A stretch of DNA of 64,000 nucleotides, taken from Eubacteriales bacterium. Its GTDB lineage: Bacteria; Bacillota; Clostridia; Oscillospirales; CAG-272. The notes beneath the pieces are model-generated. The model made no database searches and was not told where the DNA came from. It worked only from the letters and a program-made list of their open reading frames with translations. The stretch covers positions 8,673 through 72,672 of the forward strand of contig JAZQOM010000066.1 in the NCBI GenBank assembly GCA_045627885.1, in the 5' to 3' direction. Of the stretch, positions 1 through 64,000 are shown piece by piece (positions within the stretch are counted from its first letter, which is position 1; the number at the start of each line of letters is the position of its first letter). The position numbers and the translations under genes are program-made.

Positions 1-1104
1 GAGGATTTGCTCGGCACGACGGGATACGGCTACAACGACCGCGGCAGGGATAAGCTCGAGGAAATTTACGCTTATCTGTTCGGCGCGGAGAGCGCCTATG
101 TCCGTCACACCATAATATCGGGCACTCACGCTCTCGCACTCGGACTTTTCGGGCTGTTAAGACCGAACGATGTTATGCTTTCGATAACGGGCAAGCCCTA
201 CGACACTCTCAACAAGCTTGTCGGCGGCGGAAGCGAAAGCGGCGACGGCACGCTTGCGGAATTCGGGATAAAATACAGGCAGACAGAGCTTATAAACGGC
301 GAAAAAATAGACTACGCCGCACTTGAAAAGGTGCTCACTCCCGATGTAAAGCTTGTATATCTTCAGCGCTCAAAGGGCTATCTTGACCGCGTGACGCTCT
401 CGTCCGAAGAGATAGGAGAGGCGGTAAAATTCGTAAAGGCACGCTCAAGCGCTTATGTTGTTGTGGACAACTGCTACGGACTTTTTACGGAAGAAAAAGA
501 GCCCACGCATTACGGCGCCGACCTTTGCATCGGCTCTCTTATAAAGAACGCCGGCGGTGGCGTCGCAAGGACGGGCGGCTATATAGTCGGCACAAAAAGG
601 GCGGTGGAGCTTGCCGCATACAGAGCTACGGCTCCGGGCATCGGTGCGGAATGCGGCGCAAGCCTTGACGAAAACAAGTTTTTGTATAAGGGACTTTTTA
701 TGGCTCCGCACACGGTAGCTCAGGCGCTCAAAACAAGCGTATTCGCGGCGGCTTTATTTGAAAAGCTCGGCTACGGAACGCTTCCCAAGGCAAGTGAGCC
801 GAGGTACGATATAATTCAGATGATTCGCCTTTCTTCGTCGGAAAAGCTCTGCGCGTTTTGCAGAGGGCTCCAGGCGGCATCGCCGATAGATTCGTTTGCA
901 GAGCCCGTACCCGACGATATGGCGGGATATTCGGACAAGATAATCATGGCGGCGGGCGCATTCGTTATGGGCTCATCAATAGAGCTTTCCGCGGACGCTC
1001 CCCTGAAAGCGCCGTACAATGTATATATGCAGGGCGGTCTGACTTATGAAAGCGGCAAGCTCGGCATCATGTCTGCGGCAAGCGCAGTTGAAGAAATAAA
1101 GTAA
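1..1104 (+). CDS. PLP-dependent methionine gamma-lyase family protein (YnbB / aluminium-resistance family), 5' end cut by window edge
   Basis: Frame is open from nt 1 (ORF track 7..1104). Motifs TGYGYNDRGRDKLEEIYA, ISGTHAL and GSLIKNAGGG fit this family. Lies directly upstream of metA. Confidence 0.8.
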   Translation, partial: EDLLGTTGYGYNDRGRDKLEEIYAYLFGAESAYVRHTIISGTHALALGLFGLLRPNDVMLSITGKPYDTLNKLVGGGSESGDGTLAEFGIKYRQTELINGEKIDYAALEKVLTPDVKLVYLQRSKGYLDRVTLSSEEIGEAVKFVKARSSAYVVVDNCYGLFTEEKEPTHYGADLCIGSLIKNAGGGVARTGGYIVGTKRAVELAAYRATAPGIGAECGASLDENKFLYKGLFMAPHTVAQALKTSVFAAALFEKLGYGTLPKASEPRYDIIQMIRLSSSEKLCAFCRGLQAASPIDSFAEPVPDDMAGYSDKIIMAAGAFVMGSSIELSADAPLKAPYNVYMQGGLTYESGKLGIMSAASAVEEIK

Positions 1105-1119
1105 AAGGACGGTAACGAT

Positions 1120-2043
1120 ATGCCGATAAAACTTCCCGAAGGTCTTCCGGCAATAGAAGCCCTCAAGCGCGAAAATGTGTTTACCATTACGCACACGAGA
1201 GCAAGTATGCAGGATATTCGACCTTTAAGAATAGCGATTCTCAATTTAATGCCGAATAAAGTCGTCACGGAAACACAGCTTTGCCGTGCGCTTTCAAATA
1301 CATCCCTGCAGGTCGAGCTGACGCTTCTGTATCCCTCAAGCCACAAGTCGCTCCACACCTCGGACGAGTATATCGAACAGTTTTACCGTTCGACGCAGGA
1401 TGTCGAAAACGAAAAATTCGACGGACTTATCATCACGGGCGCTCCCGTGGAAAGGCTCGACTTTTCCGAGGTCAACTATTGGGACGAGCTTTGCAGGCTC
1501 AACGAATGGAGCAAGACGAATGTTTGGTCTACAATGTATATCTGCTGGGCGGCGTTTGCCGGACTTTATATGAATTACGGAATTCCCAAAGTGCCGCTCG
1601 AAAAGAAGCTTTCCGGAGTATATGAGCATGAGCTTCTCGTATCGACGCACGAGCTTGTCAGAGGTTTTAACGACAGATTTCTGGTTCCTCATTCCCGCTG
1701 GTCGGAGTCATATCCCGAGGATATAGAAAAATGCCCCGACCTCGATATTCTCGCGCGTTCCGAAAAGGCGGGCATATATCTTGTCGCATCGAAGGACAAT
1801 CGCAGATTTTATGTTATGGGGCATTCGGAGTACGACCACGACACGCTTGATTTCGAATATCGCAGAGACAGCGCGAAAGACCCGTCAACGCCGATTCCCG
1901 AGAACTATTATCCCGACGACGACCCGACGAAAAGACCGCTCAACAGATGGCGCTCGCACGCTAATCTGATGTTCTCGAACTGGCTCAACTACTTCGTATA
2001 TCAGGAAACGCCGTACGACCTGCGCGAAATCGGTAAAAAATAA
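1120..2043 (+). CDS. metA: homoserine O-acyltransferase MetA
   Basis: The 307-aa product starts MPIKLPEGLPAIEALKRENVF and contains RIAILNLMPNK, the characteristic MetA N-terminus. Length is right for MetA. Confidence 0.93.
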   Translation: MPIKLPEGLPAIEALKRENVFTITHTRASMQDIRPLRIAILNLMPNKVVTETQLCRALSNTSLQVELTLLYPSSHKSLHTSDEYIEQFYRSTQDVENEKFDGLIITGAPVERLDFSEVNYWDELCRLNEWSKTNVWSTMYICWAAFAGLYMNYGIPKVPLEKKLSGVYEHELLVSTHELVRGFNDRFLVPHSRWSESYPEDIEKCPDLDILARSEKAGIYLVASKDNRRFYVMGHSEYDHDTLDFEYRRDSAKDPSTPIPENYYPDDDPTKRPLNRWRSHANLMFSNWLNYFVYQETPYDLREIGKK

Positions 2044-2054
2044 AGGAGAATCAC

Positions 2055-3314
2055 ATGACCGACATCTCATCGCCTCTTGCCGACAGATTAAGGCCGCAGA
2101 GCTTTGACGATATTGCGGGACAGCAAAAGCTGTTCGGCAAGAACGGCATCGTCCGCAGACTGTGTGAAAACGGCAAGTTTACCAATATGATATTCTACGG
2201 TCCGTCCGGAACGGGCAAGACGACGGCGGCAAACATAATAGCAAAGATGTCGGGAATGCCGCTTTATAAGCTCAACGCCACAACTGCATCGCTTGCCGAT
2301 GTAAAAGAAGTGGTTTCGCAGACGGAGCAGATGTTTGCAAGCAAAGGACTTCTTTTATATCTCGACGAGATACAGTATTTTAACAAAAAGCAGCAGCAGA
2401 GCCTGCTCGAATACATTGAGGACGGCAGAATAACGCTTATCGCGTCAACGACGGAGAATCCGAGATTTTATGTATATGCGGCTCTGCTTTCGCGAAGTAA
2501 TATTTTTGAATTTAAGCCCGTATGCAAGGATGATATCATTCCCGTTTTGAGGCGTGCGACGGATACTCTGAACGCCGAAACGGGAAGAAAAGTCACGGCG
2601 GGAGAGGGAGCGTTCGAGCATATTGCCGCGGTATGCGGCGGCGATGTAAGGCGTTCTCTCAATATTCTCGAAAGCGCATACACCGCCGAAGCAAGCGATG
2701 TTCTCACAAAGGAAACGGTGGAGGCTTTGTGCGAATGCGCATCGTCGAATTACGACAGAAACGGCGACGAGCACTATGACCTTTTGTCTGCCTTGCAGAA
2801 ATCCATACGCGGCTCAGACCCCGACGCCGCGGTGTTCTATCTTGCGAGACTGCTTGATTCCGGCGACCTTTTGTCTCCGTGCCGCAGGCTTCTTGTTATT
2901 GCAAACGAGGATATAGGGCTTGCCCATTCGCAGGCGGCGGTTGTAACAAAAGCCTGCGTTGACAGTGCGCTTCAGCTCGGATTGCCGGAAGCGCAGATTC
3001 CGCTTGCTCACGCGACGGTGCTTCTTGCGACTTCGCCAAAGTCAAACAGCGCATATAAGGCACTGTTTGCGGCAAAGGCGGCGATAGAGGCGGGCAAGGG
3101 CAGAACATTTCCGCGCGCATTGCAGAATATGCACCTTGACGGCGAGGAAAGCGCGTCCAAAGGGCAGAATTACAAATATCCTCACGATTACCCGAATTCG
3201 TATGTTTCCCAGCAATATCTTCCCGACGACCTGAAAAACGAGAAGTTTTATCATTACGGCGCAAACAAGAATGAGATTGCGGCGAAGGAATATTGGGAGA
3301 AGATAAAAAAATAA
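2055..3314 (+). CDS. rarA: replication-associated recombination protein A (AAA+ ATPase RarA/MgsA)
   Basis: LADRLRPQSFDDIAGQ N-terminus, Walker A GPSGTGKTT and an MgsA C-terminal region. AGGAG RBS before the ATG. Confidence 0.93.
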   Translation: MTDISSPLADRLRPQSFDDIAGQQKLFGKNGIVRRLCENGKFTNMIFYGPSGTGKTTAANIIAKMSGMPLYKLNATTASLADVKEVVSQTEQMFASKGLLLYLDEIQYFNKKQQQSLLEYIEDGRITLIASTTENPRFYVYAALLSRSNIFEFKPVCKDDIIPVLRRATDTLNAETGRKVTAGEGAFEHIAAVCGGDVRRSLNILESAYTAEASDVLTKETVEALCECASSNYDRNGDEHYDLLSALQKSIRGSDPDAAVFYLARLLDSGDLLSPCRRLLVIANEDIGLAHSQAAVVTKACVDSALQLGLPEAQIPLAHATVLLATSPKSNSAYKALFAAKAAIEAGKGRTFPRALQNMHLDGEESASKGQNYKYPHDYPNSYVSQQYLPDDLKNEKFYHYGANKNEIAAKEYWEKIKK

Positions 3315-3491
3315 GCCGTTGATTACACCAACAGCCACGCCGCAAGATAAAATTCGAACTGCTTTGCTGTCTTCGTCGTGCTACGCTCGGACTTACAGAC
3401 AAGTAAGCCTCTCGCTTGTGCGGGCGTTCTTTCGCGCTCTGCGGCGTTCTGATGCGGCTTATTTCCCGTTATCGGTTTTTTCGACAAACAA

Positions 3492-3536
3492 AAATCAGGC
3501 AGTTTTGCTTTTGCAAAACTGCCTGATTTGATTTTT
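3492..3536. terminator. bidirectional intrinsic terminator between rarA and mscL
   Basis: Perfect 17-bp stem (3492-3508 / 3513-3529) with a 4-nt loop. An A-run lies upstream and a T-run downstream. Confidence 0.85.
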
Positions 3537-3541
3537 ACGCT

Positions 3542-4015
3542 TTATTTTCTTTCTTTGAGCAGGTCTCTTATCTCGGTAAGGAGAACTTCTTCGTTTGACG
3601 GAGCGGGAGCGGCTTCTTCAGCTACAGCTTCCTCTTCCTTCTTCTTTTTGAGCGACTCGGCTTTTTCTTTTGCCTTTGTAAATACTCTTATCACGATGAA
3701 AATGCAGAGCGCAATCAGAAGAAAATCAACTATCGTCTGTATGAGATTACCGTAGTTTACGGCAACCTCTGCGACTGCGGGAGTAATTTCTGCGCCGGCT
3801 TCGTCCAAAACGGCGGCCTTTGCCGGAGTGAGTACCCATTTCCACGCGGAGACATCAAGACCGCCGACGAGCTTGCCGATAAGCGGCATTATGATATCAT
3901 TTACAAGCGATGTCGTGATTTTTCCGAATGCGCCGCCGACAACTACGCCGACTGCCATATCGAGAACATTTCCTTTGTTGATGAACGCTTTGAAATCTTC
4001 GATAAACTTCTTCAT
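3542..4015 (-). CDS. mscL: large-conductance mechanosensitive channel MscL
   Basis: FKAFINKGNVLDMAVGVVVGGAFGKI N-terminal signature. Product has two TM helices and a charged C-terminal tail. Confidence 0.93.
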   Translation of the reverse strand: MKKFIEDFKAFINKGNVLDMAVGVVVGGAFGKITTSLVNDIIMPLIGKLVGGLDVSAWKWVLTPAKAAVLDEAGAEITPAVAEVAVNYGNLIQTIVDFLLIALCIFIVIRVFTKAKEKAESLKKKKEEEAVAEEAAPAPSNEEVLLTEIRDLLKERK

Positions 4016-4047
4016 TTTTTCCTATTCCTCTCTGAAAAATTATTTAA

Positions 4048-5451
4048 TTAAAATTCAAGCTCTTTGTCAAGGAATGTGCACAGCTCGGATATGGGCATAC
4101 GAACCTGCTCCATGCTGTCGCGATATCTTACGGTAACACAGTTGTCTTCAAGGCTGTCGAAGTCGTAGGTGACGCAGAACGGAGTTCCGATTTCGTCCTC
4201 TCTGCGGTATCTCTTGCCTATCGAGCCGGAGTCGTCAAAGTCGCACATATACTTCTTTGAGAGCATATCGAACACTTCGCTCGCCTTTTCCGAGAGCTTC
4301 TTGGAAAGCGGCAGAACGGCGCACTTTATGGGCGCAAGCGCCGGATGCAGATGCATTACAACTCTCGTGTCGTTCTTCTCCGCATCGACAATTTCCTCGT
4401 CGTAGGCGTCGCACAGAACAGCGAGAACGCTTCTCTCAACGCCGAGTGACGGCTCGACTACATAGGGAATGTAGTGCTCGTTCTTCTCCTGGTCGAAGTA
4501 TGTCAAATCCTGTCTTGATTCGTTCTGATGCTGTGTTAAGTCGTAGTCCGTTCTGTCGGCAACGCCCCAGAGCTCGCCCCAGCCGAACGGGAACAGGAAT
4601 TCAAAGTCGGTTGTTGCCTTGGAGTAGAAGCAGAGCTCCTCGGGGTCGTGGTCTCTTAAGCGGATGTTTTCGTCCTTAAGACCTATCGAGAGCAGCCAGT
4701 TGTGGCAGAAGCTTCTCCAATAATTGGACCATTCGAGGTCGGTGCCGGGCTCGCAGAAGAATTCGAGCTCCATCTGTTCAAATTCGCGCACGCGGAAAAT
4801 GAAGTTTCCGGGTGTTATCTCGTTTCTGAACGATTTTCCTATCTGTCCGATACCGAAGGGGAGCTTTCTTCTCGTGGTACGCTGAACATTGACGAAGTTC
4901 GTAAAGATGCCCTGCGCCGTTTCGGGGCGGAGATAAACCGTGTTCTTTGCGTCCTCGGTAACGCCCTGAAATGTTTTGAACATAAGGTTAAACTGTCTTA
5001 TATCCGTGAAATTGTGCTTCTTGCAGGAGGGGCAGGGAATGTTGTTGGATTCGATAAACTCCTTCATTTCAGCCTGCGAAAAGGCATCTATCGGCTTTTC
5101 GAGAGTGATTCCGCTTTCTGCGGCGTAGTCCTCGATAATTTTGTCGGCGCGGAAGCGCTCGTGACATTCGCGGCAGTCCATGAGCGGGTCGGAAAAGCCC
5201 TTGAGGTGACCGCTTGCCACCCAGGTCTGCGGATTCATCAAAATTGCGGCGTCAAGTCCGACATTGTACTTGTTCTCCTGAACGAACTTTTTCCACCATG
5301 CGCGTTTTACATTGTTCTTGAGCTCTACGCCCAAAGGGCCGTAGTCCCAGGTGTTTGCGAGTCCGCCGTATATTTCGGAGCCGGGGAATATAAATCCTCT
5401 GTTTTTGCAGAGCGCGACGATTTTGTCCATCGTCTTTTCGGTATTGTTCAT
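4048..5451 (-). CDS. glyQS: glycine--tRNA ligase (single-chain GlyQS type)
   Basis: 467 aa with [24 protein letters not shown] and class II aaRS motifs. AGGAG sits 7 nt before the ATG. Confidence 0.95.
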
Positions 5452-5463
5452 TGTAACTCTCCT

Positions 5464-6003
5464 TTAGTTGAAGAAAATCGGAAGCTGTCCGAGATTTATT
5501 ATATCTTTTCTTTCCTGCGCGTCGCCCTCGACGAGTATTGCCATTCTGCCGACGATGTTGCCGCCGACCGCATTTACAAGCGTTTCGAGTGCGTTGAGGC
5601 TTTCGCCCGTGGAAATTACATCATCGACTATGACAACTCTCTTGCCCTTCATCGCTTCGGCATCCTTTTTGTCGATGTAAAGCGTCTGCGTTGTCGGCGT
5701 GGTTATCGAATTGACCTTTACCGCAACGGGGTCTTTCATATACACCTTAAGAGCCTTTCTTGCAAGAAGATAGGTCTCGTTCATCTGGCGTGCCATCTCG
5801 TAGGCAAGCGGAATACCCTTGCTCTCTGCGGTGATGATGATATCGTGCTCGGGAATCTTTTTTACAAGCTCCTTTGCGCAGGCGACCGTAAGCTCGACAT
5901 CGCCGAAGATTACGAAAGCGCCTATCGAAAGCTTGTCATTGAGCTTGCATATCGGCAGGTTTCTTTTTAAGCCTGCAATTTCCATTGTGTAAAATTCGTC
6001 CAT
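5464..6003 (-). CDS. purine (adenine/xanthine-type) phosphoribosyltransferase family protein
   Basis: PRPP-binding loop VVIVDDVISTGESL. GGAGG sits 7 nt upstream of the ATG. Substrate not assignable from sequence. Confidence 0.75.
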   Translation of the reverse strand: MDEFYTMEIAGLKRNLPICKLNDKLSIGAFVIFGDVELTVACAKELVKKIPEHDIIITAESKGIPLAYEMARQMNETYLLARKALKVYMKDPVAVKVNSITTPTTQTLYIDKKDAEAMKGKRVVIVDDVISTGESLNALETLVNAVGGNIVGRMAILVEGDAQERKDIINLGQLPIFFN

Positions 6004-6016
6004 TTTATTTCCTCCG

Positions 6017-6355
6017 TTAAGCCATTTTTTCGGAGAGCTTTGTTCCTCCGAGCAGGTGAAAATGTATGTGCTTTACGCTTTGACAACCGTCTTCGCCGCA
6101 GTTGGTGATAACGCGATATCCGTTTGAAAGCCCGCATTTTTTCGCAATTTCGGGAATTTTCTCGAAAATGTATGCGATGCTTGCACTGTTTTGCTCATTT
6201 ATCGCATCTGCGGAAGGAATATGCTCCTTCGGGATAATCACAACATGAACGGGAGCCTGGGGCGCTATATCGTAAAACGCCTTGAGCTTTTCGTCCTCGT
6301 ACACGGTTTTTGAGGGGATTTCTCCCGCGATTATTTTACAAAAAATGCAGTCCAT
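6017..6355 (-). CDS. HIT family (histidine triad) nucleotide-binding protein
   Basis: Starts MDCIFCKIIAGEIPS and carries the HIHFHLLGG histidine triad. The start was moved from the ORF-track 6442 to the ATG at 6355, which has a GGAGGG RBS. The longer form would overlap alaS. Confidence 0.9.
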   Translation of the reverse strand: MDCIFCKIIAGEIPSKTVYEDEKLKAFYDIAPQAPVHVVIIPKEHIPSADAINEQNSASIAYIFEKIPEIAKKCGLSNGYRVITNCGEDGCQSVKHIHFHLLGGTKLSEKMA

Positions 6356-6365
6356 ATTGCCCTCC

Positions 6366-8990
6366 TTATTTTGCGAGAGCTTCGCGTACCGCCGCGAGAG
6401 CCTCGTCCGCTTTTTCGCAAATCTTGCCGCCCGCGGTTGCACTGTCGGGGCGTCCGCCGCCTCCGCCGCCGGCTATTGCGGCAATCTTCTTTACGATGTT
6501 GCCTGCCGATGCACCTGCCTTTACGGCATCGCTTCCGCAACCTGCGACAAATGTGAGCTTGCCGTCGGAAAGAACCGCGAATACGCAAACCGCATTCTTG
6601 TCGAGGTCTTTTATAAAGTCGCTGACCGTTCTTGCGTAATCTACACTCGTATTCTCAAACTTCTTTACGGAGAGGTTGAACTGACCGAGCTTTTCAGCCG
6701 AAGCTACAAGCGATGCCGCGTCAGCCTTTGCGGCGTTCTTCGCGGATGCCTCTAACTTTGCCTTGAGCTCTTTTTCTTCGTCAAGCACGGCTTGAGCACG
6801 CTTTGCGATATCGGCGCGGCTCTGTGCCTTGAGAATTGCCGCGGTCTTTTCGATAAGCTCCTCGTCCCGCTTCATTATTGCAAGAACACCGCTGCCTGTC
6901 GTGCATTCGATTCTTCTCACGCCTGCCGCAACGGAGCTTTCGGAGATAATCTTGAAAAGTCCGAGCTTCGCAATCTCGTCGATATGAGTGCCGCCGCAGA
7001 GCTCCGTGGAAAAGTCTCCCATCTTGACCATGCGGACGACCTTGCCGTACTTTTCGCCAAACAGAGCCATCGCTCCGTTTTTCTTGGCGGTCTCGATATC
7101 AGTCTCGATTGTTTCGACGGCAGTGCCCGTCATTATTTCCTCGTTTACAAGCGCTTCAACCTTTGCAATCTCCTCTGCCGTCATGGGGGCAAAGTGCGAG
7201 AAGTCGAATCTGCCTCTTTCGGCATCGACATAGGAGCCCGCTTGCTCGACATGAGAGCCGAGAACCTTTCTCAAAGCCGCCTGCAAAAGATGCAGGGCGC
7301 TGTGATTTCTTCTTATCGCTTCGCGCTTCTTTGCGTCTATTTCAAGCGTGAGCTCGTCGCCGACCTTCAAAGAGCCGGAAGCGACGGAAACAATGTGAAT
7401 ATATACTCCGTCAGTCTTTTTGGTGTCGTTTACCGCAAGCGTTACGCTCTGCGAATAAGCGGAGCCGGTGTCGCCGACCTGACCGCCGCCCTCTCCGTAG
7501 AATACGGTCTTGTCGAATATAACGGAGCATTCGCCTTCGCTTATTTCGTCAACCGTGCTGTCGTCGGAGATTATCGCAAGCACCTTTGCCTTGCAGGAAT
7601 AGTCGGTGTAGCCGCAGAATTCCGTCTTTGCAAGTCCGGCAAGAGCGGTTTTTGATGCGTCGCTCCAGCCGCTTATGTTGGCTCTTGCCTTGCGGGCGCG
7701 CTCCTTCTGTTCTTTCATAAGCTCAGCAAAGGCGTCTTCGTCAACGCTCATTCCGTTTTCTGCCGCTATCTCCTTTGTCAAGTCAACTGGGAAGCCGAAT
7801 GTATCGTAGAGCTTGAACGCATCGGCGCCGGATATCGTTTTTTCTCCGTTTTCTTTTGCTTTTTCGGTCACACTTGCGAGAATTGCAAGTCCGGCATCTA
7901 TTGTCGCGTCAAAGCGCTCTTCTTCAATCTGAATGACTTTTTTGATGTAATCCTGCTTTTCGGTAAGCTCGGGATATGCGCCCGCGTTGCAGCCGATGAC
8001 GACATCGCAGAGCTTGCAGAGGAATTCGCCTTTTATTCCGAGAAGTCTGCCGTGGCGTGCCGCTCTGCGGAGGATTCTTCTCAAAACATAGCCTCTGCCC
8101 TCGTTTGAGGGAATAACGCCGTCGGAAATCATAAATGTTGCGCTTCTTATGTGGTCGGTGACAACTCTTATCGAGATATCGTTTTCGGCGTTGTCGCCGT
8201 ATTGCTTGCCGGAATAACCGCACACGGTGTCAAGAATTTTCCTTACCGTGTCAACCTCAAACAGGTTGTCCACTCCCTGCATAACGCAGGCGAGTCTTTC
8301 AAGTCCCATACCGGTATCAATGTTCTTCTGAACAAGCTCGGTATAGTTGCCCTTGCCGTCGTTGTTGAACTGCGAGAAGACATTGTTCCATATCTCCATA
8401 AATCTGTCGCAGTCACAGCCGGGGCCGCAGTTCGGACTTCCGCAGCCGTACTTTTCGCCTCTGTCAAAGTAAATCTCGGAGCAGGGGCCGCAGGGGCCGC
8501 TTCCGTGCTCCCAGAAGTTATCCTCTTTGCGGAGACGGGTAATCTTTTCGGGCGCAAGCCCTATCTTTTTTGTCCATATATCAAAGGCTTCGTCATCTTT
8601 TTCGTATATTGACGGGAAAAGTCTTTCCGCGGGAATGCCGATGCACTCCGTTAAAAACTCCCAAGCCCAGGTTATGGCTTCTTCTTTGAAGTAATCTCCG
8701 AAGGAGAAGTTGCCGAGCATTTCAAAATATGTTCCGTGACGCGCCGTGTGTCCCACTCTCTCAAGGTCGGGAGTGCGGATGCACTTCTGGCAGGTGGTCA
8801 CGCGGTGGCGCGGAGGCTCTTCCTCGCCGGTGAAAAATTTTTTCATCGGAGCCATTCCGGAGTTGATTAAGAGTAAAGATTTGTCGTTCTGCGGTATGAG
8901 CGAAAAGCTCTTTAAGCGAAGGTGTCCCTTGCTCTCGAAAAACGAAAGATACTTTTCTCTCAGTTCGTTAAGTCCTGTCCATTCCATCAT
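6366..8990 (-). CDS. alaS: alanine--tRNA ligase
   Basis: 874 aa with class II core motifs, an editing domain (HSALHLL) and a C-terminal DHHA1-like GGGGGRPD. Confidence 0.96.
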   Translation of the reverse strand: MMEWTGLNELREKYLSFFESKGHLRLKSFSLIPQNDKSLLLINSGMAPMKKFFTGEEEPPRHRVTTCQKCIRTPDLERVGHTARHGTYFEMLGNFSFGDYFKEEAITWAWEFLTECIGIPAERLFPSIYEKDDEAFDIWTKKIGLAPEKITRLRKEDNFWEHGSGPCGPCSEIYFDRGEKYGCGSPNCGPGCDCDRFMEIWNNVFSQFNNDGKGNYTELVQKNIDTGMGLERLACVMQGVDNLFEVDTVRKILDTVCGYSGKQYGDNAENDISIRVVTDHIRSATFMISDGVIPSNEGRGYVLRRILRRAARHGRLLGIKGEFLCKLCDVVIGCNAGAYPELTEKQDYIKKVIQIEEERFDATIDAGLAILASVTEKAKENGEKTISGADAFKLYDTFGFPVDLTKEIAAENGMSVDEDAFAELMKEQKERARKARANISGWSDASKTALAGLAKTEFCGYTDYSCKAKVLAIISDDSTVDEISEGECSVIFDKTVFYGEGGGQVGDTGSAYSQSVTLAVNDTKKTDGVYIHIVSVASGSLKVGDELTLEIDAKKREAIRRNHSALHLLQAALRKVLGSHVEQAGSYVDAERGRFDFSHFAPMTAEEIAKVEALVNEEIMTGTAVETIETDIETAKKNGAMALFGEKYGKVVRMVKMGDFSTELCGGTHIDEIAKLGLFKIISESSVAAGVRRIECTTGSGVLAIMKRDEELIEKTAAILKAQSRADIAKRAQAVLDEEKELKAKLEASAKNAAKADAASLVASAEKLGQFNLSVKKFENTSVDYARTVSDFIKDLDKNAVCVFAVLSDGKLTFVAGCGSDAVKAGASAGNIVKKIAAIAGGGGGGRPDSATAGGKICEKADEALAAVREALAK

Positions 8991-9131
8991 ATTTACCTCT
9001 TGTGGAAATATTTCTTTTCAATTTAATAATTGTATCACAGAAAACGCCGCGTGTAAATACTTTTTTGGCATCGTTACAATAAAAAGAGGTAGTTTTGTTA
9101 ACATATACATACTGTTTTTACATCTGTCCCC

Positions 9132-9160
9132 TTGATTTTTTTGAGCTTATACGGTATAAT
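9132..9160 (+). promoter_or_regulatory. sigma-A-type promoter for the 9196-11931 operon
   Basis: TTGATT (9132-9137), a 17-nt spacer, then TATAAT (9155-9160). Confidence 0.6.
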
Positions 9161-9195
9161 AAACTGAATAATGATATATAAATGAGGCATAGCTT

Positions 9196-10008
9196 ATGAA
9201 AAAGATTATATATATTGCGGTGGCGCTTCTTCTGTGCGCGTCGCTCCTTGTCTCCTGCACGGGAACGAAAGTCAATATTACGGACGGCAGTAAAGAAACA
9301 TCTGCCGATGTGGAAGATGTTCCGGGAGGCGAGAAAAAAGAAGGCGATAACGGCGAGGGATACGCAAAGCCCGCAACTTTCGCAAGGCTTTATGCCGCGA
9401 TATCCGATTTGAGGAACGATTTTTACGATACGCTCACCGCGTCTCTTGCCGAGGTCAGCGACGACACGCAGCTTTTTATCGACATATACAAGGCAATGGC
9501 GGGGGAATCAACTTTTGTGTATATCTCCACCTGCGGAACGGGCGATGAGAAAATACTCAAAAAGGCACTTTCGGTCGGCGAATATATTGACATCGAGATA
9601 AGCGCGCCGGAGGACGGAGTATGGCGCATAGACCTTAAGGCAAAGACGGACAAGGGATACAGAAAAGGCGGCTTCAATGTCATTTACGACAAAGAGGCGG
9701 ACGGCTTTAAGCTCGACTATTCGGTAGAGGACGGAACCTTCAGGAAGTTTTACGCAAAGCGCGCGCAAAAGGGCTACATAGCGCAATATCTCGACAATAC
9801 GGGACTTTATGTAAGATATATCTTAGGCGATGACGGCACAGGCAAGATGCTTGTCTGCGACAGTACGATGTGGCAAAACGGACTTCCCGACACCGAAGAG
9901 AAATTCGACACGACGGACTTTATACAGCTCTTTGAGCTCACGGGGGACAAGTTCCATTCGATAAGCAACGGAGTAGAGGATACTTATCCCGAGGTCAAGC
10001 CCGAATAG
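9196..10008 (+). CDS. hypothetical lipoprotein
   Basis: Signal peptide with lipobox LLVSC at residue 21. I recognise no family. Confidence 0.7.
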   Translation: MKKIIYIAVALLLCASLLVSCTGTKVNITDGSKETSADVEDVPGGEKKEGDNGEGYAKPATFARLYAAISDLRNDFYDTLTASLAEVSDDTQLFIDIYKAMAGESTFVYISTCGTGDEKILKKALSVGEYIDIEISAPEDGVWRIDLKAKTDKGYRKGGFNVIYDKEADGFKLDYSVEDGTFRKFYAKRAQKGYIAQYLDNTGLYVRYILGDDGTGKMLVCDSTMWQNGLPDTEEKFDTTDFIQLFELTGDKFHSISNGVEDTYPEVKPE

Positions 10009-10021
10009 CGGGGGATTTTAT

Positions 10022-11473
10022 ATGAAAAAGAGATTGTTATGCACGGCTCTTGCGGCAGCGCTTGTAATATCGTGCTTTGTAATGTACGGAGTATCGGTAT
10101 CTGGCAAAAAGGCGCCGCAGAACTATATATGGGTGCTTGAAGCAAGCGGAAGCAAGGGAACGGTGCTTTCGGGCGGACGAGCCTCTGGCGTTACGGCGGA
10201 ATACGGCTTCTCCATGCGATATGCAAGCGTTACCGGCGATACGCTCTGCGACGGCGAGATTCCCACAAGATTTTTCGGCACGGCAAAGCTCACCGCAAAC
10301 TATGATTTTTCGAGCGTGCCGAAAATAGCGGCGCTTTCAAAGCAGGCGGACGCCTCTTTGATAAGCTCCGGCTTCAAATCGCATTCGGCGTATCTCACGC
10401 AGGCGGAGCTTCCGCAGTTCGAGATTTCCGGAAACGACGGAATGATGACATCCGCGCTTGACTTTCACGCGGTGGACACATACTATTACGATTCTCCCGA
10501 CCTTGTAAAAGCGCTCGGGGGTATGTCGCGCACGGGCGCTTTTGCCGGACGCACGGTTGACCACGGCTTCGGCAAGGAAAACGCCATGGTCTACATAAGC
10601 ATAGAGCCCGACGAGCTTGAAATAGGCAACAAAACAGAATTCGGCGTCAGAAAAGCGCTTGTGCTTGTCACGGTTTTCGGAAGCGAAAGCGCAAAGGACG
10701 AGTGCGATATCGAAATAACGGGAACTCTCAAAAGAGTCCCGTATTCGCCCGAAAATTTGTACGGCATTATGCTTTCGTCGACCTCTCCGCAGTTCCCGTC
10801 GCTCGAGATGAGGCCGGAGGAGGGCAGTGAAGCCGTCGGAATAGATATCGCGGTATCGAGGATAAAGGCATATCTCTCGGGCGGGCTTTATTGGCCCGAG
10901 GCGCTGCCCGCGACGATTCCCGATTTTGACGAAGCGGAAAAGATAACATCGTCGGAATTCGACGGCTCGGTATTCAAGATATCGGCGCACTGCACATGGG
11001 AGCAGTTCGAAAAATATGTAAAGCGTCTTGAAAATGCAGGCTTTGCCGCTCACGGAAACGATATTTTCTCGCCTAACTGCTACATACGGTACGAGGCGGA
11101 AAAGAAATCCGGCTCAAAGTTTGACATCACGCTGAACATAAGCCTTGCGGCGAAGTGCACATGGCTTGAGGGCTTTGATGTATTTCCCGATTTCGCGTAC
11201 GGGTGCATACTCAAAACTCCGTCGGGAGAGGGCACGCCGCTTGTTGACGATTACGCCTGGATGACGGCGCAGGCATACGGAGCGGATATCGGCTCGTTTG
11301 ACAAATACGGCTCAATTCTCAGGGAGCAGGGATATAAATACGACCTTAATTCTTACATAAAAGTTGCCGAAAACGGATACAGATACCTCTTTACGGCAAC
11401 GGAATTCAAGGACGAATTCGGCTCGGGGCTCACCTTAAGCTTCAGCATAAGCAAGGAGGGCACGAATAAATGA
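10022..11473 (+). CDS. hypothetical secreted protein (possible lipoprotein)
   Basis: N-terminal signal/anchor MKKRLLCTALAAALVISC. The gene starts 13 nt after the previous gene. I recognise no family. Confidence 0.7.
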   Translation: MKKRLLCTALAAALVISCFVMYGVSVSGKKAPQNYIWVLEASGSKGTVLSGGRASGVTAEYGFSMRYASVTGDTLCDGEIPTRFFGTAKLTANYDFSSVPKIAALSKQADASLISSGFKSHSAYLTQAELPQFEISGNDGMMTSALDFHAVDTYYYDSPDLVKALGGMSRTGAFAGRTVDHGFGKENAMVYISIEPDELEIGNKTEFGVRKALVLVTVFGSESAKDECDIEITGTLKRVPYSPENLYGIMLSSTSPQFPSLEMRPEEGSEAVGIDIAVSRIKAYLSGGLYWPEALPATIPDFDEAEKITSSEFDGSVFKISAHCTWEQFEKYVKRLENAGFAAHGNDIFSPNCYIRYEAEKKSGSKFDITLNISLAAKCTWLEGFDVFPDFAYGCILKTPSGEGTPLVDDYAWMTAQAYGADIGSFDKYGSILREQGYKYDLNSYIKVAENGYRYLFTATEFKDEFGSGLTLSFSISKEGTNK

Positions 11474-11931
11474 GGAAGATTATATTTGCCGTTTTGACGG
11501 CGATAATTCTCGCTTCGACGATTTCTGTATTTGCGGAGGGCTTTGTTCCGGAGGGCTGGAGCGACAAAGATGTTGCAAATTTCAACAGGCACTACGGCTC
11601 TGATATAGGCAAATTTTTCGGCGTAAGCGATACTGCGGGCTATACAAAGGAGCAGGTTATCGAATATTTCAATTCCCGTCCGGGAATTATTGCGCCGGGC
11701 TATGCCGTGGACGAAAACGGAATGCTCGTCGAGGAATCAAGCATAAAAAAGGACGAGCCGACGATTCCCGAACCCGGGGACGACGCAAAGGAAGCATTTA
11801 AGTACACGGAGACCGACAAGGTCGAAAAATCGGAAGAAAAGCCGTTTCCGATTGTACTTGCCGTATTACTCACGGCGGTTTTGGCGGCATCTGTCGCCGT
11901 GCTTGTCACAACAAGGAAAAAAGGCAGGTAA
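11470..11931 (+). CDS. hypothetical secreted protein with C-terminal membrane anchor
   Basis: ATGA start/stop overlap with the upstream gene. Signal peptide, an acidic Pro-rich stalk, then PFPIVLAVLLTAVLAASVAVLVTT plus RKKGR. Confidence 0.7.
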   Translation: MRKIIFAVLTAIILASTISVFAEGFVPEGWSDKDVANFNRHYGSDIGKFFGVSDTAGYTKEQVIEYFNSRPGIIAPGYAVDENGMLVEESSIKKDEPTIPEPGDDAKEAFKYTETDKVEKSEEKPFPIVLAVLLTAVLAASVAVLVTTRKKGR

Positions 11932-11979
11932 ACTGCTTAAAATATTCGCGCAAAACAGAAAGGAAGGCAAATTCACATC

Positions 11980-13866
11980 ATGGCAGAACAAACAAAAAAG
12001 GGAAGTATTTCCGTCGAAACAGAGCACATCTTCCCGATAATCAAGAAATGGCTTTATTCGGAAAAGGACATCTTTTTAAGAGAGATAGTATCAAATGCCT
12101 GCGACGCCTGCACAAAGCTCAAAAGGCTTTATTCCATGGGCGAGGCGAAGGATATTGATATTGACGGCTTTCGCATCGATGTAAAGCTTGACCGCGACGC
12201 CGGAACAATCAGCGTCACCGATAACGGAATCGGTATGAGCGCGGACGAGGTGGAAAGATACATCAATCAGATAGCGCTTTCCGGCGCTCTCGAATTTATC
12301 GAAAAATACGATGAGGGCGGAAGCGGCGACGGCATAATCGGACACTTCGGACTCGGCTTTTATTCCGCATTTATGGTATCCGACAAGGTGGAAATGCTCA
12401 CTAAGTCTTATACGGACGCTCCCGCGGTAAGCTGGGAATGCGCAAACGAGGGCAATTTCGAGATGACGGACGGGGACGCCGATGCTCCGAGAGGCACTAC
12501 CGTCACCATGTATATAAGCGATGAGGAAAAGGAATATCTCGACGCGTACAAGCTCCGCGAGATACTCAAAAAATACTGCTCATTTATGCCTGTTCCGATT
12601 TACTTTGACGACGGCGAAAAATGCGAGCACGAGCACGAGCACGAGGACGGAGAGCACTGCGAATGCGAGCACGAGCACGGCGAGGAAAAGATAAACGACA
12701 CAAATCCTTTGTGGATGAAGAATCCCTCCGAATGCACGGACGAGGAATACGGCGAATTTTACAAAAAGCTGTTCAACGACTACAAGGAGCCGCTTTTCTA
12801 CATAAGGCTGAACGCGGATTATCCGCTCAATTTCAAGGGAATACTTTACTTCCCGAAGTACACAAACGAATACGAGAATCTTGAGGGGCAGGTAAGGCTC
12901 TACTACAACCAGGTATTCGTTGCCGACAACATCAAGGAAGTAATTCCAGACTATATGATTATGCTGAAAGGCGTTCTCGACTGTCCCGAGCTTCCGCTGA
13001 ATGTATCGCGCAGCTATTTGCAGAACGACGCCTACACGCAGAAGATAGCAAAGCACATCTCCAAAAAGGTGGCGGACAAGCTTTCGGGAATGTTCGGAAC
13101 CGAGAGGGAAAACTACGAAAAGATTTGGCACGACATCAAGCCGTTTATTCTCTACGGTTCAATGCGTGACGAAAAATTTTACGAGAGAATGAAGAATTCC
13201 GTCCTGTTCAAGACCTGCGACGGAGCTCATTTGACGCTTGCCGAATACGCCGAAAAAGCAAAGGACAAATACGACGGCAAGGTGTTCTACGCGACAGACC
13301 GCACGGCGCAGTCGCAGTATATTTCGATGCTTTCAAAGCAGGGAGTAACCGTTCTCGAATTCGACACGATTATCGAGACGCAGTATGCGGAGCTCTGCGA
13401 GCAGAAGGACGCGGGCGTTAAATTCCTGCGTGTTGACGCCGAGCTTCCCGACCTTATGAAAGCGGAAGAGACCGACGGAGAAAAGCCCGACGAAGAAAAG
13501 CTCAAGACGCTTTTTGCGGGCATTCTCAGAAATGACGCGCAGATAAGCTTTGCTCCGCTCAAGGACAAAGGACTGCCGGTGATACTCACGGTATCGGAGC
13601 AAATGCGCCGTATGAACGATATGATGAAGGTTTACAGAAGCTTCGGCAAGGATTCGGGAACGCCCGACTTCCCCGAAAGCGAAGCGCTTATCGTCAACAG
13701 CTCAAGCGCGCTTATCGCGGCTCTTGCAAAAGCCGATGACGAAAAGGCGCTTCCCGTAGCAAAACAGCTTGTCGCTCTTGCGAGAATGTCGCGCCGTCCG
13801 CTTTCCGCGGATGAAGCGGCGGAATTCACAAATAGCTGCTACGAAATGTTTGCAAAATTGCTGTAA
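11980..13866 (+). CDS. htpG: molecular chaperone HtpG (Hsp90 family)
   Basis: GHKL ATPase N-terminus (EHIFPIIKKWLYSEKDIFLREIVSNACDA, DNGIGM, GHFGLGFYS). Carries an unusual His/Cys/Glu insert (see findings). Confidence 0.95.
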   Translation: MAEQTKKGSISVETEHIFPIIKKWLYSEKDIFLREIVSNACDACTKLKRLYSMGEAKDIDIDGFRIDVKLDRDAGTISVTDNGIGMSADEVERYINQIALSGALEFIEKYDEGGSGDGIIGHFGLGFYSAFMVSDKVEMLTKSYTDAPAVSWECANEGNFEMTDGDADAPRGTTVTMYISDEEKEYLDAYKLREILKKYCSFMPVPIYFDDGEKCEHEHEHEDGEHCECEHEHGEEKINDTNPLWMKNPSECTDEEYGEFYKKLFNDYKEPLFYIRLNADYPLNFKGILYFPKYTNEYENLEGQVRLYYNQVFVADNIKEVIPDYMIMLKGVLDCPELPLNVSRSYLQNDAYTQKIAKHISKKVADKLSGMFGTERENYEKIWHDIKPFILYGSMRDEKFYERMKNSVLFKTCDGAHLTLAEYAEKAKDKYDGKVFYATDRTAQSQYISMLSKQGVTVLEFDTIIETQYAELCEQKDAGVKFLRVDAELPDLMKAEETDGEKPDEEKLKTLFAGILRNDAQISFAPLKDKGLPVILTVSEQMRRMNDMMKVYRSFGKDSGTPDFPESEALIVNSSSALIAALAKADDEKALPVAKQLVALARMSRRPLSADEAAEFTNSCYEMFAKLL

Positions 13867-13871
13867 GGATT

Positions 13872-13901
13872 CAGGCAGGGACTTTTGCCCCTGCCTGTTT
13901 T
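13872..13901 (+). terminator. intrinsic terminator after htpG
   Basis: 9-bp GC-rich stem CAGGCAGGG / CCCTGCCTG with an 8-nt loop, followed by TTTT. Confidence 0.75.
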
Positions 13902-13917
13902 GAAAGGAGATACTTTT

Positions 13918-16900
13918 ATGCTCCGTCTTGTGTATTCAAAGGATGAAGCCGCCCGCACAAAGCGTATCGACGGCATAATAACAGAGCTTTGCGCAGAAGA
14001 AAAGCGCTGTTTTCTCATTGTGCCCGAAACGGCGGTGCTTGCCGCGGAAAAAAGGCTTTTCCCGGCGCTTGACGCAAAGGTCAACCTGTTTTTTGAGGTG
14101 TTGAGTTTCCGAAGACTGCCCGACCGTCTTCACAGAGAAGCGGGCGGAATGACAAACGACACGGTGAGCGAGGGCGGCAGAGCGATTTTAACCTCTCTTG
14201 CGCTTTCCGAAGTCGGCGCAGAATTAAAAAGATACGACAGAATTTATCAAAGTGAGAGCTTTGTTCTCAAAATGTCGGAATGTATCGCAAATCTCAAGTC
14301 GATGTCGATTGGAGCAGATGAGCTTGTTGAGGCAGCGGAAAAAGTGAGCGACGGCGGACTTTCCAAAAAGCTTCACGATATTTCGAGGGTATATTCCGCG
14401 TACGAGGCGCTTTTGGGAAAGAATCTCGACGACGACTCAAACAGAATGAGCTATGTGGCGGAAAAGCTCGGAGAATATCCGTTTTTTAACGGCTCTGTCG
14501 TTGTGATAGACGGCTTTGTCGGCTATACTCCCAAAGAATATGCGATAATCGGAAGGGCGCTTGCACAGGCGGACGATGTTTACATCACAATCCCATGCGA
14601 TATAAAATCAGACGGCGATATATACAAAAAGCCGCTGAAAGCGGCAGAAGCGCTTAAGCGGGAAGCAGGCAAAAAATCCGTTATCGTGGCTACACCGGAG
14701 CAACTTGAGGAAATACCGTGCGCTTTTTCAAGTCTTGCAAGAGTAAAAGCCGGGCTTTGGAGCGGCGGCAAGGACGAAGCAAAATCTCCCGACGGAAGCG
14801 TGAGACTCATCGGATGCGACACCGAGGCGGGAGAAGCCGAGGCGGCGGCGATGCTTGTGCTCGGGCTTTGCGCCGAAAACGGATACGAGATGCGCGATAT
14901 CGCCCTCTGCGTGGCAGATGCCGCATCCTACGGCGGAATAGCGGATTCCGTATTCAAGCGTCACGAAATTCCATTGTATATGTCGGTAAAATCAGATTTC
15001 GCGTCAACGCCGTTTTACAGATTCATTATGTCGAGTCTTTCCGCGGTGCAGAACGGATTTTTGTGCGACGATATGATTGCACTGCTCAAAACTTCGCTTA
15101 CCGATGTACCCGAAGAATGCGCGGACGAGCTTTGCTGTTATGCAAAAACATGGAACTTTTCGGGCAAGGCGTGGTCACCGGAGCTCGAATTTAAGCATAA
15201 CCCCGACGGATTTTCGACAAATAAGCTTTCAAAGAGGGGAGAAACGATATTAAAAAGGGCAAATCACGCAAAGCCGCTTTTGATGAATCCGCTCATATCT
15301 CTCAAAGAAAATCTTGCATCCGCTCGTAACGCCCGCGATTTCGCAAAGGCGCTGTTTTCGTATGCGGAGGAGCTCGGCATCGAGAAAAAAGAGGAAAAGA
15401 ACGCGGAATTCCTCGAAAACTGCGGCGAATACTATCTTGCAAGCTGCAAAAAACAGCTCTGGGGGCAGTTCTGCGGAGCGCTTGACTGCCTTGTGAATTT
15501 GTGCTCCGACAAAGAGCTTGATATGAATACATTTGTATTCTTGCTCAATCTTGAGCTTAAAAGCCTGCGCCTTGCGGCGATTCCCGGCTCCGTTGACGAG
15601 GTACAGATGATACCGGCGTCAAGCATATCCGGAAGCAGTCCGAAAGCGCTTATCGTGCTCGGGGCAAACGAGGGAGTGTTCCCAGAGGTTCCCGAGGAAG
15701 ACCCGTTTTTCACAAAAGAAGAGCTTTCTTTGCTTGACACGCTCGGCATTGACAGGGGAACGGATGCCTTTGACTACGGTTGCGAGCCCTTGCGGAGCTT
15801 TCAGAGCGCCGTATCGCTTCCGAGTGAGAAGCTGTTTGTACTCCGCTTGTCGTCAAAACAGCCGTCCATCGGCTTTACGAGAATAAAGTCAGTCACCGGA
15901 GAAGAGGAAGAGGACGCTTCAAAGCTCCCCGCATACGGCATAAACGCCGTTTGCGATGCCTACGCATATACCAAAAACGCACAGCTCGGCAAAAAGCTCA
16001 AGGAAAAGTTGCCCGAAAGGATATACGATTCTTTCGGCAAAAAGCTCGACGCACAAGATGCGAAAATATCCGAAAAAACCGTTGACGGCATCATCAAGGA
16101 CAAGTATTTGCTCAGCCCGTCGGCACAGGAGGAGTTTCGCCAATGTATGCTTCGCGGATGGGGCGGCAGAGTGCTGAAGCTCCGCGAAGAAAAATCCGCG
16201 CTTAAGCTCGAGGCAAACGACAGCGGCACATTCTATCACCGCGTATTCGAACAGTTTATAACGGAAATGATAAATTCCGGAAAGCCCGCATCTTCGATAA
16301 CTCCGGATATCATACGCGAAAAGCTGAAGAAATACACCGATGAATATGTAAACGAAGTTCTCGGCGGCTTTGAGGGCAAGAGTGCGAGATTTATATATCT
16401 TTTCAATCGACTGCAGAGCACGCTCGAGATGTTTTTGCGCCACATCGTCGACGATTACAGTCAGAGCAAATTCGTTCCGTGGAAAACGGAATGCAAAATA
16501 GGCGACAAGGACGGCGAGATAAAGGGACTTACCGTCACCGTCGGAGACAAAAAAGAAATAATGATAACCGGCTCTGCCGACAGAGTGGATATTTACAGAA
16601 AAAACGGCAAGGCTTATGTCAGAATCGGCGACTATAAGTCGGGCGGCAAGAAATTAAGCAAAAAAGATATCGAAAACGGATACAGCCACCAGATGCTTGC
16701 GTATCTGTTCTCTCTGTGTAAAAACGCAAAGGACGAAGAGGGCTGCGAGCTTGCCTTCGGCGGAGTAATATATTATTCCGTAAGGCGCCCCAAGCTCGAC
16801 AAAGAGGCATTCGGCATTGACGCTCAGGCGGAGCTTGACGAAGACAGCATCAAAAACGGCTTTGAAACAAACGGACTTCTGATATCCGATATTGATGTTA

Positions 16901-17151
16901 TCGAGGCTATGGAAAGCGAGCTCGACGGCAGATTTACACCGTACAAAAAAAGAAGTACCGTCAAGCCCGTCGCGGACGCAAGCGAATTCGAGCGGCTCGA
17001 AAGCATCGTTTGCGACTATATGAAAAAGCTCGCAAACGAGCTCTTCTCCGGCAATATTTCGGCAAAGCCGGACGAGGGCAGCAAGGATGCCTGCAAATAC
17101 TGCAAGCTCGAAATGTTGTGCAGATGCAAAAAAGCTGTTGACGAATATTAA
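13918..17151 (+). CDS. addB: helicase-nuclease AddAB subunit B (PD-(D/E)XK nuclease with Fe-S cluster)
   Basis: Nuclease motif GSADRVD...IGDYKSG and C-terminal Cys cluster CKYCKLEMLC. The start was moved to the ATG at 13918, which has a GAAAGGAGA RBS. The N-terminal Walker A is degenerate. Confidence 0.85.
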   Translation: MLRLVYSKDEAARTKRIDGIITELCAEEKRCFLIVPETAVLAAEKRLFPALDAKVNLFFEVLSFRRLPDRLHREAGGMTNDTVSEGGRAILTSLALSEVGAELKRYDRIYQSESFVLKMSECIANLKSMSIGADELVEAAEKVSDGGLSKKLHDISRVYSAYEALLGKNLDDDSNRMSYVAEKLGEYPFFNGSVVVIDGFVGYTPKEYAIIGRALAQADDVYITIPCDIKSDGDIYKKPLKAAEALKREAGKKSVIVATPEQLEEIPCAFSSLARVKAGLWSGGKDEAKSPDGSVRLIGCDTEAGEAEAAAMLVLGLCAENGYEMRDIALCVADAASYGGIADSVFKRHEIPLYMSVKSDFASTPFYRFIMSSLSAVQNGFLCDDMIALLKTSLTDVPEECADELCCYAKTWNFSGKAWSPELEFKHNPDGFSTNKLSKRGETILKRANHAKPLLMNPLISLKENLASARNARDFAKALFSYAEELGIEKKEEKNAEFLENCGEYYLASCKKQLWGQFCGALDCLVNLCSDKELDMNTFVFLLNLELKSLRLAAIPGSVDEVQMIPASSISGSSPKALIVLGANEGVFPEVPEEDPFFTKEELSLLDTLGIDRGTDAFDYGCEPLRSFQSAVSLPSEKLFVLRLSSKQPSIGFTRIKSVTGEEEEDASKLPAYGINAVCDAYAYTKNAQLGKKLKEKLPERIYDSFGKKLDAQDAKISEKTVDGIIKDKYLLSPSAQEEFRQCMLRGWGGRVLKLREEKSALKLEANDSGTFYHRVFEQFITEMINSGKPASSITPDIIREKLKKYTDEYVNEVLGGFEGKSARFIYLFNRLQSTLEMFLRHIVDDYSQSKFVPWKTECKIGDKDGEIKGLTVTVGDKKEIMITGSADRVDIYRKNGKAYVRIGDYKSGGKKLSKKDIENGYSHQMLAYLFSLCKNAKDEEGCELAFGGVIYYSVRRPKLDKEAFGIDAQAELDEDSIKNGFETNGLLISDIDVIEAMESELDGRFTPYKKRSTVKPVADASEFERLESIVCDYMKKLANELFSGNISAKPDEGSKDACKYCKLEMLCRCKKAVDEY

Positions 17152-17166
17152 ATCAGGTGATATAAT
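17138..17166 (+). promoter_or_regulatory. sigma-A-type promoter (extended -10) for the riboswitch-folT transcript
   Basis: TTGACG (17138-17143), a 17-nt spacer, then TGaTATAAT (17158-17166). It lies inside the 3' end of addB. Confidence 0.65.
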
Positions 17167-17177
17167 CGCGTTGTCAT

Positions 17178-17282
17178 TACAGAGTAGGTCGGTACGCGTC
17201 ACAGTGCCGCAGGGACGGGGAGTTGTCCTGCGGACGAATGAGGAATTGAATTCCTCTGCGATGTACCTTCCGCATCCCGCCG
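17178..17282 (+). promoter_or_regulatory. THF (tetrahydrofolate) riboswitch aptamer
   Basis: AGAGUAG...CGCGU...GGGAC...ACGAA...GCAUCC in the order and spacing of the THF-I (folT) motif as I recall it from the Eubacterium siraeum crystal construct. It sits upstream of a FolT gene. Confidence 0.8.
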
Positions 17283-17325
17283 GAAGACGATGCGATAATA
17301 CGGAGCTTATACCCGTATAAACTAC

Positions 17326-17363
17326 ATCCTCCTTTCAAAAGGATTCTGTTTTGAAAGGAGGAT
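17326..17363 (+). promoter_or_regulatory. RBS-sequestering hairpin (riboswitch expression platform)
   Basis: Perfect 15-bp stem ATCCTCCTTTCAAAA / TTTTGAAAGGAGGAT. The 3' arm contains the folT Shine-Dalgarno, and AUUUUUA follows. Confidence 0.75.
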
Positions 17364-17369
17364 ATTTTT

Positions 17370-18086
17370 ATGAAAAGAACAAATCAGCTGTTCAAAAGCC
17401 CGTTTGCAAAGAGCTATTTTTCTTTGAGCGTAAAGGAGCTTTACGATATTCGCTCCGTATGCCTTGCGGCGGTGCTCTGTGCATTCGCGATAGTGCTTAA
17501 GCTGTTTGATTTACAGCTTTCCGAGATAATGAAAGTGTCCTTGAGCTTCGTCCCGATAGCGCTTTGCTCTTCGCTGACGGGGCCCGCTATGGCGATACCT
17601 TGCGGAATAGTCGTCGATGTCATCGGCTACGCCGTGCATCCCACGGGGCCGTATTTTCCGGGATATACGCTTTCCGCGATACTGACTGCGCTCATTTTTG
17701 CTTTGTTTTTGTACCGCGCGAATATCGGCTTTGCGAGAATCGCCCTGTCAAAGCTATCTGTAAATGTATTGGTAAATGTGCTCATCGGTTCTTTGTGGAG
17801 AATATCTATCCAGGGAAATTTTTATACATACTATGTAATAGTTGCCTCGGTAAAGAATGCGTTTCTGTTTCCCGTAGAGGTGTTGATTCTTTGCTTTATA
17901 TTCTCGGCTCTTTCGCGCCCGATGAAGGCTTTCGGAGCCGGCAGTGCGTACAACGGAAAAATAGAAGCAAAGCATATTGTGATTCTTGTAGCGGCGGCGG
18001 TGTTAAGTGCCGCGTCCGTAATACTGTTTACGCTTTACTACAACGACATACTTGAGTATGTTAAGGGAGTTATCTCTCACCCGTGA
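17370..18086 (+). CDS. folT: ECF transporter S component, folate family (FolT)
   Basis: 238-aa polytopic membrane protein. The family call rests on this architecture and the THF riboswitch directly upstream, plus a family-like N-terminus. Confidence 0.8.
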   Translation: MKRTNQLFKSPFAKSYFSLSVKELYDIRSVCLAAVLCAFAIVLKLFDLQLSEIMKVSLSFVPIALCSSLTGPAMAIPCGIVVDVIGYAVHPTGPYFPGYTLSAILTALIFALFLYRANIGFARIALSKLSVNVLVNVLIGSLWRISIQGNFYTYYVIVASVKNAFLFPVEVLILCFIFSALSRPMKAFGAGSAYNGKIEAKHIVILVAAAVLSAASVILFTLYYNDILEYVKGVISHP

Positions 18087-18172
18087 GCCGCATGACAATT
18101 TGTGCAATACTTTGTCGCGTGCGTCGCGCTTCGCGTCTTGCAGTGTTCTAATGCGGCTTTATTCACCGCAAA

Positions 18173-19087
18173 TTACGCCTCGCCGTTTTTATCCGCAAGG
18201 TACGCCTTTATCTGAGGCTTTATCCAATATGTAAATTCCGTGTGCGGCATTCTCTTTTCGTGCGGCAAAAGCTTTTCGTATGCCGCCGCTCCGTCTACCG
18301 CGCCCTCCCAGATATCCGCAAAGCAAAAATCATAGCTGCCGTCTTCCACGGCTTTCATAAATTCAAAAGCGTCGGCGCGGACAACATTTATCTTTTCCTT
18401 TTTCTCAAAAAGCGGAAGCAGAGTTTCTTCAAAAACATCCGCAATCTCATTCGATATTTCCACAACTGTTATGCTTTCAACCTTCTCCGACAACGATATC
18501 GCATAAGGATAATATCCGAGCCCGAGACCGAGCACAAGCACTTTTCCGAAAGCTTTTTGTATCTGCTCTCGCATAGAATTTATCTCCGAGGGGCAAACGC
18601 TCACCCACGGAATTCTATTTTCGTAAAGCGCGGGAAAGCTAACCTTTTTTGTAAAAAATCCGAGCTTCGGAGTGACGAGTCTTCCGTCAAAATCGGGCAT
18701 ATCGTATTGGAATATCTCGCCTTTCTCGTACGATGCGTGAGTAAGCAGAATATCGCCTTTCTTTTTATCCTCAAACGCAAGGCGCATATACGGATTGCTT
18801 TCGAACTCGCTTGCGTCGAGCTTTTTTGCGTTACGGAACAGCTCGAGAATATAGTCGCCCTCCGCGATATCGCCGAGCGAAAGCTCCGTGCAAAATCTTC
18901 TTATCACATAGAAAAGCTCGAAGTCATCGCCCATAAGTCCCATATCGCGCATTTCTTTTATGTCTTCGTCGGAGAATTCCGCTCTTGCGTCACTCAGCTC
19001 TTGCTCCGAATAGCTTATGCACGGAAAATCCTCGGCTATAATTTTGCCGAGCGCCGCGCTTATCTGCATAGATTCTTCTTTTGTCAT
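18173..19087 (-). CDS. class I SAM-dependent methyltransferase / spermidine-synthase-like fold protein
   Basis: Rossmann-like VLVLGLGLGYY ... VVEIS ... RADAFEF ... FADIW in the C-terminal half. The N-terminal half is unassigned. Confidence 0.5.
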   Translation of the reverse strand: MTKEESMQISAALGKIIAEDFPCISYSEQELSDARAEFSDEDIKEMRDMGLMGDDFELFYVIRRFCTELSLGDIAEGDYILELFRNAKKLDASEFESNPYMRLAFEDKKKGDILLTHASYEKGEIFQYDMPDFDGRLVTPKLGFFTKKVSFPALYENRIPWVSVCPSEINSMREQIQKAFGKVLVLGLGLGYYPYAISLSEKVESITVVEISNEIADVFEETLLPLFEKKEKINVVRADAFEFMKAVEDGSYDFCFADIWEGAVDGAAAYEKLLPHEKRMPHTEFTYWIKPQIKAYLADKNGEA

Positions 19088-19146
19088 AATGCCACTTCCT
19101 CTTAAAAGAGCATATCATAAATTGCGGAAGAATTCAACCGCAAGCG

Positions 19147-19175
19147 TTGACTTTGACGGCTCGTTGTGCTAAAAT
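19147..19175 (+). promoter_or_regulatory. sigma-A-type promoter for the MFS transporter gene
   Basis: TTGACT, a 17-nt spacer, then TGcTAAAAT. Confidence 0.55.
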
Positions 19176-19202
19176 TTCTGTCGGAAAGGGGGAGAAGGTC
19201 GT

Positions 19203-20414
19203 ATGACAAAGAAAAAAGCCGTGCTTATTTTCATCGTTTGTTATGTCGCATATATGACGACATATATAGCAAGGCAGAGTCTTTCAGTCGCCGCCGCTCC
19301 CTTAAAAGAACTTCTTATAATGGATTCCGCGCAGATAGGCACGCTCGGAAGTATATTTTCCGTTGTGTATTCCTGCGGAAGACTCATAAACGGCAGACTC
19401 GGGGACAAAATACATCCGTCCGCGATGATAGCGCTCGGACTTTCTCTTATTGGCGTGAGCAATTTCGGATTTTCTTTCTTTCCGCCGTTTGTATTCTGCG
19501 CCGTCCTGTGGGCAGTGAACGCATACGGTCAGTCGATGCTCTGGGGCAGTATGCTTGTTGTCATGTCGCATACCTTCAAAAAAGAAAAGCTTTCCAAGGT
19601 GATGGCGCTCTACGGCACGGTAGTATCATTCGGTACGGTCGCGGGAGTATTCGTCGCCACCGGAGCGATAAACATATCGGGCGTAAACGCGGCATTTCTT
19701 ACTCCGTGCGTTATTGCGCTCGTCATCGCCGTCGCGGTGCTCGTTACAATAAAGGGCGTTGAGGTCGAAAAAACGGACGGAATAAAAGCGCCGTCGATTC
19801 CGATAAAAAAGCTTTTGACGGACGCAAGGCTTTATACCGCTCTCGCGCCGTCGTTTATTCACGGAATCATTAAGGAAAATGTAAATCTCTGGATGTCAGT
19901 CTATTTCGTCGACCGCTTTGCGATAGACCTCGGAAAATCCGCGCTTTTTGTTTTGTTCATTCCCGCGTTTGCACTTGTGGGCAGGTTCATATATCCGCTT
20001 TTATACAGGTTGTTCGGAAACGACGAAAGAAGGGTAAATATCTTTGCCTTCGTCTGTATCGCGGTATTTGCCGTTCCCGTCACAGCAATCCGCACCGCGG
20101 AGAATTCGTCGCTGTGGCTTCCCGCTCTCGCGGCGATTTCGCTCGGGCTTATTTCCGCGGCGATAAATGTGATAAATCACTCAATGCTTACGATGCTGCC
20201 GCTTAAATTCGCGGCGGAAAACGCTTCGTCATCCGCAAGCGGAATAATGGACTTCGCCACCTACCTCGGAGCAAGTGTCGGCTCGCTTGCATACGGATAT
20301 ATGCTCAAATTCCTTGATTATTCATATATGTTTGCATCGTGGATTCTGATAGCAATTATCGCCGCGACGCTCACTTTTGCAAAGGTTATAAGGGCGCGCG
20401 GAGAAAAACAATGA
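19203..20414 (+). CDS. MFS transporter (organophosphate/sugar-phosphate antiporter-like)
   Basis: 403 aa with about 12 TM segments and the MFS loop motif GRLINGRLGDK. GGGGGAGAAGG RBS. Confidence 0.8.
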   Translation: MTKKKAVLIFIVCYVAYMTTYIARQSLSVAAAPLKELLIMDSAQIGTLGSIFSVVYSCGRLINGRLGDKIHPSAMIALGLSLIGVSNFGFSFFPPFVFCAVLWAVNAYGQSMLWGSMLVVMSHTFKKEKLSKVMALYGTVVSFGTVAGVFVATGAINISGVNAAFLTPCVIALVIAVAVLVTIKGVEVEKTDGIKAPSIPIKKLLTDARLYTALAPSFIHGIIKENVNLWMSVYFVDRFAIDLGKSALFVLFIPAFALVGRFIYPLLYRLFGNDERRVNIFAFVCIAVFAVPVTAIRTAENSSLWLPALAAISLGLISAAINVINHSMLTMLPLKFAAENASSSASGIMDFATYLGASVGSLAYGYMLKFLDYSYMFASWILIAIIAATLTFAKVIRARGEKQ

Positions 20415-20442
20415 CACGCGGAATAAAAAATTGAAAAAAGTA

Positions 20443-20472
20443 TTGACAAGCATACCTTTTGTATGATATACT
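20443..20472 (+). promoter_or_regulatory. sigma-A-type promoter for the tRNA cluster
   Basis: TTGACA, an 18-nt spacer, then TGaTATACT. Confidence 0.55.
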
Positions 20473-20507
20473 CTTTAAGCGTCGTCGGGGAAAGTTATTC
20501 GGAATAC

Positions 20508-20584
20508 GGCGGAATAGCTCAGTTGGCTAGAGCAATCGGTTCATACCCGATCGGTCGGCGGTTCAAGTCCACCTTCCGCTACCA
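20508..20584 (+). tRNA. tRNA-Met (CAT), elongator type
   Basis: Cloverleaf folded by hand. The anticodon loop is TTCATAC within GGTTCATACCCG, and the CCA end is encoded. It resembles my recollection of the Bacillus elongator tRNA-Met. Confidence 0.9.
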
Positions 20585-20611
20585 TTTTCCCTAAAGCGCA
20601 AAATTGAATAT

Positions 20612-20686
20612 GGCCCGTTGGTCAAGCGGCTAAGACATCGCCCTTTCACGGCGAAGACATGAGTTCGATTCTCGTACGGGTCACCA
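20612..20686 (+). tRNA. tRNA-Glu (TTC)
   Basis: Acceptor stem GGCCCGT/ACGGGTC and anticodon stem TCGCC/GGCGA with loop CTTTCAC. CCA end encoded. Confidence 0.92.
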
Positions 20687-20692
20687 AATTTC

Positions 20693-20767
20693 GGCCTGTT
20701 GGTCAAGCGGCTAAGACGACGCCCTCTCACGGCGTAAACGGGGGTTCGATTCCCCCACGGGTCACCA
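20693..20767 (+). tRNA. tRNA-Glu (CTC)
   Basis: Near-copy of the previous tRNA. Anticodon stem ACGCC/GGCGT with loop CTCTCAC. CCA end encoded. Confidence 0.92.
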
Positions 20768-20802
20768 AAAATCCCGTTCACGATAGTGGACGGGATTTTT
20801 TC
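20768..20802 (+). terminator. intrinsic terminator after the tRNA cluster
   Basis: AAAATCCCGT ... ACGGGATTTT stem followed by a T-run. Confidence 0.8.
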
Positions 20803-20891
20803 TTCTTACTTCTTACCTTTTTCCTCTTACCTATCAGTTAAATGCGCCGGGATTTTTGGAAGGTAATAAATAAGAAGTAATAGGTAAGAAG
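20801..20891. repeat. imperfect inverted array of CTTCTTACC-like units
   Basis: Three direct units on the left arm (cttcttac, ttcttacc, ctcttacc) face about three inverted units on the right arm (ggtaat, taagaagt, ggtaagaag). The arms flank a ~25-nt core. Confidence 0.5.
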
Positions 20892-21155
20892 TTCGGTGTC
20901 GGCTTCGCCGACGAATTATTAAGAATACGAGAGCTCAGCACTTCCGTTGCTTTATGTTTGCGAAGCAAGCGCTTCATTTCCCTTGCGGGATTTGTGAAAT
21001 GCGCTGCGGCGCGTGGCGGATTTATTTCATTTTATATTCGAGCAAAGCGAGAATATCTCACTTGTTTTGGAAAATTTTTGAAAAGTTCTTGAAGATACGG
21101 TATTTTTGTGGTAGTTCGTCGCATATACGGCTTTGCGCCGATGCTTTCCGCGCCG

Positions 21156-21184
21156 TTGATTTTTCTTTGAAAATACCGTATAAT
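21156..21184 (+). promoter_or_regulatory. sigma-A-type promoter for the GDPD gene
   Basis: TTGATT, a 17-nt spacer, then TATAAT. Confidence 0.6.
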
Positions 21185-21216
21185 ATATCAGACGATATTT
21201 TTACGGGAGAACGACA

Positions 21217-22029
21217 ATGCCTGCACTTTATACAGTTTTTGCTCTGCTTTTGATGATTTTGCTGTATCTTTTCGCAATTCATCCGCACGCGGGGCGGCGC
21301 GACCGCATGAAAAACTACAAATATATCGCTCACAGAGGACTTTTCGACAACGCTTCCGCGCCGGAGAATTCCATACCCGCGTTCAAAAAAGCCGTAGAAT
21401 CCGGATTTGGGATAGAGCTTGATGTTCAGCTCACCGCAGACAACAGACTTGTCGTTTTTCACGACGATACTCTTGAGCGCGTATGCGGCTCGAAAGCGGC
21501 TTTGCGCGATATGCCGTATGACGAGCTTTCAACGCTGAAGCTTTTCGGCTCGGACGAAAGCATTCCGCTTTTTGAAGATGTACTCAAATCGGTCGACGGA
21601 GCGGTTCCGCTCATAATTGAGATAAAATCCGATAAAAACTATCTTCAGACGGCAAAAAGCACAAACGAAGCACTCAAAAATTATCGCGGAGAATACTGCA
21701 TAGAGTCGTTTAATCCGCTTGTGCTCCGCTGGTTTAGAAAAAACAATAAGAATGTTCTTCGCGGTCAGCTTGCACCTTCACGCGCAAAAAATAAGAGCAT
21801 AAAAGCACTTTTAGCGAGCTTTGCTCTTTCGGCTCTGATTGTAAACTTTTTGTCCGCACCCGATTTTATCGCATATAATCACATTCGCAAAAACAGACTT
21901 TCGCTGAAGCTTTGCAAAAAGCTGTTCGGCGCGGCGACGGCGGCGTGGACGATAAGAAGTCAAAAGGAGCTTGACGCGGCAAAGGAAATGTTTGAAATAT
22001 TCATATTCGACGGCTTTATACCGAAATAA
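21217..22029 (+). CDS. glycerophosphodiester phosphodiesterase family protein (N-terminal membrane anchor)
   Basis: GDPD catalytic motifs HRG...ENS..AF and E.D..LT.D..LVVFHD. Confidence 0.88.
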   Translation: MPALYTVFALLLMILLYLFAIHPHAGRRDRMKNYKYIAHRGLFDNASAPENSIPAFKKAVESGFGIELDVQLTADNRLVVFHDDTLERVCGSKAALRDMPYDELSTLKLFGSDESIPLFEDVLKSVDGAVPLIIEIKSDKNYLQTAKSTNEALKNYRGEYCIESFNPLVLRWFRKNNKNVLRGQLAPSRAKNKSIKALLASFALSALIVNFLSAPDFIAYNHIRKNRLSLKLCKKLFGAATAAWTIRSQKELDAAKEMFEIFIFDGFIPK

Positions 22030-22033
22030 GCAT

Positions 22034-22071
22034 AAAAAATGCGGCTTTGCATCAACAAAGCCGCATTTTTT
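22034..22071. terminator. bidirectional intrinsic terminator (GDPD gene / recR)
   Basis: 16-bp stem AAAAAATGCGGCTTTG / CAAAGCCGCATTTTTT. Confidence 0.85.
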
Positions 22072-22079
22072 AACATTTA

Positions 22080-22676
22080 TTATATTTCTTTTCGTCCCTC
22101 GAGGGCGCGATACAGAGTGACCTCATCGGCGTATTCGAGCTCCGCTCCGACGGGAACGCCGTAGGCAAGGCGCGAAACCTTGACATCAAACGGCTTTATG
22201 AGCTTCGATATATACATCGCGGTCGCTTCGCCCTCTACCGTCGGGTCTGTGGCGATTATTATTTCCGCGATATCGCCGGATGCCGCTCTTGCAACAAGCT
22301 CCTTTATCTTGAGCTGTTCTGCACCTATGCCGTCCATCGGGGAGATAACTCCGTGCAGAACATGGTAAAGTCCGTGATATTCCTTTACCTTTTCGATAGC
22401 CATAACGGCACGCTCATCCTCTACGACGCAGACAACGCTCCTGTCGCGCGACGCGTCGGCGCAAATCGGGCACAGTCCGTCCTCAGAGATGTTCTGGCAG
22501 ACGGGGCAGTAGTGAATGTTCTTCTTGGCGCTCACCATGGCGTCGGAGAATTCTTTTACATCGTCTTCGCTCATCGAGAGAATGTGAAACGCAAGCCTTA
22601 CCGCCGTCTTATAGCCTATCCCGGGAAATTTGGCAAAGGATTTTATAAGCCTGTCGAGTGTCGGAATATATGCCAT
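22080..22676 (-). CDS. recR: recombination protein RecR
   Basis: LIKSFAKFPGIGYKTAVRLAFH helix-hairpin-helix, a C4 zinc finger (CPVC...CPIC) and a Toprim domain. Confidence 0.95.
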   Translation of the reverse strand: MAYIPTLDRLIKSFAKFPGIGYKTAVRLAFHILSMSEDDVKEFSDAMVSAKKNIHYCPVCQNISEDGLCPICADASRDRSVVCVVEDERAVMAIEKVKEYHGLYHVLHGVISPMDGIGAEQLKIKELVARAASGDIAEIIIATDPTVEGEATAMYISKLIKPFDVKVSRLAYGVPVGAELEYADEVTLYRALEGRKEI

Positions 22677-23023
22677 CAGAAAAGCCCGGGAACATTGAGA
22701 GAGCCCGTGATGCTCTCCATAGCCTTGGAGTTTTCTCCCTCAACTCTCTTTATCGCTTCGTTTACCGCCGCGGTAACAAGGTCTTGCAAAGTCTCCGCAT
22801 CGTCGGGGTCGATAACCTCGGGAGAAATGGTAAGCTCCGATATTTCCTTTTTGCCGTTGATTTTCAGCGTTACGGCGCCGCCGCCTGCGGAAATGTTGTA
22901 TACAGCCTCGTCAAGCTCTGCCTGACGCTCCTGCATCTGTTCCTGCATCTTCTGCGCCTGCTTGAGCATAGCCTGCATATTCTGCGGCCCGCCGCCGTAT
23001 CCCTGCGGAAGTCTTGATTTCAT
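22676..23023 (-). CDS. ybaB: YbaB/EbfC family nucleoid-associated protein
   Basis: NMQAMLKQAQKMQEQMQ signature. The stop overlaps the recR start by 1 nt. Confidence 0.93.
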   Translation of the reverse strand: MKSRLPQGYGGGPQNMQAMLKQAQKMQEQMQERQAELDEAVYNISAGGGAVTLKINGKKEISELTISPEVIDPDDAETLQDLVTAAVNEAIKRVEGENSKAMESITGSLNVPGLF

Positions 23024-23039
23024 AATTTATATCCTCCTG

Positions 23040-24578
23040 TCAGTCCAAAAGCCCGCTTTGGCTTTTTTCTGTTTTTTTGACCGTTACTATTACATCCACG
23101 GCTCTGCCGAGAACCTCGGAAGCCGCCTTTTTGAGTATCGCAAGCCTTGTCTGCTTGTTAAGCATCGCGGCGCTCATACTGTCTTCGAGAACTATCTCGA
23201 GAATATCGCCCTTTATAAAGCCTCTGCCCAAGGACACGAAAGAACGCGCAACCTTGTCCTCTCTCGAAACGGCATCAATGAATTCGCCCCAATCGTCGAA
23301 GGCTTTGGAAACAGTGCTCTCCGCCTCGGCGCTTTCTTTTTTGCTTTCTTCGCGCGGCTCGGCGGCGGGAGCTTCTTTCTTCTGCACTACAGGTGCAGGT
23401 TTATTCTCGCTTATGGCTTTTATTTCGGATTTTATGGGCAGAGCCCCTCTTTCGAGAGCCTCAACTCTCGCAAACAGAGCTTCGATATCCGCCGTTTTTT
23501 CTATGTTGCAAAGGCGAATCACCGCCATTTCGAGAGTTGTCCTCTCGTTGACATTCGCCTGCGGGAGAGTGTACATACATTTTTCGAGTACGCCCATTGA
23601 GTAGAGCAGTCTTGATTTTGTAAATCTTGCCGCGGTTGCCTTGCATTTCGCTATTTCCTCGGGAAGCTCGATTATCAGTTTTTCGGGAGCTGCCGCGGTT
23701 GTGATTATCAGCATATCACGGAAGAATTCTATCATTTCCGAGCATATCGTTGCCGCCTTGCCCGTGGAGAGCATCGAGTTTATTATATCGAGAGCGCCGG
23801 AGCTGTCGCCCGAGACAAAGCAAGCGCACAGGTTGTGCATTTTATCTCTGTCGGGAACGCCCAAGAGCTTGCAGGCAAGCTCGTAGTCAATCTTGTTTGT
23901 GTGCCCCGCACATAGCTCAAACAGGCTGAGTGCGTCACGCATCGCCCCTTCGGCAAGCCTTGCAATCAGCGCCGCCGCGTCGGGCTCTATCTGCATATTT
24001 TCTTCTTTTGCTATATATTCGAGACGCTTCACTATATTCTGCGCGTCGATTCTGCCGAAGTCAAAGCGCTGGCAGCGCGAGAGTATCGTTGCGGGAATCT
24101 TATGCGTTTCCGTCGTGCACAGAATGAACAGAACATGCTCGGGCGGCTCCTCGAGAGTTTTCAAAAGCGCATTGAACGCTCCGCCGGAGAGCATGTGAAC
24201 CTCGTCGATGATATATACCTTGCGCTTTCCCTGCGACGGCAAGAACGAAACCTCTTCGATGACGGAGCGAATGTTGTCAACGCCGTTGTTTGAAGCCGCG
24301 TCAATCTCGACTATGTCCAAAAGTGCGCCTCTGTCGGCGGCAAGGCAGTTTTCGCATTTGCCGCAGGGCTCACCGTCCTCGGGATGCTCGCAGTTTACCG
24401 CCTTTGCAAGAATTTTCGCGCAGGTGGTTTTGCCCGTTCCGCGCAGTCCGCAGAACAGATAGGCGTGTGAAACGGTGTTCTGTTTGACTTCGCGCTTCAA
24501 TATTTCGGTTATCATATCCTGACCGAATACATCCGAGAAGGTTTTCGGCCTCCATTTTCTGTAAAGTGCCAGATACAC
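23040..24578 (-). CDS. dnaX: DNA polymerase III subunit gamma/tau
   Basis: ALYRKWRPKTFSDVFGQ and Walker A GLRGTGKTT. The start was moved to the GTG at 24578, which has a GGAGGTGA RBS. The ORF-track start at 24791 would run through the SRP RNA gene. Confidence 0.93.
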   Translation of the reverse strand: MYLALYRKWRPKTFSDVFGQDMITEILKREVKQNTVSHAYLFCGLRGTGKTTCAKILAKAVNCEHPEDGEPCGKCENCLAADRGALLDIVEIDAASNNGVDNIRSVIEEVSFLPSQGKRKVYIIDEVHMLSGGAFNALLKTLEEPPEHVLFILCTTETHKIPATILSRCQRFDFGRIDAQNIVKRLEYIAKEENMQIEPDAAALIARLAEGAMRDALSLFELCAGHTNKIDYELACKLLGVPDRDKMHNLCACFVSGDSSGALDIINSMLSTGKAATICSEMIEFFRDMLIITTAAAPEKLIIELPEEIAKCKATAARFTKSRLLYSMGVLEKCMYTLPQANVNERTTLEMAVIRLCNIEKTADIEALFARVEALERGALPIKSEIKAISENKPAPVVQKKEAPAAEPREESKKESAEAESTVSKAFDDWGEFIDAVSREDKVARSFVSLGRGFIKGDILEIVLEDSMSAAMLNKQTRLAILKKAASEVLGRAVDVIVTVKKTEKSQSGLLD

Positions 24579-24613
24579 GGTATCACCTCCGCTTGATATT
24601 TTATAAAAATAAA

Positions 24614-24916
24614 GACGGCATATATGCCCGCACCGTGCACCGTTCTTTGCACAGCTTCCTACACGCGGTAATATACTCCCTGCTCCCGATAAGCTGCCCC
24701 GCGGCACATCAGACAAACCGCTTAATGCTGCTTGGTTCCCCACCTGACATGGTTCACGGCGTCTGATTGCGCGGGACTTACCGTTCAACACAGTTACATA
24801 TACACCTGCCGCACAGAAAGTGCGCTCGGTCCGGAATCAGTCCCTGCTGTAGCGGATTGCAGGTTACAGGGTGCCGCTGCCTCCCCGATTGGCACGGCGC
24901 GGACATAAATGCCGTC
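24614..24916 (-). ncRNA. ffs: signal recognition particle RNA, long (Bacillus-type, Alu domain-containing) form
   Basis: The reverse complement reads ...CGCCGUGCCAAUCGGGGAGGCAGCGGCACCCUGUAACCUGCAAUCCGCUACAGCAGGG... and ...CCAUGUCAGGUGGGGAACCAAGCAGCAUUAAG...GGUGCACGGU, collinear with the B. subtilis scRNA as I recall it. The 5' and 3' ends pair (ACGGCAU/AUGCCGU). The ffs-dnaX-ybaB-recR order is conserved synteny. Ends are approximate to about 10 nt. Confidence 0.9.
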
Positions 24917-24926
24917 TTAATGTGTT

Positions 24927-25361
24927 TTACGCTTCTATTTTATCTATCATGGCAACGCGTCTTTCGTGACGGCCGCCCTGAAATTCCGTTGAAAGGAAAA
25001 TCTTGATTATCTCTATTGCCACTGCTTTGCCGACTATATTCTGACCGAAGCAGACTACATTCGCGTTGTTATGCTCTCTTGCGAGCCTTGCCGAAACGCA
25101 GTCCGAAAGCGCCGCCGCGCGGATACCCTTGAGCTTATTTGCGGCGTATGACATACCGAGTCCCGTTCCGCATACGAGAACGCCCTTTTCGGCTTCGCCC
25201 TTCTGTACGGCTCTTGCAACCGCCTCCGCGTATATCGGATAGTCGCAGCTCTCTTTGGAATAAGTGCCGTAGTCCTTGTACTCTATTCCGTTTTCTTCAA
25301 AATATTTGATTACCTCGCCCTTTAAGTCAAAGCCTGCGTGGTCGCTTCCTATTGCTATCAT
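24927..25361 (-). CDS. rpiB: ribose-5-phosphate isomerase B
   Basis: MIAIGSDHAGF...VLVCGTGLGMSYAANK, an RpiB/LacAB signature. Confidence 0.93.
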   Translation of the reverse strand: MIAIGSDHAGFDLKGEVIKYFEENGIEYKDYGTYSKESCDYPIYAEAVARAVQKGEAEKGVLVCGTGLGMSYAANKLKGIRAAALSDCVSARLAREHNNANVVCFGQNIVGKAVAIEIIKIFLSTEFQGGRHERRVAMIDKIEA

Positions 25362-25368
25362 AACTACC

Positions 25369-26067
25369 TCACATATCCGCCTGCGGACGCCTTAAATAGA
25401 TGCACGAAAGCTCATCCGCGGTAACGGTTTTATTTTCTTCAAAATATTTTTCCGCCGCTTTCGCAACCGAAAGTGCGCTTTGGAAACGGATATGTTCCGG
25501 CGCAAGCTTTGCTGCGATTTCCGATTTATCCGAATCCTTAAAATGATTATAGCACAAAATTGCTCCGTCGCCAACAAAAATTACGGATTTTTTTTGAGTT
25601 TTTTCGCAAATTTCTGCAATTTTTTCGCAGGCGGCATCCACGCATTCCGCGGCGTCGTCGGTAAGACGGACGGGAGCGCCGTTTGCGGAATCAAACAGCG
25701 CAAAATATGTCTGCTCTCTGCGCGCGTCCATGCAGGCGCATATTATATCGCCCGTATGCGAAACATTATAGGCGAGAGCCTCGAGAGTCGATACGGCGGC
25801 AACGGGAATATCCTTGCCGAAGCAAAGCCCCTTTGCGGCGGCAACGCCGATGCGTACGCCAGTAAAGCTGCCGGGACCTGCGGATATCGCAAGGCGCTCC
25901 ACATCGGAGATTTTCTTCCCCGCGCAGGAGAGCACGGCATCCGCCATATATAAGATGTTTTCGCTGTGTGTAAGCGTATCGTTTACCGAAAACTGCGCAA
26001 GCTCCTTGCCGTCGCAAAGGGCGACGGTTGCGGTTTTTGCGGTGGTATCCATCGAAAGTGTAAGCAT
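25369..26067 (-). CDS. tsaB: tRNA t6A37 threonylcarbamoyltransferase complex subunit TsaB
   Basis: LSMDTT...GPGSFTGVRIGVAAAKGL signature. Lies adjacent to tsaE. Confidence 0.9.
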   Translation of the reverse strand: MLTLSMDTTAKTATVALCDGKELAQFSVNDTLTHSENILYMADAVLSCAGKKISDVERLAISAGPGSFTGVRIGVAAAKGLCFGKDIPVAAVSTLEALAYNVSHTGDIICACMDARREQTYFALFDSANGAPVRLTDDAAECVDAACEKIAEICEKTQKKSVIFVGDGAILCYNHFKDSDKSEIAAKLAPEHIRFQSALSVAKAAEKYFEENKTVTADELSCIYLRRPQADM

Positions 26068-26069
26068 AT

Positions 26070-26498
26070 CTATTCAATATGGGCGACCTTGATAAGCCGC
26101 TTTTCCTCTCCGAGCTTTTCTATTGTTACATCGTATCTTTTTTTCGGCAAGAATTCTTTAACATTCTCGCTCCATTCGGTAAAAACTATGTTTTTGCCGT
26201 CGGCGGCATCGTCAAAGCCTACGGAAACAAGGTCGTCTTCTCCGTGAATACGGTACAAATCAAAGTGGCAAACGGTAAAGGCTTCGCCTTTGTATTCGTT
26301 CATTACCGCGTAAGTCGGGGAGCAGACAAAAGCTCCCGGGCAAAGCACGGAAACCGCACCTCTCGTGAACGCGGTTTTTCCCGCTCCGAGGTCGCCGAAG
26401 AACGCGACAATATCGCCGTGCTTCAATTTTTTTGCAAATTCTTTTGCAAAATTTTCCGTATCGGATTCGCTTTCCGATACAAATTCCGTATATTCCAC
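26070..26498 (-). CDS. tsaE: tRNA t6A37 threonylcarbamoyltransferase complex ATPase TsaE
   Basis: P-loop GDLGAGKTAFTRG and SPTY motif. The start was set to the GTG at 26498. The 61 extra N-terminal residues in the ORF track look non-coding. Confidence 0.85.
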   Translation of the reverse strand: MEYTEFVSESESDTENFAKEFAKKLKHGDIVAFFGDLGAGKTAFTRGAVSVLCPGAFVCSPTYAVMNEYKGEAFTVCHFDLYRIHGEDDLVSVGFDDAADGKNIVFTEWSENVKEFLPKKRYDVTIEKLGEEKRLIKVAHIE

Positions 26499-26675
26499 GG
26501 TTTTGCCGCCTTTCTTTGTAATCACGCAAACGAGTATAACATTTTTTTTGCAAAATGTAAAGCGTATTTTTACTGCGGAAGTAAAAAACGGGGTGTATTC
26601 ATAAAAATAGTGCGGATTTTTGAAGCTCGTGCGGCAATAATGATATTGCGGCACAAAAGCCGCAAATAAAAAGTA

Positions 26676-26704
26676 TTGCAAGACGCCGCAAATTGTGATA
26701 AAAT
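26676..26704 (+). promoter_or_regulatory. sigma-A-type promoter for the deacetylase gene
   Basis: TTGCAA, a 17-nt spacer, then TGaTAAAAT. Confidence 0.5.
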
Positions 26705-26760
26705 TAACCGATTGTATATAATGGTCACTTTGCGGCGAATCTTTGCGGAAAACGCATGGT

Positions 26761-27897
26761 ATGGCAAAAAGAATATTTATTGTATTCTGTCTTTTGTTTG
26801 CCGTTTTTGCATTTTGCGGCGCGGACTGTTACGCGATAAAAGAAACGATAGTCCCCACGCCGATAAAAGCGGAGGATATACTCCGCATAAAAGAAAACGG
26901 AAGCAAAGCCGATATTCCGGTGCTCGGCTTTCCGGAGCTCGACGAAAAAACGAAGAGCATGGCGGAAGATATATGCAAAAAATCGGATACGCCCGTCACC
27001 GTGGACTGCGATGTGTTCTTATCGGGCAGGCTGATAAGTGTTCTTTTAAGAGAAAAGACAAGCGGCTCGGAGAAATACCAAAGCGTGGTCTGTGACGCGA
27101 AAAACGGTCACATTGTAAAGCTTTCCGAGCTTGTTTCGGAAAGCTCACCCGATGAGATTTGCGCTTTTGCCGAAGGCGATGGGGACTTTATCGTTACGCT
27201 TCACGGAATCGGTCTGTGCGGCGAAAAAACGGTAAAGGTAATACCTCTTGCACAGGCGGCGCTCAAATACGATGTCACCGATAAAAATGCGCTTTTTCCG
27301 TGGGAAAAGGCGATAGCCTTCACTTTTGATGACGGCCCGAGCAAATACACCGATACCATCTTGGATTTTCTTGATAAAAGCGGCGCAAAGGCGACCTTCT
27401 TCATTCTCGGCTCCCATGTTGAGGCAAACGAAGCAAGAATTTCCCGCATGAAGGCTCTCGGATGTGAGCTCGGATGCCACGGCTTTTCTCATACGGATAT
27501 GAGAAAGCAGAGTGCCGACGCGGTGAAATTTGAGGTCGAAAAGACATCGGAGCTGATATATGAGGCGTGCGGCGAATATCCCACGGTGTTCAGAGCGCCC
27601 TACGGTGAGTTTTCGGCATCGACAAAGGGGATAAAGCTCCACCGCATAAAGTGGTCGGTAGACACGCTCGACTGGAAATCACGCAATAAGCAAAAGGTTG
27701 TGGACGCAATACTATCGTGCGCGAAAGACGGCGATATAGTGCTGTTGCACGATATATTCGGAACGAGCGCTGACGCATTCTGCGAAGCGGCTTCCGAGCT
27801 TATGAAAAGCGGATACAGGCTTGTAACGGTAAGTGAGCTTGCAGGGCTTTCGGGAAAAGAGCCCGATATGAAAACGGTATATTACAAACGCAAATAA
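26761..27897 (+). CDS. polysaccharide (peptidoglycan-type) deacetylase, NodB domain, secreted
   Basis: Signal peptide MAKRIFIVFCLLFAVFAFCGA. NodB motifs FTFDDGP and HGFSHTDM, then LLHD. Confidence 0.88.
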   Translation: MAKRIFIVFCLLFAVFAFCGADCYAIKETIVPTPIKAEDILRIKENGSKADIPVLGFPELDEKTKSMAEDICKKSDTPVTVDCDVFLSGRLISVLLREKTSGSEKYQSVVCDAKNGHIVKLSELVSESSPDEICAFAEGDGDFIVTLHGIGLCGEKTVKVIPLAQAALKYDVTDKNALFPWEKAIAFTFDDGPSKYTDTILDFLDKSGAKATFFILGSHVEANEARISRMKALGCELGCHGFSHTDMRKQSADAVKFEVEKTSELIYEACGEYPTVFRAPYGEFSASTKGIKLHRIKWSVDTLDWKSRNKQKVVDAILSCAKDGDIVLLHDIFGTSADAFCEAASELMKSGYRLVTVSELAGLSGKEPDMKTVYYKRK

Positions 27898-27940
27898 GAC
27901 AGGCGGCGCCTTTTTACGGCGCCGTACATAAGAGGTAAAT

Positions 27941-28723
27941 ATGAAAAAGGACAACAAAAAGGCAAAAAAGGCAATATACATCGTATTGCTTGTTCTTGCC
28001 GTGCTCGCCTGCGTGATTCTCGCGGCGTATTCGGCGTCCGGCTTTATTTCGCGCAAGCTGCGCTATGACAGAATGAATGAAAAGCCGTCCCCGCTGAACG
28101 GAGGCTTTTATCCTATTGATTTTAATGCCGACATTGAAGGCGACGAAGAATATCTTAACAAGAACAGATACATTTCATACACCGACGAGTCCGGAGCCGT
28201 TACCGAAACCATAACCGATGGAAATTATGCGGATTTCGGTCAAGACCTTGTATTTTTCGACAAATATTTTACAACACTCCGAAACGGCGACTATGAGAAT
28301 TACGACAAATTGTTTACGCGCTCGTATTTCTCGACTCACGAGCACACGGATACGGAGCTCGGATTTACAAAGCAGAGAATATACAACATTCACATAAGCT
28401 ACTGCAAGCCGTACAAGGCAAACGGCGTCGAAAACACAATATACGAGGTCGTATACTGCATATTCAAAAACGACGGCTTGTTCAGAAACGATATCCGCTC
28501 CGATGAGTACAGGGCGCTGTATTTTACGCTTTCTCACACAAAGGACGGAGTGCTGATTTCGGATATAGCCTACGGCTACGATTACGACTTCGACTACGAC
28601 GGAAGCAGTCTTAAGGATGAAGTGGTCGCCGCCGTTTTTGCAGTGATAATTCTTGCCGCCGTGATAATAACGACGGTCATCGTGAAGAAGAAAGGAAAAA
28701 AAGATGGAAGAGAAGCTTCTTGA
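27941..28723 (+). CDS. hypothetical membrane protein (TM helix at each end)
   Basis: N-terminal TM IYIVLLVLAVLACVILAAY and C-terminal TM VVAAVFAVIILAAVIITTVIV plus KKKGKK. The 3' end overlaps the nadA start by 20 nt. Confidence 0.7.
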   Translation: MKKDNKKAKKAIYIVLLVLAVLACVILAAYSASGFISRKLRYDRMNEKPSPLNGGFYPIDFNADIEGDEEYLNKNRYISYTDESGAVTETITDGNYADFGQDLVFFDKYFTTLRNGDYENYDKLFTRSYFSTHEHTDTELGFTKQRIYNIHISYCKPYKANGVENTIYEVVYCIFKNDGLFRNDIRSDEYRALYFTLSHTKDGVLISDIAYGYDYDFDYDGSSLKDEVVAAVFAVIILAAVIITTVIVKKKGKKDGREAS

Positions 28724-29612
28724 CGAGCAGATACAAGAGCTCAAGCAAGAGCGCAACGCGCTGATTCTCGCGCATTACTATATTGATTACGGCATCGGTC
28801 AGATTGCCGATATGGTGGGCGACAGCTTTGAGCTTGCCCGCCGCGCAAGGAATGCGGAAGAAGAGGTCTTGGTGTTTTGCGGCGTAAGCTTTATGGGAGA
28901 ATGCGCAAAGATTCTTTCTCCCGACAAAACAGTGCTTCTGCCGAGAGCCGATGCCGGCTGTCCCATGGCGGATACCGTTACACCGGAGGATGTGGCAAAG
29001 CTAAAGGAAAAATATCCTGATGCCGCGGTTGTCTGCTATGTCAATTCTTCGGCAAAAACAAAAGCTCTGTGTGATATATGCTGCACATCGTCAAACGCAG
29101 AACGGGTTGTACGCTCACTCGAAAATGAACAAATAATATTCCTGCCGGACAAGAACCTCGGCACATACATAGCAAAGAAGGTTCCGGAAAAGCAGATAAT
29201 ACCGTTTGACGGATGCTGTCCCGTTCACAACGGAATAACGGTTGAAGATGTTTTTGCCGCAAAGGGAAAATATCCCGACGCAAAGCTTCTCGTTCATCCG
29301 GAATGCCCCGAGGAGGTCACAAGGCTTGCCGACTTTGTCGGAAGCACATCGCAGATAATCCGCTTTGCCGAGGACGACAGCGCCGAGAGCTTTATCATCG
29401 GAACGGAAAACGGCGTGGCTGACAGACTTTCCCGCACGCTTCCGGCAAAGAGCTTTTATCCGCTTGCGCCGAGATTTATATGCGCGGATATGAAAAAGCC
29501 GACAAAGCAGGATGTAATAGACGCGCTTTTATATAACTCGAATGAGATAATTCTTGACGCGGAGCTTGCAAAAAAAGCGAGAATTCCGCTTGAACGAATG
29601 CTTCACATATAA
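28704..29612 (+). CDS. nadA: quinolinate synthase NadA
   Basis: ILAHYY, the FMGE region and conserved Cys ligands. First gene of nadA-nadB-nadC. Confidence 0.93.
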   Translation: MEEKLLDEQIQELKQERNALILAHYYIDYGIGQIADMVGDSFELARRARNAEEEVLVFCGVSFMGECAKILSPDKTVLLPRADAGCPMADTVTPEDVAKLKEKYPDAAVVCYVNSSAKTKALCDICCTSSNAERVVRSLENEQIIFLPDKNLGTYIAKKVPEKQIIPFDGCCPVHNGITVEDVFAAKGKYPDAKLLVHPECPEEVTRLADFVGSTSQIIRFAEDDSAESFIIGTENGVADRLSRTLPAKSFYPLAPRFICADMKKPTKQDVIDALLYNSNEIILDAELAKKARIPLERMLHI

Positions 29613-29627
29613 AAAGAGGCGATTTTT

Positions 29628-31184
29628 GTGAGAAGATATTTGCTCTGCGACTCGCAGAGAAATCTGATAAATACCGTACGAGGCTACGATGTCATAGTCG
29701 TCGGCAGCGGAATAGCGGGACTTTATTCCGCACTGCATCTGTCAGCCGAGCTCTCGGTTGCGGTCGTGTGCAAGAGCAACATCGAAAAGGGCAGCTCGTG
29801 GTACGCCCAGGGCGGAATTGCCGCCGTGCTTTCCGACGACGACAGTTACAGGCTTCACCTTGAGGATACGCTCAAGGCGGGAGCCGGACTTTGCAACACG
29901 GACGCGGTTGAAGCTCTTGTAAAAGAGGGCCCCGACAACATTATGGAGCTTGTCAGAATGGGAGTGCCCTTTGATTCCGACGGATACGGAAAGCTTCTTT
30001 GCACGAGAGAGGGCGGACACCGCATAAACAGAATAGTCCACTGCGGCGGCGACGCCACGGGCAGGGAGACCACAAGGCAGCTCGGAAGGCTTGTCGCATC
30101 GCGCGAAAACATTACGGTAATGACGGAGTGCTATGCCGTTGATGTTGTCACCGACGATAGCGGAGTCTGCGGTATTCTGCTTTGCAGAGAGGGAAATCTC
30201 GTATACTGCCCGTGCGGAAATGTGATAATCGCCACCGGCGGCATAGGTCAGGTTTACAGATATACCACCAATCCGTCCGGCGCGGTCGGCGACGGAATAG
30301 CGATGGCGCAAAGAGCGGGCGCAAGGCTTGACCGTATGGAAATGATACAGTTCCACCCGACAACGCTTATCCCGCAGGGAAAGACGGAAAGGCTGTTCCT
30401 CATATCGGAGGCGGTCAGAGGAGAGGGCGCGATTCTGAGAAATTCAAAAGGTGAAGCTTTTATGCAAAACGCCCACGATATGAAAGACCTCGCCCCGCGT
30501 GACATAGTTACGAGGGCAATTCTTTCGGAGCTTTCAAAAAGCGGAGAACAGAATGTCTTTCTCGATGTATCCAATATGAGCGCAGAGTTCTTCGCGCACA
30601 GATTTCCGACGATATACGCAAAGTGCAAGGAGCTTTGCATAAATCTCACCGAAGATATGATACCCGTTCGCCCAGGTCAGCATTATCTTATGGGCGGCAT
30701 ACGCACGGATTTATACGGCGCGACGCATATTCCCGGGCTTTATGCCTGCGGAGAGGCGGCGTGCACCGGAGCTCACGGAGCCAACCGACTTGCAAGCAAT
30801 TCGATGCTCGAATGCCTTGTGTTCGGCAGACGCTGCGCTCTTTGCATAAACGGAAACGCAAGAGCGGGCAAGGAAGTCGATTTAGAATTTGACGCACGCA
30901 GAACGGAGCCGCTTTCTCACGCAAGAGAAGCGGAGCTTCGCACGAGAATAAAACATAAGATGACAAAATACGCAGGCCCCGTCCGCACGGCGGAGGGACT
31001 TGCAAGAGCAAGAGAAAGCATCGCCGCAATCAGGGAAGAGATAGACGGATACATTCTTTCCGGCGGATACGAATTCGAGCTTTACAATATGGCTGAGGTC
31101 GCACAGACCGTCATAGATTCTGCGGCAGCAAGAAAAGAAAGCGTCGGCGCGCATTATCTTGCCGATGCCGCGCTTGTGAAATGA
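29628..31184 (+). CDS. nadB: L-aspartate oxidase NadB
   Basis: FAD dinucleotide fold DVIVVGSGIAGL and QFHPT; flavoprotein of the succinate dehydrogenase/fumarate reductase family. GTG start with a GAGG RBS. Confidence 0.93.
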   Translation: MRRYLLCDSQRNLINTVRGYDVIVVGSGIAGLYSALHLSAELSVAVVCKSNIEKGSSWYAQGGIAAVLSDDDSYRLHLEDTLKAGAGLCNTDAVEALVKEGPDNIMELVRMGVPFDSDGYGKLLCTREGGHRINRIVHCGGDATGRETTRQLGRLVASRENITVMTECYAVDVVTDDSGVCGILLCREGNLVYCPCGNVIIATGGIGQVYRYTTNPSGAVGDGIAMAQRAGARLDRMEMIQFHPTTLIPQGKTERLFLISEAVRGEGAILRNSKGEAFMQNAHDMKDLAPRDIVTRAILSELSKSGEQNVFLDVSNMSAEFFAHRFPTIYAKCKELCINLTEDMIPVRPGQHYLMGGIRTDLYGATHIPGLYACGEAACTGAHGANRLASNSMLECLVFGRRCALCINGNARAGKEVDLEFDARRTEPLSHAREAELRTRIKHKMTKYAGPVRTAEGLARARESIAAIREEIDGYILSGGYEFELYNMAEVAQTVIDSAAARKESVGAHYLADAALVK

Positions 31185-31194
31185 GGTGTTTTTG

Positions 31195-32043
31195 ATGAAT
31201 AACGGAATAGATAAGGGCACACTTGACGATTATATAAAGGCGGCGCTTCGCGAGGATTTGGGACTCGGCGATGTCACCACGCTCGCAATAGTCCCCGACG
31301 GAATGCGCGCGGGCGGCAAATTTACGGCAAAGGCAAGCGGAGTATTCTGCGGCGAAGCCGTGCTCGAGCGGATATTCGGCGGCATTTTCGAGCAGACTGA
31401 AATAGAGCTCTTCGTTCATGACGGCGACAGAATAAACAAGGATGAGCTTATCGCAACCGTATCCGGCGACGCAAGAGAGCTTCTTGCGGGAGAAAGAACG
31501 GCGCTCAACATCGTTCAGCACCTCTCGGGAATAGCGACTATGACTGCGGAGGCAGTCGCAAAAGTCGGAGACACGGGAGTAAAAATTGCCGACACCCGCA
31601 AAACCACTCCGCAGATGAGATTCTTGGAAAAATACGCGGTAAGAGTCGGCGGCGGCACCAATCACCGCTTCAACCTGTCGGACGGCGTTCTTATTAAGGA
31701 TAACCACATCGCCGCGGCGGGAAGCATTACGGAAGCGGTACGCCGCGCCAAGAGAAACGCATCGCATCTTCTCAAGGTCGAGGTCGAGGTGGAAACGCTT
31801 GAGGATATGCACGAGGCGATAGAGGCGGGCGCGGATATCGTTATGCTCGACAATATGGACTACGATACGATAGTAAGAGCCGTATCGGAGGCAAACGGTT
31901 GTGTTCTTCTCGAGGCGTCCGGCAATATGAACGAGAGGGATATACGCGCCATAGCCGAAACGGGCGTCGATATCATTTCGATAGGTGCGCTCACCCACAG
32001 CACCAAGGTTTTGGACATAAGCTTAAAGCTCGATATGCAGTAA
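31195..32043 (+). CDS. nadC: nicotinate-nucleotide diphosphorylase (carboxylating) NadC
   Basis: ERTALNIVQHLSGIAT, TRKTTPQMR and IMLDNM. The ATG at 31195 is preferred (GAGGTG 6 nt upstream) over the ORF-track GTG at 31186. Confidence 0.92.
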   Translation: MNNGIDKGTLDDYIKAALREDLGLGDVTTLAIVPDGMRAGGKFTAKASGVFCGEAVLERIFGGIFEQTEIELFVHDGDRINKDELIATVSGDARELLAGERTALNIVQHLSGIATMTAEAVAKVGDTGVKIADTRKTTPQMRFLEKYAVRVGGGTNHRFNLSDGVLIKDNHIAAAGSITEAVRRAKRNASHLLKVEVEVETLEDMHEAIEAGADIVMLDNMDYDTIVRAVSEANGCVLLEASGNMNERDIRAIAETGVDIISIGALTHSTKVLDISLKLDMQ

Positions 32044-32086
32044 GCAATCCGCGACACTTCTTACATATTTATATAAGAGGTGTATT

Positions 32087-32329
32087 ATGATTATTATTCC
32101 GGATTTTATGACATATCTCTATTGCGCGATAATAGCAATATCGGCGACGGCGGCGCTAATAACGGAAAGCGAGCGCTGGATTATACCTATTCCGTCGGCG
32201 TTTACCGCGATGCTCATGCTCATATCGGACTTGCCGTTCTATCTTTCGGCAACTGCGTTTTTTGCGATTTCGGGAGCACTTTTAGTGTTCCACTATGCCG
32301 TATCGGCAATAATTCGGAGGAAATTATGA
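32087..32329 (+). CDS. hypothetical small membrane protein (80 aa)
   Basis: AGAGG RBS and 2-3 predicted TM helices. Its stop overlaps the next gene's ATG (ATGA). It competes with an implausible N-terminal extension of the FAH ORF. Confidence 0.5.
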   Translation: MIIIPDFMTYLYCAIIAISATAALITESERWIIPIPSAFTAMLMLISDLPFYLSATAFFAISGALLVFHYAVSAIIRRKL

Positions 32330-33186
32330 AATTCATCACATACAGAGAAAACGGAAAGCTCGTTCCGGCAGTTCTTTCGCCGGACGGAAAGTCCGCGCTT
32401 TCATTTGAAAAGGCGAATATCCCGTTCGAAAGCGTTTTTGCGCTTGTAAAATCGGGAGAAAGCGTAAGCGTATCGGATTTTTCGCAAGCCGTTTCGCTTG
32501 ACACGCTTGAGCTCACATCGCCGCTGCCGAGAATCGACCATGATGTAATCTGCCTCGGCATAAACTATATGGCTCACGCCGAGGAGAGCGCCCGTTATAA
32601 AAAGGAAGCTTTTGAGCGCGACAGGGCGTACCCCGTCTATTTTTCAAAGAGGGTGAACCTTTCCGTCGGCGACGGAGAGAGCATAAAACTGCACGCGGAT
32701 GTTACCGAAAGAGTGGACTACGAAGCGGAAATAGCGGTAGTCCTCGGCAAAACGGCGAAAAATGTAAAAAAAGAGGACGCATATAACTATGTTTTCGGCT
32801 ACACCGTCTTAAACGATGTCAGCGCGCGTGATGTTCAGACACGCCACAAGCAGTGGTATTTCGGCAAGAGCATGGACGGCTTTACCTCAATGGGCCCGTG
32901 CCTTGTCACCGCGGACGAGATAAATCCCGAGGCTCTTTACATACGCTCTTATGTAAACGGAGAAATAAGACAGAACAGCAATACATCGCTTATGGTATTC
33001 GGAATTCCTCATGTAATAGAGGAGCTTTCCGCCGCCATGACGCTTGAAGCCGGAACGGTAATTTCGATGGGCACTCCGGCGGGAGTCGGTATGGGATTTG
33101 ACCCGCCGAAATTCTTAAAAAGCGGCGATACGGTTACCTGCGAGGTAGAAAAAATAGGCAGTATAACGAATAAATTTATAAATTGA
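32326..33186 (+). CDS. fumarylacetoacetate hydrolase (FAH) family protein
   Basis: FAH-fold motifs VICLGINYMAHAEE, DYEAEIAVVLGK and GTPAGVG. The start was moved to the ATG at 32326, which has a GGAGG RBS. Confidence 0.88.
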   Translation: MKFITYRENGKLVPAVLSPDGKSALSFEKANIPFESVFALVKSGESVSVSDFSQAVSLDTLELTSPLPRIDHDVICLGINYMAHAEESARYKKEAFERDRAYPVYFSKRVNLSVGDGESIKLHADVTERVDYEAEIAVVLGKTAKNVKKEDAYNYVFGYTVLNDVSARDVQTRHKQWYFGKSMDGFTSMGPCLVTADEINPEALYIRSYVNGEIRQNSNTSLMVFGIPHVIEELSAAMTLEAGTVISMGTPAGVGMGFDPPKFLKSGDTVTCEVEKIGSITNKFIN

Positions 33187-33219
33187 CAAAATTTTTTGAG
33201 TTTTTTTAATAAAAACATA

Positions 33220-33248
33220 TTGACTAATTGCATTTTTTACTATATAAT
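33220..33248 (+). promoter_or_regulatory. sigma-A-type promoter for the 33351 surface-protein gene
   Basis: TTGACT, a 17-nt spacer, then TATAAT. The TTGACTAAT box matches the promoter at 59525. Confidence 0.6.
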
Positions 33249-33350
33249 TATCGTAAGTATTAATGCCATTATGGAGACTTGTCCCCATAACATGCGGCGT
33301 TACTTATTATAATAAAAGTAAAAATATAATTAGAGAAGGGAATTTTTGAG

Positions 33351-34685
33351 ATGAAAAAAATCATTTCTGTTCTGCTTGTTCTCTGCATGGCACTTGCTTG
33401 CGTACTCAGTTTTACGCCTGCCGTATGTGCAGCAGACGGCCCCGCTTTCAGCGTAAGTGGTACTACCGCTGACATCGGAGACACAATTACACTTACATTG
33501 ACGGCTGATAAGGGCGGCTTTACGGGCGCCGAGATTCAGCTTGATTATGACAAAACATGCCTTAAGCTCGTTGATGTAAATCTTGAGCTTTCCGCAACCG
33601 GCAAGGATGTTTACGGCGCGGCCAATAAGATGGCTACCGTTCCTTATTCGATGCTGTTCACAAAAGCGAGCGGACCTGTTGATGATGAAACCGTGCTCGG
33701 CAATTTCACATTTGAGATTGTTGACGCCGGCAAAGAAGACTTGTCTGTTGCAGTAGGCTTCACGGTTGGTATGCCTGTTGTCGGCGGCGGAACAAGACTC
33801 GGTCAGGTCGTTAACGGCGGAACTGACCTCAGTGCTTCGACATCTTTCACCGCAGGTACAGTTCATGTTACCGGCGCTCCCTCATCAAATTTAGCTTCCG
33901 ACGAGTATGATTACTACTATAACAAGAAAGCCGGCGGCGATGTATTTGAATATATCGGCGTACGCGTGCTTGATAAGTTGATATTCCCCGCTGAAGTAAC
34001 CAATATTGATGTCGTAGAAAGTCTTGACGATGTATCGACATTTGTATTCCCCGAAACGGTTGAAAGCGTCACGGATTTTGCTCTCGAGGATGCCGGAGTC
34101 GGTGATGGTGCCGAGTATTATTTCTTCAATCCGGAGATTGAATTAGGAGAAGGTTCCATAGGTTATTATTATGACAAAAAAGGAAGAGAAGACCTTCCTT
34201 GCGAAGATGTAATAATTCACGGCTGGCTCGGCTCTACTGCAGAAACTTACGCAACCGAAAACGGATTTGAATTTAAGCCCATCGGAGAATTCAAGACAAT
34301 CGGCGCACAGAACGGCACGAACGCAATTCGCTTTATATCAAGAATGAAATATGCAGACAGCTATGTTGCCGCAAAGGTTGTTATCTCCGCAACAGGCGCA
34401 GATGATTCCGGCACTGCTATCAACAAGAGCGCAAAAGAGCTTCCCGTATCCTGCGTATATAAGACAATCAAGGGCTCGACAGGCGGTACTTCATTCGTAG
34501 CAAAGAGCTGCCCCGAGGGATATTACCTCTCCGCGGTTTCGATTAAGAATCTGCCCACCTTCACGGGAAGCGGAAACATCGTATTTACTGTTAAGACTTA
34601 TGTTAAGTACGCAGAAGATGGCGAATTTGTAGAGCTTGACAGCCAGAATCTCACATACGATAAAAACGGTTACAGTGGTAACTAA
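33351..34685 (+). CDS. secreted protein with N-terminal cohesin-like domain, BspA-type leucine-rich repeats and a C-terminal beta domain
   Basis: Signal peptide ending VCAADG. The segment GDTITLTLTADKGGFTGAEIQLDYDKTCLKLVDV...GNFTFEIV has a cohesin-like strand pattern. The LRR-like segment is LIFPAEVTNI...FVFPETVESV. Confidence 0.65.
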   Translation: MKKIISVLLVLCMALACVLSFTPAVCAADGPAFSVSGTTADIGDTITLTLTADKGGFTGAEIQLDYDKTCLKLVDVNLELSATGKDVYGAANKMATVPYSMLFTKASGPVDDETVLGNFTFEIVDAGKEDLSVAVGFTVGMPVVGGGTRLGQVVNGGTDLSASTSFTAGTVHVTGAPSSNLASDEYDYYYNKKAGGDVFEYIGVRVLDKLIFPAEVTNIDVVESLDDVSTFVFPETVESVTDFALEDAGVGDGAEYYFFNPEIELGEGSIGYYYDKKGREDLPCEDVIIHGWLGSTAETYATENGFEFKPIGEFKTIGAQNGTNAIRFISRMKYADSYVAAKVVISATGADDSGTAINKSAKELPVSCVYKTIKGSTGGTSFVAKSCPEGYYLSAVSIKNLPTFTGSGNIVFTVKTYVKYAEDGEFVELDSQNLTYDKNGYSGN

Positions 34686-34706
34686 GGGCGTCGGAGGTAT
34701 AGAGAA

Positions 34707-34835
34707 ATGAAAATGATTTATGAGATGCCCGATATCAAGTTTATCAAAGTCGCTTCTGAAGAGATTATGCTTCTCAGCAAAAATGACGATACTCCCGGTG
34801 AGGGCGAAGAGGTTAAGTGGGAAGACTGGACCTGA
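34707..34835 (+). CDS. small acidic peptide, 42 aa (not in ORF track)
   Basis: GGAGG sits 9 nt upstream. Product is MKMIYEMPDIKFIKVASEEIMLLSKNDDTPGEGEEVKWEDWT, paralogous to the peptide at 35101-35241. Confidence 0.55.
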   Translation: MKMIYEMPDIKFIKVASEEIMLLSKNDDTPGEGEEVKWEDWT

Positions 34836-35037
34836 TTAGAGGGACATAATAGAGCAATACAAAAGAAAGCTTGCATAAGCAAGCGGTCTTTTAGTCTGCT
34901 GACAAAGTCGCGCGATAGGCACAAAGCCGATAACTTGACAAAAATGTGAGAAGGAAAAGCAAAGCGGTGGGAAAGAATCAACAAGAGTATAGCTATCCCG
35001 ATGAGATGCGCGAAAGAAAATCGAAGAAAAAGCTCTT

Positions 35038-35071
35038 TTCGCAAATGCGAAAAGAGCTTTCATGCTTTGCT
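35038..35071. terminator. hairpin terminator between the two small peptide genes
   Basis: ~14-bp stem AAGCTCTTTTCGC / GCGAAAAGAGCTT. The T-run lies on the minus-strand side, and the plus-strand tail is weaker. Confidence 0.65.
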
Positions 35072-35100
35072 TATTCGGTTGCAGAAATACAACTTGCAAA

Positions 35101-35241
35101 TCAATATCTCTGCGTGTAATCCTTATCCTTATTGGGATTTCCCGAATCTTCGGGCTCCTCGGCAGGAGAAGATGTAAGCATTATATCGGGAAACTCCAAC
35201 AAAAGAATTTCCGCATCGGGATTTTTATAATTTTCTTTCAT
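35101..35241 (-). CDS. small acidic peptide, 46 aa (not in ORF track)
   Basis: GGAGG sits 7 nt upstream. Product is MKENYKNPDAEILLLEFPDIMLTSSPAEEPEDSGNPNKDKDYTQRY. It shares the motif YxxPDxx[FI][IL]x[VL]xxx[ED]IMLxS with the peptide at 34707. Confidence 0.55.
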   Translation of the reverse strand: MKENYKNPDAEILLLEFPDIMLTSSPAEEPEDSGNPNKDKDYTQRY

Positions 35242-35450
35242 ATCATAACCTCCGTTATTCAGTGCTGATTTTACTATATGTATACATTATACCACAAAAA
35301 AATAAAAAATCAATACTTATTTGAATTCGGTTCAATATCCGGAAAATGCAGGTATAAAGCGGCATTGGGGAGCTTTGAACAGAGAGAGCATAAATTTTCC
35401 GGTAAAAAACGAAAAAACAAACGCCGATTTCTGTATTTTCGAAACGACAC

Positions 35451-35479
35451 TTGACTTGTCTGTTCGGATTTGATATAAT
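35451..35479 (+). promoter_or_regulatory. sigma-A-type promoter (extended -10) for the FNT-fhs operon
   Basis: TTGACT, a 17-nt spacer, then TGaTATAAT. This leaves a ~130-nt leader. Confidence 0.6.
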
Positions 35480-35614
35480 AACTTAACAAAAAGCATTCTT
35501 GCTGCTGACGGCAAGCGCCGCGGAAACAAGTATGTATAAGCCGACGGGCGTATTTGTTTGTGCATGACAAGTATGCTCTTTTTTATACACTTTTTAATAT
35601 TAAGGAGAAGAATT

Positions 35615-36217
35615 ATGCCAAAAAAGCTATTATTGGGGCTTTCCGCCGGTATTCTCATTTCGATAGGCGGCTCGGTATTCCTTGCCTGCGACAACAAGGT
35701 TGTCGGCGCGGTATTCTTTTCGGTTGCACTCATTTGCATTTGCATTAAAGGCTATTCGCTTTACACGGGCAAGATAGGTTTTATTCCCGAAAAACACGGC
35801 AAAGAAGAATTCTCCGTGCTTCTTCTCGGACTTTTGGGCAACGCCGTGGGCACTACCGTCTGCGGCTATGCGATAAAATATGCGCTACCCAAGCTCTCCG
35901 AAACGGCACAGACTATTTGCTCGGCAAAGCTCGAGCAGAGCTTCGGCTCTACGCTTATCAGAGGCATTTTCTGCGGAATTCTGATGTATCTTGCCGTAAG
36001 CATTTACAGAGACAAGCAGAAGATTGTCGGAATACTGTTCTGCGTGCCCGTATTTATTCTTGCGGGCTTTGAACACTCAATAGCCGATATGTTCTACTTT
36101 GCGGCTGACGGCACGGTTTCGCTTGCGAGATTTTGCTATATCTGGACGGTCATTTTAGGCAATACGATTGGCGGAATGCTTCTGCCGGTGCTCAATTTTA
36201 CAAAAATAGAAAACTGA
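35615..36217 (+). CDS. formate/nitrite transporter (FNT) family channel
   Basis: Polytopic membrane protein with the FNT signature AGFEHSIADMFYF. The start was moved to the ATG at 35615, which has an AAGGAGA RBS. Adjacent to fhs. Confidence 0.8.
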   Translation: MPKKLLLGLSAGILISIGGSVFLACDNKVVGAVFFSVALICICIKGYSLYTGKIGFIPEKHGKEEFSVLLLGLLGNAVGTTVCGYAIKYALPKLSETAQTICSAKLEQSFGSTLIRGIFCGILMYLAVSIYRDKQKIVGILFCVPVFILAGFEHSIADMFYFAADGTVSLARFCYIWTVILGNTIGGMLLPVLNFTKIEN

Positions 36218-36308
36218 TTCGCGGATATCGCCTTGCTCTTTACAAAGGAATTCATAAAGCGTATAATGATTACATAATATCAAAACTCAAGAATAAAGGA
36301 GAAAAAAG

Positions 36309-37982
36309 ATGGCATACAAATCGGATATTGAAATCGCCCAGGAATGCAAGATGCTTCCGATAACAGAAATTGCAAAAGTTGCTCATGTAGACGAAAAATA
36401 TATTGAGCAGTACGGCAAATACAAGGCAAAAATCGACCTCGACCTCTTGAAAGAGGACAAGCCCGACGGCAAGCTCGTGCTTGTTACGGCAATAACGCCC
36501 ACTCCTGCGGGAGAAGGCAAAACGACCACCACGATAGGACTTGCCGACGGTCTTAAAAAGATTGGCAAGGATGTCACCGTAGCTCTCCGCGAGCCCTCAC
36601 TCGGCCCCGTGTTCGGCGTTAAGGGCGGAGCGGCAGGCGGCGGATATGCACAGGTAGTTCCGATGGAAGATATCAACCTCCACTTCACGGGAGACTTCCA
36701 CGCAATAGGCGCGGCAAACAACCTTCTTGCCGCTATGCTCGACAATCACATTCAGCAGGGCAACGCTCTCGGAATTGATGTAAAGAAGATTACATGGAAA
36801 AGATGCGTCGATATGAACGACCGTCAGCTCCGTTTTGTAGTGGACGGACTCGGCGGCAAGGCGAACGGAACTCCGAGAGAGGACGGCTTTGATATCACCG
36901 TCGCTTCCGAGATAATGGCGGTATTCTGCCTCGCTTCTTCGATAAACGACTTAAAGGCAAGACTTTCCCGTATCATCGTCGGCTACACCTATGACGACAA
37001 GCCCGTAACGGCAGGCGACCTCAAGGCTGTCGGCGCTATGACGGCGCTTCTCAAGGACGCAATTAAGCCCAACCTCGTTCAGACTCTCGAGGGAACGCCC
37101 GCGTTTGTTCACGGCGGCCCGTTTGCAAATATCGCGCACGGCTGCAACTCCGTAATTGCTACGAGAATGGCTCTCAAAATGGGAGACTACACGATAACGG
37201 AGGCAGGCTTCGGCGCTGACCTCGGCGCGGAAAAATTCCTCGACATCAAGTGCCGTATGGCGGGACTCACACCCGACGCGGTGGTTATGGTTGCGACAAT
37301 TCGTGCGCTCAAGATGCACGGCGGACTTGCAAAGACAGAGCTCGGAAAAGAAGACCTCGGCGCGCTCGAGAGAGGTATTCCCAATCTGTTAAGGCATGTA
37401 TCCAACATCAAGAATGTTTACAAGCTCCCCTGCGTCGTAGCGGTCAACCGCTTCCCGACGGACACCGATGCCGAGGTTGAATTCATCATCAAAAAGTGCA
37501 AGGAGCTCGGAGTCAACACCGTTCTTTCGACGGTATGGGCAGACGGCGGCAACGGCGGCATTGAGCTTGCAAAAGAGGTTGTACGCCTCTGCGAAGAGGA
37601 AAAGGGAGACTTCACATTCAGCTATGATGACGATATGCCGATAGAGAAGAAGATAGAGGCGGTTGTAACCAAGGTTTACGGCGGCAAGGGCGTCAACATT
37701 CTTCCCGCGGCAAAGAAGCAGATTGAAAAGCTCACGGAGCTCGGATTTGATAAGGTTCCCGTGTGCATCGCGAAGACACAGTACAGTTTTTCAGACGACC
37801 AGACAAAGCTCGGCGCTCCCGAGGACTTCACCGTAACCGTAAGAAATGTCAAGGTTTCCGCGGGCGCGGGATTTATCGTAGTTCTCACGGGTGACATAAT
37901 GACGATGCCCGGCCTTCCCAAAAAGCCTGCGGCAGAGGGAATAGATGTTGACGAAAACGGAAAGATAACCGGACTGTTTTAA
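36309..37982 (+). CDS. fhs: formate--tetrahydrofolate ligase
   Basis: 557 aa with the [17 protein letters not shown]-loop and full-length FTHFS features. Confidence 0.96.
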
Positions 37983-38002
37983 TAAAAAATAGTTGCTTAT
38001 TT

Positions 38003-38050
38003 GATATGCACCTCCGAAAGAGTTTGACTTTTGGGGTGCATATCATTTTA
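38003..38050 (+). terminator. intrinsic terminator after fhs
   Basis: Stem GATATGCACCTCC / GGGGTGCATATC followed by ATTTTA. Confidence 0.7.
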
Positions 38051-38162
38051 TCGCGCTCTTTTTTCGGGCAATTTATTTTTTTATAATGTATTGCCTTTTT
38101 TGTTTTTATGTTGTATAATTCATATACAGTATATTTGTAAATAATTGATTCGGAGGCAAAAT

Positions 38163-38402
38163 ATGAAAGCTATATCTTGGAATGAAAACGGTTGGACAAC
38201 AATTCAGGAAGCAGACGCGGAGAAGCACATTCTCGAAATCTGCTGCCTTGCCGAAGACGGCATTGTAAAAGAAGTACGCAGACGCCACAACGACGGCGAG
38301 GAAGAAAAGCTCACAAAGGTTTTGGACGGAACACACGAGCTTCCGATGCCTCTTGCCGAATTCAAAAAGCTCCTTCGCAAAAAGGAAATCGTACTCAAAT
38401 AA
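38163..38402 (+). CDS. hypothetical small cytoplasmic protein (79 aa)
   Basis: GGAGG RBS 6 nt before the ATG at 38163. I recognise no family. Confidence 0.55.
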   Translation: MKAISWNENGWTTIQEADAEKHILEICCLAEDGIVKEVRRRHNDGEEEKLTKVLDGTHELPMPLAEFKKLLRKKEIVLK

Positions 38403-38404
38403 TC

Positions 38405-38443
38405 AAAAAAATTGCCGCAGATTTTCATCTGCGACATTTTTTT
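38405..38443. terminator. bidirectional terminator (38163 gene / ABC exporter)
   Basis: 10-bp stem with one mismatch, TGCCGCAGAT / ATCTGCGACA, flanked by an A7 run and a T7 run. Confidence 0.7.
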
Positions 38444-38451
38444 ATACTTTT

Positions 38452-40164
38452 TTATTCTCTGAACTGCATTGAATACAGCTTTGCGTATTCTCCGTTTGCG
38501 GCGATAAGCTCATCGTGAGTGCCGCTCTCCGTCATCTTTCCCTTGTCTATCACGGCTATTGTATCGGCGTTCTTTATCGTCGAAAGCCTGTGCGCGACGA
38601 CGAGTGTCGTTCTTCCTATGCAGAGCTCATCAAGCGCCTTTTGTATGTAAATTTCCGTCGTGTTGTCGAGCGCCGAGGTCGCTTCGTCGAGAATAAGTAT
38701 CGGCGGATTTTTGAGGAACACTCTCGCTATCGAAAGTCTCTGCTTCTGACCGCCCGATAGCTTTACTCCACGCTCTCCGATATTTGTTTCGTAGCCGTGC
38801 GGCAGGCTCATGATATATTCGTGAATGTTTGCCCGCTTTGCCGCCTCAATTACCTCTTCGTCGCTTGCATCAAGCCGCCCGTACAGAATATTGTCCTTTA
38901 TGCTTGCATTGAAAAGATATATGTCCTGCTGAACTATGCCGATGTTTCTTCGCAGAGATTCCATTGTCATTGAGCAGATATTTTTGCCGTCTATCAGAAT
39001 TTCGCCGCTGTTTATTTTATAGAAATTCGGGATAAGGTGGCATATCGTCGTCTTTCCTCCGCCGCTCGGGCCGACAAGCGCGTATGTTTTGCCTGCGGGA
39101 ATATCTATGTTTATTCCGTCGAGAACCGTCTTGCTGTCATTATACGAATATGTGACATTCTTAAATTCTATGTGCCCGTTTACTCTGCCTGCGTCGGTTG
39201 CGTTTTCGGCGTCCTTTTCGGGCTCTGTGTCGAGAATCTCGATAAATCTCTCAAAGCCGGTGACGCCGCTCTGATACTGCTCCATAAAGTTTATGAGCGT
39301 CGTTATCGGAGTTATAAACAGGTTGACGGAGAGAATGAACGCCGAATAATCAGCGAAGTCTATTTTTTCGGCATACAGAAAAAGTCCGCCCGCTATCAAA
39401 ACGACTACATTGAAGATATCCGTCACAAAAGAGGTCATCGAGTGGAACTGTCCCATCGCCTTGTAGGCTTCGCTTCTCGATTTGACGAACTGCTCGTTGC
39501 CGACCTCGAATTTTTCGCGTTCCTTTGCGGCGTTGTTGAACGCCTTTGTGACGCGAATGCCGGAGATACTGCTCTCCAAAGCCGCATTTATTTTGCCGAC
39601 TGACACTCTGCTTTCGGCAAATGCGTCGCGCATCTTTTTTCTCAGCGACATGGATATTATGAGAAGAAACGGCACGCAGGCAAATATGATAAGCGTAAGC
39701 CACGGGCTTATTGTCATAAGGTATATAAACGCGACTATTATCGAAATTGACGATACGATGAGATTTTCGGGGCCGTGATGCGCAAGCTCGCTTATATCCA
39801 TCAGGTCGTTTGTCATGCGCGACATTATCTTGCCCGTCTCGTGCTCGTCATAGAAGCCGTACGGTAGCTTTTCGAGGTGCTCGAACATATCCGAACGCAT
39901 CTTTGCCTGCATTCTGAGTCCCATTATATGACCGTAATACTGCACGAAGAAATTGAGCAAAAGCCGCACTGTATACAGCGCAAGCAGAACTATTCCGAAC
40001 AGGATTATCATACGGTATTTTTCGTGCGGGATAAGGTCGTTTAGCATCTTCCTTGTTACTATCGGATATACGACTCCGACGAGCGCGATAAGGAGCGATG
40101 CGAGCATATCCGCCGCGAAAAGCTTTTTATGCGGCTTGTAGTAGCTGAAAAATCTTTTTAACAT
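38452..40164 (-). CDS. ABC transporter, fused permease/ATP-binding exporter (MsbA/multidrug type)
   Basis: Six-TM N-terminal domain. Walker A GPSGGGKTT, signature LSGGQKQR and Walker B ILILDEATS. Start set to the ATG at 40164 (MLKRFFSYY). Confidence 0.9.
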   Translation of the reverse strand: MLKRFFSYYKPHKKLFAADMLASLLIALVGVVYPIVTRKMLNDLIPHEKYRMIILFGIVLLALYTVRLLLNFFVQYYGHIMGLRMQAKMRSDMFEHLEKLPYGFYDEHETGKIMSRMTNDLMDISELAHHGPENLIVSSISIIVAFIYLMTISPWLTLIIFACVPFLLIISMSLRKKMRDAFAESRVSVGKINAALESSISGIRVTKAFNNAAKEREKFEVGNEQFVKSRSEAYKAMGQFHSMTSFVTDIFNVVVLIAGGLFLYAEKIDFADYSAFILSVNLFITPITTLINFMEQYQSGVTGFERFIEILDTEPEKDAENATDAGRVNGHIEFKNVTYSYNDSKTVLDGINIDIPAGKTYALVGPSGGGKTTICHLIPNFYKINSGEILIDGKNICSMTMESLRRNIGIVQQDIYLFNASIKDNILYGRLDASDEEVIEAAKRANIHEYIMSLPHGYETNIGERGVKLSGGQKQRLSIARVFLKNPPILILDEATSALDNTTEIYIQKALDELCIGRTTLVVAHRLSTIKNADTIAVIDKGKMTESGTHDELIAANGEYAKLYSMQFRE

Positions 40165-40186
40165 ATTTTTCTCCGAAATACGAGGT

Positions 40187-40217
40187 GTCAAAGCGACACC
40201 TCGTATTGTGTTTTATA
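40187..40217. other. perfect 13-bp hairpin between PBP1A stop and ABC exporter RBS
   Basis: AATACGAGGTGTC, loop aaagc, GACACCTCGTATT. No U-run follows on the minus (coding) strand. Confidence 0.6.
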
Positions 40218-40227
40218 TGGAGCTTGT

Positions 40228-42867
40228 TTATGAAGCGGGCTCAACATCCACATCAAAGACGGGAATGCTGTGAAGATGTGTTGTGCAAATTCTGTTTGCG
40301 GGCTTCATACCCTTTGCAAGTCCGTAGTAATATCCGCTCACCTTGCCTGAGTAGCCCTTAATCTTGAGCGTTCTCATTCCGTAGTAGAACGGCTGGTCGT
40401 CCCTTTCGGCGCTTACAAAGTCTTTGCCGACATCTCTCCAGGTGTACTGCGCGTCTCCTATTGTCACCTGGCACGGATATTCTCTGTCTACCTTTATCAA
40501 AGATACCGTCTTGACATTCGCCGCGGGGCATTTGTCGCAGGCAACGGATTTTGTGGATACATCATATTTTACATTGACATGGACATTACACTTTTCGGTC
40601 GGCTCCGTGCCGGCGATGAAGTAGCCCGTCTCGATTCTGTCGCCGCGCATATCGTTGTAGCAGGCATCGCACGGCTTCATTCCGCTGTCGATGCAGTATT
40701 CGCACTTGACAATTCCGCCGGTCTGCGCCGGAGTTTTGAACTTCTTTTGAATAGCGGAGCCGCTCTTTATCTGCGGGAAGATGAGCTCATCGTGTATTCT
40801 CGTCATAACCGTATTCCAGATAACGAGCGCGGGGTTTGTGGTGTAGCCCTGAATTCTCTTGGGCGTATCGTAGCCGAACCACGCTCCGCCGAGAAGATAC
40901 GGCGTGTAGCCCATAAACCAGAGGTCTTTGTTGTCGTCGGTCGTTCCGGTTTTGCCGGCAACCTCAATCTTTGTCTTGAGTGTTGCCATGCGTCCGGTAC
41001 CGTTTTCGACTACATTCTGCAAAAGCATCGTCATAATTGTTGCGGCTTGCGGGCTGATAACTTCTCTTTGTGTGGGTATCTCGTTTGAGAGAATTACATT
41101 GCCGTTTCTGTCAAGCACCTTTGAATATGTTGCGGATTCGGAGAATGTGCCGCCGTTGGGGAATATCGAGTAGGCATTTGCCCATTCGATGAGCTTTGCA
41201 CCGTAGGTAAGACCGCCTAAAGCCATCGGTGCCATCGCGACATCGGTGAGAACCGTGCCGTTTGAGGTCGTCTTGTGGTCGATAAGCGTGGTGATTCCGA
41301 GCTCGTTTGTCAGGAAGTTGAACGATGTTTCCGGTGTCAGCTTATCCACAATCTTGACGGCTATGGTGTTGATGGACTGTTGGAGTCCGTGCTTTATCGT
41401 GGTAAGACCTCGATAAGAGCGTGATGAGTTTTTAGGCCACGGATTTGTTGCCGAAGTGAACATATACGGAGAGTCGTCCAAAACCGTGCCCCAGGTTATC
41501 ACCTTTCTGTCTATTCCGAGTCCGTAGGACGCGAGAGGCTTGATTGTAGAGCCCGGCTGACGCATGGCGCTTGCCGCTCTGTTGAACACGCTGCCGTTCT
41601 TTTCGCCTCTGCCGCCGACCATTCCGAGAAGGTAGCCGTTATACGGATTTATTACGACCATTGCGCTCTGCGGCTGTATGCCGTCGGAAATCTTCGGGAA
41701 GTTTGCGTCTTTGGCGTATTCTTCTTCGAGTATTCTCTGAATGTCGGGGTCAATAGTGGAATAGATTTCCAAGCCGCCGCCGTATACCATCTGCTCGGCA
41801 ACGGACTGCGTATATCCGTATTCTTTTTGGAGGTCGCGGACGATGCAGCTTATCATATAGTCGATAAAATACGAGTTCATCGAGCTTTCGGTGTTCTTGA
41901 GGTTTATCTCAAGCTCCGTATTTATCGCATCTCTGTATTCTTCTTCGCTTATCATCTGCTGGGCGTACATCCTTGAAAGGACTTCGTTACGCCTTGATTT
42001 ATTGTTCTCGGGGAAGCTTACGGGATTCCACTTGTACGGGTTCTGCGGTATCGCCGCAAGAGCCGCCGCCTCAACAAGCGTGAGCTCGGAGACATCCTTT
42101 GAGAAATAGGTCTGCGACGCCGCCTGTATTCCGTATGCGTGCTGCGAGAGGAATATGGTATTGAGATAAGTTTCGATTATCTTCTTTTTTGTCTGATATT
42201 TCGGGTCTTCGTAGTTTGCAAATTCTTCTTTCATGGTGCGCTCAAGATAGAGCGCGCGCAGAATCTCCTGCAGTTTTCTCTGTATGGTCGTCTCGTCGTC
42301 GCCCGTCAGGTTCTTTATAAGCTGTTGGGTTATGGTAGAGCCGCCGTAGCTCTTTTGGAAGGTTGTCACAAGATTGAACACCGCGGAGCCTGTTCTTATC
42401 CAGTCAACGCCGCTGTGCTGGAAAAATCTCTTGTCTTCGACTGCCACAAACGCGTTTATGACATGCTCCGGTATAATCAGAGCCTCATCCTGACCTTCCG
42501 CCGCGTCAACGCTTGCCCAGGTGCGGTTTTCCGAGCTGTGAATTTCGCCTATCTCGATATCTTTGCCGACGGTACGGTCGATATCATCATACTTGGTGTA
42601 GAACACCTTGCTCGTCTGGTTAAGCGTTGCCACATAGGAGTTTAAGTCAAAGCTTGCGTCCACATTATCGCGGATGTAGGTTGCGAATACGGATGCAACT
42701 ATACCGCCCGTGACGATTCCTATAAGCAATACCGTAATGACGATATTGAAAAAGTATTCTATGAATTTCCGCGCGACGAAAAGAATCGCCTTGGCAATCC
42801 ACATAAGCACCGACATTATGATATCGGGTGCGTTCTTATTCTTTTTTAATTTAGAATTGGCGTCCAT
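40228..42867 (-). CDS. class A penicillin-binding protein (PBP1A family: glycosyltransferase + transpeptidase)
   Basis: N-terminal TM. GT51 motifs EDKRFFQHSGVD and GGSTITQQL. Transpeptidase motifs QPGSTIKP and KTGTT. Cys-rich C-terminal extension. Confidence 0.93.
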   Translation of the reverse strand: MDANSKLKKNKNAPDIIMSVLMWIAKAILFVARKFIEYFFNIVITVLLIGIVTGGIVASVFATYIRDNVDASFDLNSYVATLNQTSKVFYTKYDDIDRTVGKDIEIGEIHSSENRTWASVDAAEGQDEALIIPEHVINAFVAVEDKRFFQHSGVDWIRTGSAVFNLVTTFQKSYGGSTITQQLIKNLTGDDETTIQRKLQEILRALYLERTMKEEFANYEDPKYQTKKKIIETYLNTIFLSQHAYGIQAASQTYFSKDVSELTLVEAAALAAIPQNPYKWNPVSFPENNKSRRNEVLSRMYAQQMISEEEYRDAINTELEINLKNTESSMNSYFIDYMISCIVRDLQKEYGYTQSVAEQMVYGGGLEIYSTIDPDIQRILEEEYAKDANFPKISDGIQPQSAMVVINPYNGYLLGMVGGRGEKNGSVFNRAASAMRQPGSTIKPLASYGLGIDRKVITWGTVLDDSPYMFTSATNPWPKNSSRSYRGLTTIKHGLQQSINTIAVKIVDKLTPETSFNFLTNELGITTLIDHKTTSNGTVLTDVAMAPMALGGLTYGAKLIEWANAYSIFPNGGTFSESATYSKVLDRNGNVILSNEIPTQREVISPQAATIMTMLLQNVVENGTGRMATLKTKIEVAGKTGTTDDNKDLWFMGYTPYLLGGAWFGYDTPKRIQGYTTNPALVIWNTVMTRIHDELIFPQIKSGSAIQKKFKTPAQTGGIVKCEYCIDSGMKPCDACYNDMRGDRIETGYFIAGTEPTEKCNVHVNVKYDVSTKSVACDKCPAANVKTVSLIKVDREYPCQVTIGDAQYTWRDVGKDFVSAERDDQPFYYGMRTLKIKGYSGKVSGYYYGLAKGMKPANRICTTHLHSIPVFDVDVEPAS

Positions 42868-42978
42868 GTTTTTTCCTTTCGCAAAAGCTGTTTACTTGAT
42901 TATAGACCTAAAATATGAATATTTTACCGCGATAAGGTAAAAATGAGATTATCGCAAATAAAACGGAGGTGTATTTTT

Positions 42979-43329
42979 TTGAATGACGGCGGCATAAAAA
43001 GCTTTTTTCTCTGGTGCATTATTTTTATTCTTTGTATTATGGTGCTCGTTATGACTGTATATCTTGCAAATACCGTTTCGGATATGGAGAAGAGAATCGA
43101 TTCGGTCAGCGCCGGAATTTCCGTAAAAGTTAGGGAAGACGGATTTCCGTACAAGGTGAAATATGACGGAGAAACCGTGCACATCTACAATTCGGACGGC
43201 GAAGAAGCGTATAAATTTGCGCTTTCTCCTTATCTTCTTCCCGAGACGGAGAGGGAACTGCTCTCCCGTGGGCTGACTGTTTCGAGTATCGACGAGCTTT
43301 GGTCGCTCATCGAAAGCTATACGAGTTAA
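42979..43329 (+). CDS. hypothetical membrane-anchored protein
   Basis: One TM (FFLWCIIFILCIMVLVMTVYL). Start is uncertain: TTG at 42979 with a GGAGGTG RBS, or ATG at 42943. The 3' end overlaps the dnaE stop by 4 nt, convergently. Confidence 0.55.
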   Translation: MNDGGIKSFFLWCIIFILCIMVLVMTVYLANTVSDMEKRIDSVSAGISVKVREDGFPYKVKYDGETVHIYNSDGEEAYKFALSPYLLPETERELLSRGLTVSSIDELWSLIESYTS

Positions 43330-46300
43330 GACTCTTTGATAACGACATTCCCGTCGCCGAGGAGATTTTTCAGCTCTCTTTCGACATAGGGACTCAGCAT
43401 ACAGCGTGCGCTGAAGCTTGCGTATTTTTTGGTGTCGTTAAAGTATACCACAACTTCGGTGCTCCCGTCAAATATTTCTATTATCGCGAGAGCCTTTTTG
43501 GTGAGCCCGTCGTTTTGAGAAGGCAGTCTCAGGTAGAGCTTTGCATTGTTGCCGTGCTTTGCCGTCGCTTTGGGCGCATTGCAGACTGCCTGCTTCGGCT
43601 TTATCATCGACGCGTCAAAGCCCGAATCGGGGACAAGGCCCGTTATTGTGCGGCATTTGAGCGTAGGCTCGGAGTCGGCGTCCTTTTTGGACGCTTCTCC
43701 CGACGCGGCTATCTTGGAGCCGACGGCAAGAAGCTCATCGCAGGTGACAAACAGGTTGTGGAATACAACAAGCTCTATTGAGCTGTACATATTTTCTATT
43801 GTCACAAAGCACATTTTTTCGCCGTTTTTCATTCTCTTGTCGCTTCGCTTTGTGACAACTCCGGCGACCGTGCAGTTTACTTTGTCGGGAGCGCTCTGCC
43901 CGTCCTCCTCGGAGAAAATTTCCTTTATCTGCGCGGGCGTCTGTGCGCCGAGCGCCTCTATGCACTTCCCGTAGCCGTCGAGCGGACTGCCTGAAAAATA
44001 AAAGCCCGTCATTTCCTTTTCCATTTCGAGCATTACCTCTGCGGAAAGCTCGGGACGGTCGGGATATTCTGTTTTTGCGCTTTCTTCATGAGCTTCGGAG
44101 AACATATCGAGCTGACCTGATATATTTCTGCTTGCCTGCTCCGATATGCGGTCGATAAGCGTGTCATAGACAAGCAAAAGCACGGAGCGCTTTATGCTGA
44201 AGCAATCGCAGGCACCGCTTTTTATCAGTGCTTCGAGTTGCTTTTTGTTCAACCCGTATGCGCTCATACGCGTAACAAAGCTCTCAAACGAGCCGAAGCT
44301 TCCGGATGCTTTGCGCTCTTTTACGATACATTCGGCGAATGCGTCGCCTATGCTTTTTACACCGCAGAAGCCGAAGCGGATGTTGTTCTGCTCTACGGCA
44401 AATTCGTTGCGGCTTTTATTTACATCGGGCGCAAGAACTCTTATGCCGAGGCGAGTGCATTCCGAGATGTACGGAGAAATCTTTTCACCGAAGCAGTTTG
44501 AGAGAAGCGAGCACATATATTCTGCGGGGAAATGATATTTCAGCCACGCCGTTCTGTACGCGAGTATTCCGTACGGGGCGGCGTGCGACTTGTTGAAGCC
44601 GTAATTTGAAAAAGTGACGAGGGCATCGAATATTTCATTTGCCTTCTGCTCCGAAAGTCCGTGCGCAAGAGCACCCGTGCAAACGGAACCGCCCTCTCCG
44701 TTTTTGTCGCCGTATATGAAATAGCGGCGCTCCTTTGTCATCTTTTCCTGCTGTTTTTTCGCCATCATTCTGCGGACTATGTCGGCTCTGCCGAGACTGT
44801 AACCTGCAAGCGTGCGGAATATCTGCATTACCTGCTCTTGATATATTACGCAGCCGAAGGTGGTGCGCAGTATGGGCTCGAGCTCGGGATGCAGGTATTT
44901 TATGTTTTCGGGATGCTTTCTGTTCTCGACAAAAGTTCCGATGCTGTCCATCGGGCCCGGTCGGTAAAGCGATACGACGGATATGATATCTTCTATCGAG
45001 CGCGGCGCGACCTGCGCGAGAACATTTTTTATTCCCGACGATTCAAATTGAAAAACGCCCTCGGTAAGTCCCTTGGTGAACATGGCGTATACGCTTTTGT
45101 CGTCAAGCGGAATATTGTCTTGCGAAAAATCGGGCTCTTTCTTTTGTATGAGCTTTACCGCGTGGTCTATTATCGTGAGATACCGAAGCCCGAGAAAATC
45201 AATTTTGAGAAGTCCGAGCTCGGCTATTCCGGTCATTGTGTATTGCGTGAGAGTTGTGCCGCCGAACTGTGCAAGCGGAACAAAATCGTCGCAGGGAGAG
45301 GGAGTAATCAGCACTCCCGAAGCGTGAGTGGATGCGTTTCTCGGCAGTCCCTCAAGCCGCAGAGCCATATCTATAAGCTTTTTGACTTTTTCGTCGCCGT
45401 CGTACATGGAGCGGAGCTTCGGACTGTTCTGAAGCGCAAGCGCAAGGGAACGGCGTGAGCCCGTCTGCACGGCTCTTGCCACATCGTCTACCTCGGAGTA
45501 GGACATTCCCATCGCTCTGCCGACATCTCTCACGGCGGCGCAGGCGGCAAGTGTGCCGAAGGTTATTATCTGCGATACCCGGTCGCTTCCGTAACGGTTT
45601 TCGACATAGCGGATAATCTCGTCACGGCGCTCATCGGAAAAATCTATATCGAAATCGGGCATACTCACGCGCTCTTTGGTCAGAAAGCGCTCAAAGTAAA
45701 GCTCGTATTTTATCGGGTCAACATCGGTGATATTGAGGCAGTATGCGCATAAACTGCCCACTCCGGAGCCTCTGCCCGGCCCCACGGGAATTCCGTGAGT
45801 TTTTGCGTAGTTTACAAAATCCCAGACTATCAGATAATAGTCGATAAAGCCGGTTTCCTCTATTGTCGCAAGCTCGGAAGCCACCCTTTTTTCGTAAACC
45901 TCGCGCTCTGATATGCCGTTTTCGGATATTCTTTTTTCAAGTCCGTCACGGCAGAGCTTATAAAGATATTCCTTCGGCGAAAGCTCACAGCCCGTGTCAT
46001 ACGCGGGCAGTTTATATTTGCCGAATTCAAATTCAAATGCGCACCTCTCTGCGATTTTTTCGGTGTTGTCTATCGCGTCCTCGAATTCCGGCAAAGCCGA
46101 AAGCATTTCGTCACGCGTTTTGAAATAGCATTCGTTTGTATCGAATCTGAAGCGGTTTTCGTCATTCAGCGTCGTCTGTGTCTGTATGCACAGGGATACT
46201 TCCTGAACCTCGCTGTCGGATTTGTTTATATAGTGCACATCGTTTGTCGCAACGAGCGGAATTCCGAGCTCGCTTGATATTTTTCTCATCTCGGGATTTA

Positions 46301-46850
46301 TCACCCTTTGCTCGGGAAGCCCGTGATTCTGTATCTCGAGAAAATAATTGCCGTGCCCGAATATGCCGTCGTATTTTTTGGCTGTTTCTCTTGCACCGTC
46401 AAGCTCGCCCGAAAGAATTTTCTGCGCTACGGCGCCCATAAAGCAACCCGAGAGGGCGATAAGCCCGTCGTGATACCTCGTGAGCAGCTCGATATCCACT
46501 CTCGGTTTTGAATAAAAGCCTTCCGTGTATGCCTTTGAAACGAGCTTGCTCAAATTTTTATAGCCCGTTTCGTTTTCGCACAAGAGAACAAGGTGATTGG
46601 GGGAGAGCCTGTCCTCTTTGTTGAGCCTTGACGCGGGGGCGACATAGACCTCGCACCCGATTATCGGCTTTACACCCTTTGCCTTGCAGTTTTTGAAGAA
46701 TTCCACTGCGCCGAACATATTGCCGTGGTCGGTTATCGCAACGGCGCTTTGCCCTGCGGCGAGCACCGCATCGGGAAGCTCTGAAAGGCGGCATATACCG
46801 TCGAGAAGACTGTATTCGGTATGAAGATGAAGATGAACAAATCCGCCCAC
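43326..46850 (-). CDS. dnaE: DNA polymerase III alpha subunit DnaE
   Basis: PHP domain FVHLHLHTEYSLLDG, pol III alpha core and an OB fold. Start set to the GTG at 46850 (GGAGG 7 nt upstream). The ORF-track start at 46868 is a TTG inside the RBS. Confidence 0.94.
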   Translation of the reverse strand: MGGFVHLHLHTEYSLLDGICRLSELPDAVLAAGQSAVAITDHGNMFGAVEFFKNCKAKGVKPIIGCEVYVAPASRLNKEDRLSPNHLVLLCENETGYKNLSKLVSKAYTEGFYSKPRVDIELLTRYHDGLIALSGCFMGAVAQKILSGELDGARETAKKYDGIFGHGNYFLEIQNHGLPEQRVINPEMRKISSELGIPLVATNDVHYINKSDSEVQEVSLCIQTQTTLNDENRFRFDTNECYFKTRDEMLSALPEFEDAIDNTEKIAERCAFEFEFGKYKLPAYDTGCELSPKEYLYKLCRDGLEKRISENGISEREVYEKRVASELATIEETGFIDYYLIVWDFVNYAKTHGIPVGPGRGSGVGSLCAYCLNITDVDPIKYELYFERFLTKERVSMPDFDIDFSDERRDEIIRYVENRYGSDRVSQIITFGTLAACAAVRDVGRAMGMSYSEVDDVARAVQTGSRRSLALALQNSPKLRSMYDGDEKVKKLIDMALRLEGLPRNASTHASGVLITPSPCDDFVPLAQFGGTTLTQYTMTGIAELGLLKIDFLGLRYLTIIDHAVKLIQKKEPDFSQDNIPLDDKSVYAMFTKGLTEGVFQFESSGIKNVLAQVAPRSIEDIISVVSLYRPGPMDSIGTFVENRKHPENIKYLHPELEPILRTTFGCVIYQEQVMQIFRTLAGYSLGRADIVRRMMAKKQQEKMTKERRYFIYGDKNGEGGSVCTGALAHGLSEQKANEIFDALVTFSNYGFNKSHAAPYGILAYRTAWLKYHFPAEYMCSLLSNCFGEKISPYISECTRLGIRVLAPDVNKSRNEFAVEQNNIRFGFCGVKSIGDAFAECIVKERKASGSFGSFESFVTRMSAYGLNKKQLEALIKSGACDCFSIKRSVLLLVYDTLIDRISEQASRNISGQLDMFSEAHEESAKTEYPDRPELSAEVMLEMEKEMTGFYFSGSPLDGYGKCIEALGAQTPAQIKEIFSEEDGQSAPDKVNCTVAGVVTKRSDKRMKNGEKMCFVTIENMYSSIELVVFHNLFVTCDELLAVGSKIAASGEASKKDADSEPTLKCRTITGLVPDSGFDASMIKPKQAVCNAPKATAKHGNNAKLYLRLPSQNDGLTKKALAIIEIFDGSTEVVVYFNDTKKYASFSARCMLSPYVERELKNLLGDGNVVIKES

Positions 46851-46881
46851 GGCGCCGCCTCCTTTCAATTTTGGTTTTGTC

Positions 46882-47793
46882 TTAGTTTTCGCAGTCCTTT
46901 GCGAATTCGGTTATTTTTTCGAGTCTGTGGCTGACGCCGGACTTTGTAATCGGCGGTTCATGCTTTGCGGCAAGCTCCGAAAGCGATATCGTGCCGTATA
47001 AAAGCCTTAATTTTGCGGTTTCCTGCAAGTCCTCGGGAAGAAGACCGATGCGACCGCTTTCCTCCAGCTTTTTTATCATATCAATCTGCTTTACCGCCGT
47101 GCTTACCGAGCGATTCATACCGCTTGTCTCTATGTTCAGGCGGCGATTTGTGTCGTTTCGCAAGTCCTTTACGAGCTTTTCGTTCATTATTTCGAGAACT
47201 GCGCCGTCAGCGCCGATAAATCCGAGAAAGTTCTCTATATTTGCACTCTTTTTGTAAAGCAAAAGCGGCTTTCCTCTCCGCAGTGACGAAGAGGGCGGCA
47301 GAGATATCATCGCAAGCAGTCCCTCGATATCCTTTGCGAGAGCCGCGCCGCGCACGCCTATCTCAAGGCGGTTTTCGCCCGTGGGCTCCGAGATGTGTCC
47401 TTTTGCCAAAAACAGACCGCGCAGAAAGTGAGCCGAGCATTTATCGCAACAGTACACAATGCCCTCGTTTATTCTGTACGGCTCGGAAAACAGGTCAAAA
47501 TCCGCGTGAACGGCACTTACCGCATCTGCGTCGGATTGCGTCAAAACGAACATTTTATGCCCTGCGACGCTCTCTCTTTTTTCTGAAAGCGTGCGCCCGT
47601 ATTTTGCCTTGTAAACAGAGGCAAACAGCCTTGCGACCTGTTCGCATTCGGACGAAAAGACTATCGCTTTTTCGGAGTATTCCCTGCACGAAACGAGCAT
47701 TCCGTGAAAGAGGGCGTCCCTGCAGCACTCTGCCATATCGCGCCGCTTTTTGTCGGAGCACAACTCTTTTTTGGTTTGTGTCGTAAATGACAT
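46882..47793 (-). CDS. whiA: DNA-binding sporulation/cell-division regulator WhiA
   Basis: MSFTTQTKKEL N-terminus, a degenerate LAGLIDADG-like fold and a C-terminal HTH (ISLSELAAK...PITKSGVSHRL). Confidence 0.92.
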   Translation of the reverse strand: MSFTTQTKKELCSDKKRRDMAECCRDALFHGMLVSCREYSEKAIVFSSECEQVARLFASVYKAKYGRTLSEKRESVAGHKMFVLTQSDADAVSAVHADFDLFSEPYRINEGIVYCCDKCSAHFLRGLFLAKGHISEPTGENRLEIGVRGAALAKDIEGLLAMISLPPSSSLRRGKPLLLYKKSANIENFLGFIGADGAVLEIMNEKLVKDLRNDTNRRLNIETSGMNRSVSTAVKQIDMIKKLEESGRIGLLPEDLQETAKLRLLYGTISLSELAAKHEPPITKSGVSHRLEKITEFAKDCEN

Positions 47794-47794
47794 A

Positions 47795-48646
47795 TTATCT
47801 CTTTATATCTCTGTGAATCTCAACGCAGTTGAGCTTATCTGCATTGAGCCTTGCGGCGAGAGTGCGTGCTATCGAAACGCTTCTGTGCTTGCCGCCCGTG
47901 CAGCCTATCGCTATCGAGAGCTGAGTTTTGCCCTCTCTTTTGTAAAGGGGCATCAGCATCGAAATCATGGAATAAAGCCCTTCCATGAACTCATTTACCT
48001 CGTCGAAGCTGAAGACATAGTTATAAACCTCGTCCTCAAGCCCCGTGTGGTGCTTCATTGATTCGATATAGTAAGGATTCGGGAAGCAACGCACATCGAA
48101 TACCAAATCGGCATCGACGGGTATTCCGTACTTAAAGCCGAAGCTCATGACGGTAACCGCCATACCTTTTTCGCTCTCCGCGGCATAAGCTACAACTCTC
48201 TGCTTGAGTTGCGCGGAGCTTAAGCCCGCCGTATCTATTATTGCGTCGGCGGCTTCTTTGAAATCGCTCATAAGCTTTCTGTCTTCCGCTATCGCATCGG
48301 AGAGAGAAAGATTGTTTGTAACCGTCAGCGGATGCCTGCGCCTTGTCTCTTTATATCTTCGCAAAATTATTTCATCGGGGCAGTCAACGAATATTATTTT
48401 CAAGTCGTTTTCCGTGCGCTTTATCTCTTCTGCCGCCTTTTCAAACTGCGCAAAGCTGAAAGCGCTTCTCGAGTCAAGTCCTATCGCAACCTTTTGTATG
48501 GCGGAATTGCCCTCCATAACGGGAAGAAGCGACGGAATAAGACCGAGCGGCATATTGTCGATACAGTGATATCCCAAGTCCTCAAGCGCATTGAGCACGG
48601 TGGATTTGCCCGCTCCGGATATTCCGGTGACTATCGTGTAATTCAT
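47795..48646 (-). CDS. rapZ: RNase adapter / nucleotide-binding protein RapZ (YvcJ)
   Basis: P-loop TGISGAGKST and C-terminal CTGGKHRSV. Confidence 0.93.
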   Translation of the reverse strand: MNYTIVTGISGAGKSTVLNALEDLGYHCIDNMPLGLIPSLLPVMEGNSAIQKVAIGLDSRSAFSFAQFEKAAEEIKRTENDLKIIFVDCPDEIILRRYKETRRRHPLTVTNNLSLSDAIAEDRKLMSDFKEAADAIIDTAGLSSAQLKQRVVAYAAESEKGMAVTVMSFGFKYGIPVDADLVFDVRCFPNPYYIESMKHHTGLEDEVYNYVFSFDEVNEFMEGLYSMISMLMPLYKREGKTQLSIAIGCTGGKHRSVSIARTLAARLNADKLNCVEIHRDIKR

Positions 48647-48656
48647 AAACTCACCT

Positions 48657-49541
48657 CTATCTGATAATTTGAACTTCGCATTCTATGTCTTTTTGTTCTA
48701 TTCTCTTTACTTCGGATTTTACTTTCTCTATAAGCAAAAGAACATCGTCGGCAGTGGCGCCGCCGAGATTTACTATAAATCCGGCGTGCTTTTCCGATAC
48801 CGCCGCTTTTCCGACCGACAGACCTTTAAGCCCGCATCTGTCTATCACCTGCGCGGTGATAAATCCGTTGCCGCGCTTGAACACACTGCCGGCGCTTGGC
48901 AAATCGAGCGGCTGTTTTTCCACTCTGCGCGTCATATAGTCGTCCATTACCGCTTTTATTTCTTTGGGCTCTTTCGGGGAGAGCTTTACCGTAAGTGAGA
49001 TAACGGTGTATTTTTTGTGTTGGAACACGCTGTCCCTGTACGAAAAGCCGAGCCCGTCTTTTTCTATCGAAAATATTCTTCCGCTTTCGTCGCATACGCG
49101 AACGGACTGCGCCACATCCGATATCTGACCGCCGTATGCTCCGGCGTTCATAAATACCGCGCCGCCGACCGCTCCGGGAATGCCGTATGCGAATTCAAGC
49201 CCCGAAAGTCCGCGTAAAAATGCTTCCTTCGCCGCAGAGGTGAGCGGAACGCCTGCTCCGAAGGTCATACAATCTCCGTCCGCAGAAACGCCCGTGAGCT
49301 TTTTTGTTACTATTACGACGCCGTTAAAGCGCTTTTGCGCAAACAGCACATTACTTCCGTTACCCAAAACAATATACCTTATGCCGTCCTTTGCAAGAGC
49401 CTTTACAAGCTCCGCAAGAGCTTCTTCCGTTTCGGGAAAAGCAACAGCGTCCGCAATTCCGCCAATCTTAAAGGTGGTGTGCGGAGCTATGGAAGCGTTT
49501 TCTTCAAAAGTGCAGTTATGTATGCCAAGATATGAGGCCAT
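48657..49541 (-). CDS. murB: UDP-N-acetylenolpyruvoylglucosamine reductase MurB
   Basis: HTTFKIGG, LGNGSN and SAGSVFK motifs. The ATG at 49541 is preferred (GGAGGT RBS, no overlap with hprK) over the ORF-track 49622. Start is moderately uncertain. Confidence 0.88.
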   Translation of the reverse strand: MASYLGIHNCTFEENASIAPHTTFKIGGIADAVAFPETEEALAELVKALAKDGIRYIVLGNGSNVLFAQKRFNGVVIVTKKLTGVSADGDCMTFGAGVPLTSAAKEAFLRGLSGLEFAYGIPGAVGGAVFMNAGAYGGQISDVAQSVRVCDESGRIFSIEKDGLGFSYRDSVFQHKKYTVISLTVKLSPKEPKEIKAVMDDYMTRRVEKQPLDLPSAGSVFKRGNGFITAQVIDRCGLKGLSVGKAAVSEKHAGFIVNLGGATADDVLLLIEKVKSEVKRIEQKDIECEVQIIR

Positions 49542-49551
49542 TTTACCTCCG

Positions 49552-50523
49552 TCAGCTTTCGCTGTTCTCAGAATTATGTTCTGCCAAAATTGCCGCTTCG
49601 TTTTCTCTAAGCTGTTTTTCAAGGCGCTTGTTGAATTCTTCCGCGGTGTTGTAGCCCATCTTTTTCTGTCTCTGATTCATCGCCGCTATCTCGAGAATGA
49701 CGGCGAGGTTTCTGCCGGGGCGTACGGGAATGGTTAAGCTCGGCAGCTTTATGCCGAGTATTTCGATGTAGTCGTTTTCAAGCCCGATTCTGTCATAGAA
49801 TTTGCCCTTTTCCCACGGCTCGAAGTTAATCACAAGGTCGATTTTTTCGGTATCCTTTACAGCTCCCATACCGAAGATACGGCTTACATCGACAAGACCG
49901 ATTCCGCGGAGCTCGACCATGTGCTTTATCAGCTCCGGAGAGCTGCCGACAAGAGCCTTGCTTGAAACCTTTTTTATTTCAACCGCGTCGTCCGCGATAA
50001 GTCGGTGTCCTCTCTTTATGAGCTCTATCGCCGTTTCGCTTTTGCCGACGCCGCTGTCGCCCAAGATGAGCACGCCTTCGCCGTAGACTTCAACTAAAAC
50101 GCCGTGCCGCGTGATTCTCTGCGCAAGCTGAACATTGAGGTATGCGACGAGCGAATACGAGAAGTAGCTTGTTCGATGCTCGGTGCGGCATATCGGAACG
50201 GCATTTTCTTTTGCTATTCCGATAAATTCGGGGAATATGGAAAGGCTCGATGTGAATATTATACAGCAGGGGCGGAGCTTGCACAGTCTGCCGAACGCGG
50301 CGATTCTCTCCTCTTTTCCGAGGTCTGTCAGGTATTTGTGCTCTGTTCTGCCGATAAGCTGAATTCTTTCCTTGTCGAAAAGGTCGGAATATCCGGTAAA
50401 CGCAAGCCCGGGATGATTTACATCCGCGCTTTTTACAAGTCTTTGCGAAAGGTCGTCGGGAGCGTAAACCGTTTCAAGTGCAAAATTGTCGATTATGTTT
50501 TCGAGTGCAACGGTGTATTCCAT
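49552..50523 (-). CDS. hprK: HPr kinase/phosphorylase
   Basis: P-loop GDSGVGKSE and the signature IEIRGIG-like ELRGIGLVDV. Start moved to the ATG at 50523 (MEYTVALE). The 121-aa ORF-track extension is non-coding. Confidence 0.92.
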   Translation of the reverse strand: MEYTVALENIIDNFALETVYAPDDLSQRLVKSADVNHPGLAFTGYSDLFDKERIQLIGRTEHKYLTDLGKEERIAAFGRLCKLRPCCIIFTSSLSIFPEFIGIAKENAVPICRTEHRTSYFSYSLVAYLNVQLAQRITRHGVLVEVYGEGVLILGDSGVGKSETAIELIKRGHRLIADDAVEIKKVSSKALVGSSPELIKHMVELRGIGLVDVSRIFGMGAVKDTEKIDLVINFEPWEKGKFYDRIGLENDYIEILGIKLPSLTIPVRPGRNLAVILEIAAMNQRQKKMGYNTAEEFNKRLEKQLRENEAAILAEHNSENSES

Positions 50524-50563
50524 AAAAAGCATCTCCGTATATAAGTATAATAAATCAATATAT

Positions 50564-50592
50564 ATTATATACCTGTTGTCCGTCGTTTTCAA
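50564..50592 (-). promoter_or_regulatory. sigma-A-type promoter for the hprK operon
   Basis: On the minus strand: TTGAAA, a 17-nt spacer, then TATAAT. Confidence 0.6.
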
Positions 50593-50666
50593 TAGATTTG
50601 GCGCGATTTTGTATATTCGCTCATAAAATACGGATAATATAACGAAAAAAATTGTGGAGTAAGGTA

Positions 50667-50828
50667 ATGGGAGCAAAAGTAAAGGCGTCGGTGGAGATTG
50701 ACGGCATTGTGTACGAATTTTACAAAAAGGTCGGAGAGAACATAAAAAAATCTCCCGAGAAGGTGATGGCAGACGCACTGTTGCGCTTTGCACAGATGGC
50801 GGCGGACGGTATGTTCGATAAAAAATAA
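50667..50828 (+). CDS. small ribbon-helix-helix-like protein, 53 aa (not in ORF track)
   Basis: Product is MGAKVKASVEIDGIVYEFYKKVGENIKKSPEKVMADALLRFAQMAADGMFDKK. The pattern of a beta strand followed by two helices looks CopG/antitoxin-like. The GGAG RBS is weak. Confidence 0.4.
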   Translation: MGAKVKASVEIDGIVYEFYKKVGENIKKSPEKVMADALLRFAQMAADGMFDKK

Positions 50829-50995
50829 ATAATTCCGCTCTTTCGGCGCGCGCCCGTGAGGATGTTTTTTGAATCCTTGCCGCCACGCGTCGAAAACATC
50901 ACTGCGAACATAGCGGGCAATATTACTTGTCTTGAGACTTTTGAATACAAAGTCGTTGCCTGCAACTGTGCTTTGGGCAAATATAAAATAAAGAA

Positions 50996-51035
50996 ACCTG
51001 CCGAAAAGGATTTTCCTTCTCGGCAGGTATTTTTT
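50996..51035. terminator. bidirectional intrinsic terminator downstream of alr
   Basis: 15-bp stem with one mismatch, ACCTGCCGAAAAGGA / TCCTTCTCGGCAGGT. T-run on plus, A-rich run upstream. Confidence 0.75.
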
Positions 51036-51080
51036 GCAAACACTGCCTTATCAACCCGCGGCATTCCGAGCGGATTATTA

Positions 51081-52223
51081 CTATTCTACAACAGTGCTGA
51101 ATATTCTCTTTCGGTCGAAGCTGCACAGAATCTCATAACTTATCGTTCCGACGGCTTCTGCAATCCTCTTTGCCGGAAGCGTTTCCGCTCCGTCGGAGCC
51201 GAATACAGTGGCGATATCGCCTACCTTGCAGTCTATATCCGAGACATCAACCATACACTGGTCCATACATATCTTGCCTAAAATCTTTGCACGCTTTCCG
51301 CCGATGAGCATATATCCCTTTTCCGACCATGCTCTCGGAAGCCCGTCTGCGTAGCCAATCGAAAGCGTGGCAACCGTCATATCGCGGTTTGCCTTAAATG
51401 TGCATCCGTAGCTGACTGTTTCTCCGCTTCTCAATGTGTGCAGATGTATCACCGAGCACTTCAAGTCCATCGCGGGCTTTAAGTTGGGGCCGCCCTCCGC
51501 TCCGTACAGTATAATGCCGGCTCTCACCATATCCATATGGCAGTACGGGAAGTTCACTATCGCATCGCTGTTGCATATATGGCGAGTCAGAGGCCCGATG
51601 CCGAGCTTTGCGAGCTTGTTTGTTATGGAAAGGAAGTTGCGGTACTGGAATGCGTTGTAAATATCCGTCTTTTTGTCGGAAACCGCAAAATGCGAGAAGA
51701 TACCTTCGATGGTGAAATACGGCAACCTTGAAACCTGAACTATCTGCGCCGCGGAAATCTGTATGTCGTCTGCGTTCTTTGCGGCAAAGCCGATGCGGTT
51801 CATGCCCGTATCGAGCTTGATGTGAACGCGAATTTTAAGCCCTTTTTCGCGCAACACGCCGGAGAGCTCCGTCGCGTATGCGTATGAATAGAGAGCCTGA
51901 ATAATGTCGTTCTGTGCAAGAAGCTGAGCGTCGTCCGGCTCTGTCCTGCCGAGCACGATGATATCGCCCGAAATGCCGTATTCGCGGAGCTCGAGCGCTT
52001 CTCCGACCGTTGCTACGGCAAACATTTCCGCGCCCGCCGCCTCGAGAGCCTTTGCCACTCTTTCGCTTCCGTGACCGTAGGCGTTTGCCTTTACTATGGC
52101 GCACACCTTGCAATCGTCACCGACGAGAGAGCGGACATATTTATAGTTGTGAACAATGTTGTCGAGGTTTACCTCCGACCATACACGCTTTGTACGAATT
52201 TCCAATTTTATCTGTCCTTTCAT
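51081..52223 (-). CDS. alr: alanine racemase
   Basis: PLP-lysine motif AIVKANAYGHG and full-length Alr features. Start set to the ATG at 52223, which forms an ATGA overlap with the upstream lipoprotein gene. Confidence 0.93.
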   Translation of the reverse strand: MKGQIKLEIRTKRVWSEVNLDNIVHNYKYVRSLVGDDCKVCAIVKANAYGHGSERVAKALEAAGAEMFAVATVGEALELREYGISGDIIVLGRTEPDDAQLLAQNDIIQALYSYAYATELSGVLREKGLKIRVHIKLDTGMNRIGFAAKNADDIQISAAQIVQVSRLPYFTIEGIFSHFAVSDKKTDIYNAFQYRNFLSITNKLAKLGIGPLTRHICNSDAIVNFPYCHMDMVRAGIILYGAEGGPNLKPAMDLKCSVIHLHTLRSGETVSYGCTFKANRDMTVATLSIGYADGLPRAWSEKGYMLIGGKRAKILGKICMDQCMVDVSDIDCKVGDIATVFGSDGAETLPAKRIAEAVGTISYEILCSFDRKRIFSTVVE

Positions 52224-52732
52224 TGACTTATCGCGGAAAATCCCGTGATTTCCGCTTTTATTCCGTCGGATATAATGAGAAGCGGAACTCCGTGCGAATA
52301 ATAAAGCAGATTTCCGCCGATATCGCATATCATACATTTTGCACCGTAAAGCTCCGACTTGTAGGGAGAAAGCTCTTTTTTCTCCTTTGCCGCGTCCAGC
52401 ACTCCGAGAAGCACATCAAGCTTTTGCACCGAGCTTTGCACAAGAGCTACGGTTTTTCCGCCGTACTGTGCGGAAAAAGAATCTTTATCCGCGCATATTA
52501 CCGTGCCGGCTATTTCTTCGGGAAAAGAAAGCGTTAATTCGTATGTGCTTTCCCCGTGCAGGAGCTTTCCTCCGAAGAGAGCACCGCCGTCGGCTGTACA
52601 CACATTGAATGTGCATTCATAATCGCTTGCAATATTATTACAAAGAGCGTCGATATTGTTTTTGTCAGCCGAGCAACCGGCAGAAAAAACAAGAAGTAAT
52701 GCCGATAGGCAAACAATTATTTTGCGGAACAT
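52220..52732 (-). CDS. hypothetical lipoprotein
   Basis: Lipobox LLVFSAGC. Translationally coupled to alr. Confidence 0.7.
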   Translation of the reverse strand: MFRKIIVCLSALLLVFSAGCSADKNNIDALCNNIASDYECTFNVCTADGGALFGGKLLHGESTYELTLSFPEEIAGTVICADKDSFSAQYGGKTVALVQSSVQKLDVLLGVLDAAKEKKELSPYKSELYGAKCMICDIGGNLLYYSHGVPLLIISDGIKAEITGFSAISQ

Positions 52733-52756
52733 ATAAACACCCCCGGGGATTATTGT

Positions 52757-53584
52757 TTATACTTCCTTTTTTACCTGTTTTATCGCTTCGGGAATCAAAT
52801 CGGCGGCAAGTGAGGGCAGAGCCGAAAGCTCCGTGAATTTTTCAGCCGCCATATCGCCGGCGAGCCCGTTCAGATATACGGCACAGATGGCGGCATCAAG
52901 CGCGGAAAGACCTTGCGAAGCAAACGAAGCGAGCATTCCGGCAAGCAAGTCTCCGTAACCGCCCTTTGCCATTCCGGCGTTGCCTGTCGGGCAGACATAC
53001 AATTCGCTTTTGTTTGCAATTATCGTATTGTGCCCTTTGAGAACAAGTGTGCACTTATTATTGCACGCAAAAATGCGTGCAGATTTCTCTCTGTCTTTCG
53101 GAAAAGCGCCCGTAAGCGTCTCAAATTCTCCCTCGTGGGGAGTGATAACCGTGTTTTCGTTAAGCTTTGAACTAAGTCCCGATTCTTTGATAAGACCGAA
53201 TGCGGATGCGTCGAGAACTACGGGACAATTTGCTGTACTCAATATATATTCGAGAATTTCCGCATTATGAACATTCTTCTCTACTCCGCAGCCGAAAAGC
53301 ACCGCTTTTGCCTTTACAAGATATTTTTCGATGTTCTCGATGCTCGACTCCGTAAATACGGGCTCATCGAGCTTTGCCTGCAATACGGGCAGGGCATACT
53401 TATCGGATGCCTGATACAAAAGCCCCGTTCCGCAGAGCAGAGCTCCTTTTGCGGCAAGAGCCGCGGCGCCCGTCATATATCTGCTTCCCGTTACGGCAAG
53501 CATTGTTCCGACGCTGTATTTATTTGCCGCGACATCGCGCTTCGGCAGAAGCTTTGCGACTGCGGCTCCTGTTATTTCGGTCAT
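52757..53584 (-). CDS. nnrD: ADP-dependent NAD(P)H-hydrate dehydratase (YjeF C-terminal/carbohydrate-kinase fold)
   Basis: KYSVGTMLAVTGSRYMTGAAALAA and GNAGMAKGGYGDLLAG motifs. Confidence 0.88.
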   Translation of the reverse strand: MTEITGAAVAKLLPKRDVAANKYSVGTMLAVTGSRYMTGAAALAAKGALLCGTGLLYQASDKYALPVLQAKLDEPVFTESSIENIEKYLVKAKAVLFGCGVEKNVHNAEILEYILSTANCPVVLDASAFGLIKESGLSSKLNENTVITPHEGEFETLTGAFPKDREKSARIFACNNKCTLVLKGHNTIIANKSELYVCPTGNAGMAKGGYGDLLAGMLASFASQGLSALDAAICAVYLNGLAGDMAAEKFTELSALPSLAADLIPEAIKQVKKEV

Positions 53585-54114
53585 TTCATCATATCCCTTG
53601 TTACAATCTTGGGATTATAGTATCTGAAGCATTCGATGGCTTTAGGCGACGCATTGAAATATACGGCGCATTGACCGAGTGCCGCGTCTTTATACACGAA
53701 TCTGTAAGCGTCTTCCGCGTCCGTACTGCTGCACCCGATTATTTTTTTGAATTCCGGAGAATCCTTTGCGTCTTTTGCACGCAAAAGTGATTGCACATCG
53801 CCTATTTTTGCTTCGCACAGACGCCTTCTCGTTTTCTTGGCATAGATGGCGTCAAGCTGAAAATATCCCGATACTATCGTATATTCGTATTCGATTCTGG
53901 TTTTCTCGAGAAGATACCAACACAAAAGCCCAACAAGAAGCCACAGAATCAGAAAAAGTTCGAAGAATATCCTTGCTTTTGCCGACACAAGCACACCGAA
54001 GACCGAAGCGAGTACAACGACACACCAGAGCGCTATTATGAGAATTCTCACGAGCACCGTTTTCGCGTCTGCTTTTTTGGCTACGAGATATTCGGTATAA
54101 TTAGCAAGTTCCAT
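53581..54114 (-). CDS. hypothetical membrane protein
   Basis: Two TM helices. Start at the ATG at 54114 (GGAGG 6 nt upstream). ATGA overlap with nnrD. Confidence 0.65.
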   Translation of the reverse strand: MELANYTEYLVAKKADAKTVLVRILIIALWCVVVLASVFGVLVSAKARIFFELFLILWLLVGLLCWYLLEKTRIEYEYTIVSGYFQLDAIYAKKTRRRLCEAKIGDVQSLLRAKDAKDSPEFKKIIGCSSTDAEDAYRFVYKDAALGQCAVYFNASPKAIECFRYYNPKIVTRDMMK

Positions 54115-54238
54115 TCCGTACCTCCGAATTGAGTGAATAATCGCGGGCAACCGAAAATATAATTTACCACGGATATCATTTTACTACACATTATTGCGAT
54201 TTGCAACAAAAATTATTAAAAAAGAGGTGCAAAAGAAA

Positions 54239-55297
54239 ATGAAGTTCTTTTTAACATGGATGTTTGCGGCGTTTGCCGCGATGGCGGTGCTTCTTTACGG
54301 TTCGGGACTATCCTCGGCGAAGGCGCAGACCGTGCAGACGGGCGCTTTTTCGGAGGATAATTTAACGGACAATTTCTTATCCGATTATTTGATTCCGCTT
54401 CCGCAGAGCTTAAAGAACGCCGCCGACACTGAAATTGCGGAGAAAAAGCTCGAAATTTCCGTCTACAATTCAAAGGCGAAAGCATATATGAATATGCCGC
54501 TTGATGAGTATCTTTACGGGGTATTGCTTGCGGAAATGCCGCAGAGCTTCGGCGACGAGGCGCTAAGGGCTCAGGCGGTGGCGGCAAGAACCTTAGCGGC
54601 GTACAAGCTCGAGTCAAAGCCGTCGGCCGAGCACAAAAACTCCGCCGTATGCACATCTTCCGGACACTGCATGGCGTATATCAGCCCCGAGGATTATGTT
54701 GCGGCGTCCGGTGACGCTTCGTATCTTCTCAGAGTAAAAGAAGCGGTGGATTCCACCACGGGAGAAATACTGACATACGGCGGAAAGCCGATAATGGCGG
54801 CGTTTCACGCAAGCTCTTACGGGCGCACGGAAAACAGCTTCGATGTATGGGGTGCGGACTATCCTTATCTTAAATCCGTATCTACGCCCGAGGAGAATTA
54901 TCCCGACATCGTAAAGAATCTCGTAACCGAGAAAGAGGTCACGGAGCTCGAATTTTACGATGCCGTATGCAAGGCGGACAAAGATGCGGCGATAACCGCG
55001 TCGTCCGTAAAAAAGGGGATTTCACTCATAAATGACGAATCGGGAAGGGTAAAAACCGTCTGCATAGGCGACACGAAAATAAAAGCTTCGGCACTGCGCA
55101 CCGCGCTTTCGCTCAGGAGCACCGATTTTAAGGTGGAATACAAAGACGGAAAGCTCATTTTCACCGTCCGCGGAAGCGGGCACGGCGTCGGAATGAGCCA
55201 ATACGGAGCGGCGATAATGGCTGAAAACGGGGACTCGTACAAAGACATTCTTGCGCATTATTACAGCGGCTCTGCGTTGTCGAAAACGGCATATTGA
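54239..55297 (+). CDS. spoIID: stage II sporulation protein D (SpoIID/LytB-domain lytic transglycosylase)
   Basis: YLYGVLLAEMP...ALRAQAVAARTLA, AAFHASSYGRTEN and GHGVGMSQYGA motifs. Start at the ATG at 54239 with a signal anchor. Confidence 0.9.
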   Translation: MKFFLTWMFAAFAAMAVLLYGSGLSSAKAQTVQTGAFSEDNLTDNFLSDYLIPLPQSLKNAADTEIAEKKLEISVYNSKAKAYMNMPLDEYLYGVLLAEMPQSFGDEALRAQAVAARTLAAYKLESKPSAEHKNSAVCTSSGHCMAYISPEDYVAASGDASYLLRVKEAVDSTTGEILTYGGKPIMAAFHASSYGRTENSFDVWGADYPYLKSVSTPEENYPDIVKNLVTEKEVTELEFYDAVCKADKDAAITASSVKKGISLINDESGRVKTVCIGDTKIKASALRTALSLRSTDFKVEYKDGKLIFTVRGSGHGVGMSQYGAAIMAENGDSYKDILAHYYSGSALSKTAY

Positions 55298-55470
55298 CGA
55301 TATCACTGCCGATTTATTATGCAAAAGCTGCAAAATTCGGGCGCAAAATTGACAAAAAGGATAAAATTTGTTCAAATAATTCGGGGATAATGTATTGCTT
55401 TTTTTCGCAAGCGGTGTTACAATATAAATGTATAAAACCATTTATGCAAAACAAAGAAGGAGAAAACACC

Positions 55471-58400
55471 ATGAAAAAAAGCACACGGATATTGAGTGCT
55501 CTTGTGGTTCTCGTTATGGTGATTTCCGTATTCGGAACATTCACCGCAAGCGCAGAGCCGGCGCTCACACTTATTTCCGCAGAGCAGGTAAGCAACACGC
55601 AGATAAAGCTCACCTTCTCCGAAGCGGTAACTCTCAACAAAGCCACCGCACCTTATGTTGCAATAAGATATTGCGGCGACAATTACACGCTTAAAAGCCA
55701 TAAAGGTACGGCTCTTCAGGTAGGCGGAACACTCGTGCTCGACGGCACGAAGGTCGGCTATGTCAACTTTACGGCAGGTCTTAACGAAGTGCTTTCCGGT
55801 ACATATTACGGCGAGGCATATAAAGATGCAGGCGTTTATCTCTGCATTGAGGGCAAGCCGATTGCCGAAGAAAAGGATGTAATCGGAGTTGTCGATAACA
55901 TCAAAGCGACCGGAAGCGGAGCTTTCCTGCAGGCAACTGAAGGCAAGTACGGAACCGGCGACGACAAGAAGCGCGACGGTTTTTACTGCAAAGTCACAAA
56001 GGCGGCTGAGCAGCTTACCGTTCATGTAAGCACGCTTGACGAGCTCAGAGAAGCCGTTACGACTAAGAGAGGCGCAAAGGTCGTTCTCGATGACGATATC
56101 ACCATGAATGTATTCTCCACCGAGTATGATTCCGCCAACGGCGTTGTTATCGTAAAGAACGGCTCCGGCACCGAGCTTGCAAAGATTGGTACGGGCGAAA
56201 AAGGTACAACTGCGGGCGCAATCATTTCCGGAAGCCTTGCTTCGCTTACTCCGTGGACTATGTTCCAGACACTCAACTACACACAGATAGACGGTAACGG
56301 ACACAGCATCAAGGGCTTGTTCGTAAACGGCACAAAGGATGCGGCATTCGTCAAGACGATTCAGCTCGGCGAGCGCATCGACAACCTTACATTTGACGGA
56401 GCACTCGTGCTCTGCGGCGGAAGCCCCAACGATGTAGCCGTTGTAGCCGAGGTACTCAAAGGCGACTGCTTTAACACTCATGTAAAGAACGCCATGGTTC
56501 TCAACTACGCAAACGGACAGTACGGCAAAACCGCAGGTCTTATCGGACATTCTGAGTCCACATCTCTTGTTCAGAACGAGCAGCACTGCCCGACTATTGA
56601 CTACTGCACGGCATCCGGTACGATTCTTACTTACGGAACATCGGGACTCAACTGCTCATCTGCCGGAATTCTCGGTCAGAACAAGGGCGGCAAAGTCATA
56701 AACTGCGTAAACTACGCACTTGTAAAGGTCATAAACGCGAAGGCGTACGGACTTTCCGGCTTGGTCGGAATTGTCGAAGCAACCTTCGGCTCACTCAACG
56801 ACAGTGACAAGAAGTATGACACAAAGGGAATTGCAAACGCTTATGTTCTCAACAGTGCAAACTACGGCATAACAGAAGCCGCAACGGGAAATGTCGGCGG
56901 AATCACCGGCTACATCGACGCATATTGGTCAACAAACAACTCCATAGTAATCAATAATGTTTACGGCGGCGGAACGACCAATCTCGGCGGCGCGATAAGC
57001 GGTACCACCAAGGACTGCTACGAAGTGCTTGCAAAGATTGACAAGATTGCCTACACGGTCGCTCTTTCGAGCAGCGCTACCGTCGGAAATCTCACTGCTG
57101 CTTTCAAGGCAAACAGCTTTATGGTACAGCAGTGCGCCATAGATAAGGCTCTCCCGATTCTCAACGGAAACGCCGGAAATATTGAGGGCGCATACGGCTG
57201 GAAGAAGGTCGGCGACTACATCGTTCCCGATAAGAGCACCGCTCCCACAAGCCCCGCAGTACCTCTTTCCGATTTGCTTCCCGAGGTAAACGATGTTCCC
57301 GATTACGAAAAGGACGCAGAGGTTGCACTCCTTTCTGCCGAGATTATCGCGGACGATTTGATTAAGCTCACATTCTCCGAGCCCGTCAAGCTTGTCGGAA
57401 GCGTTTACGCGGCAGTAAGATTCTGTAATGTTTCGGCAGACGGCGTTCCTTCACTCAGAAGCTATTCAAAGAACGGCGGCACAGAATATCTCCAGCTTGC
57501 TCCCACAAGCATAGCTTACGGCAAAGATACAAATGTAGCATACGCAAGATACGCAGACGGCGGACTTCTCGACAAGAGCGCATTCACATCACGCTGGGGC
57601 GTTCAGACCGAATTTACCGCGATGACATTCTGCTTCCAGGGACTTGCACACGCAAGCATTCCGAGCCCCGAGCTTGGCTATGTTGACAACATTCAGTCTG
57701 CCGACGGAACAAAAGCTCTTAAGGCTACGCCCGGTAAGATTGATACCGCAAACGGAGTGACCGACGGTGCTTATGTAATGCTCACAACCGCAGAAGACCC
57801 GATTGAGCAGATTAAGATAGTATCCGCAGAGCTTGCAAGCGCAAACACGATAAAGGTTAAATTCTCCGAGCCCGTTCAGCTTATAGGCAAGGTTTACGCG
57901 GCCATAAGATACTGCGACGAGGGCGGCACGATTCTCCAGTACACAAGCAATGACTATGACAAAGACGGAACAGCCGGCAAGGTAGGAAGAACTGCGATGC
58001 AGTTCGGCAACAACAATTTCGTAATTGATTCCGAAGACAGCAGCTGCGCAATCTGGACATTCAGCGATAACGAAAAGGCTGTACAGCACACGCTTATTGA
58101 AGCTCTTGCCGGAACGGCATGGGGCGAAGAGGGCAAGAGCAAGCATCCCTTCTTCTGCATAGAGGGATTGGCTCATGCTTCCATAACCGCTCCTCTTACG
58201 GGATATGTTGACAACATTAAGGCTCTCGACGGAAACGGACTTCTCAAATCTCTCAAGGTTAACGCAGATGGAATAACCGACGCGGCAGCCTGTGTTGTTC
58301 CCCCGCACGAGCATACATTTGCGGAAGAGTGGAGCTACAACGACGACGCTCATTGGCACGCTTGCACACTTGAAGGCTGCGAGGCGAGAAAAGATGAGGG

Positions 58401-58656
58401 CTCACACGAGTTTACGGGAAATTCCTGCGAATGCGGCAAGACGCAGGAGGGCGGATATACAGCCGGAGATGTCGACAACGACAGCGATGTCGATGCGGAC
58501 GATGCAATATATCTGCTTTATCATGTATTCTTCCCCGCAAAGTATCCCGTATTGCAGAATTGCGACTTTGACGGAAACAGCTCCGTTGAAGCGGACGACG
58601 CGATATATCTGCTCTACCATGTATTCTTCCCCGCAAAGTATCCTATCGGAGAATAA
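55471..58656 (+). CDS. large secreted surface protein: three Big_5-like modules, a GLUG/beta-helix core, a Cys/His module and a C-terminal dockerin-like module
   Basis: Start at the ATG at 55471 (GAAGGAGA RBS, signal peptide ...TASAEPA). GLUG-like repeats TAGLIGH, SAGILGQ, LSGLVGI and VGGITGY. The C-terminus has two EF-hand-like loops, DVDNDSDVDADD and DFDGNSSVEADD, each followed by AIYLLYHVFFPAKYP. Confidence 0.75.
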   Translation: MKKSTRILSALVVLVMVISVFGTFTASAEPALTLISAEQVSNTQIKLTFSEAVTLNKATAPYVAIRYCGDNYTLKSHKGTALQVGGTLVLDGTKVGYVNFTAGLNEVLSGTYYGEAYKDAGVYLCIEGKPIAEEKDVIGVVDNIKATGSGAFLQATEGKYGTGDDKKRDGFYCKVTKAAEQLTVHVSTLDELREAVTTKRGAKVVLDDDITMNVFSTEYDSANGVVIVKNGSGTELAKIGTGEKGTTAGAIISGSLASLTPWTMFQTLNYTQIDGNGHSIKGLFVNGTKDAAFVKTIQLGERIDNLTFDGALVLCGGSPNDVAVVAEVLKGDCFNTHVKNAMVLNYANGQYGKTAGLIGHSESTSLVQNEQHCPTIDYCTASGTILTYGTSGLNCSSAGILGQNKGGKVINCVNYALVKVINAKAYGLSGLVGIVEATFGSLNDSDKKYDTKGIANAYVLNSANYGITEAATGNVGGITGYIDAYWSTNNSIVINNVYGGGTTNLGGAISGTTKDCYEVLAKIDKIAYTVALSSSATVGNLTAAFKANSFMVQQCAIDKALPILNGNAGNIEGAYGWKKVGDYIVPDKSTAPTSPAVPLSDLLPEVNDVPDYEKDAEVALLSAEIIADDLIKLTFSEPVKLVGSVYAAVRFCNVSADGVPSLRSYSKNGGTEYLQLAPTSIAYGKDTNVAYARYADGGLLDKSAFTSRWGVQTEFTAMTFCFQGLAHASIPSPELGYVDNIQSADGTKALKATPGKIDTANGVTDGAYVMLTTAEDPIEQIKIVSAELASANTIKVKFSEPVQLIGKVYAAIRYCDEGGTILQYTSNDYDKDGTAGKVGRTAMQFGNNNFVIDSEDSSCAIWTFSDNEKAVQHTLIEALAGTAWGEEGKSKHPFFCIEGLAHASITAPLTGYVDNIKALDGNGLLKSLKVNADGITDAAACVVPPHEHTFAEEWSYNDDAHWHACTLEGCEARKDEGSHEFTGNSCECGKTQEGGYTAGDVDNDSDVDADDAIYLLYHVFFPAKYPVLQNCDFDGNSSVEADDAIYLLYHVFFPAKYPIGE

Positions 58657-58691
58657 TTACCTCGAAAACGCATTGATAAGGTAGGACGATT

Positions 58692-59459
58692 ATGAAAAGA
58701 TTTACAGCGGCACTTGCCGCACTGATACTTATAATATCCCTTGTTCCGTTTGCGGCTTTTGCCGCAAACGGCAAGGCAACCATGAGCTCCGCTGCCGCGG
58801 ATGCCGGAAAGAGCGTTACGCTTAAAGTGACGCTTTCCGGATTCGGAAAGTTCCAGAGCGGCTCCATAGAGTTTACTTCTCTTCCGAGCGGAATAAGCAT
58901 CAAGGACGGAAGCTGGATTTACGATGAGTCAAACGAGCCCTCCATCAAGGGCTTCCAGAAAAAAGACAAATGCGGAGTATTCAGCTACGAAGACGACACA
59001 GACTTAAACGGAGATATTTTTGAGGTCGTTTTAGATATCGGAAAAGATGTAAAAGCCGGAAAATACGAAGTAAAGTTCAATATGCAGTTTATGAAGAACA
59101 ACGGCGATTATGTCTCCGGCACCATGCAGAGCGGTTACATCACCGTAAACGGAGCAACAACTCCCGATACCGAGCCGGACACTCCGAGTGATGAGCCCAC
59201 CGATGAGCCCACTGATGAGCCCACCGACGAGCCCACTGACGAACCCACCGATGAGCCCACCGACGGACCCACCGATGAGCCTACTGATGAGCCTACTGAC
59301 GAGCCCACCGATGAGCCCACGGGTGATGAGAAGAACGAAAAGTCGGACGACAAGAAAAATGACGGACTTCTCCCGATAATACTCATATCGGTTGCTGGCG
59401 TCATAGCACTTGCGGCAATCGCATATTTCGTAATATCTCTCATTAAAAAGAAAAAATAA
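58692..59459 (+). CDS. membrane-anchored cohesin-like protein with (PTDE)n stalk
   Basis: Signal peptide. A ~130-aa beta-rich domain (GKSVTLKVTLSGFGKFQSGSIEF...GDIFEVVLDIGKDVKAGKYEVKF), a PTDE repeat stalk, a TM helix and KKKK. Lies 35 nt after the dockerin-like gene with no terminator between them. Confidence 0.65.
   Translation: MKRFTAALAALILIISLVPFAAFAANGKATMSSAAADAGKSVTLKVTLSGFGKFQSGSIEFTSLPSGISIKDGSWIYDESNEPSIKGFQKKDKCGVFSYEDDTDLNGDIFEVVLDIGKDVKAGKYEVKFNMQFMKNNGDYVSGTMQSGYITVNGATTPDTEPDTPSDEPTDEPTDEPTDEPTDEPTDEPTDGPTDEPTDEPTDEPTDEPTGDEKNEKSDDKKNDGLLPIILISVAGVIALAAIAYFVISLIKKKK
59190..59321 (+). repeat. 11 tandem 12-nt units (GATGAGCCCACC and variants) encoding (DEPT)n linker
   Basis: Read directly from the sequence. 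The repeat is in frame within the 58692-59459 CDS. Confidence 0.95.
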
Positions 59460-59476
59460 CGGCATATAGTTTTTTG

Positions 59477-59512
59477 AGCCTTTGCACAAAAATCGTGCAA
59501 AGGCTTTTTTTT
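59477..59512 (+). terminator. intrinsic terminator after the cohesin-like gene
   Basis: 11-bp stem AGCCTTTGCAC / GTGCAAAGGCT followed by a T8 run. Confidence 0.85.
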
Positions 59513-59524
59513 GATTAAAATAGC

Positions 59525-59553
59525 TTGACTAATATAAAAAACAGTTATATAAT
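59525..59553 (+). promoter_or_regulatory. sigma-A-type promoter for the 59597 surface-protein gene
   Basis: TTGACT, a 17-nt spacer, then TATAAT. Confidence 0.6.
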
Positions 59554-59596
59554 AAAAATGAATATATGTATATTTATATCCGAAAGGAATTTGATT

Positions 59597-62080
59597 ATGA
59601 AAAAGCTCAGGAGGGTTCTTGCGGTATGCCTTGTGTTGGCAATTACCGTTTTAGTACTTCCGACGGACTTCTATGAGTTCGACGCGGATGCGGCAGCCAT
59701 ATGGAACGGTTCGGTTGCGGGTTCGTTTGCAGGCGGAAACGGAACATCGTCTACCCCGTACATTATTTCTACCGGAGAACAGCTCGCACGCCTTTCAAAG
59801 CTTGTCAATGACGGAAATGCAAGCTTTGTTTCGGCATACTTTGTTTTGAACGCCGATATCAGACTTAACGATGTATCGCAGTACGACAAGTGGCATTCCC
59901 CCGAGGGAACCAACGCCGGCGGCGAAGCAACTACATCGGACGAAGACTGGTTCGGTACGGAAACGGGCAACGGCTCTGTTACGCCCGCACGCAATTGGAC
60001 GCCTATCGGCTCTTCGGCGCATCCCTTTAACGGAAACTTCAACGGAAACGGTCACTGCATAAGCGGACTTTATTGCTCAAGCGAAAGCGGCTATGCCGGA
60101 CTTTTCGGAAAGAACACCGGTACGGTAAGCAATGTTTCCACCATTAAAAGCTATGTAATATCAAGCGGAAATTATGCGGGCGGAATCATCGGCTACAACT
60201 CCGGCACTGTTTCCAAGATTGCAAACGCGGGCAAGGTCTCATCGACAAAGAATTTTGTCGGCGGACTTATCGGATATAACACGGGCAGTGTTTCCGACGG
60301 CGCATCCTACGGAAGCGTAACGGGCAAAGACAATGTCGGCGGATGCATCGGCGCGCATTACGGAACAAATACGGCCACAAGACTTCTCGCAACAGGCTCT
60401 GTTAAAGGCGTAAGCGCAGACGGCGCGGTTGTGGGATTCAGCGAGAATGTAAGCAAGGTCACCTCCTCATATTATAAGTCCACCATCGGAGCAACCGACG
60501 AGTCGGCAACATCAAAGACAGATTCCGTTCTTAAAAACGGCACGGCATTTTCGGGATGGTCGAATTGGACATTTACAAGCGGAAAATATCCCGAAATCAC
60601 AGGACTTCGCCTTGAGATATCTCATACATTCAGCAATAGCTGGTCAAGCGACGCAACGAATCACTGGCACGCCTGCATAGACGCAGACTGCACGGAAACA
60701 AGCGGACTTGCGGCTCACAGCGGCGGCACCGCAACCTGTTCGGCAAAGGCGGTATGCTCTGTCTGCGGCACAAGCTACGGAAATTACGGCGCACACAATC
60801 CGACTCATTATAATCGCGTCGAAGCGACACATACCGCACCCGGTAACATCGAGTATTGGTACTGCGCAACCTGCGGAAAGTATTTCTCAAATTCAACCTG
60901 CACAACACAGATAACGCAGGCGCAGACAGTTATAAGTCAGATTCCGCACAGCTTCTCGAATGTATGGTCAAAGGACGCGACGAAACACTGGCACGAATGC
61001 TCTTGCGGAGCTATTGACGGCGAAGCAACTCACAGCTTCACAAATGACTGCGACGCCGATTGTAATGTCTGCGGCTACATAAGAACGATAACTCACAACT
61101 ATCAGTGGGTTAAGGACGAGAGCGGCCACAAGCAGGTTTGCTCGGTCTGCGGCGATACGATAAACGAAGGTACACATACATATTCAAGTGCGTTTGACAC
61201 AAACTGCGATGACTGCGGATATGAAAGGCAGCTCGGAACGGTAAGCGGCACTTGCGGCGACGGTGTAACATACGAATACAATACGGTATCCGGCGCGGTT
61301 ATCATAAGCGGAGAGGGAGAAATCACACAGACTCCGTGGAACGAAAGAGCGACGGGAATCAAGAGCGTAACGATATCGGAGAAAATCACATCCGTTCCGT
61401 CGGGAGCATTTTCCGGATGCACGGCTCTTAAAACCGTATATGTTTACGGTAATCCCGAAATAGCGGCAAACGCATTTACCGGTTGCACGGGCGCAGAATT
61501 CTACGGCTGGCACTATACCGATATATACGATTTCTGCGGCGAGAACAGCTATAAATTCACAGGACTTGAGAGCTTCGAAATAACACATTTCCAAACAAAC
61601 ACAAATGAGCCCACAAAGTTCAGAGTTATCGCCGAAATGGTTCACACGGAAAAGTACAATACCGCCGGATTTGAGATAACGCTTAACGGCACGGACGGCG
61701 CGGGACACGATTTCAACAATTCTTTCCAGGAAAAAACGATAAAGACTGTATATAAGCTCCTGCACGCAACAGACAAAAACGGCAAGGACATCACGCTCGG
61801 CGCAGAGCAGGAAGACGGATATCTTTCGGCACTTATAATGAACGGTCCCGGTAATGCGGCTATGGGCAGTGACGCAAAGCTCGTATTTGCATTCACTCCT
61901 TATGTAACAAATATATATTCGGGCGAAAAGATATACTTTGATACCATCAAGTTTGTATATGAAAAGGGCGAATCTGCTCCCGTCATCAGACTTTATGACC
62001 CCGCTATCGATGAGAAGATTCCGTTCCACGCCGACGACGGTGAGGGAGAGGGCGAAATCATCGACTGGAATGATATGTAA
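59597..62080 (+). CDS. large secreted GLUG-motif surface protein with Cys/His-rich modules, BspA-type LRR and a C-terminal beta domain
   Basis: Start at the ATG at 59597 (signal peptide MKKLRRVLAVCLVLAITVL). GLUG repeats YAGGIIGYNSGTV, FVGGLIGYNTGSV and NVGGCIGAHYG. HWHxC modules lie at nt 60620-61230. Confidence 0.75.
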   Translation: MKKLRRVLAVCLVLAITVLVLPTDFYEFDADAAAIWNGSVAGSFAGGNGTSSTPYIISTGEQLARLSKLVNDGNASFVSAYFVLNADIRLNDVSQYDKWHSPEGTNAGGEATTSDEDWFGTETGNGSVTPARNWTPIGSSAHPFNGNFNGNGHCISGLYCSSESGYAGLFGKNTGTVSNVSTIKSYVISSGNYAGGIIGYNSGTVSKIANAGKVSSTKNFVGGLIGYNTGSVSDGASYGSVTGKDNVGGCIGAHYGTNTATRLLATGSVKGVSADGAVVGFSENVSKVTSSYYKSTIGATDESATSKTDSVLKNGTAFSGWSNWTFTSGKYPEITGLRLEISHTFSNSWSSDATNHWHACIDADCTETSGLAAHSGGTATCSAKAVCSVCGTSYGNYGAHNPTHYNRVEATHTAPGNIEYWYCATCGKYFSNSTCTTQITQAQTVISQIPHSFSNVWSKDATKHWHECSCGAIDGEATHSFTNDCDADCNVCGYIRTITHNYQWVKDESGHKQVCSVCGDTINEGTHTYSSAFDTNCDDCGYERQLGTVSGTCGDGVTYEYNTVSGAVIISGEGEITQTPWNERATGIKSVTISEKITSVPSGAFSGCTALKTVYVYGNPEIAANAFTGCTGAEFYGWHYTDIYDFCGENSYKFTGLESFEITHFQTNTNEPTKFRVIAEMVHTEKYNTAGFEITLNGTDGAGHDFNNSFQEKTIKTVYKLLHATDKNGKDITLGAEQEDGYLSALIMNGPGNAAMGSDAKLVFAFTPYVTNIYSGEKIYFDTIKFVYEKGESAPVIRLYDPAIDEKIPFHADDGEGEGEIIDWNDM

Positions 62081-62108
62081 TAATATAATGTAGAAAATCG
62101 GATATCGC

Positions 62109-62145
62109 AAAAGCCGGATTGTTCAAAAAACAGTCCGGCTTTTTG
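62109..62145 (+). terminator. intrinsic terminator after the 59597 gene
   Basis: Stem AAAAGCCGGA / TCCGGCTTTT followed by a T-run. Confidence 0.75.
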
Positions 62146-62281
62146 TATGGCACTTGCTTTTTGCGCTTGCAGAGCGTTGACTGCCCGATTGCCCGAAAAG
62201 CGATGGAATTTTTTGTTATTGAAAACGGTTGGGAGTATTCTGCTTTAAGCACAGATATTTTATAAAAAACAACATTTTTTA

Positions 62282-62310
62282 TTGACAATATTGAAAAGCT
62301 GTGTTACACT
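62282..62310 (+). promoter_or_regulatory. sigma-A-type promoter for the 62410 gene
   Basis: TTGACA, a 17-nt spacer, then TGtTACACT. Confidence 0.5.
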
Positions 62311-62409
62311 TTAGATGTATAATAATCTTATTATAGGCGTAATTGGCTATATTGGGATTTATAAATACTGAAAATCTTATTGCTGAAATTCAGCAGAAAG
62401 GACAAAAGT

Positions 62410-64000
62410 ATGAAGAGAATACTTGCGTTTCTTTGCGCAGCGGCTCTGATTGCGACCATGTGTACATTCTACATGGGCGAAGTTGCGACCGCTACAGCAG
62501 AAGCGCCCGTAGAAGTCACTGATTATGCAGAGCTTCGCGAAGCGCTCAATTCGGGCAAGAGTGTCAACATCATGAATGACATTGACTGCCAGCCGAATTA
62601 TGAAATGTCTTTCGACAAAGATACCGGCATTATTACATATACCGGCATTGCGGGCACTTCAGCGGCGAAGACCATCACAGTCAACACCGGCGACAGTGAC
62701 CATACACTCATCGGTGATGTTGTAGCCATTGACTGGGCAGATCAGCCCCTCGAGGGACTTCCCGATGACTTCAATGTCTGGGGAACACTTACTTCCAACT
62801 ACTACAAGGGTGTAGTAGAAGGTAACAACAAAACAATCAAAGATTTTTACGGCACTGACCCCTTCGTTACCTTCCTCGGTTACACAGACGGAACTTACGC
62901 TTCGATTCAAAATCTTAATTTTGAGAACGCAGTTGTAAACTCCACTCAGACAAGAGCGGGTATTGTCGCAAGAATTTCTTACGCTGACATCGTCAATGTC
63001 AATGTAAAGAACAGTGTTGTCATCAATACGATGACAAACGCTAACAGAACGGGCGGTATCGTAGGCTACGCGCTCTCTGCAGTTGGTCAGGGTACATTCA
63101 AGACCTCGATGACACAGCAAGAGTATGACACCGCTTACGCCGCAAATGTTGAAAAGCGCGCTCCTCGTCTTGACCATGTAACATTTGACGGTGCGGTATA
63201 CTCCGGATATAAGCCGACTACAGCACCCTCCGGCGCAGGCGAAAGCACGGGCGGACTTGTAGGTTACGCAGTAGGTATTGATATGACAAACTGCGCAAAC
63301 TACGGTACTGTCAAGATTCTTACTCCCAGCGGCATTACACATTATGGCGCTGCTGGTCTTATCGGAATTATCGAGAACACCCAGAAAACATTTACTACAA
63401 ATCAGCCTTATTATGGTGAAGTTGCTGTAACAAGAACAATCAGGCTTGTTAACTGCGCAAACTACGGAAGAGTTTACGGCGGCGCTAATAAAAATGCTTC
63501 TATCGCGGTTGTAAATATCCCCAATGTTTCCGACAAGCAGGAAATCATAATCGGAAACATTTACACAAGGTCTGACTATGTAAAGAAATCCGACGCCACC
63601 GGAACGGTTAACTCGTTCGCTGTTGTTGCAGGTCCTTCACGAGAAACGAGAACGATATCGGTTGCAGGAGCTGACATGACATTGTCGTCAATTCCCGCTG
63701 ATTATCGTGTATTCAACCTTGCCGTAACCGATCTCGGAGATTCGTTCGCCGCTAACCCCTATTACTACTCCAACACCGGTGTAGATAACAAGGACGGCAA
63801 AGCTGTTGACGCAACATGGAAGAAGAACGAAGCAACCGCTACAACGGCTGCAAGATTCAACGACTATGCATTTGCAAACGGCTACACTCTGTGGACAGAC
63901 AACATGGAGTTTGATACAAGCTTTGTTGCTCTCGAAGGCGAAGGCACGGAAGCTTCTCCCTATGTTGTTACCACTGCAGAAGAGCTCAACTACCTCGCAG
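62410..64000 (+). CDS. third GLUG/beta-helix-type secreted surface protein, 3' end beyond the window (absent from ORF track)
   Basis: I translated this by hand. ATG at 62410 after AAAGGA. The frame stays open to nt 64000 with no stop. Signal peptide MKRILAFLCAAALIATM. GLUG-like TGGIVGYAL, TGGLVGYAVG and AAGLIGII. GTEASPYVVTTAEELNYLA parallels GTSSTPYIISTGEQLARLS of the 59597 protein. Confidence 0.8.
   Translation, partial: MKRILAFLCAAALIATMCTFYMGEVATATAEAPVEVTDYAELREALNSGKSVNIMNDIDCQPNYEMSFDKDTGIITYTGIAGTSAAKTITVNTGDSDHTLIGDVVAIDWADQPLEGLPDDFNVWGTLTSNYYKGVVEGNNKTIKDFYGTDPFVTFLGYTDGTYASIQNLNFENAVVNSTQTRAGIVARISYADIVNVNVKNSVVINTMTNANRTGGIVGYALSAVGQGTFKTSMTQQEYDTAYAANVEKRAPRLDHVTFDGAVYSGYKPTTAPSGAGESTGGLVGYAVGIDMTNCANYGTVKILTPSGITHYGAAGLIGIIENTQKTFTTNQPYYGEVAVTRTIRLVNCANYGRVYGGANKNASIAVVNIPNVSDKQEIIIGNIYTRSDYVKKSDATGTVNSFAVVAGPSRETRTISVAGADMTLSSIPADYRVFNLAVTDLGDSFAANPYYYSNTGVDNKDGKAVDATWKKNEATATTAARFNDYAFANGYTLWTDNMEFDTSFVALEGEGTEASPYVVTTAEELNYLA

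Follow-up and report, generated by a model that had tools for sequence, protein, structure and literature searches.

Two small peptide genes of a Clostridial genome belong to a large family encoded behind secreted surface-protein genes

Prochlorosin-type organization combines a single maturase set (LanM) with many dispersed precursor genes, and SipW of Bacillus is a signal peptidase with dedicated substrates, TasA and TapA. ScmC is an HPr-kinase-related protein found in a predicted peptide-maturation context, the SynChlorMet (SCM) cassette, which is defined by its radical-SAM/SPASM partners. Lasso precursors share the conserved leader motif YxxPxL, and in lasso systems an HPr-kinase homologue needs both B1 and the leader to phosphorylate the precursor (PMC10368454, PMC8498205). 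The HPr-kinase-like enzyme of the phosphorylated lasso systems acts on the linear precursor: the paeninodin and pseudomycoidin kinases phosphorylate the C-terminal Ser, BsfK (BsfA, Bradymonas) acts on Ser3, and the pseudomycoidin nucleotidyltransferase adds a hexose to the phosphate (PMC8498205, PMC10368454, PMC7533575).

Here, we describe two peptide genes, pep1 and pep2, located in a 64-kb stretch of DNA, the whole of which is referred to as the window (Table 1). A preliminary description had presented them as a convergent, paralogous pair of unannotated genes, each smaller than the 60-aa limit of the open reading frame (ORF) track, with strong Shine-Dalgarno sites and acidic, Cys-free tails. 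Re-translation confirmed both ORFs and the quoted translations, as well as their size, their convergent orientation, with a terminator-like hairpin following each gene, the GGAGG site before each start codon, and the character of the tails; the genes are not unannotated, as an NCBI genome record calls both of them as proteins. The promoter-like site upstream of pep2 makes it a stand-alone unit. Neither peptide has a signal peptide, and no third copy of the peptide gene was found within the window. An RNA explanation was rejected, as nothing in Rfam exceeded the threshold; the weaker PyrR/IsrM matches fall on the terminator hairpin.

Table 1. Coordinates of the peptide genes and associated features in the window.
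Feature	Position	Strand	Remark
Promoter-like site of the 444-aa gene	33220-33248		
Gene for 444-aa secreted protein	33351..34685	+	cohesin domain, residues 32-138 (Pfam Cohesin)
Shine-Dalgarno of pep1	34693..34697	+	GGAGG, 9 nt 5' of ATG
pep1, 42 aa	34707..34835	+	translation MKMIYEMPDIKFIKVASEEIMLLSKNDDTPGEGEEVKWEDWT
pep1 leader	34707-34778	+	codons 1-24
pep1 acidic tail	34779-34832	+	KNDDTPGEGEEVKWEDWT, then stop codon
Terminator-like hairpin	34869-34884, T-run to 34892	+	closes transcript of 444-aa gene and pep1
Terminator-like hairpin	35028..35061	-	15-bp stem and T-run, 3' of pep2
pep2, 46 aa	35101..35241	-	translation MKENYKNPDAEILLLEFPDIMLTSSPAEEPEDSGNPNKDKDYTQRY
pep2 tail	35169-35104	-	SPAEEPEDSGNPNKDKDYTQRY, then stop codon
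pep2 leader	35241-35170	-	
Shine-Dalgarno of pep2	35249..35253	-	GGAGG, 7 nt 5' of ATG
Promoter-like site	35286..35313	-	TTGATT, 16-nt spacer, TG-TATAAT; upstream of pep2, consensus match only

The two peptides are divergent members of a large unnamed Clostridial family, comprising 30-60-residue peptides of gut and rumen Clostridia with the consensus M-K-x-x-Y-x-x-P-E-h-E-I-V-E-F-x-x-E-D-V-I-T-T-S followed by an acidic tail of 7-40 residues. The gapless alignment of residues 5-24 reported earlier is real, though the pairwise similarity is modest (BLASTP E = 2e-4, 14/43 identical), and the relationship is secured by the match of both peptides to the family profile at about 1e-10 (E = 3e-11 for pep1 and 1e-10 for pep2). 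A search of 5.8 billion proteins with a 56-sequence profile recovered at least 1137 protein clusters at E ≤ 1e-3, all 32-61 aa long, all named “hypothetical” and lacking a fitting Pfam or NCBIfam model, which bears out the suggestion of the preliminary description that mini-ORFs of this kind occur in other Clostridia. Pfam and NCBIfam likewise contained no match for pep1, pep2, or eight typical family members. A full HMMER search with pep1 and pep2 identified small homologues (P0005, P0006, P0008, P0009, and P0010); 2 further candidates, P0004 and P0007, were discarded as summed low-complexity matches of repeat proteins. The close homologues of pep1 (P0005/P0011) are 68-71% identical to it and keep the reading frame, and among the metagenomic matches listed for the DNA motif pattern, nearly all are ORFs of 27-68 aa starting at that ATG; the profile and homologue search suggested earlier thus returned frame-conserving homologues in many metagenomes and genomes. 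A word-indexed search with one peptide returned only the peptide itself, and a narrower peptide pattern found one locus in GTDB species genomes and none in metagenomes, because the residues it requires occur only in a narrow subfamily. There were no tblastn matches in phages or plasmids, and literature searches on the motif, PF14907, and SynChlorMet gave no relevant hits. The 24-residue leader is under purifying selection, with a dN/dS of about 0.2, which answers another of the checks proposed at the outset; for instance, L006 and L009 differ by 12 synonymous and 3 nonsynonymous substitutions, and their tails diverge. A Shine-Dalgarno-like site precedes 129 of 141 family members.

The leader carries the motif Y5-x-x-P8-[DE]-h, which corresponds to the YxxPxL motif through which PqqD-type recognition proteins (lasso B1) hold lasso precursors. 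Y5 and P8 are present in both window peptides, with I (pep1) or A (pep2) at position 10. Across the family, Y and P each occur in 111 of 114 members, although counts at constrained positions are inflated, because some of the motif was built into the looser DNA pattern by which the broad family was gathered. Relative to the presumed junction, Y, P, and h lie at -20/-17/-15 versus the canonical -17/-14/-12, that is, 3 residues farther away. Ser24, the last leader residue, is near-invariant and usually part of T-T-S followed by Gly (endings T-S, L-S, and V-S were observed), and the putative T-T-S/G junction fits the signal-peptidase rule at -3 (T/A) and -1 (S). With cleavage presumed after Ser24, the penultimate leader residue is Thr in pep2 and in 74 of 114 family members. 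Both window peptides are atypical in having IMLxS in place of VITTS, and pep1 has Leu at -2 and Lys after the Ser, where the family has Thr and Gly. No double-glycine (GG/GA/GS) cleavage motif is present in the leader. A C-terminal Ser is missing from most tails, including those of pep1 and pep2, which end in Thr and Tyr, respectively.

The strongest regularity of the family, missed by the preliminary description, is its position 3' of large secreted-protein genes. Overall, 124 of 147 copies lie no more than 100 nt downstream of a gene for a large, signal-peptide-bearing, anchorless surface protein (median gap, 19 nt), and the upstream neighbor is on the same strand in 130 of the 136 copies for which one was detectable; some other copies stand alone or follow a small tether gene instead of one for a large protein. 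In the window, a gap of 21 nt separates the start of pep1 from the end of the 444-aa gene, whose product has a signal-peptide-like N-terminus and matches PF00963 above the Pfam threshold (27.4 bits versus a cut-off of 24.1, E = 4.4e-6), bearing out its earlier designation as cohesin-like. Since the peptide genes are found immediately 3' of large-secreted-protein genes, which recur just 5' of them in the neighborhood comparison proposed earlier, this neighbor is part of the pattern and not a bystander. Homologues of the C-terminal half of the 444-aa protein precede the closest peptide homologues (L001-L004, L010, and L011) with gaps of 20-24 nt. The upstream proteins, the longest of 2152 aa, contain LRR_5, InlB B-repeat, GLUG, F5/8-type-C, Big_2, RicinB, GH31, GxGYxYP, and cohesin domains; BLAST revealed no single domain common to all of them, but several unrelated clusters. 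Of those with a complete N-terminus, 55 of 61 appear to bear a signal peptide, and LPxTG was found in only 3 of 93. Tail type follows the partner, WEDW tails accompanying cohesin-like proteins and GGEEE tails accompanying RicinB/InlB-repeat proteins. Furthermore, the peptide tails are mimics of the C-termini that membrane-tethered linker proteins of the same loci have: the similarity between tether C-termini and same-locus tails is 20.9, compared with 14.3 ± 1.3 for permuted pairings, none of 2000 of which reached the observed value. No tether-like lipoprotein with a W-x-x-W end was found within the window.

In 23 of 132 related loci, the peptide gene is followed on the same strand by a cassette encoding a ScmC/HPr-kinase-like P-loop protein, PqqD, a SipW-like peptidase, an ABC exporter, and an NTP_transf_5 nucleotidyltransferase (E = 4e-43). 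PqqD matches PF05402 (E = 2e-15) and, among solved structures, is closest to the lasso B1 proteins TfuB1 and TbiB1. The gene order in L133 is ScmC (PF27840), PqqD, ABC, and NTP_transf_5; the peptidase lies directly 3' of the peptide in L006 and L009, which belong to the narrow subfamily of the window, and peptidase, PqqD, and kinase are found in the pep2-like L100. Up to 3 different peptides are encoded per locus, and a TetR regulator recurs at operon heads. The exporters are 48-64% identical to each other and contain only ABC_membrane and ABC_tran domains. Consistent with the earlier statement that no maturase is encoded nearby, no cassette gene is present within the 64-kb window, and the cassette is likewise missing from 33 or 34 other related loci that span 8 kb or more, so that linking the family to it assumes a single cassette in each genome and precursors scattered away from it. 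Two window genes were rejected as family components, namely, an ABC exporter (38452-40191), which is only 23-25% identical to the cassette exporters, and HprK (49552-50886), which has both domains of a complete HPr kinase, is surrounded by the housekeeping genes MurB/RapZ/WhiA, and gave no tblastn match to the cassette kinase.

The family resembles paeninodin, pseudomycoidin, and BsfA in its Y-x-x-P-x-aliphatic leader, in the Thr and Gly that most members have at the presumed -2 and +1 positions, and in the combination of a stand-alone PqqD/B1, an HPr-kinase-like enzyme, an uncharacterized nucleotidyltransferase, and an ABC exporter. Unlike in those systems, there is a SipW/Sec11-like serine peptidase in place of a lasso cyclase (Asn-synthetase-like) and a transglutaminase-like B2 protease, neither of which was found among the recurrent families of 79 cassette-locus ORFs, in the complete L133 operon, or within the window; a C-terminal Ser is absent from most members, acidic residues are not enriched at tail positions 7-9, many tails are too short to thread, and the precursors are many and dispersed behind surface-protein genes rather than placed inside the cluster. 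The cassette kinase-like protein, which matches HPr kinase weakly, is assigned to the ScmC family of SCM (TIGR04249, PF27840), with a TIGR04249 score far below the curated cut-off (E = 2.6e-6; 27 bits versus 125), and no radical-SAM/SPASM partners were present in any locus examined, in contrast to the SCM cassette. In a putatively prochlorosin-like arrangement, precursors with one conserved leader and hypervariable tails far outnumber the cassette and lie apart from it, whereas LanM is absent and the dispersed copies are tied to the 3' end of secreted-protein genes. As with SipW and TasA/TapA, the gene of the specialized peptidase neighbors those of the substrates it presumably cuts, and the putative T-T-S|G cut obeys the small-residue rule at -3 and -1, but the cassette enzyme has no N-terminal membrane anchor and the leader is charged instead of being a hydrophobic signal peptide. 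Unlike C39-exported double-glycine peptides, the leader ends as described above, and the cassette exporters have no C39 peptidase domain.

We favor, with moderate confidence, the reading that pep1 and pep2 are precursors that are bound by their leader, probably phosphorylated, cleaved, exported in linear form, and tied to surface-protein biology. The RiPP-like layout proposed earlier stands as far as the conserved head and variable tail, the YxxPxh motif, and the cassette-adjacent relatives are concerned, and modification of the members is predicted. PqqD would bind the leader; the kinase-like enzyme would phosphorylate the peptide and the nucleotidyltransferase may extend the phosphate, as the same enzyme types do on paeninodin and pseudomycoidin. 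The SipW-like peptidase would cut after Ser24, where the residues at -3 and -1 obey the signal-peptidase rule, and the ABC transporter would export the linear acidic peptide. Presumably no ring is made, since there is no cyclase and selection for an acid that could close a ring is not evident in the tails. The dispersed peptide genes are co-transcribed with large anchorless secreted surface proteins, in the window with the cohesin-like protein. From this co-transcription and from the copying of tether C-termini by the tails, we infer that the exported tail most likely serves as a ligand when these surface proteins are attached or released.

An unlikely alternative is that the peptides are small unprocessed cytoplasmic proteins acting on the protein encoded just upstream, for instance as its dedicated chaperone before secretion or as a partner in its translation or quality control, and that the cassette is a separate matter. 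No family feature is more general than the tight 3' coupling to large secreted-protein genes, seen in the window and at every narrow-family locus, the cassette is missing from most loci, the window included, the peptides have no signal peptide, and tail type tracks the upstream-protein family. However, the part that stays constant across unrelated upstream proteins is the conserved one and the part that differs is the variable one, which better fits a common processing handle, and that conserved part contains the B1-binding YxxPxh and the signal-peptidase-like T-T-S/G junction; moreover, pep2 and other copies stand alone or follow a tether gene, and the cassette, where present, is always directly 3' of the peptide gene on the same strand. 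That the peptides are instead chance ORFs in non-coding DNA, as their shortness, weak pairwise similarity (E = 2e-4), and lack of a curated family match might suggest, is refuted by the frame-conserving homologues in many metagenomes and genomes, the purifying selection on the leader, the Shine-Dalgarno sites (129/141), and the at least 1137 clusters at E ≤ 1e-3.

We regard it as distinctly unlikely that the peptides are exported, unmodified signals of the quorum-sensing type with a sensor encoded elsewhere and with the kinase and nucleotidyltransferase unrelated to the peptide. Such signals would account for a leader with a short variable tail, the ABC exporter of the cassette, and the TetR regulator heading operons, but not for the missing double-glycine motif and C39 domain, and no histidine kinase or RRNPP-type receptor recurs in the cassette loci. 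The presence of up to 3 peptides per locus, with tails copying the tether protein, argues for a structural ligand and not for a signal that diffuses. Even less probable is that these are ordinary lasso precursors whose cyclase (C) and B2 genes reside elsewhere in the genome. The YxxPxh leader with its mostly Thr -2 and Gly +1, the resemblance of PqqD above all to lasso B1, and the kinase and nucleotidyltransferase, known lasso tailoring enzymes in Firmicutes, are all compatible with it, and the pep2 tail formally fits the ring rule (S1 and E7/D8). Yet the core rule (Gly/Ala/Ser/Cys at 1, Asp/Glu at 7-9) holds for 26 of 114 tails, against 26.7 ± 3.3 among shuffled ones, 28 of the 114 have fewer than 13 residues, and the pep1 tail begins with Lys. 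Besides the absence of Asn-synthetase-like and transglutaminase-like genes from the recurrent families of the 79 ORFs and from the L133 operon, the protease role is held by the SipW-like peptidase, and the Y/P/h spacing departs from that of lasso leaders.

Returning to the favored reading of leader-bound, linear, exported precursors, more than 1000 “hypothetical” mini-proteins now form one family with a testable maturation route, at a time when small genes of gut anaerobes are largely unannotated. A lasso-type module of leader, B1, kinase, and nucleotidyltransferase lacking a cyclase would widen leader-guided chemistry to linear phospho-peptides, and would tie peptide chemistry to the large surface proteins (adhesin-, lectin-, and glycosidase-like) that Oscillospiraceae and related bacteria produce. 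Such proteins shape binding to fiber, mucus, and other bacteria, and their anchoring and regulation are poorly understood. More speculatively, and only as a tentative possibility, the family may mark an undescribed Clostridial cell-surface system and a new class of linear RiPPs with a structural rather than an antibiotic role. Membrane-tethered linker proteins would hold anchorless secreted proteins via a short C-terminal motif, and each surface-protein gene would have its own small precursor, bound by PqqD, phosphorylated or decorated on its tail, cut by the SipW-like peptidase, and exported; the exported tail, displaying the linker motif, might then govern how the surface protein is attached, released, or loaded.

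Two minor observations concern the window peptides individually. Stop-codon read-through into pep1 was rejected, as the frame relation with the upstream gene is not kept in L001-L003; in the window itself, pep1 is in frame with the 444-aa gene, with one TAA and 7 codons between them. The relatives of pep2 in the cassette loci L100 and L022 share a common LLLEFxD[IV]M core.

The window holds a convergent pair of paralogous small acidic peptide genes, as the preliminary description had observed, and both ORFs and their GGAGG sites were confirmed in the sequence. The genes had been described as unannotated, but both are already called as proteins in an NCBI assembly and are short rather than unannotated. 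The two peptides are modestly similar (BLASTP E = 2e-4, 14/43 identical), match no Pfam or NCBIfam model, and have no third copy in the 64-kb window. Peptide gene 1 starts 21 nt past the stop of a 444-aa gene, the product of which has a signal peptide and passes the Pfam cohesin threshold. Peptide gene 1 and this cohesin-like gene lie in one frame with a single TAA and 7 codons (GRRRYRE) between them. A read-through fusion was considered and rejected, because the related loci L001-L003 do not preserve the shared frame, which thus seems coincidental.

Positions of the peptide genes and of other features in the window and in related loci (L numbers)
Feature	Position	Strand	Detail
Peptide gene 1	34707-34835	+	ORF translation MKMIYEMPDIKFIKVASEEIMLLSKNDDTPGEGEEVKWEDWT
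Peptide gene 2	35241-35101	-	ORF translation MKENYKNPDAEILLLEFPDIMLTSSPAEEPEDSGNPNKDKDYTQRY
GGAGG Shine-Dalgarno sites, peptide genes 1 and 2	7-9 nt 5' of each ATG		seen in sequence
TAA and 7 codons before peptide gene 1	34683-34709
Terminator-like hairpin 3' of peptide gene 1	34869-34884	+
Promoter-like site, own to peptide gene 2	35313-35286	-
Terminator-like hairpin 3' of peptide gene 2	35061-35028	-	15-bp stem
PyrR-binding-site match	35024-35140	-	sub-threshold
Promoter/hairpin element	35440-35580		strong promoter-like site 35451-35479, then terminator-like hairpin 35546-35578
HPr kinase gene	49552-50886	-	called 444 aa
Cys-rich tails	L113:117-323; L115:1289-1420; L119:2994-3131
AAA_14/DUF4143 ATPase gene	L012:8065-9384; L069:5668-6987; L082:1116-2258
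Cut-down system	L132, L134-L137 (e.g. L132:1-12220)
Tether with motif twice	L133:10298-10822; L132:10305-10898
GH31 locus ends	L005:9900-9943; L005:15130-15177

A full HMMER search with an alignment of the two peptides against 1.84 billion representative proteins returned five small homologues (P0005, MKKNYETPDIELIRVASEEIMLLSLSQNSTEGEEVNWEDWTN; P0006; P0008; P0009; P0010), and a profile search added P0011-P0014; two repeat proteins that also scored were rejected as homologues. One locus of this narrow family comes from an Oscillospiraceae MAG. The preliminary description had proposed looking for frame conservation, purifying selection and recurrent neighbours, and all three were found. The homologues keep the frame, M1, Y5, P8 and S24 are invariant, and purifying selection acts on codons 1-24 (dN/dS ~0.2, window versus L001; 12 synonymous and 3 non-synonymous differences, L006 versus L009), while the tails diverge freely. 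Every narrow-family locus has a larger same-strand gene 16-66 nt 5' of the peptide gene. In L001-L004, L010 and L011 it encodes a homologue of the C-terminal half of the cohesin-like protein (30-61% identity); in L006, L008 and L009, a RicinB/InlB-repeat/Big_2 protein; in L005, a GH31 enzyme; and in L007, a GxGYxYP protein of >2110 aa.

The preliminary description had mentioned similar mini-ORFs in other Clostridia, and they are real: a 56-member profile matched at least 1137 clusters at E <= 1e-3 among 5.8 billion proteins, a lower bound since the search used a word index. All are 32-61 aa in length, have no Pfam domain and are named only "hypothetical protein"; some are from NCBI genomes. 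Tool-made patterns were too narrow for this broad family, and the metagenome collection was therefore searched with our own degenerate DNA pattern, M-x3-Y-x2-P-[DE]-x-[EK]-h-h-x-h-x3-[DE]-[IV]-h-x2-S (~39 bits; a handful of chance matches expected), which left free the ORF size, start position, location and residues at free positions. At least 120 stretches matched, and nearly all of the matches listed are 27-68-aa ORFs starting at the pattern's ATG (e.g., MKERYETPEMEIVEFETEDIITTSGDPETPFVPFSEK and MRKEYKSPEMELVEMNNNDIITTSGFDNNNLMDEYFGNDKDGYNFSDFY). The head consensus of 114 unique sequences is M-K-[EK]-x-Y-x-x-P-E-h-E-[IV]-[VI]-E-F-x-x-E-D-[IV]-I-T-T-S, with Ser at position 24 in 109 and Gly at position 25 in 45; the tails have a median length of 15 residues, and 99% are net-negative. 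Typical members match no Pfam or NCBIfam model, and the window peptides are a divergent branch in which IMLxS replaces VITTS. Cys-rich tails (e.g., ...SECDAECGGCAVDTGEVPIG and ...TCICDSVCKVDGTCVNGDEYKCPPDNDCHFCFYLVC) replace the usual acidic Cys-free ones in a few members, which hints at other chemistry on the same leader.

The genomic context was sampled for 147 peptide copies from 131 loci and the window. A same-strand upstream gene accompanies 130 of the 147 copies (median gap 19 nt; 124 within 100 nt), Shine-Dalgarno-like sites precede 129/141 family members, and two or three copies occur in each of 13 loci besides the window. Large proteins of up to 2152 aa are encoded upstream, with BspA-type LRR, InlB B-repeat, GLUG, beta-helix, F5/8-type-C and Big_2 domains. 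A signal-peptide-like N-terminus is present in 55 of the 61 with a complete N-terminus, LPxTG in only 3/93 and a C-terminal membrane segment in none. The partners are thus predicted to be secreted proteins without a conventional anchor, a pattern that the cohesin-like neighbour fits.

In relatives, the second recurrent neighbour is a putative maturation cassette. Behind the second of the peptide copies in L111 come genes for a PqqD protein (PF05402, E = 2e-15), an NTP_transf_5 nucleotidyltransferase (PF14907, E = 4e-43), a P-loop protein related to HPr kinase and a small S24/S26-type peptidase. By tblastn, such genes lie on the same strand 3' of a peptide gene in 23/132 loci, several with an ABC exporter between peptidase and nucleotidyltransferase. 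The L133 operon, which is complete and was read from precomputed Pfam hits, runs TetR, GLUG protein, peptide, second GLUG protein, peptide, membrane tether, peptide, ScmC (PF27840), PqqD, 144-aa peptidase, ABC exporter, NTP_transf_5. Three loci link the narrow subfamily to the cassette: in L006 and L009 the peptidase is directly 3' of the peptide, and in L100 a peptide (MKRNYEEPEMEVLLLEFADVMNQS...) that resembles that of gene 2 shares the locus with peptidase, PqqD and kinase. The cassette is absent by tblastn from 34 loci of at least 8 kb, which, judged at the level of single loci, is consistent with a single cassette that would act on many scattered precursors. An AAA_14/DUF4143 ATPase gene between the kinase-like and PqqD genes of some loci looks like an insertion, not a cassette member, because other loci lack it. 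In five loci, a cut-down system with the look of a mobile element comprises TetR, GLUG protein, peptide, tether, a decayed 38-aa peptide ORF and, as its sole cassette gene, NTP_transf_5; it adjoins a sortase, an MT-A70 methylase, SpoVG and a 2273-aa SNF2-type helicase. The index of the assembly collection lists its 36-aa peptide, P0113, in 230 blocks.

That no maturase is encoded nearby, as stated earlier, is correct for the window, since the rest of ~17 kb on each side of the peptide genes is housekeeping: nadA, nadB, nadC, an FAA-hydrolase-family protein, a formate/nitrite transporter, formate-tetrahydrofolate ligase and one generic ABC half-transporter; a class A penicillin-binding protein, DnaE, WhiA, RapZ, MurB, a genuine HPr kinase and alanine racemase; and RecR, YbaB, DnaX, RpiB, TsaB and TsaE. 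The 64-kb window contains no cassette gene and no linker-type tether; its ABC exporter shares only 23-25% identity with the cassette exporters, against 48-64% among the latter. Only two precursors and one partner protein of the system are present.

The closest known systems are phosphorylated lasso peptides, in which the conserved leader motif is YxxPxL, an HPr-kinase homologue, aided by B1, acts on the linear precursor, and, in pseudomycoidin, a nucleotidyltransferase puts a hexose on the phosphate (PMC10368454, PMC8498205, PMC7533575). This leader motif recurs in the family, as do the PqqD/B1, kinase-like and nucleotidyltransferase proteins; the cassette PqqD is closest to lasso B1 proteins (NCBIfam lasso_PqqD models, 1.4e-11; nearest PDB entries TfuB1, 6jx3, 2.6e-5, and TbiB1). 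Unlike lasso systems, the cassette has a different peptidase, resembling archaeal-type signal peptidase, SipW and Sec11, and no cyclase: the families that recur in 79 neighbouring ORFs include neither an Asn-synthetase-like cyclase nor a transglutaminase-like B2, and L133 has neither. The lasso ring rule holds for 26/114 tails, with no excess over shuffled ones (26.7 +/- 3.3). The cyclase with B2 and the ring-forming core define lasso peptides, and for want of both the system does not qualify as one; a double-glycine or C39 system was likewise rejected. Taken together, these likenesses and differences lead us to propose a linear peptide, made by a system analogous to the half of Firmicute lasso clusters that does the tailoring: the peptide would be bound through its leader, phosphorylated and perhaps decorated further, cleaved after Ser24 and exported in linear, acidic form. 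At the T-T-S|G junction, positions -3 and -1 conform to the signal-peptidase rule. The earlier RiPP-like reading finds partial support in the leader motif, the selected head and the cassette in relatives; the window itself has no cassette, and all the steps are ones we infer. We rate the family and cassette as a variation on an established theme, the maturation of peptides under the guidance of a leader and an RRE. No paper or curated model for either was found in literature covered mostly without subscription journals, so that a prior description is possible.

Tether proteins, encoded in 38 loci and usually immediately 3' of a peptide gene, are lipoproteins or N-terminally anchored proteins with a long Ser/Thr/Asp/Glu-rich linker, and their C-terminal residues resemble the neighbouring peptide's tail: ...DDGLNWSPLVPVE and ...DDGLDWSPLTPVN (L057), ...TMEGWGKWKY and ...SMDGWGKWQF (L087), ...TIELPFVPAE and ...NPELPFVPVSGK (L028), ...DEPIDLPVIPIG and ...DVIDLPPVPVP (L111), and ...DSGWSPWA and ...GKWTPWV (L005). 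Same-locus pairs score 20.9 versus 14.3 +/- 1.3 for permuted pairings, and 0/2000 permutations reach 20.9. Because the peptide genes are tied to genes of anchorless surface proteins and the tails mimic tether ends, the function we infer for the peptides, and here the argument is at its weakest, is that the exported tail would serve as a ligand when those surface proteins are attached or released; if true, this could be a new surface-protein system. In two tethers, the motif occurs both just after the membrane anchor (...DNELPVLPIG...) and at the C-terminus (...TIELPFVPAE). The C-terminus reads ...DAFGEDIFN for the enzyme of the GH31 locus and ...DPAVKDIFD for a second acidic lipoprotein there, which may be another C-terminal motif common to a secreted and a tether-like protein.

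Three minor features of the window were also recorded. An Rfam PyrR-binding-site match (30.9 bits versus a gathering score of 54, E = 0.17), overlapping the terminator hairpin and 3' end of peptide gene 2, is probably due to chance. The promoter/hairpin element just 5' of the formate/nitrite-transporter and formate-tetrahydrofolate ligase genes matches no Rfam family at E <= 1 and looks like a leader, an attenuator or an unknown riboswitch. The genuine HPr kinase is called with ~125 N-terminal residues beyond the need of its two Pfam domains, and its ORF overlaps that of murB by ~70 nt; the true start may lie further downstream.

Follow-up and report, generated by a model that had tools for sequence, protein, structure and literature searches.

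Do a dockerin-bearing surface protein and the cohesin-like protein encoded directly behind it constitute a cargo and its own membrane anchor? The preliminary description of this DNA raised this possibility for two adjacent genes, here called gene A and gene B, in the 64-kb stretch that was analyzed as a whole (the window), which contains one cohesin and one dockerin. All of the features it described were found at their given positions, and the two genes form an operon-like unit with the following parts.

55471-58656, + strand: gene A, predicted secreted cargo protein, an open reading frame of 1061 aa
58657-58691, + strand: A-B spacer of 35 nt, with a Shine-Dalgarno-like AAGGTAGGA at 58678-58686 and without a terminator
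58692-59459, + strand: gene B, predicted single-cohesin membrane-anchored protein, an open reading frame of 255 aa with relatives of the same architecture
59476-59516, + strand: intrinsic terminator closing the A-B unit, a 12-bp stem with 6 GC pairs and a T-run

The operon-like layout follows from the short gap with its ribosome binding site, the lack of an internal terminator, the strong terminator 3' of gene B, and the fact that the next gene has a promoter of its own. The gap is exactly 35 nt, as previously described, with AAGGTAGGA ending 5 nt 5' of the gene B ATG, and a scan of the + strand between the two genes yielded no terminator-like site. The terminator that had been placed at 59477-59512 was recovered with slightly wider limits, and the region's highest-scoring promoter-like site (11/12, at 59525-59553) is located behind it, ahead of the next gene.

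Gene A contains the following features, the first of which was assigned by reading the sequence.

55471-55554, + strand: predicted signal peptide MKKSTRILSALVVLVMVISVFGTFTASA
56014-57240, + strand: G-rich repeat region (aa ~182-590), conserved in the homologue at locus L004
58306-58440, + strand: Cys/His-rich motif HEHTFAEEWSYNDDAHWHAC..., common to gene C and many cassette-anchor stalks
58456-58653, + strand: dockerin module of 66 aa; its two Ca-loop plus helix segments span 58468-58548 and 58564-58644
58481-58643, + strand: direct DNA repeat coding both dockerin halves (58481-58547 / 58577-58643), two 67-nt copies with 87% identity at a spacing of 96 nt

Dockerins consist of two duplicated 12-residue EF-hand-like Ca loops with ligands at positions 1, 3, 5, 9, and 12, each loop being accompanied by a helix, and the tail of gene A has this two-segment form, reading DVDNDSDVDADD-AIYLLYHVFFPAKYP and then DFDGNSSVEADD-AIYLLYHVFFPAKYP. 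The ligand positions are occupied by D/D/D/D/D in DVDNDSDVDADD and D/D/N/E/D in DFDGNSSVEADD, AIYLLYHVFF follows both loops, and the segments are spaced 32 aa apart. At the DNA level, the near-identical repeat previously reported here is real, with 4 differing positions in the 53-nt core, all synonymous, but its true length is 67 nt rather than ~53 nt. A degenerate pattern of the duplicated helix matched once in the window, compared to 0/100 shuffles.

The Pfam Dockerin_1 model (PF00404), with which the preliminary description proposed to check this module, did not recover it, scoring 10.5 bits (E 0.74), far under the cut-off of 22.9. Searching the module against the PDB with phmmer returned dockerins only (best E 4e-5), and a profile of its subtype matched 2y3n_B at 1.8e-8 along with about 25 further dockerins. 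The AF2 model (pLDDT 95.1) places helices at residues 14-25 and 46-57 of the module, in keeping with the two antiparallel helices with loop-helix motifs of the dockerin fold, and its top 32 Foldseek matches in the PDB are all dockerins (TM 0.57-0.72, rmsd 2.0-4.6 A). Judged by these sequence and model comparisons, gene A ends in a true dockerin, in support of the original proposal. The two dockerin halves evolve in concert, sharing 74% identity inside one protein and 53% between proteins.

Ahead of the C-terminal dockerin, gene A comprises, in order, the signal peptide, a set of three modules resembling Big_5, the G-rich center, and the Cys/His motif. Big_5 (25.4 bits) is the sole Pfam call over its cut-off in this protein. 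In a word-indexed search, gene A is identical to P0169 and is otherwise an orphan; a collinear homologue (28% identity, E 6e-80) is encoded at L004. The G-rich region gives sub-threshold hints of Pfam Glug (10.6 bits) and Pectate_lyase_5 and is possibly a beta-helix, or a GLUG-like adhesin or enzyme body. The earlier designation of the cargo as GLUG was not borne out, with the GLUG motif (PF07581, cut-off 20.5 bits) scoring below its cut-off in gene A as well as in gene C (9.4) and gene D (17.7). Against the PDB, the Cys/His motif had a single sequence match, 9qa6_A, an "IgA protease" (E 9e-6), and no CAZyme family matched the cargo. A cellulosome or amylosome, which would comprise a multi-cohesin scaffoldin and dockerin-bearing glycoside hydrolases, was rejected for the window on the basis of this result and the single cohesin and single dockerin found there.

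Gene B was divided as follows, with the signal peptide read from the sequence and both it and the C-terminal helix assigned by eye and a simple hydrophobicity rule.

58692-58763, + strand: predicted signal peptide MKRFTAALAALILIISLVPFAAFA
58764-59156, + strand: cohesin domain, ~130 aa, beta, with profile and fold matches
59160-59362, + strand: acidic Pro/Thr linker made up of about 11 PTDE units and a charged spacer (Pfam PT, 61.5 bits)
59367-59456, + strand: C-terminal hydrophobic helix LLPIILISVAGVIALAAIAYFVISLI plus KKKK, without LPXTG

Each element of the layout given in the preliminary description is thus present, from the signal peptide and ~130-aa beta domain through the PTDE units to the helix and KKKK. 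The layout is that of a type I membrane protein, a predicted topology, and about 22 relatives of gene B share the same ending of a helix and basic tail. The linker DNA is a repeat with a 12-nt period in 13 overlapping copies, and the linker itself presumably serves as a wall-spanning stalk.

The Pfam cohesin profile (PF00963), put forward earlier as the means of checking the beta domain, gave a divided result: the domain alone reached 25.5 bits (profile positions 3-139 of 139) against a cut-off of 24.1, but the whole protein scored 22.8. Within the gene B family, 36/54 members match Pfam Cohesin (best E 3e-26), and the family profile matches 5m2o_A in the PDB (E 4e-8). The AF2 model (pLDDT 95.9, pTM 0.88) is all-beta, in keeping with the nine-stranded flattened beta-sandwich (jelly-roll) of cohesins, and the top 45 Foldseek matches in the PDB are all cohesins with TM-scores up to 0.79, including 5n5p (E 9e-10, TM 0.78) and 5aoz (TM 0.79). 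Sequence identity to solved cohesins is 12-19%, and the nearest of these are type III cohesins of R. flavefaciens. Family profile and predicted fold agree with the initial cohesin reading and indicate that the domain is a true cohesin.

In order to place the pair among its relatives, co-occurrence was counted from both sides. A dockerin gene lies directly upstream in 6/10 distinct loci with gene B relatives, at a gap of 13-75 nt in those where both gene ends lie inside the locus. At L004, the upstream gene is the homologue of gene A, and cargo and anchor have stayed together at 28% and 37% identity, respectively. Dockerin genes also precede the anchor at L005, L006 (where the cargo body is unrelated), L124, and L126, and at L001 the upstream gene ends in a dockerin of a different subtype. 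From the dockerin side, 101 C-terminal dockerins of the gene A subtype were collected from 67 species genomes, with 71 genes evaluable by having at least 1.5 kb of downstream sequence. A cohesin gene of the gene B family directly follows 31/71 (44%) of these and is absent next to the other 56%. Most of the adjacent cohesin genes (25/31) encode a single cohesin with a C-terminal TM helix and no sortase motif. At least one cassette is present in 31/51 genomes. Cassettes with dockerins of the subtype DA[IV]YLL..F/L.P..YP occur in MAGs of Oscillospiraceae, Acutalibacteraceae, and unclassified Eubacteriales, and intergenic gaps of a few to ~100 nt suggest co-transcription. The co-occurrence in relatives that the preliminary description called for is therefore observed, but its term "self-contained" is not supported. 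P0122, at 40% identity the nearest relative of gene B, resides in a syntenic locus, L003 (alr, Carb_kinase, SpoIID, anchor), from which genes A, C, and D are absent, and some genomes encode 4-6 dockerins of the subtype with near-identical helices, most of them without an adjacent anchor, which points to one anchor shared by several clients.

Our principal reading is that genes A and B are a two-gene cohesin-dockerin surface-display cassette, to which we assign a probability of about 0.68. The folds, layout, and recurrence are observed, and the A-B pair is probably a real, cognate cargo and anchor, with predicted binding that the gene adjacency supports indirectly; adjacency within a locus has a precedent for tracking cognate binding in CttA and ScaE of the R. 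flavefaciens sca cluster (PMC5301203). In this reading, the host is an uncultured, spore-forming member of the Clostridia of gut or rumen type, and in the proposed mechanism both products would leave it via Sec. The C-terminal helix of gene B would keep this protein in the membrane, with KKKK on the cytoplasmic side, and its acidic Pro/Thr stalk would present one cohesin outside the membrane. Released gene A protein would be caught by this cohesin through its symmetric C-terminal dockerin, in a non-covalent, Ca-dependent manner, and the identical dockerin halves suggest a dual binding mode in which either half probably engages the cohesin. The predicted outcome is the display on the cell of a large non-glycoside-hydrolase protein, probably adhesive or enzymatic. 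The anchor would be the conserved part and the cargo the exchangeable one, and further dockerin proteins of the same subtype, encoded elsewhere in the genome, may bind to the gene B cohesin as well.

Several other explanations were weighed against this cassette. If the modules were look-alikes, the cohesin-like domain would be a generic Ig-like domain serving as a spacer or binding a ligand, and the role of the EF-hand pair would be limited to Ca-dependent stabilization of gene A. The Pfam scores at or under cut-off and the low identity to solved cohesins would fit this, but almost everything that the family profiles match is a solved cohesin or dockerin, with dozens of such matches, and both folds were matched at TM-scores of 0.6-0.79. 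Without an interaction, it would also be difficult to explain why precisely these two module types recur side by side, and we regard this explanation as highly improbable. The anchoring of gene B could also differ from that proposed, as the linker, hydrophobic helix, and basic tail have the tripartite shape of Gram-positive sorting signals, and a sortase-like or other enzyme might cleave off the helix and KKKK and link gene B covalently to the wall, as is the case for ScaE and Sca2. Two family members, P0130 and P0161, do contain IPKTG or IPATG ahead of the helix; they are the only ones in the gene B family, and no conserved motif was found upstream of the helix in the 22 or so relatives or in the 25 TM-type cassette anchors, all of which (25/25) lack an LPXTG-like motif. 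Gene B itself has no [LIVS]PxTG-like motif in its last 50 residues, and Pfam and NCBIfam scans returned neither a sorting-signal nor an SLH family. A sortase-anchored single-cohesin scaffoldin (ScaE / Sca2 type) was therefore rejected for want of an LPXTG-like motif before the helix, and an SLH-anchored scaffoldin (OlpB / SdbA / Orf2p type) for want of SLH repeats, in keeping with the TM anchor originally described. The sequence layout of gene B is that of the TM-anchored single-cohesin proteins of PMC11557425 and PMC13463774, where the same layout is read as a TM anchor, and we consider a cleaved signal improbable.

The strongest competitor, although still unlikely, is a general-purpose role for gene B: as a membrane anchor, it would mainly bind dockerin proteins encoded elsewhere, with gene A being one of many clients or docking mainly on another cohesin (e.g., a scaffoldin elsewhere), and with adjacency reflecting a variable surface-protein island. 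The anchor at L003 without its neighbors is consistent with this, as is the homogeneity of dockerins in multi-dockerin genomes (74% identity within a genome vs 56% between genomes), where most of the dockerin genes lack an adjacent cohesin gene. Multi-component networks are indicated in relatives by P0121, P0136, and P0164, each joining a gene-B-type cohesin with a gene-A-type dockerin, and by L014, which codes a Doc, Coh-Doc, Coh chain; in R. bromii, the single-cohesin anchor Sca2 binds amylase, peptidase, and LRR dockerins (PMC4611034). Against it, adjacency at the frequencies counted from either side is far over any plausible background, the short gaps suggest co-transcription, L004 retains both genes despite their divergence, and the window offers just one dockerin and one cohesin. 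A broader form of the cassette reading is possible but more tentative, namely that an "X-dockerin gene then single-cohesin-stalk-TM gene" arrangement is a separate type of modular display cassette, widespread yet undescribed, among uncultured Oscillospiraceae, Acutalibacteraceae, and gut Clostridia related to them. Each exchangeable cargo would then have a dedicated membrane socket and a lineage-specific symmetric DA[IV]YLL..F.P..YP dockerin. If true, this would provide a surface display route independent of sortase and SLH, would directly reveal what TM-anchored cohesins bind, and could yield a library of cohesin-dockerin pairs that are orthogonal to one another.

Compared with known systems, the gene A dockerin resembles the type I dual-binding dockerins of C. 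thermocellum Xyn10B (2ccl/1ohz) and C. cellulolyticum Cel5A (2vn5) in its duplicated, internally symmetric pair of Ca-loop plus helix segments of ~22 residues each, a full-length alignment of the subtype profile, and a fold that matches at 2-2.8 A rmsd. It differs in its low score on the Pfam model and in a helix that runs on into a conserved aromatic/Pro motif, LLYHVFFPAKYP, atypical of those dockerins. The cttA-scaE pair of the R. flavefaciens sca cluster likewise combines, in one locus, a non-enzymatic adhesin-type dockerin protein with a single-cohesin surface anchor, and the two bind each other (PMC5301203; Rincon et al. 2007, cited therein). ScaE, however, is linked covalently to the wall by sortase (LPXTG) where gene B has a TM helix, and it additionally anchors a whole cellulosome through ScaB. 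CttA carries an X-module-dockerin dyad with insertions, in contrast to the simple symmetric dockerin of gene A, which lacks an X module. In the amylosome of Ruminococcus bromii, a gut member of the Clostridia that is not cellulolytic, Sca2 (PMC4611034) is also a single-cohesin surface anchor and serves as a general display socket, binding non-glycoside-hydrolase (peptidase, LRR) as well as enzyme dockerins, but it has a sortase signal in place of a TM helix and its client genes are unlinked.

The preliminary description assumed that the cohesin anchors described to date attach only by SLH domains or sortase, a premise that no longer stands. Single-cohesin "anchoring scaffoldins" with a C-terminal TM anchor have been predicted in silico, first for H. 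luporum, C. cibarium, and Lachnoclostridium sp. MSJ-17 (PMC11557425, 2024) and later for Ruminococcus difficilis, R. sp. HUN007, JE7B6, and zg921/zg924 (PMC13463774, 2026). The A-B pair is thus a case of a recently described kind and not unprecedented. PMC11557425 calls the binding partners of these cohesins unclear, and gene adjacency with a dockerin partner is not reported in either paper, PMC13463774 containing neither "adjacent" nor "operon". Those proteins share with gene B a host among gut or rumen Clostridia and dockerin proteins that are mostly not cellulases, but the gene B anchor differs from them in belonging to a two-gene unit with a dockerin cargo, in a recurrent cassette with a distinctive dockerin subtype.

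Gene A, the dockerin-bearing cargo gene, and gene B, which encodes the membrane-anchored single-cohesin protein, are arranged as the preliminary description had it, with both open reading frames, their motifs and the spacing between them recovered as described. Gene B starts 35 nt past the stop codon of gene A and is preceded by a ribosome-binding sequence, AAGGTAGGA. The features of the pair and of its downstream flank are as follows.

Features of the gene pair and its downstream flank (window coordinates)
55471-58656, + strand: gene A, open reading frame of 1061 aa
58306-58440: Cys/His-rich motif of gene A, about 40 aa, H.F..W..D...HWH.C..C....H, one copy
58692-59459, + strand: gene B, open reading frame of 255 aa
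59476-59516, + strand: terminator after gene B, strongest of the region
59525-59553: promoter-like site before the next gene, 11/12, best of the region
59594-62080: gene C, large secreted protein downstream of B, with G-rich repeats, Cys/His motifs and a hint of a BspA-type LRR
62407-64000, running off the window: gene D, large secreted protein resembling the central region of gene A

No terminator-like site was found on the + strand between A and B, while the terminator that had been assigned to the pair is present 3' of gene B as a 12-bp stem plus T-run. Taken with the promoter-like site before the next gene, these predicted signals make A and B look like one transcription unit.

Gene A ends in two segments, DVDNDSDVDADD-AIYLLYHVFFPAKYP and DFDGNSSVEADD-AIYLLYHVFFPAKYP, with acidic or amide ligands at the canonical positions 1, 3, 5, 9 and 12 of both 12-residue loops and a helix after each loop. 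The near-identical direct repeat of about 53 nt noticed earlier has four differences in its core, all of them synonymous, and extends in full over 67 nt at 87% identity (58481-58547 and 58577-58643, 96 nt apart). The duplicated helix, searched as a degenerate pattern, matched once in the window and in 0 of 100 shuffles, and a six-frame motif scan of the 64-kb window found no second dockerin-like pair. The Pfam check on its own (Dockerin_1, PF00404) stays below threshold, at 10.5 bits (cut-off 22.9) and E 0.74. Searching all PDB sequences by phmmer with the gene A dockerin gave eight matches, 8/8 of them dockerins (best 4e-5), and a profile of the dockerin subtype (A3, built from 11 sequences) ranked about 25 solved dockerins first, led by 2y3n_B (1.8e-8) and followed by CelS, Xyn10B and others. 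The AF2 model has two helices and a pLDDT of 95.1, and its best 32 Foldseek matches are all dockerins (TM-score 0.57-0.72). Loops, subtype profile, PDB matches and fold thus agree that the tail of gene A is a dockerin, as proposed, and the analysis defines a dockerin subtype that all but escapes the Pfam model.

Across 123 subtype dockerins, the halves within one dockerin are 74% identical, compared to 53% for the same half between proteins; for the helix part the values are 86% and 63%. In gene A, the 17-residue helix segments of the two halves do not differ at all. Binding in two orientations is known for symmetric dockerins, for example 2ccl and 2vn5, and both of these structures are among the structural matches of the gene A dockerin model. 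Because of this symmetry, a dual binding mode would be expected for the gene A dockerin as well.

For gene B, Pfam PF00963 spans profile positions 3-139 of 139 with a score that straddles the cut-off of 24.1 bits (25.5 for the domain alone, 22.8 for the whole protein). With full-length gene B as the query, matches were swamped by the PT linker and an exhaustive HMMER search was needed; a word-indexed search restricted to the globular domain returned no relatives, and phmmer of the single domain against the PDB gave no matches. The exhaustive search, covering 1.84 billion representatives, found only 48 relatives of the domain at E<=1e-3, which marks the gene B cohesins, by sequence, as a small and divergent subfamily. 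Pfam Cohesin is matched by 36 of 54 gene-B-family members, with a best E of 3e-26. Solved cohesins were reached only by the family profile: A2, built from 34 sequences, matched dozens of them in the PDB and essentially nothing besides, the best being the R. flavefaciens ScaB cohesins 5m2o_A (4e-8) and 5aoz_A (6e-8), with nearly full-domain alignment. AlphaFold2 predicts an all-beta domain (pLDDT 95.9, pTM 0.88) whose best 45 Foldseek matches in the PDB are all cohesins (5n5p, E 9e-10, TM-score 0.78; 5aoz, TM-score 0.79), and C. acetobutylicum CohA2 and the non-cellulosomal cohesin of A. fulgidus are also among its matches. With full-profile alignment, family profile and fold in agreement, the domain previously called cohesin-like is a cohesin.

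The cohesin is followed by a linker of about 70 acidic, Pro/Thr residues (Pfam PT, 61.5 bits) with a 12-nt period, and the C-terminus consists of a 26-residue hydrophobic helix and then KKKK. Pfam, NCBIfam and a motif check found no LPXTG-like motif, SLH or known C-terminal sorting domain in gene B. This layout suggests a type I membrane protein that begins with a cleavable signal sequence and has its cohesin outside. About 22 of 53 gene B relatives have the same C-terminal ending, and two have IPxTG instead.

In order to follow the pair into relatives, as the preliminary description had proposed, adjacency was scored from both sides. The cohesin-side survey covered the contigs of ten distinct transmembrane (TM)-anchored gene B relatives, and at six loci (L001, L004, L005, L006, L124, L126) a gene ending in a two-segment dockerin lies immediately upstream of the anchor. 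The gap between dockerin gene and anchor is 13-75 nt in the five of these with the upstream stop inside the locus; L005, which holds only the last residues of the upstream gene, was excluded. The upstream gene of L004 is homologous to gene A and collinear with it (28% identity over about 1040 alignment columns, E 6e-80) and shares with it the central region, repeated Ig-like modules, Cys/His repeats and dockerin subtype; it lies next to an anchor, P0123, with 37% identity to gene B. L006 has the same dockerin subtype on a cargo body unrelated to gene A, whose match to the N-terminal domain of carbohydrate esterase 2 stays below threshold (CE2_N, 25.8 bits; cut-off 27.9), and L001 has a dockerin of a different subtype. 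In L126 (2-2104), the cargo dockerin is not at the extreme C-terminus, and about 60 Asn/Ile-rich residues lie beyond it. An upstream dockerin gene was not found at the other four loci (L003, L122/L123, L125, L002/L007), and L002/L007 has another TM-anchored cohesin protein as neighbour. In this tandem (L002 3783-6248, L007 1-2079), which is kept in two independent samples with no dockerin gene nearby, one protein has a Cys/His stalk and the other a PT stalk.

The dockerin-side scan, with a hand-designed DNA pattern of about 44 bits (DA[ILV]YLL twice at 32-aa spacing, one genome per species), yielded at least 114 stretches, and the matches listed are all in uncultured gut or rumen Clostridia MAGs, labelled Faecousia, other Oscillospiraceae, Acutalibacteraceae, 'Ruminococcus sp.', unclassified Eubacteriales and a few Lachnospiraceae/Faecalimonas. 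Among these listed matches are 101 C-terminal dockerins, 71 of them with at least 1.5 kb of downstream sequence; the next gene matches the gene-B cohesin HMM in 31 of the 71 (44%), 25 of these 31 downstream cohesins have a signal peptide, one cohesin, a stalk, a TM helix and a Lys-rich tail without a sortase motif, and 31 of 51 genomes contain at least one such cassette of a dockerin gene and then a gene-B-family cohesin gene. As adjacency recurs from the cohesin side and the dockerin side alike, the gene pair is a recurrent unit and not a chance of this window.

Among 5.8 billion clusters, the only close match to the gene A body is gene A itself, as P0169. The body contains three Big_5-like modules, one above the Pfam cut-off, with repeats visible in the L004 alignment, and a G-rich central region of about 400 aa with sub-threshold hints of Glug and pectate-lyase-like families. 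The earlier 'GLUG' label for the cargo was rejected, as Pfam cut-offs were not reached. In line with the accompanying statement that the cargo is not a glycoside hydrolase, no glycoside hydrolase or CBM family was found in gene A; an adhesin or protease-like function would be a guess. The cassette mechanism is independent of cargo function, since L006 carries a different cargo. The Cys/His motif recurs in at least four copies in gene C (60600-61250), and in most cassette anchors (L009, L018, L020, L041, L058 and others) multiple copies form the stalk between cohesin and TM helix. It matches no Pfam family, 9qa6_A, 'IgA protease' (E 9e-6), is the sole PDB sequence it matches, and it could represent an extracellular spacer module of Zn-ribbon-like type that is as yet undescribed.

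The window itself is core chromosome (DnaE, class A PBP, ABC exporter, alanine racemase, SpoIID), with no composition signal of horizontal transfer around A-B and a GC of 0.47-0.52 across the unit. Gene C showed no dockerin, TM or sortase signal, and gene D reaches 17.7 bits for Pfam Glug, below the cut-off of 20.5. The exact sequences of gene B, gene C and Carb_kinase (58692-59456, 59594-62077, 52757-53581) are absent from a 15-billion-protein collection that does hold gene A, as P0169 (NCBI), so the source genome seems only partly represented there. The best nucleotide match to the window among fetched genomes is L003 (about 71% in alr), in which positions 1-6604 have alanine racemase, a 170-aa ORF, Carb_kinase, a 189-aa ORF, SpoIID and the cohesin-TM gene in common with window positions 51081-59459. 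The two small ORFs (window 52220-52732 and 53581-54150, minus strand) belong to no Pfam family and are conserved in position in L003, where the anchor has SpoIID directly before it and a Peptidase_M32 gene after it.

The pair had been proposed to be self-contained, and the evidence bears on this in two directions. High adjacency, together with a cargo and anchor kept together at low identity in L004, favours a dedicated pair. Exclusivity is a different matter: L003, the most informative of the four loci lacking an upstream dockerin gene, which contains the closest gene B relative (P0122, 40% identity) and is syntenic with the window, has the anchor but not the surface-protein island of genes A, C and D; among the matches listed, 56% of subtype dockerin genes have no adjacent cohesin; and genomes with 4-6 subtype dockerins carry near-identical helices mostly without an adjacent anchor, all of which count against it. 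The subtype dockerins of multi-dockerin genomes are 74% identical within a genome compared to 56% between genomes, among the matches listed. A cohesin of the gene B type and a subtype dockerin are joined in the relatives' proteins P0121, P0136 and P0164, and with the chain at L014 these show relatives building what would be small cohesin-dockerin networks. L014 (Clostridia bacterium RGIG2706) has three consecutive genes, for a dockerin cargo, a Coh-Doc protein and a further cohesin; the middle one, a 700-aa BspA-LRR protein with a cohesin plus the same dockerin, is adaptor-like, which shows that in some genomes the system can take a layered form. Read most economically, the anchor is a conserved socket with exchangeable cargoes; gene A is the obvious client of gene B in the window and possibly its sole client, though further clients may be encoded elsewhere in the genome. 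The cohesin-dockerin pairing of A and B is supported, we infer binding between them, and we give the cargo-anchor mechanism a probability of roughly two in three.

Cohesin-dockerin pairs are best known from cellulosomes, and to our knowledge the wiring of many non-cellulosomal pairs in gut Clostridia is largely unknown. Single-cohesin proteins with a C-terminal TM helix have been described as possible non-SLH anchoring scaffoldins with unclear partners (PMC11557425, 2024), and TM-anchored single cohesins have likewise been described in R. difficilis, R. sp. HUN007, JE7B6 and zg921/zg924 (PMC13463774, 2026). These two reports supersede the view that SLH and sortase are the only means of anchoring, the novelty claimed at first is overstated, and the locus is filed here with the recently described TM-anchored single-cohesin display systems. 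What is added is that TM anchors frequently lie directly downstream of cargo with a specific dockerin subtype in many uncultured gut Clostridia, an arrangement not found in the searched literature; neither 'adjacent' nor 'operon' occurs in the text of PMC13463774. This adjacency (44% of subtype dockerin genes and 31/51 genomes, among the matches listed) provides a concrete, testable partner assignment for TM-anchored cohesins. If binding is confirmed, the cassettes would account for the display of large adhesin-like proteins on uncultured gut anaerobes with neither sortase nor S-layer involved, and could supply new orthogonal plug-and-socket parts for surface display. Mechanistically, A-B would resemble any cohesin-dockerin anchoring step. 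The closest functional precedent is cttA-scaE of R. flavefaciens (PMC5301203), where one locus encodes both a dockerin protein that is not an enzyme and an anchor with a single cohesin, although the ScaE anchor is sortase-anchored and the dockerin is an X-dockerin. R. bromii Sca2 (PMC4611034) is the precedent for a general anchor that has one cohesin and serves clients other than glycoside hydrolases.
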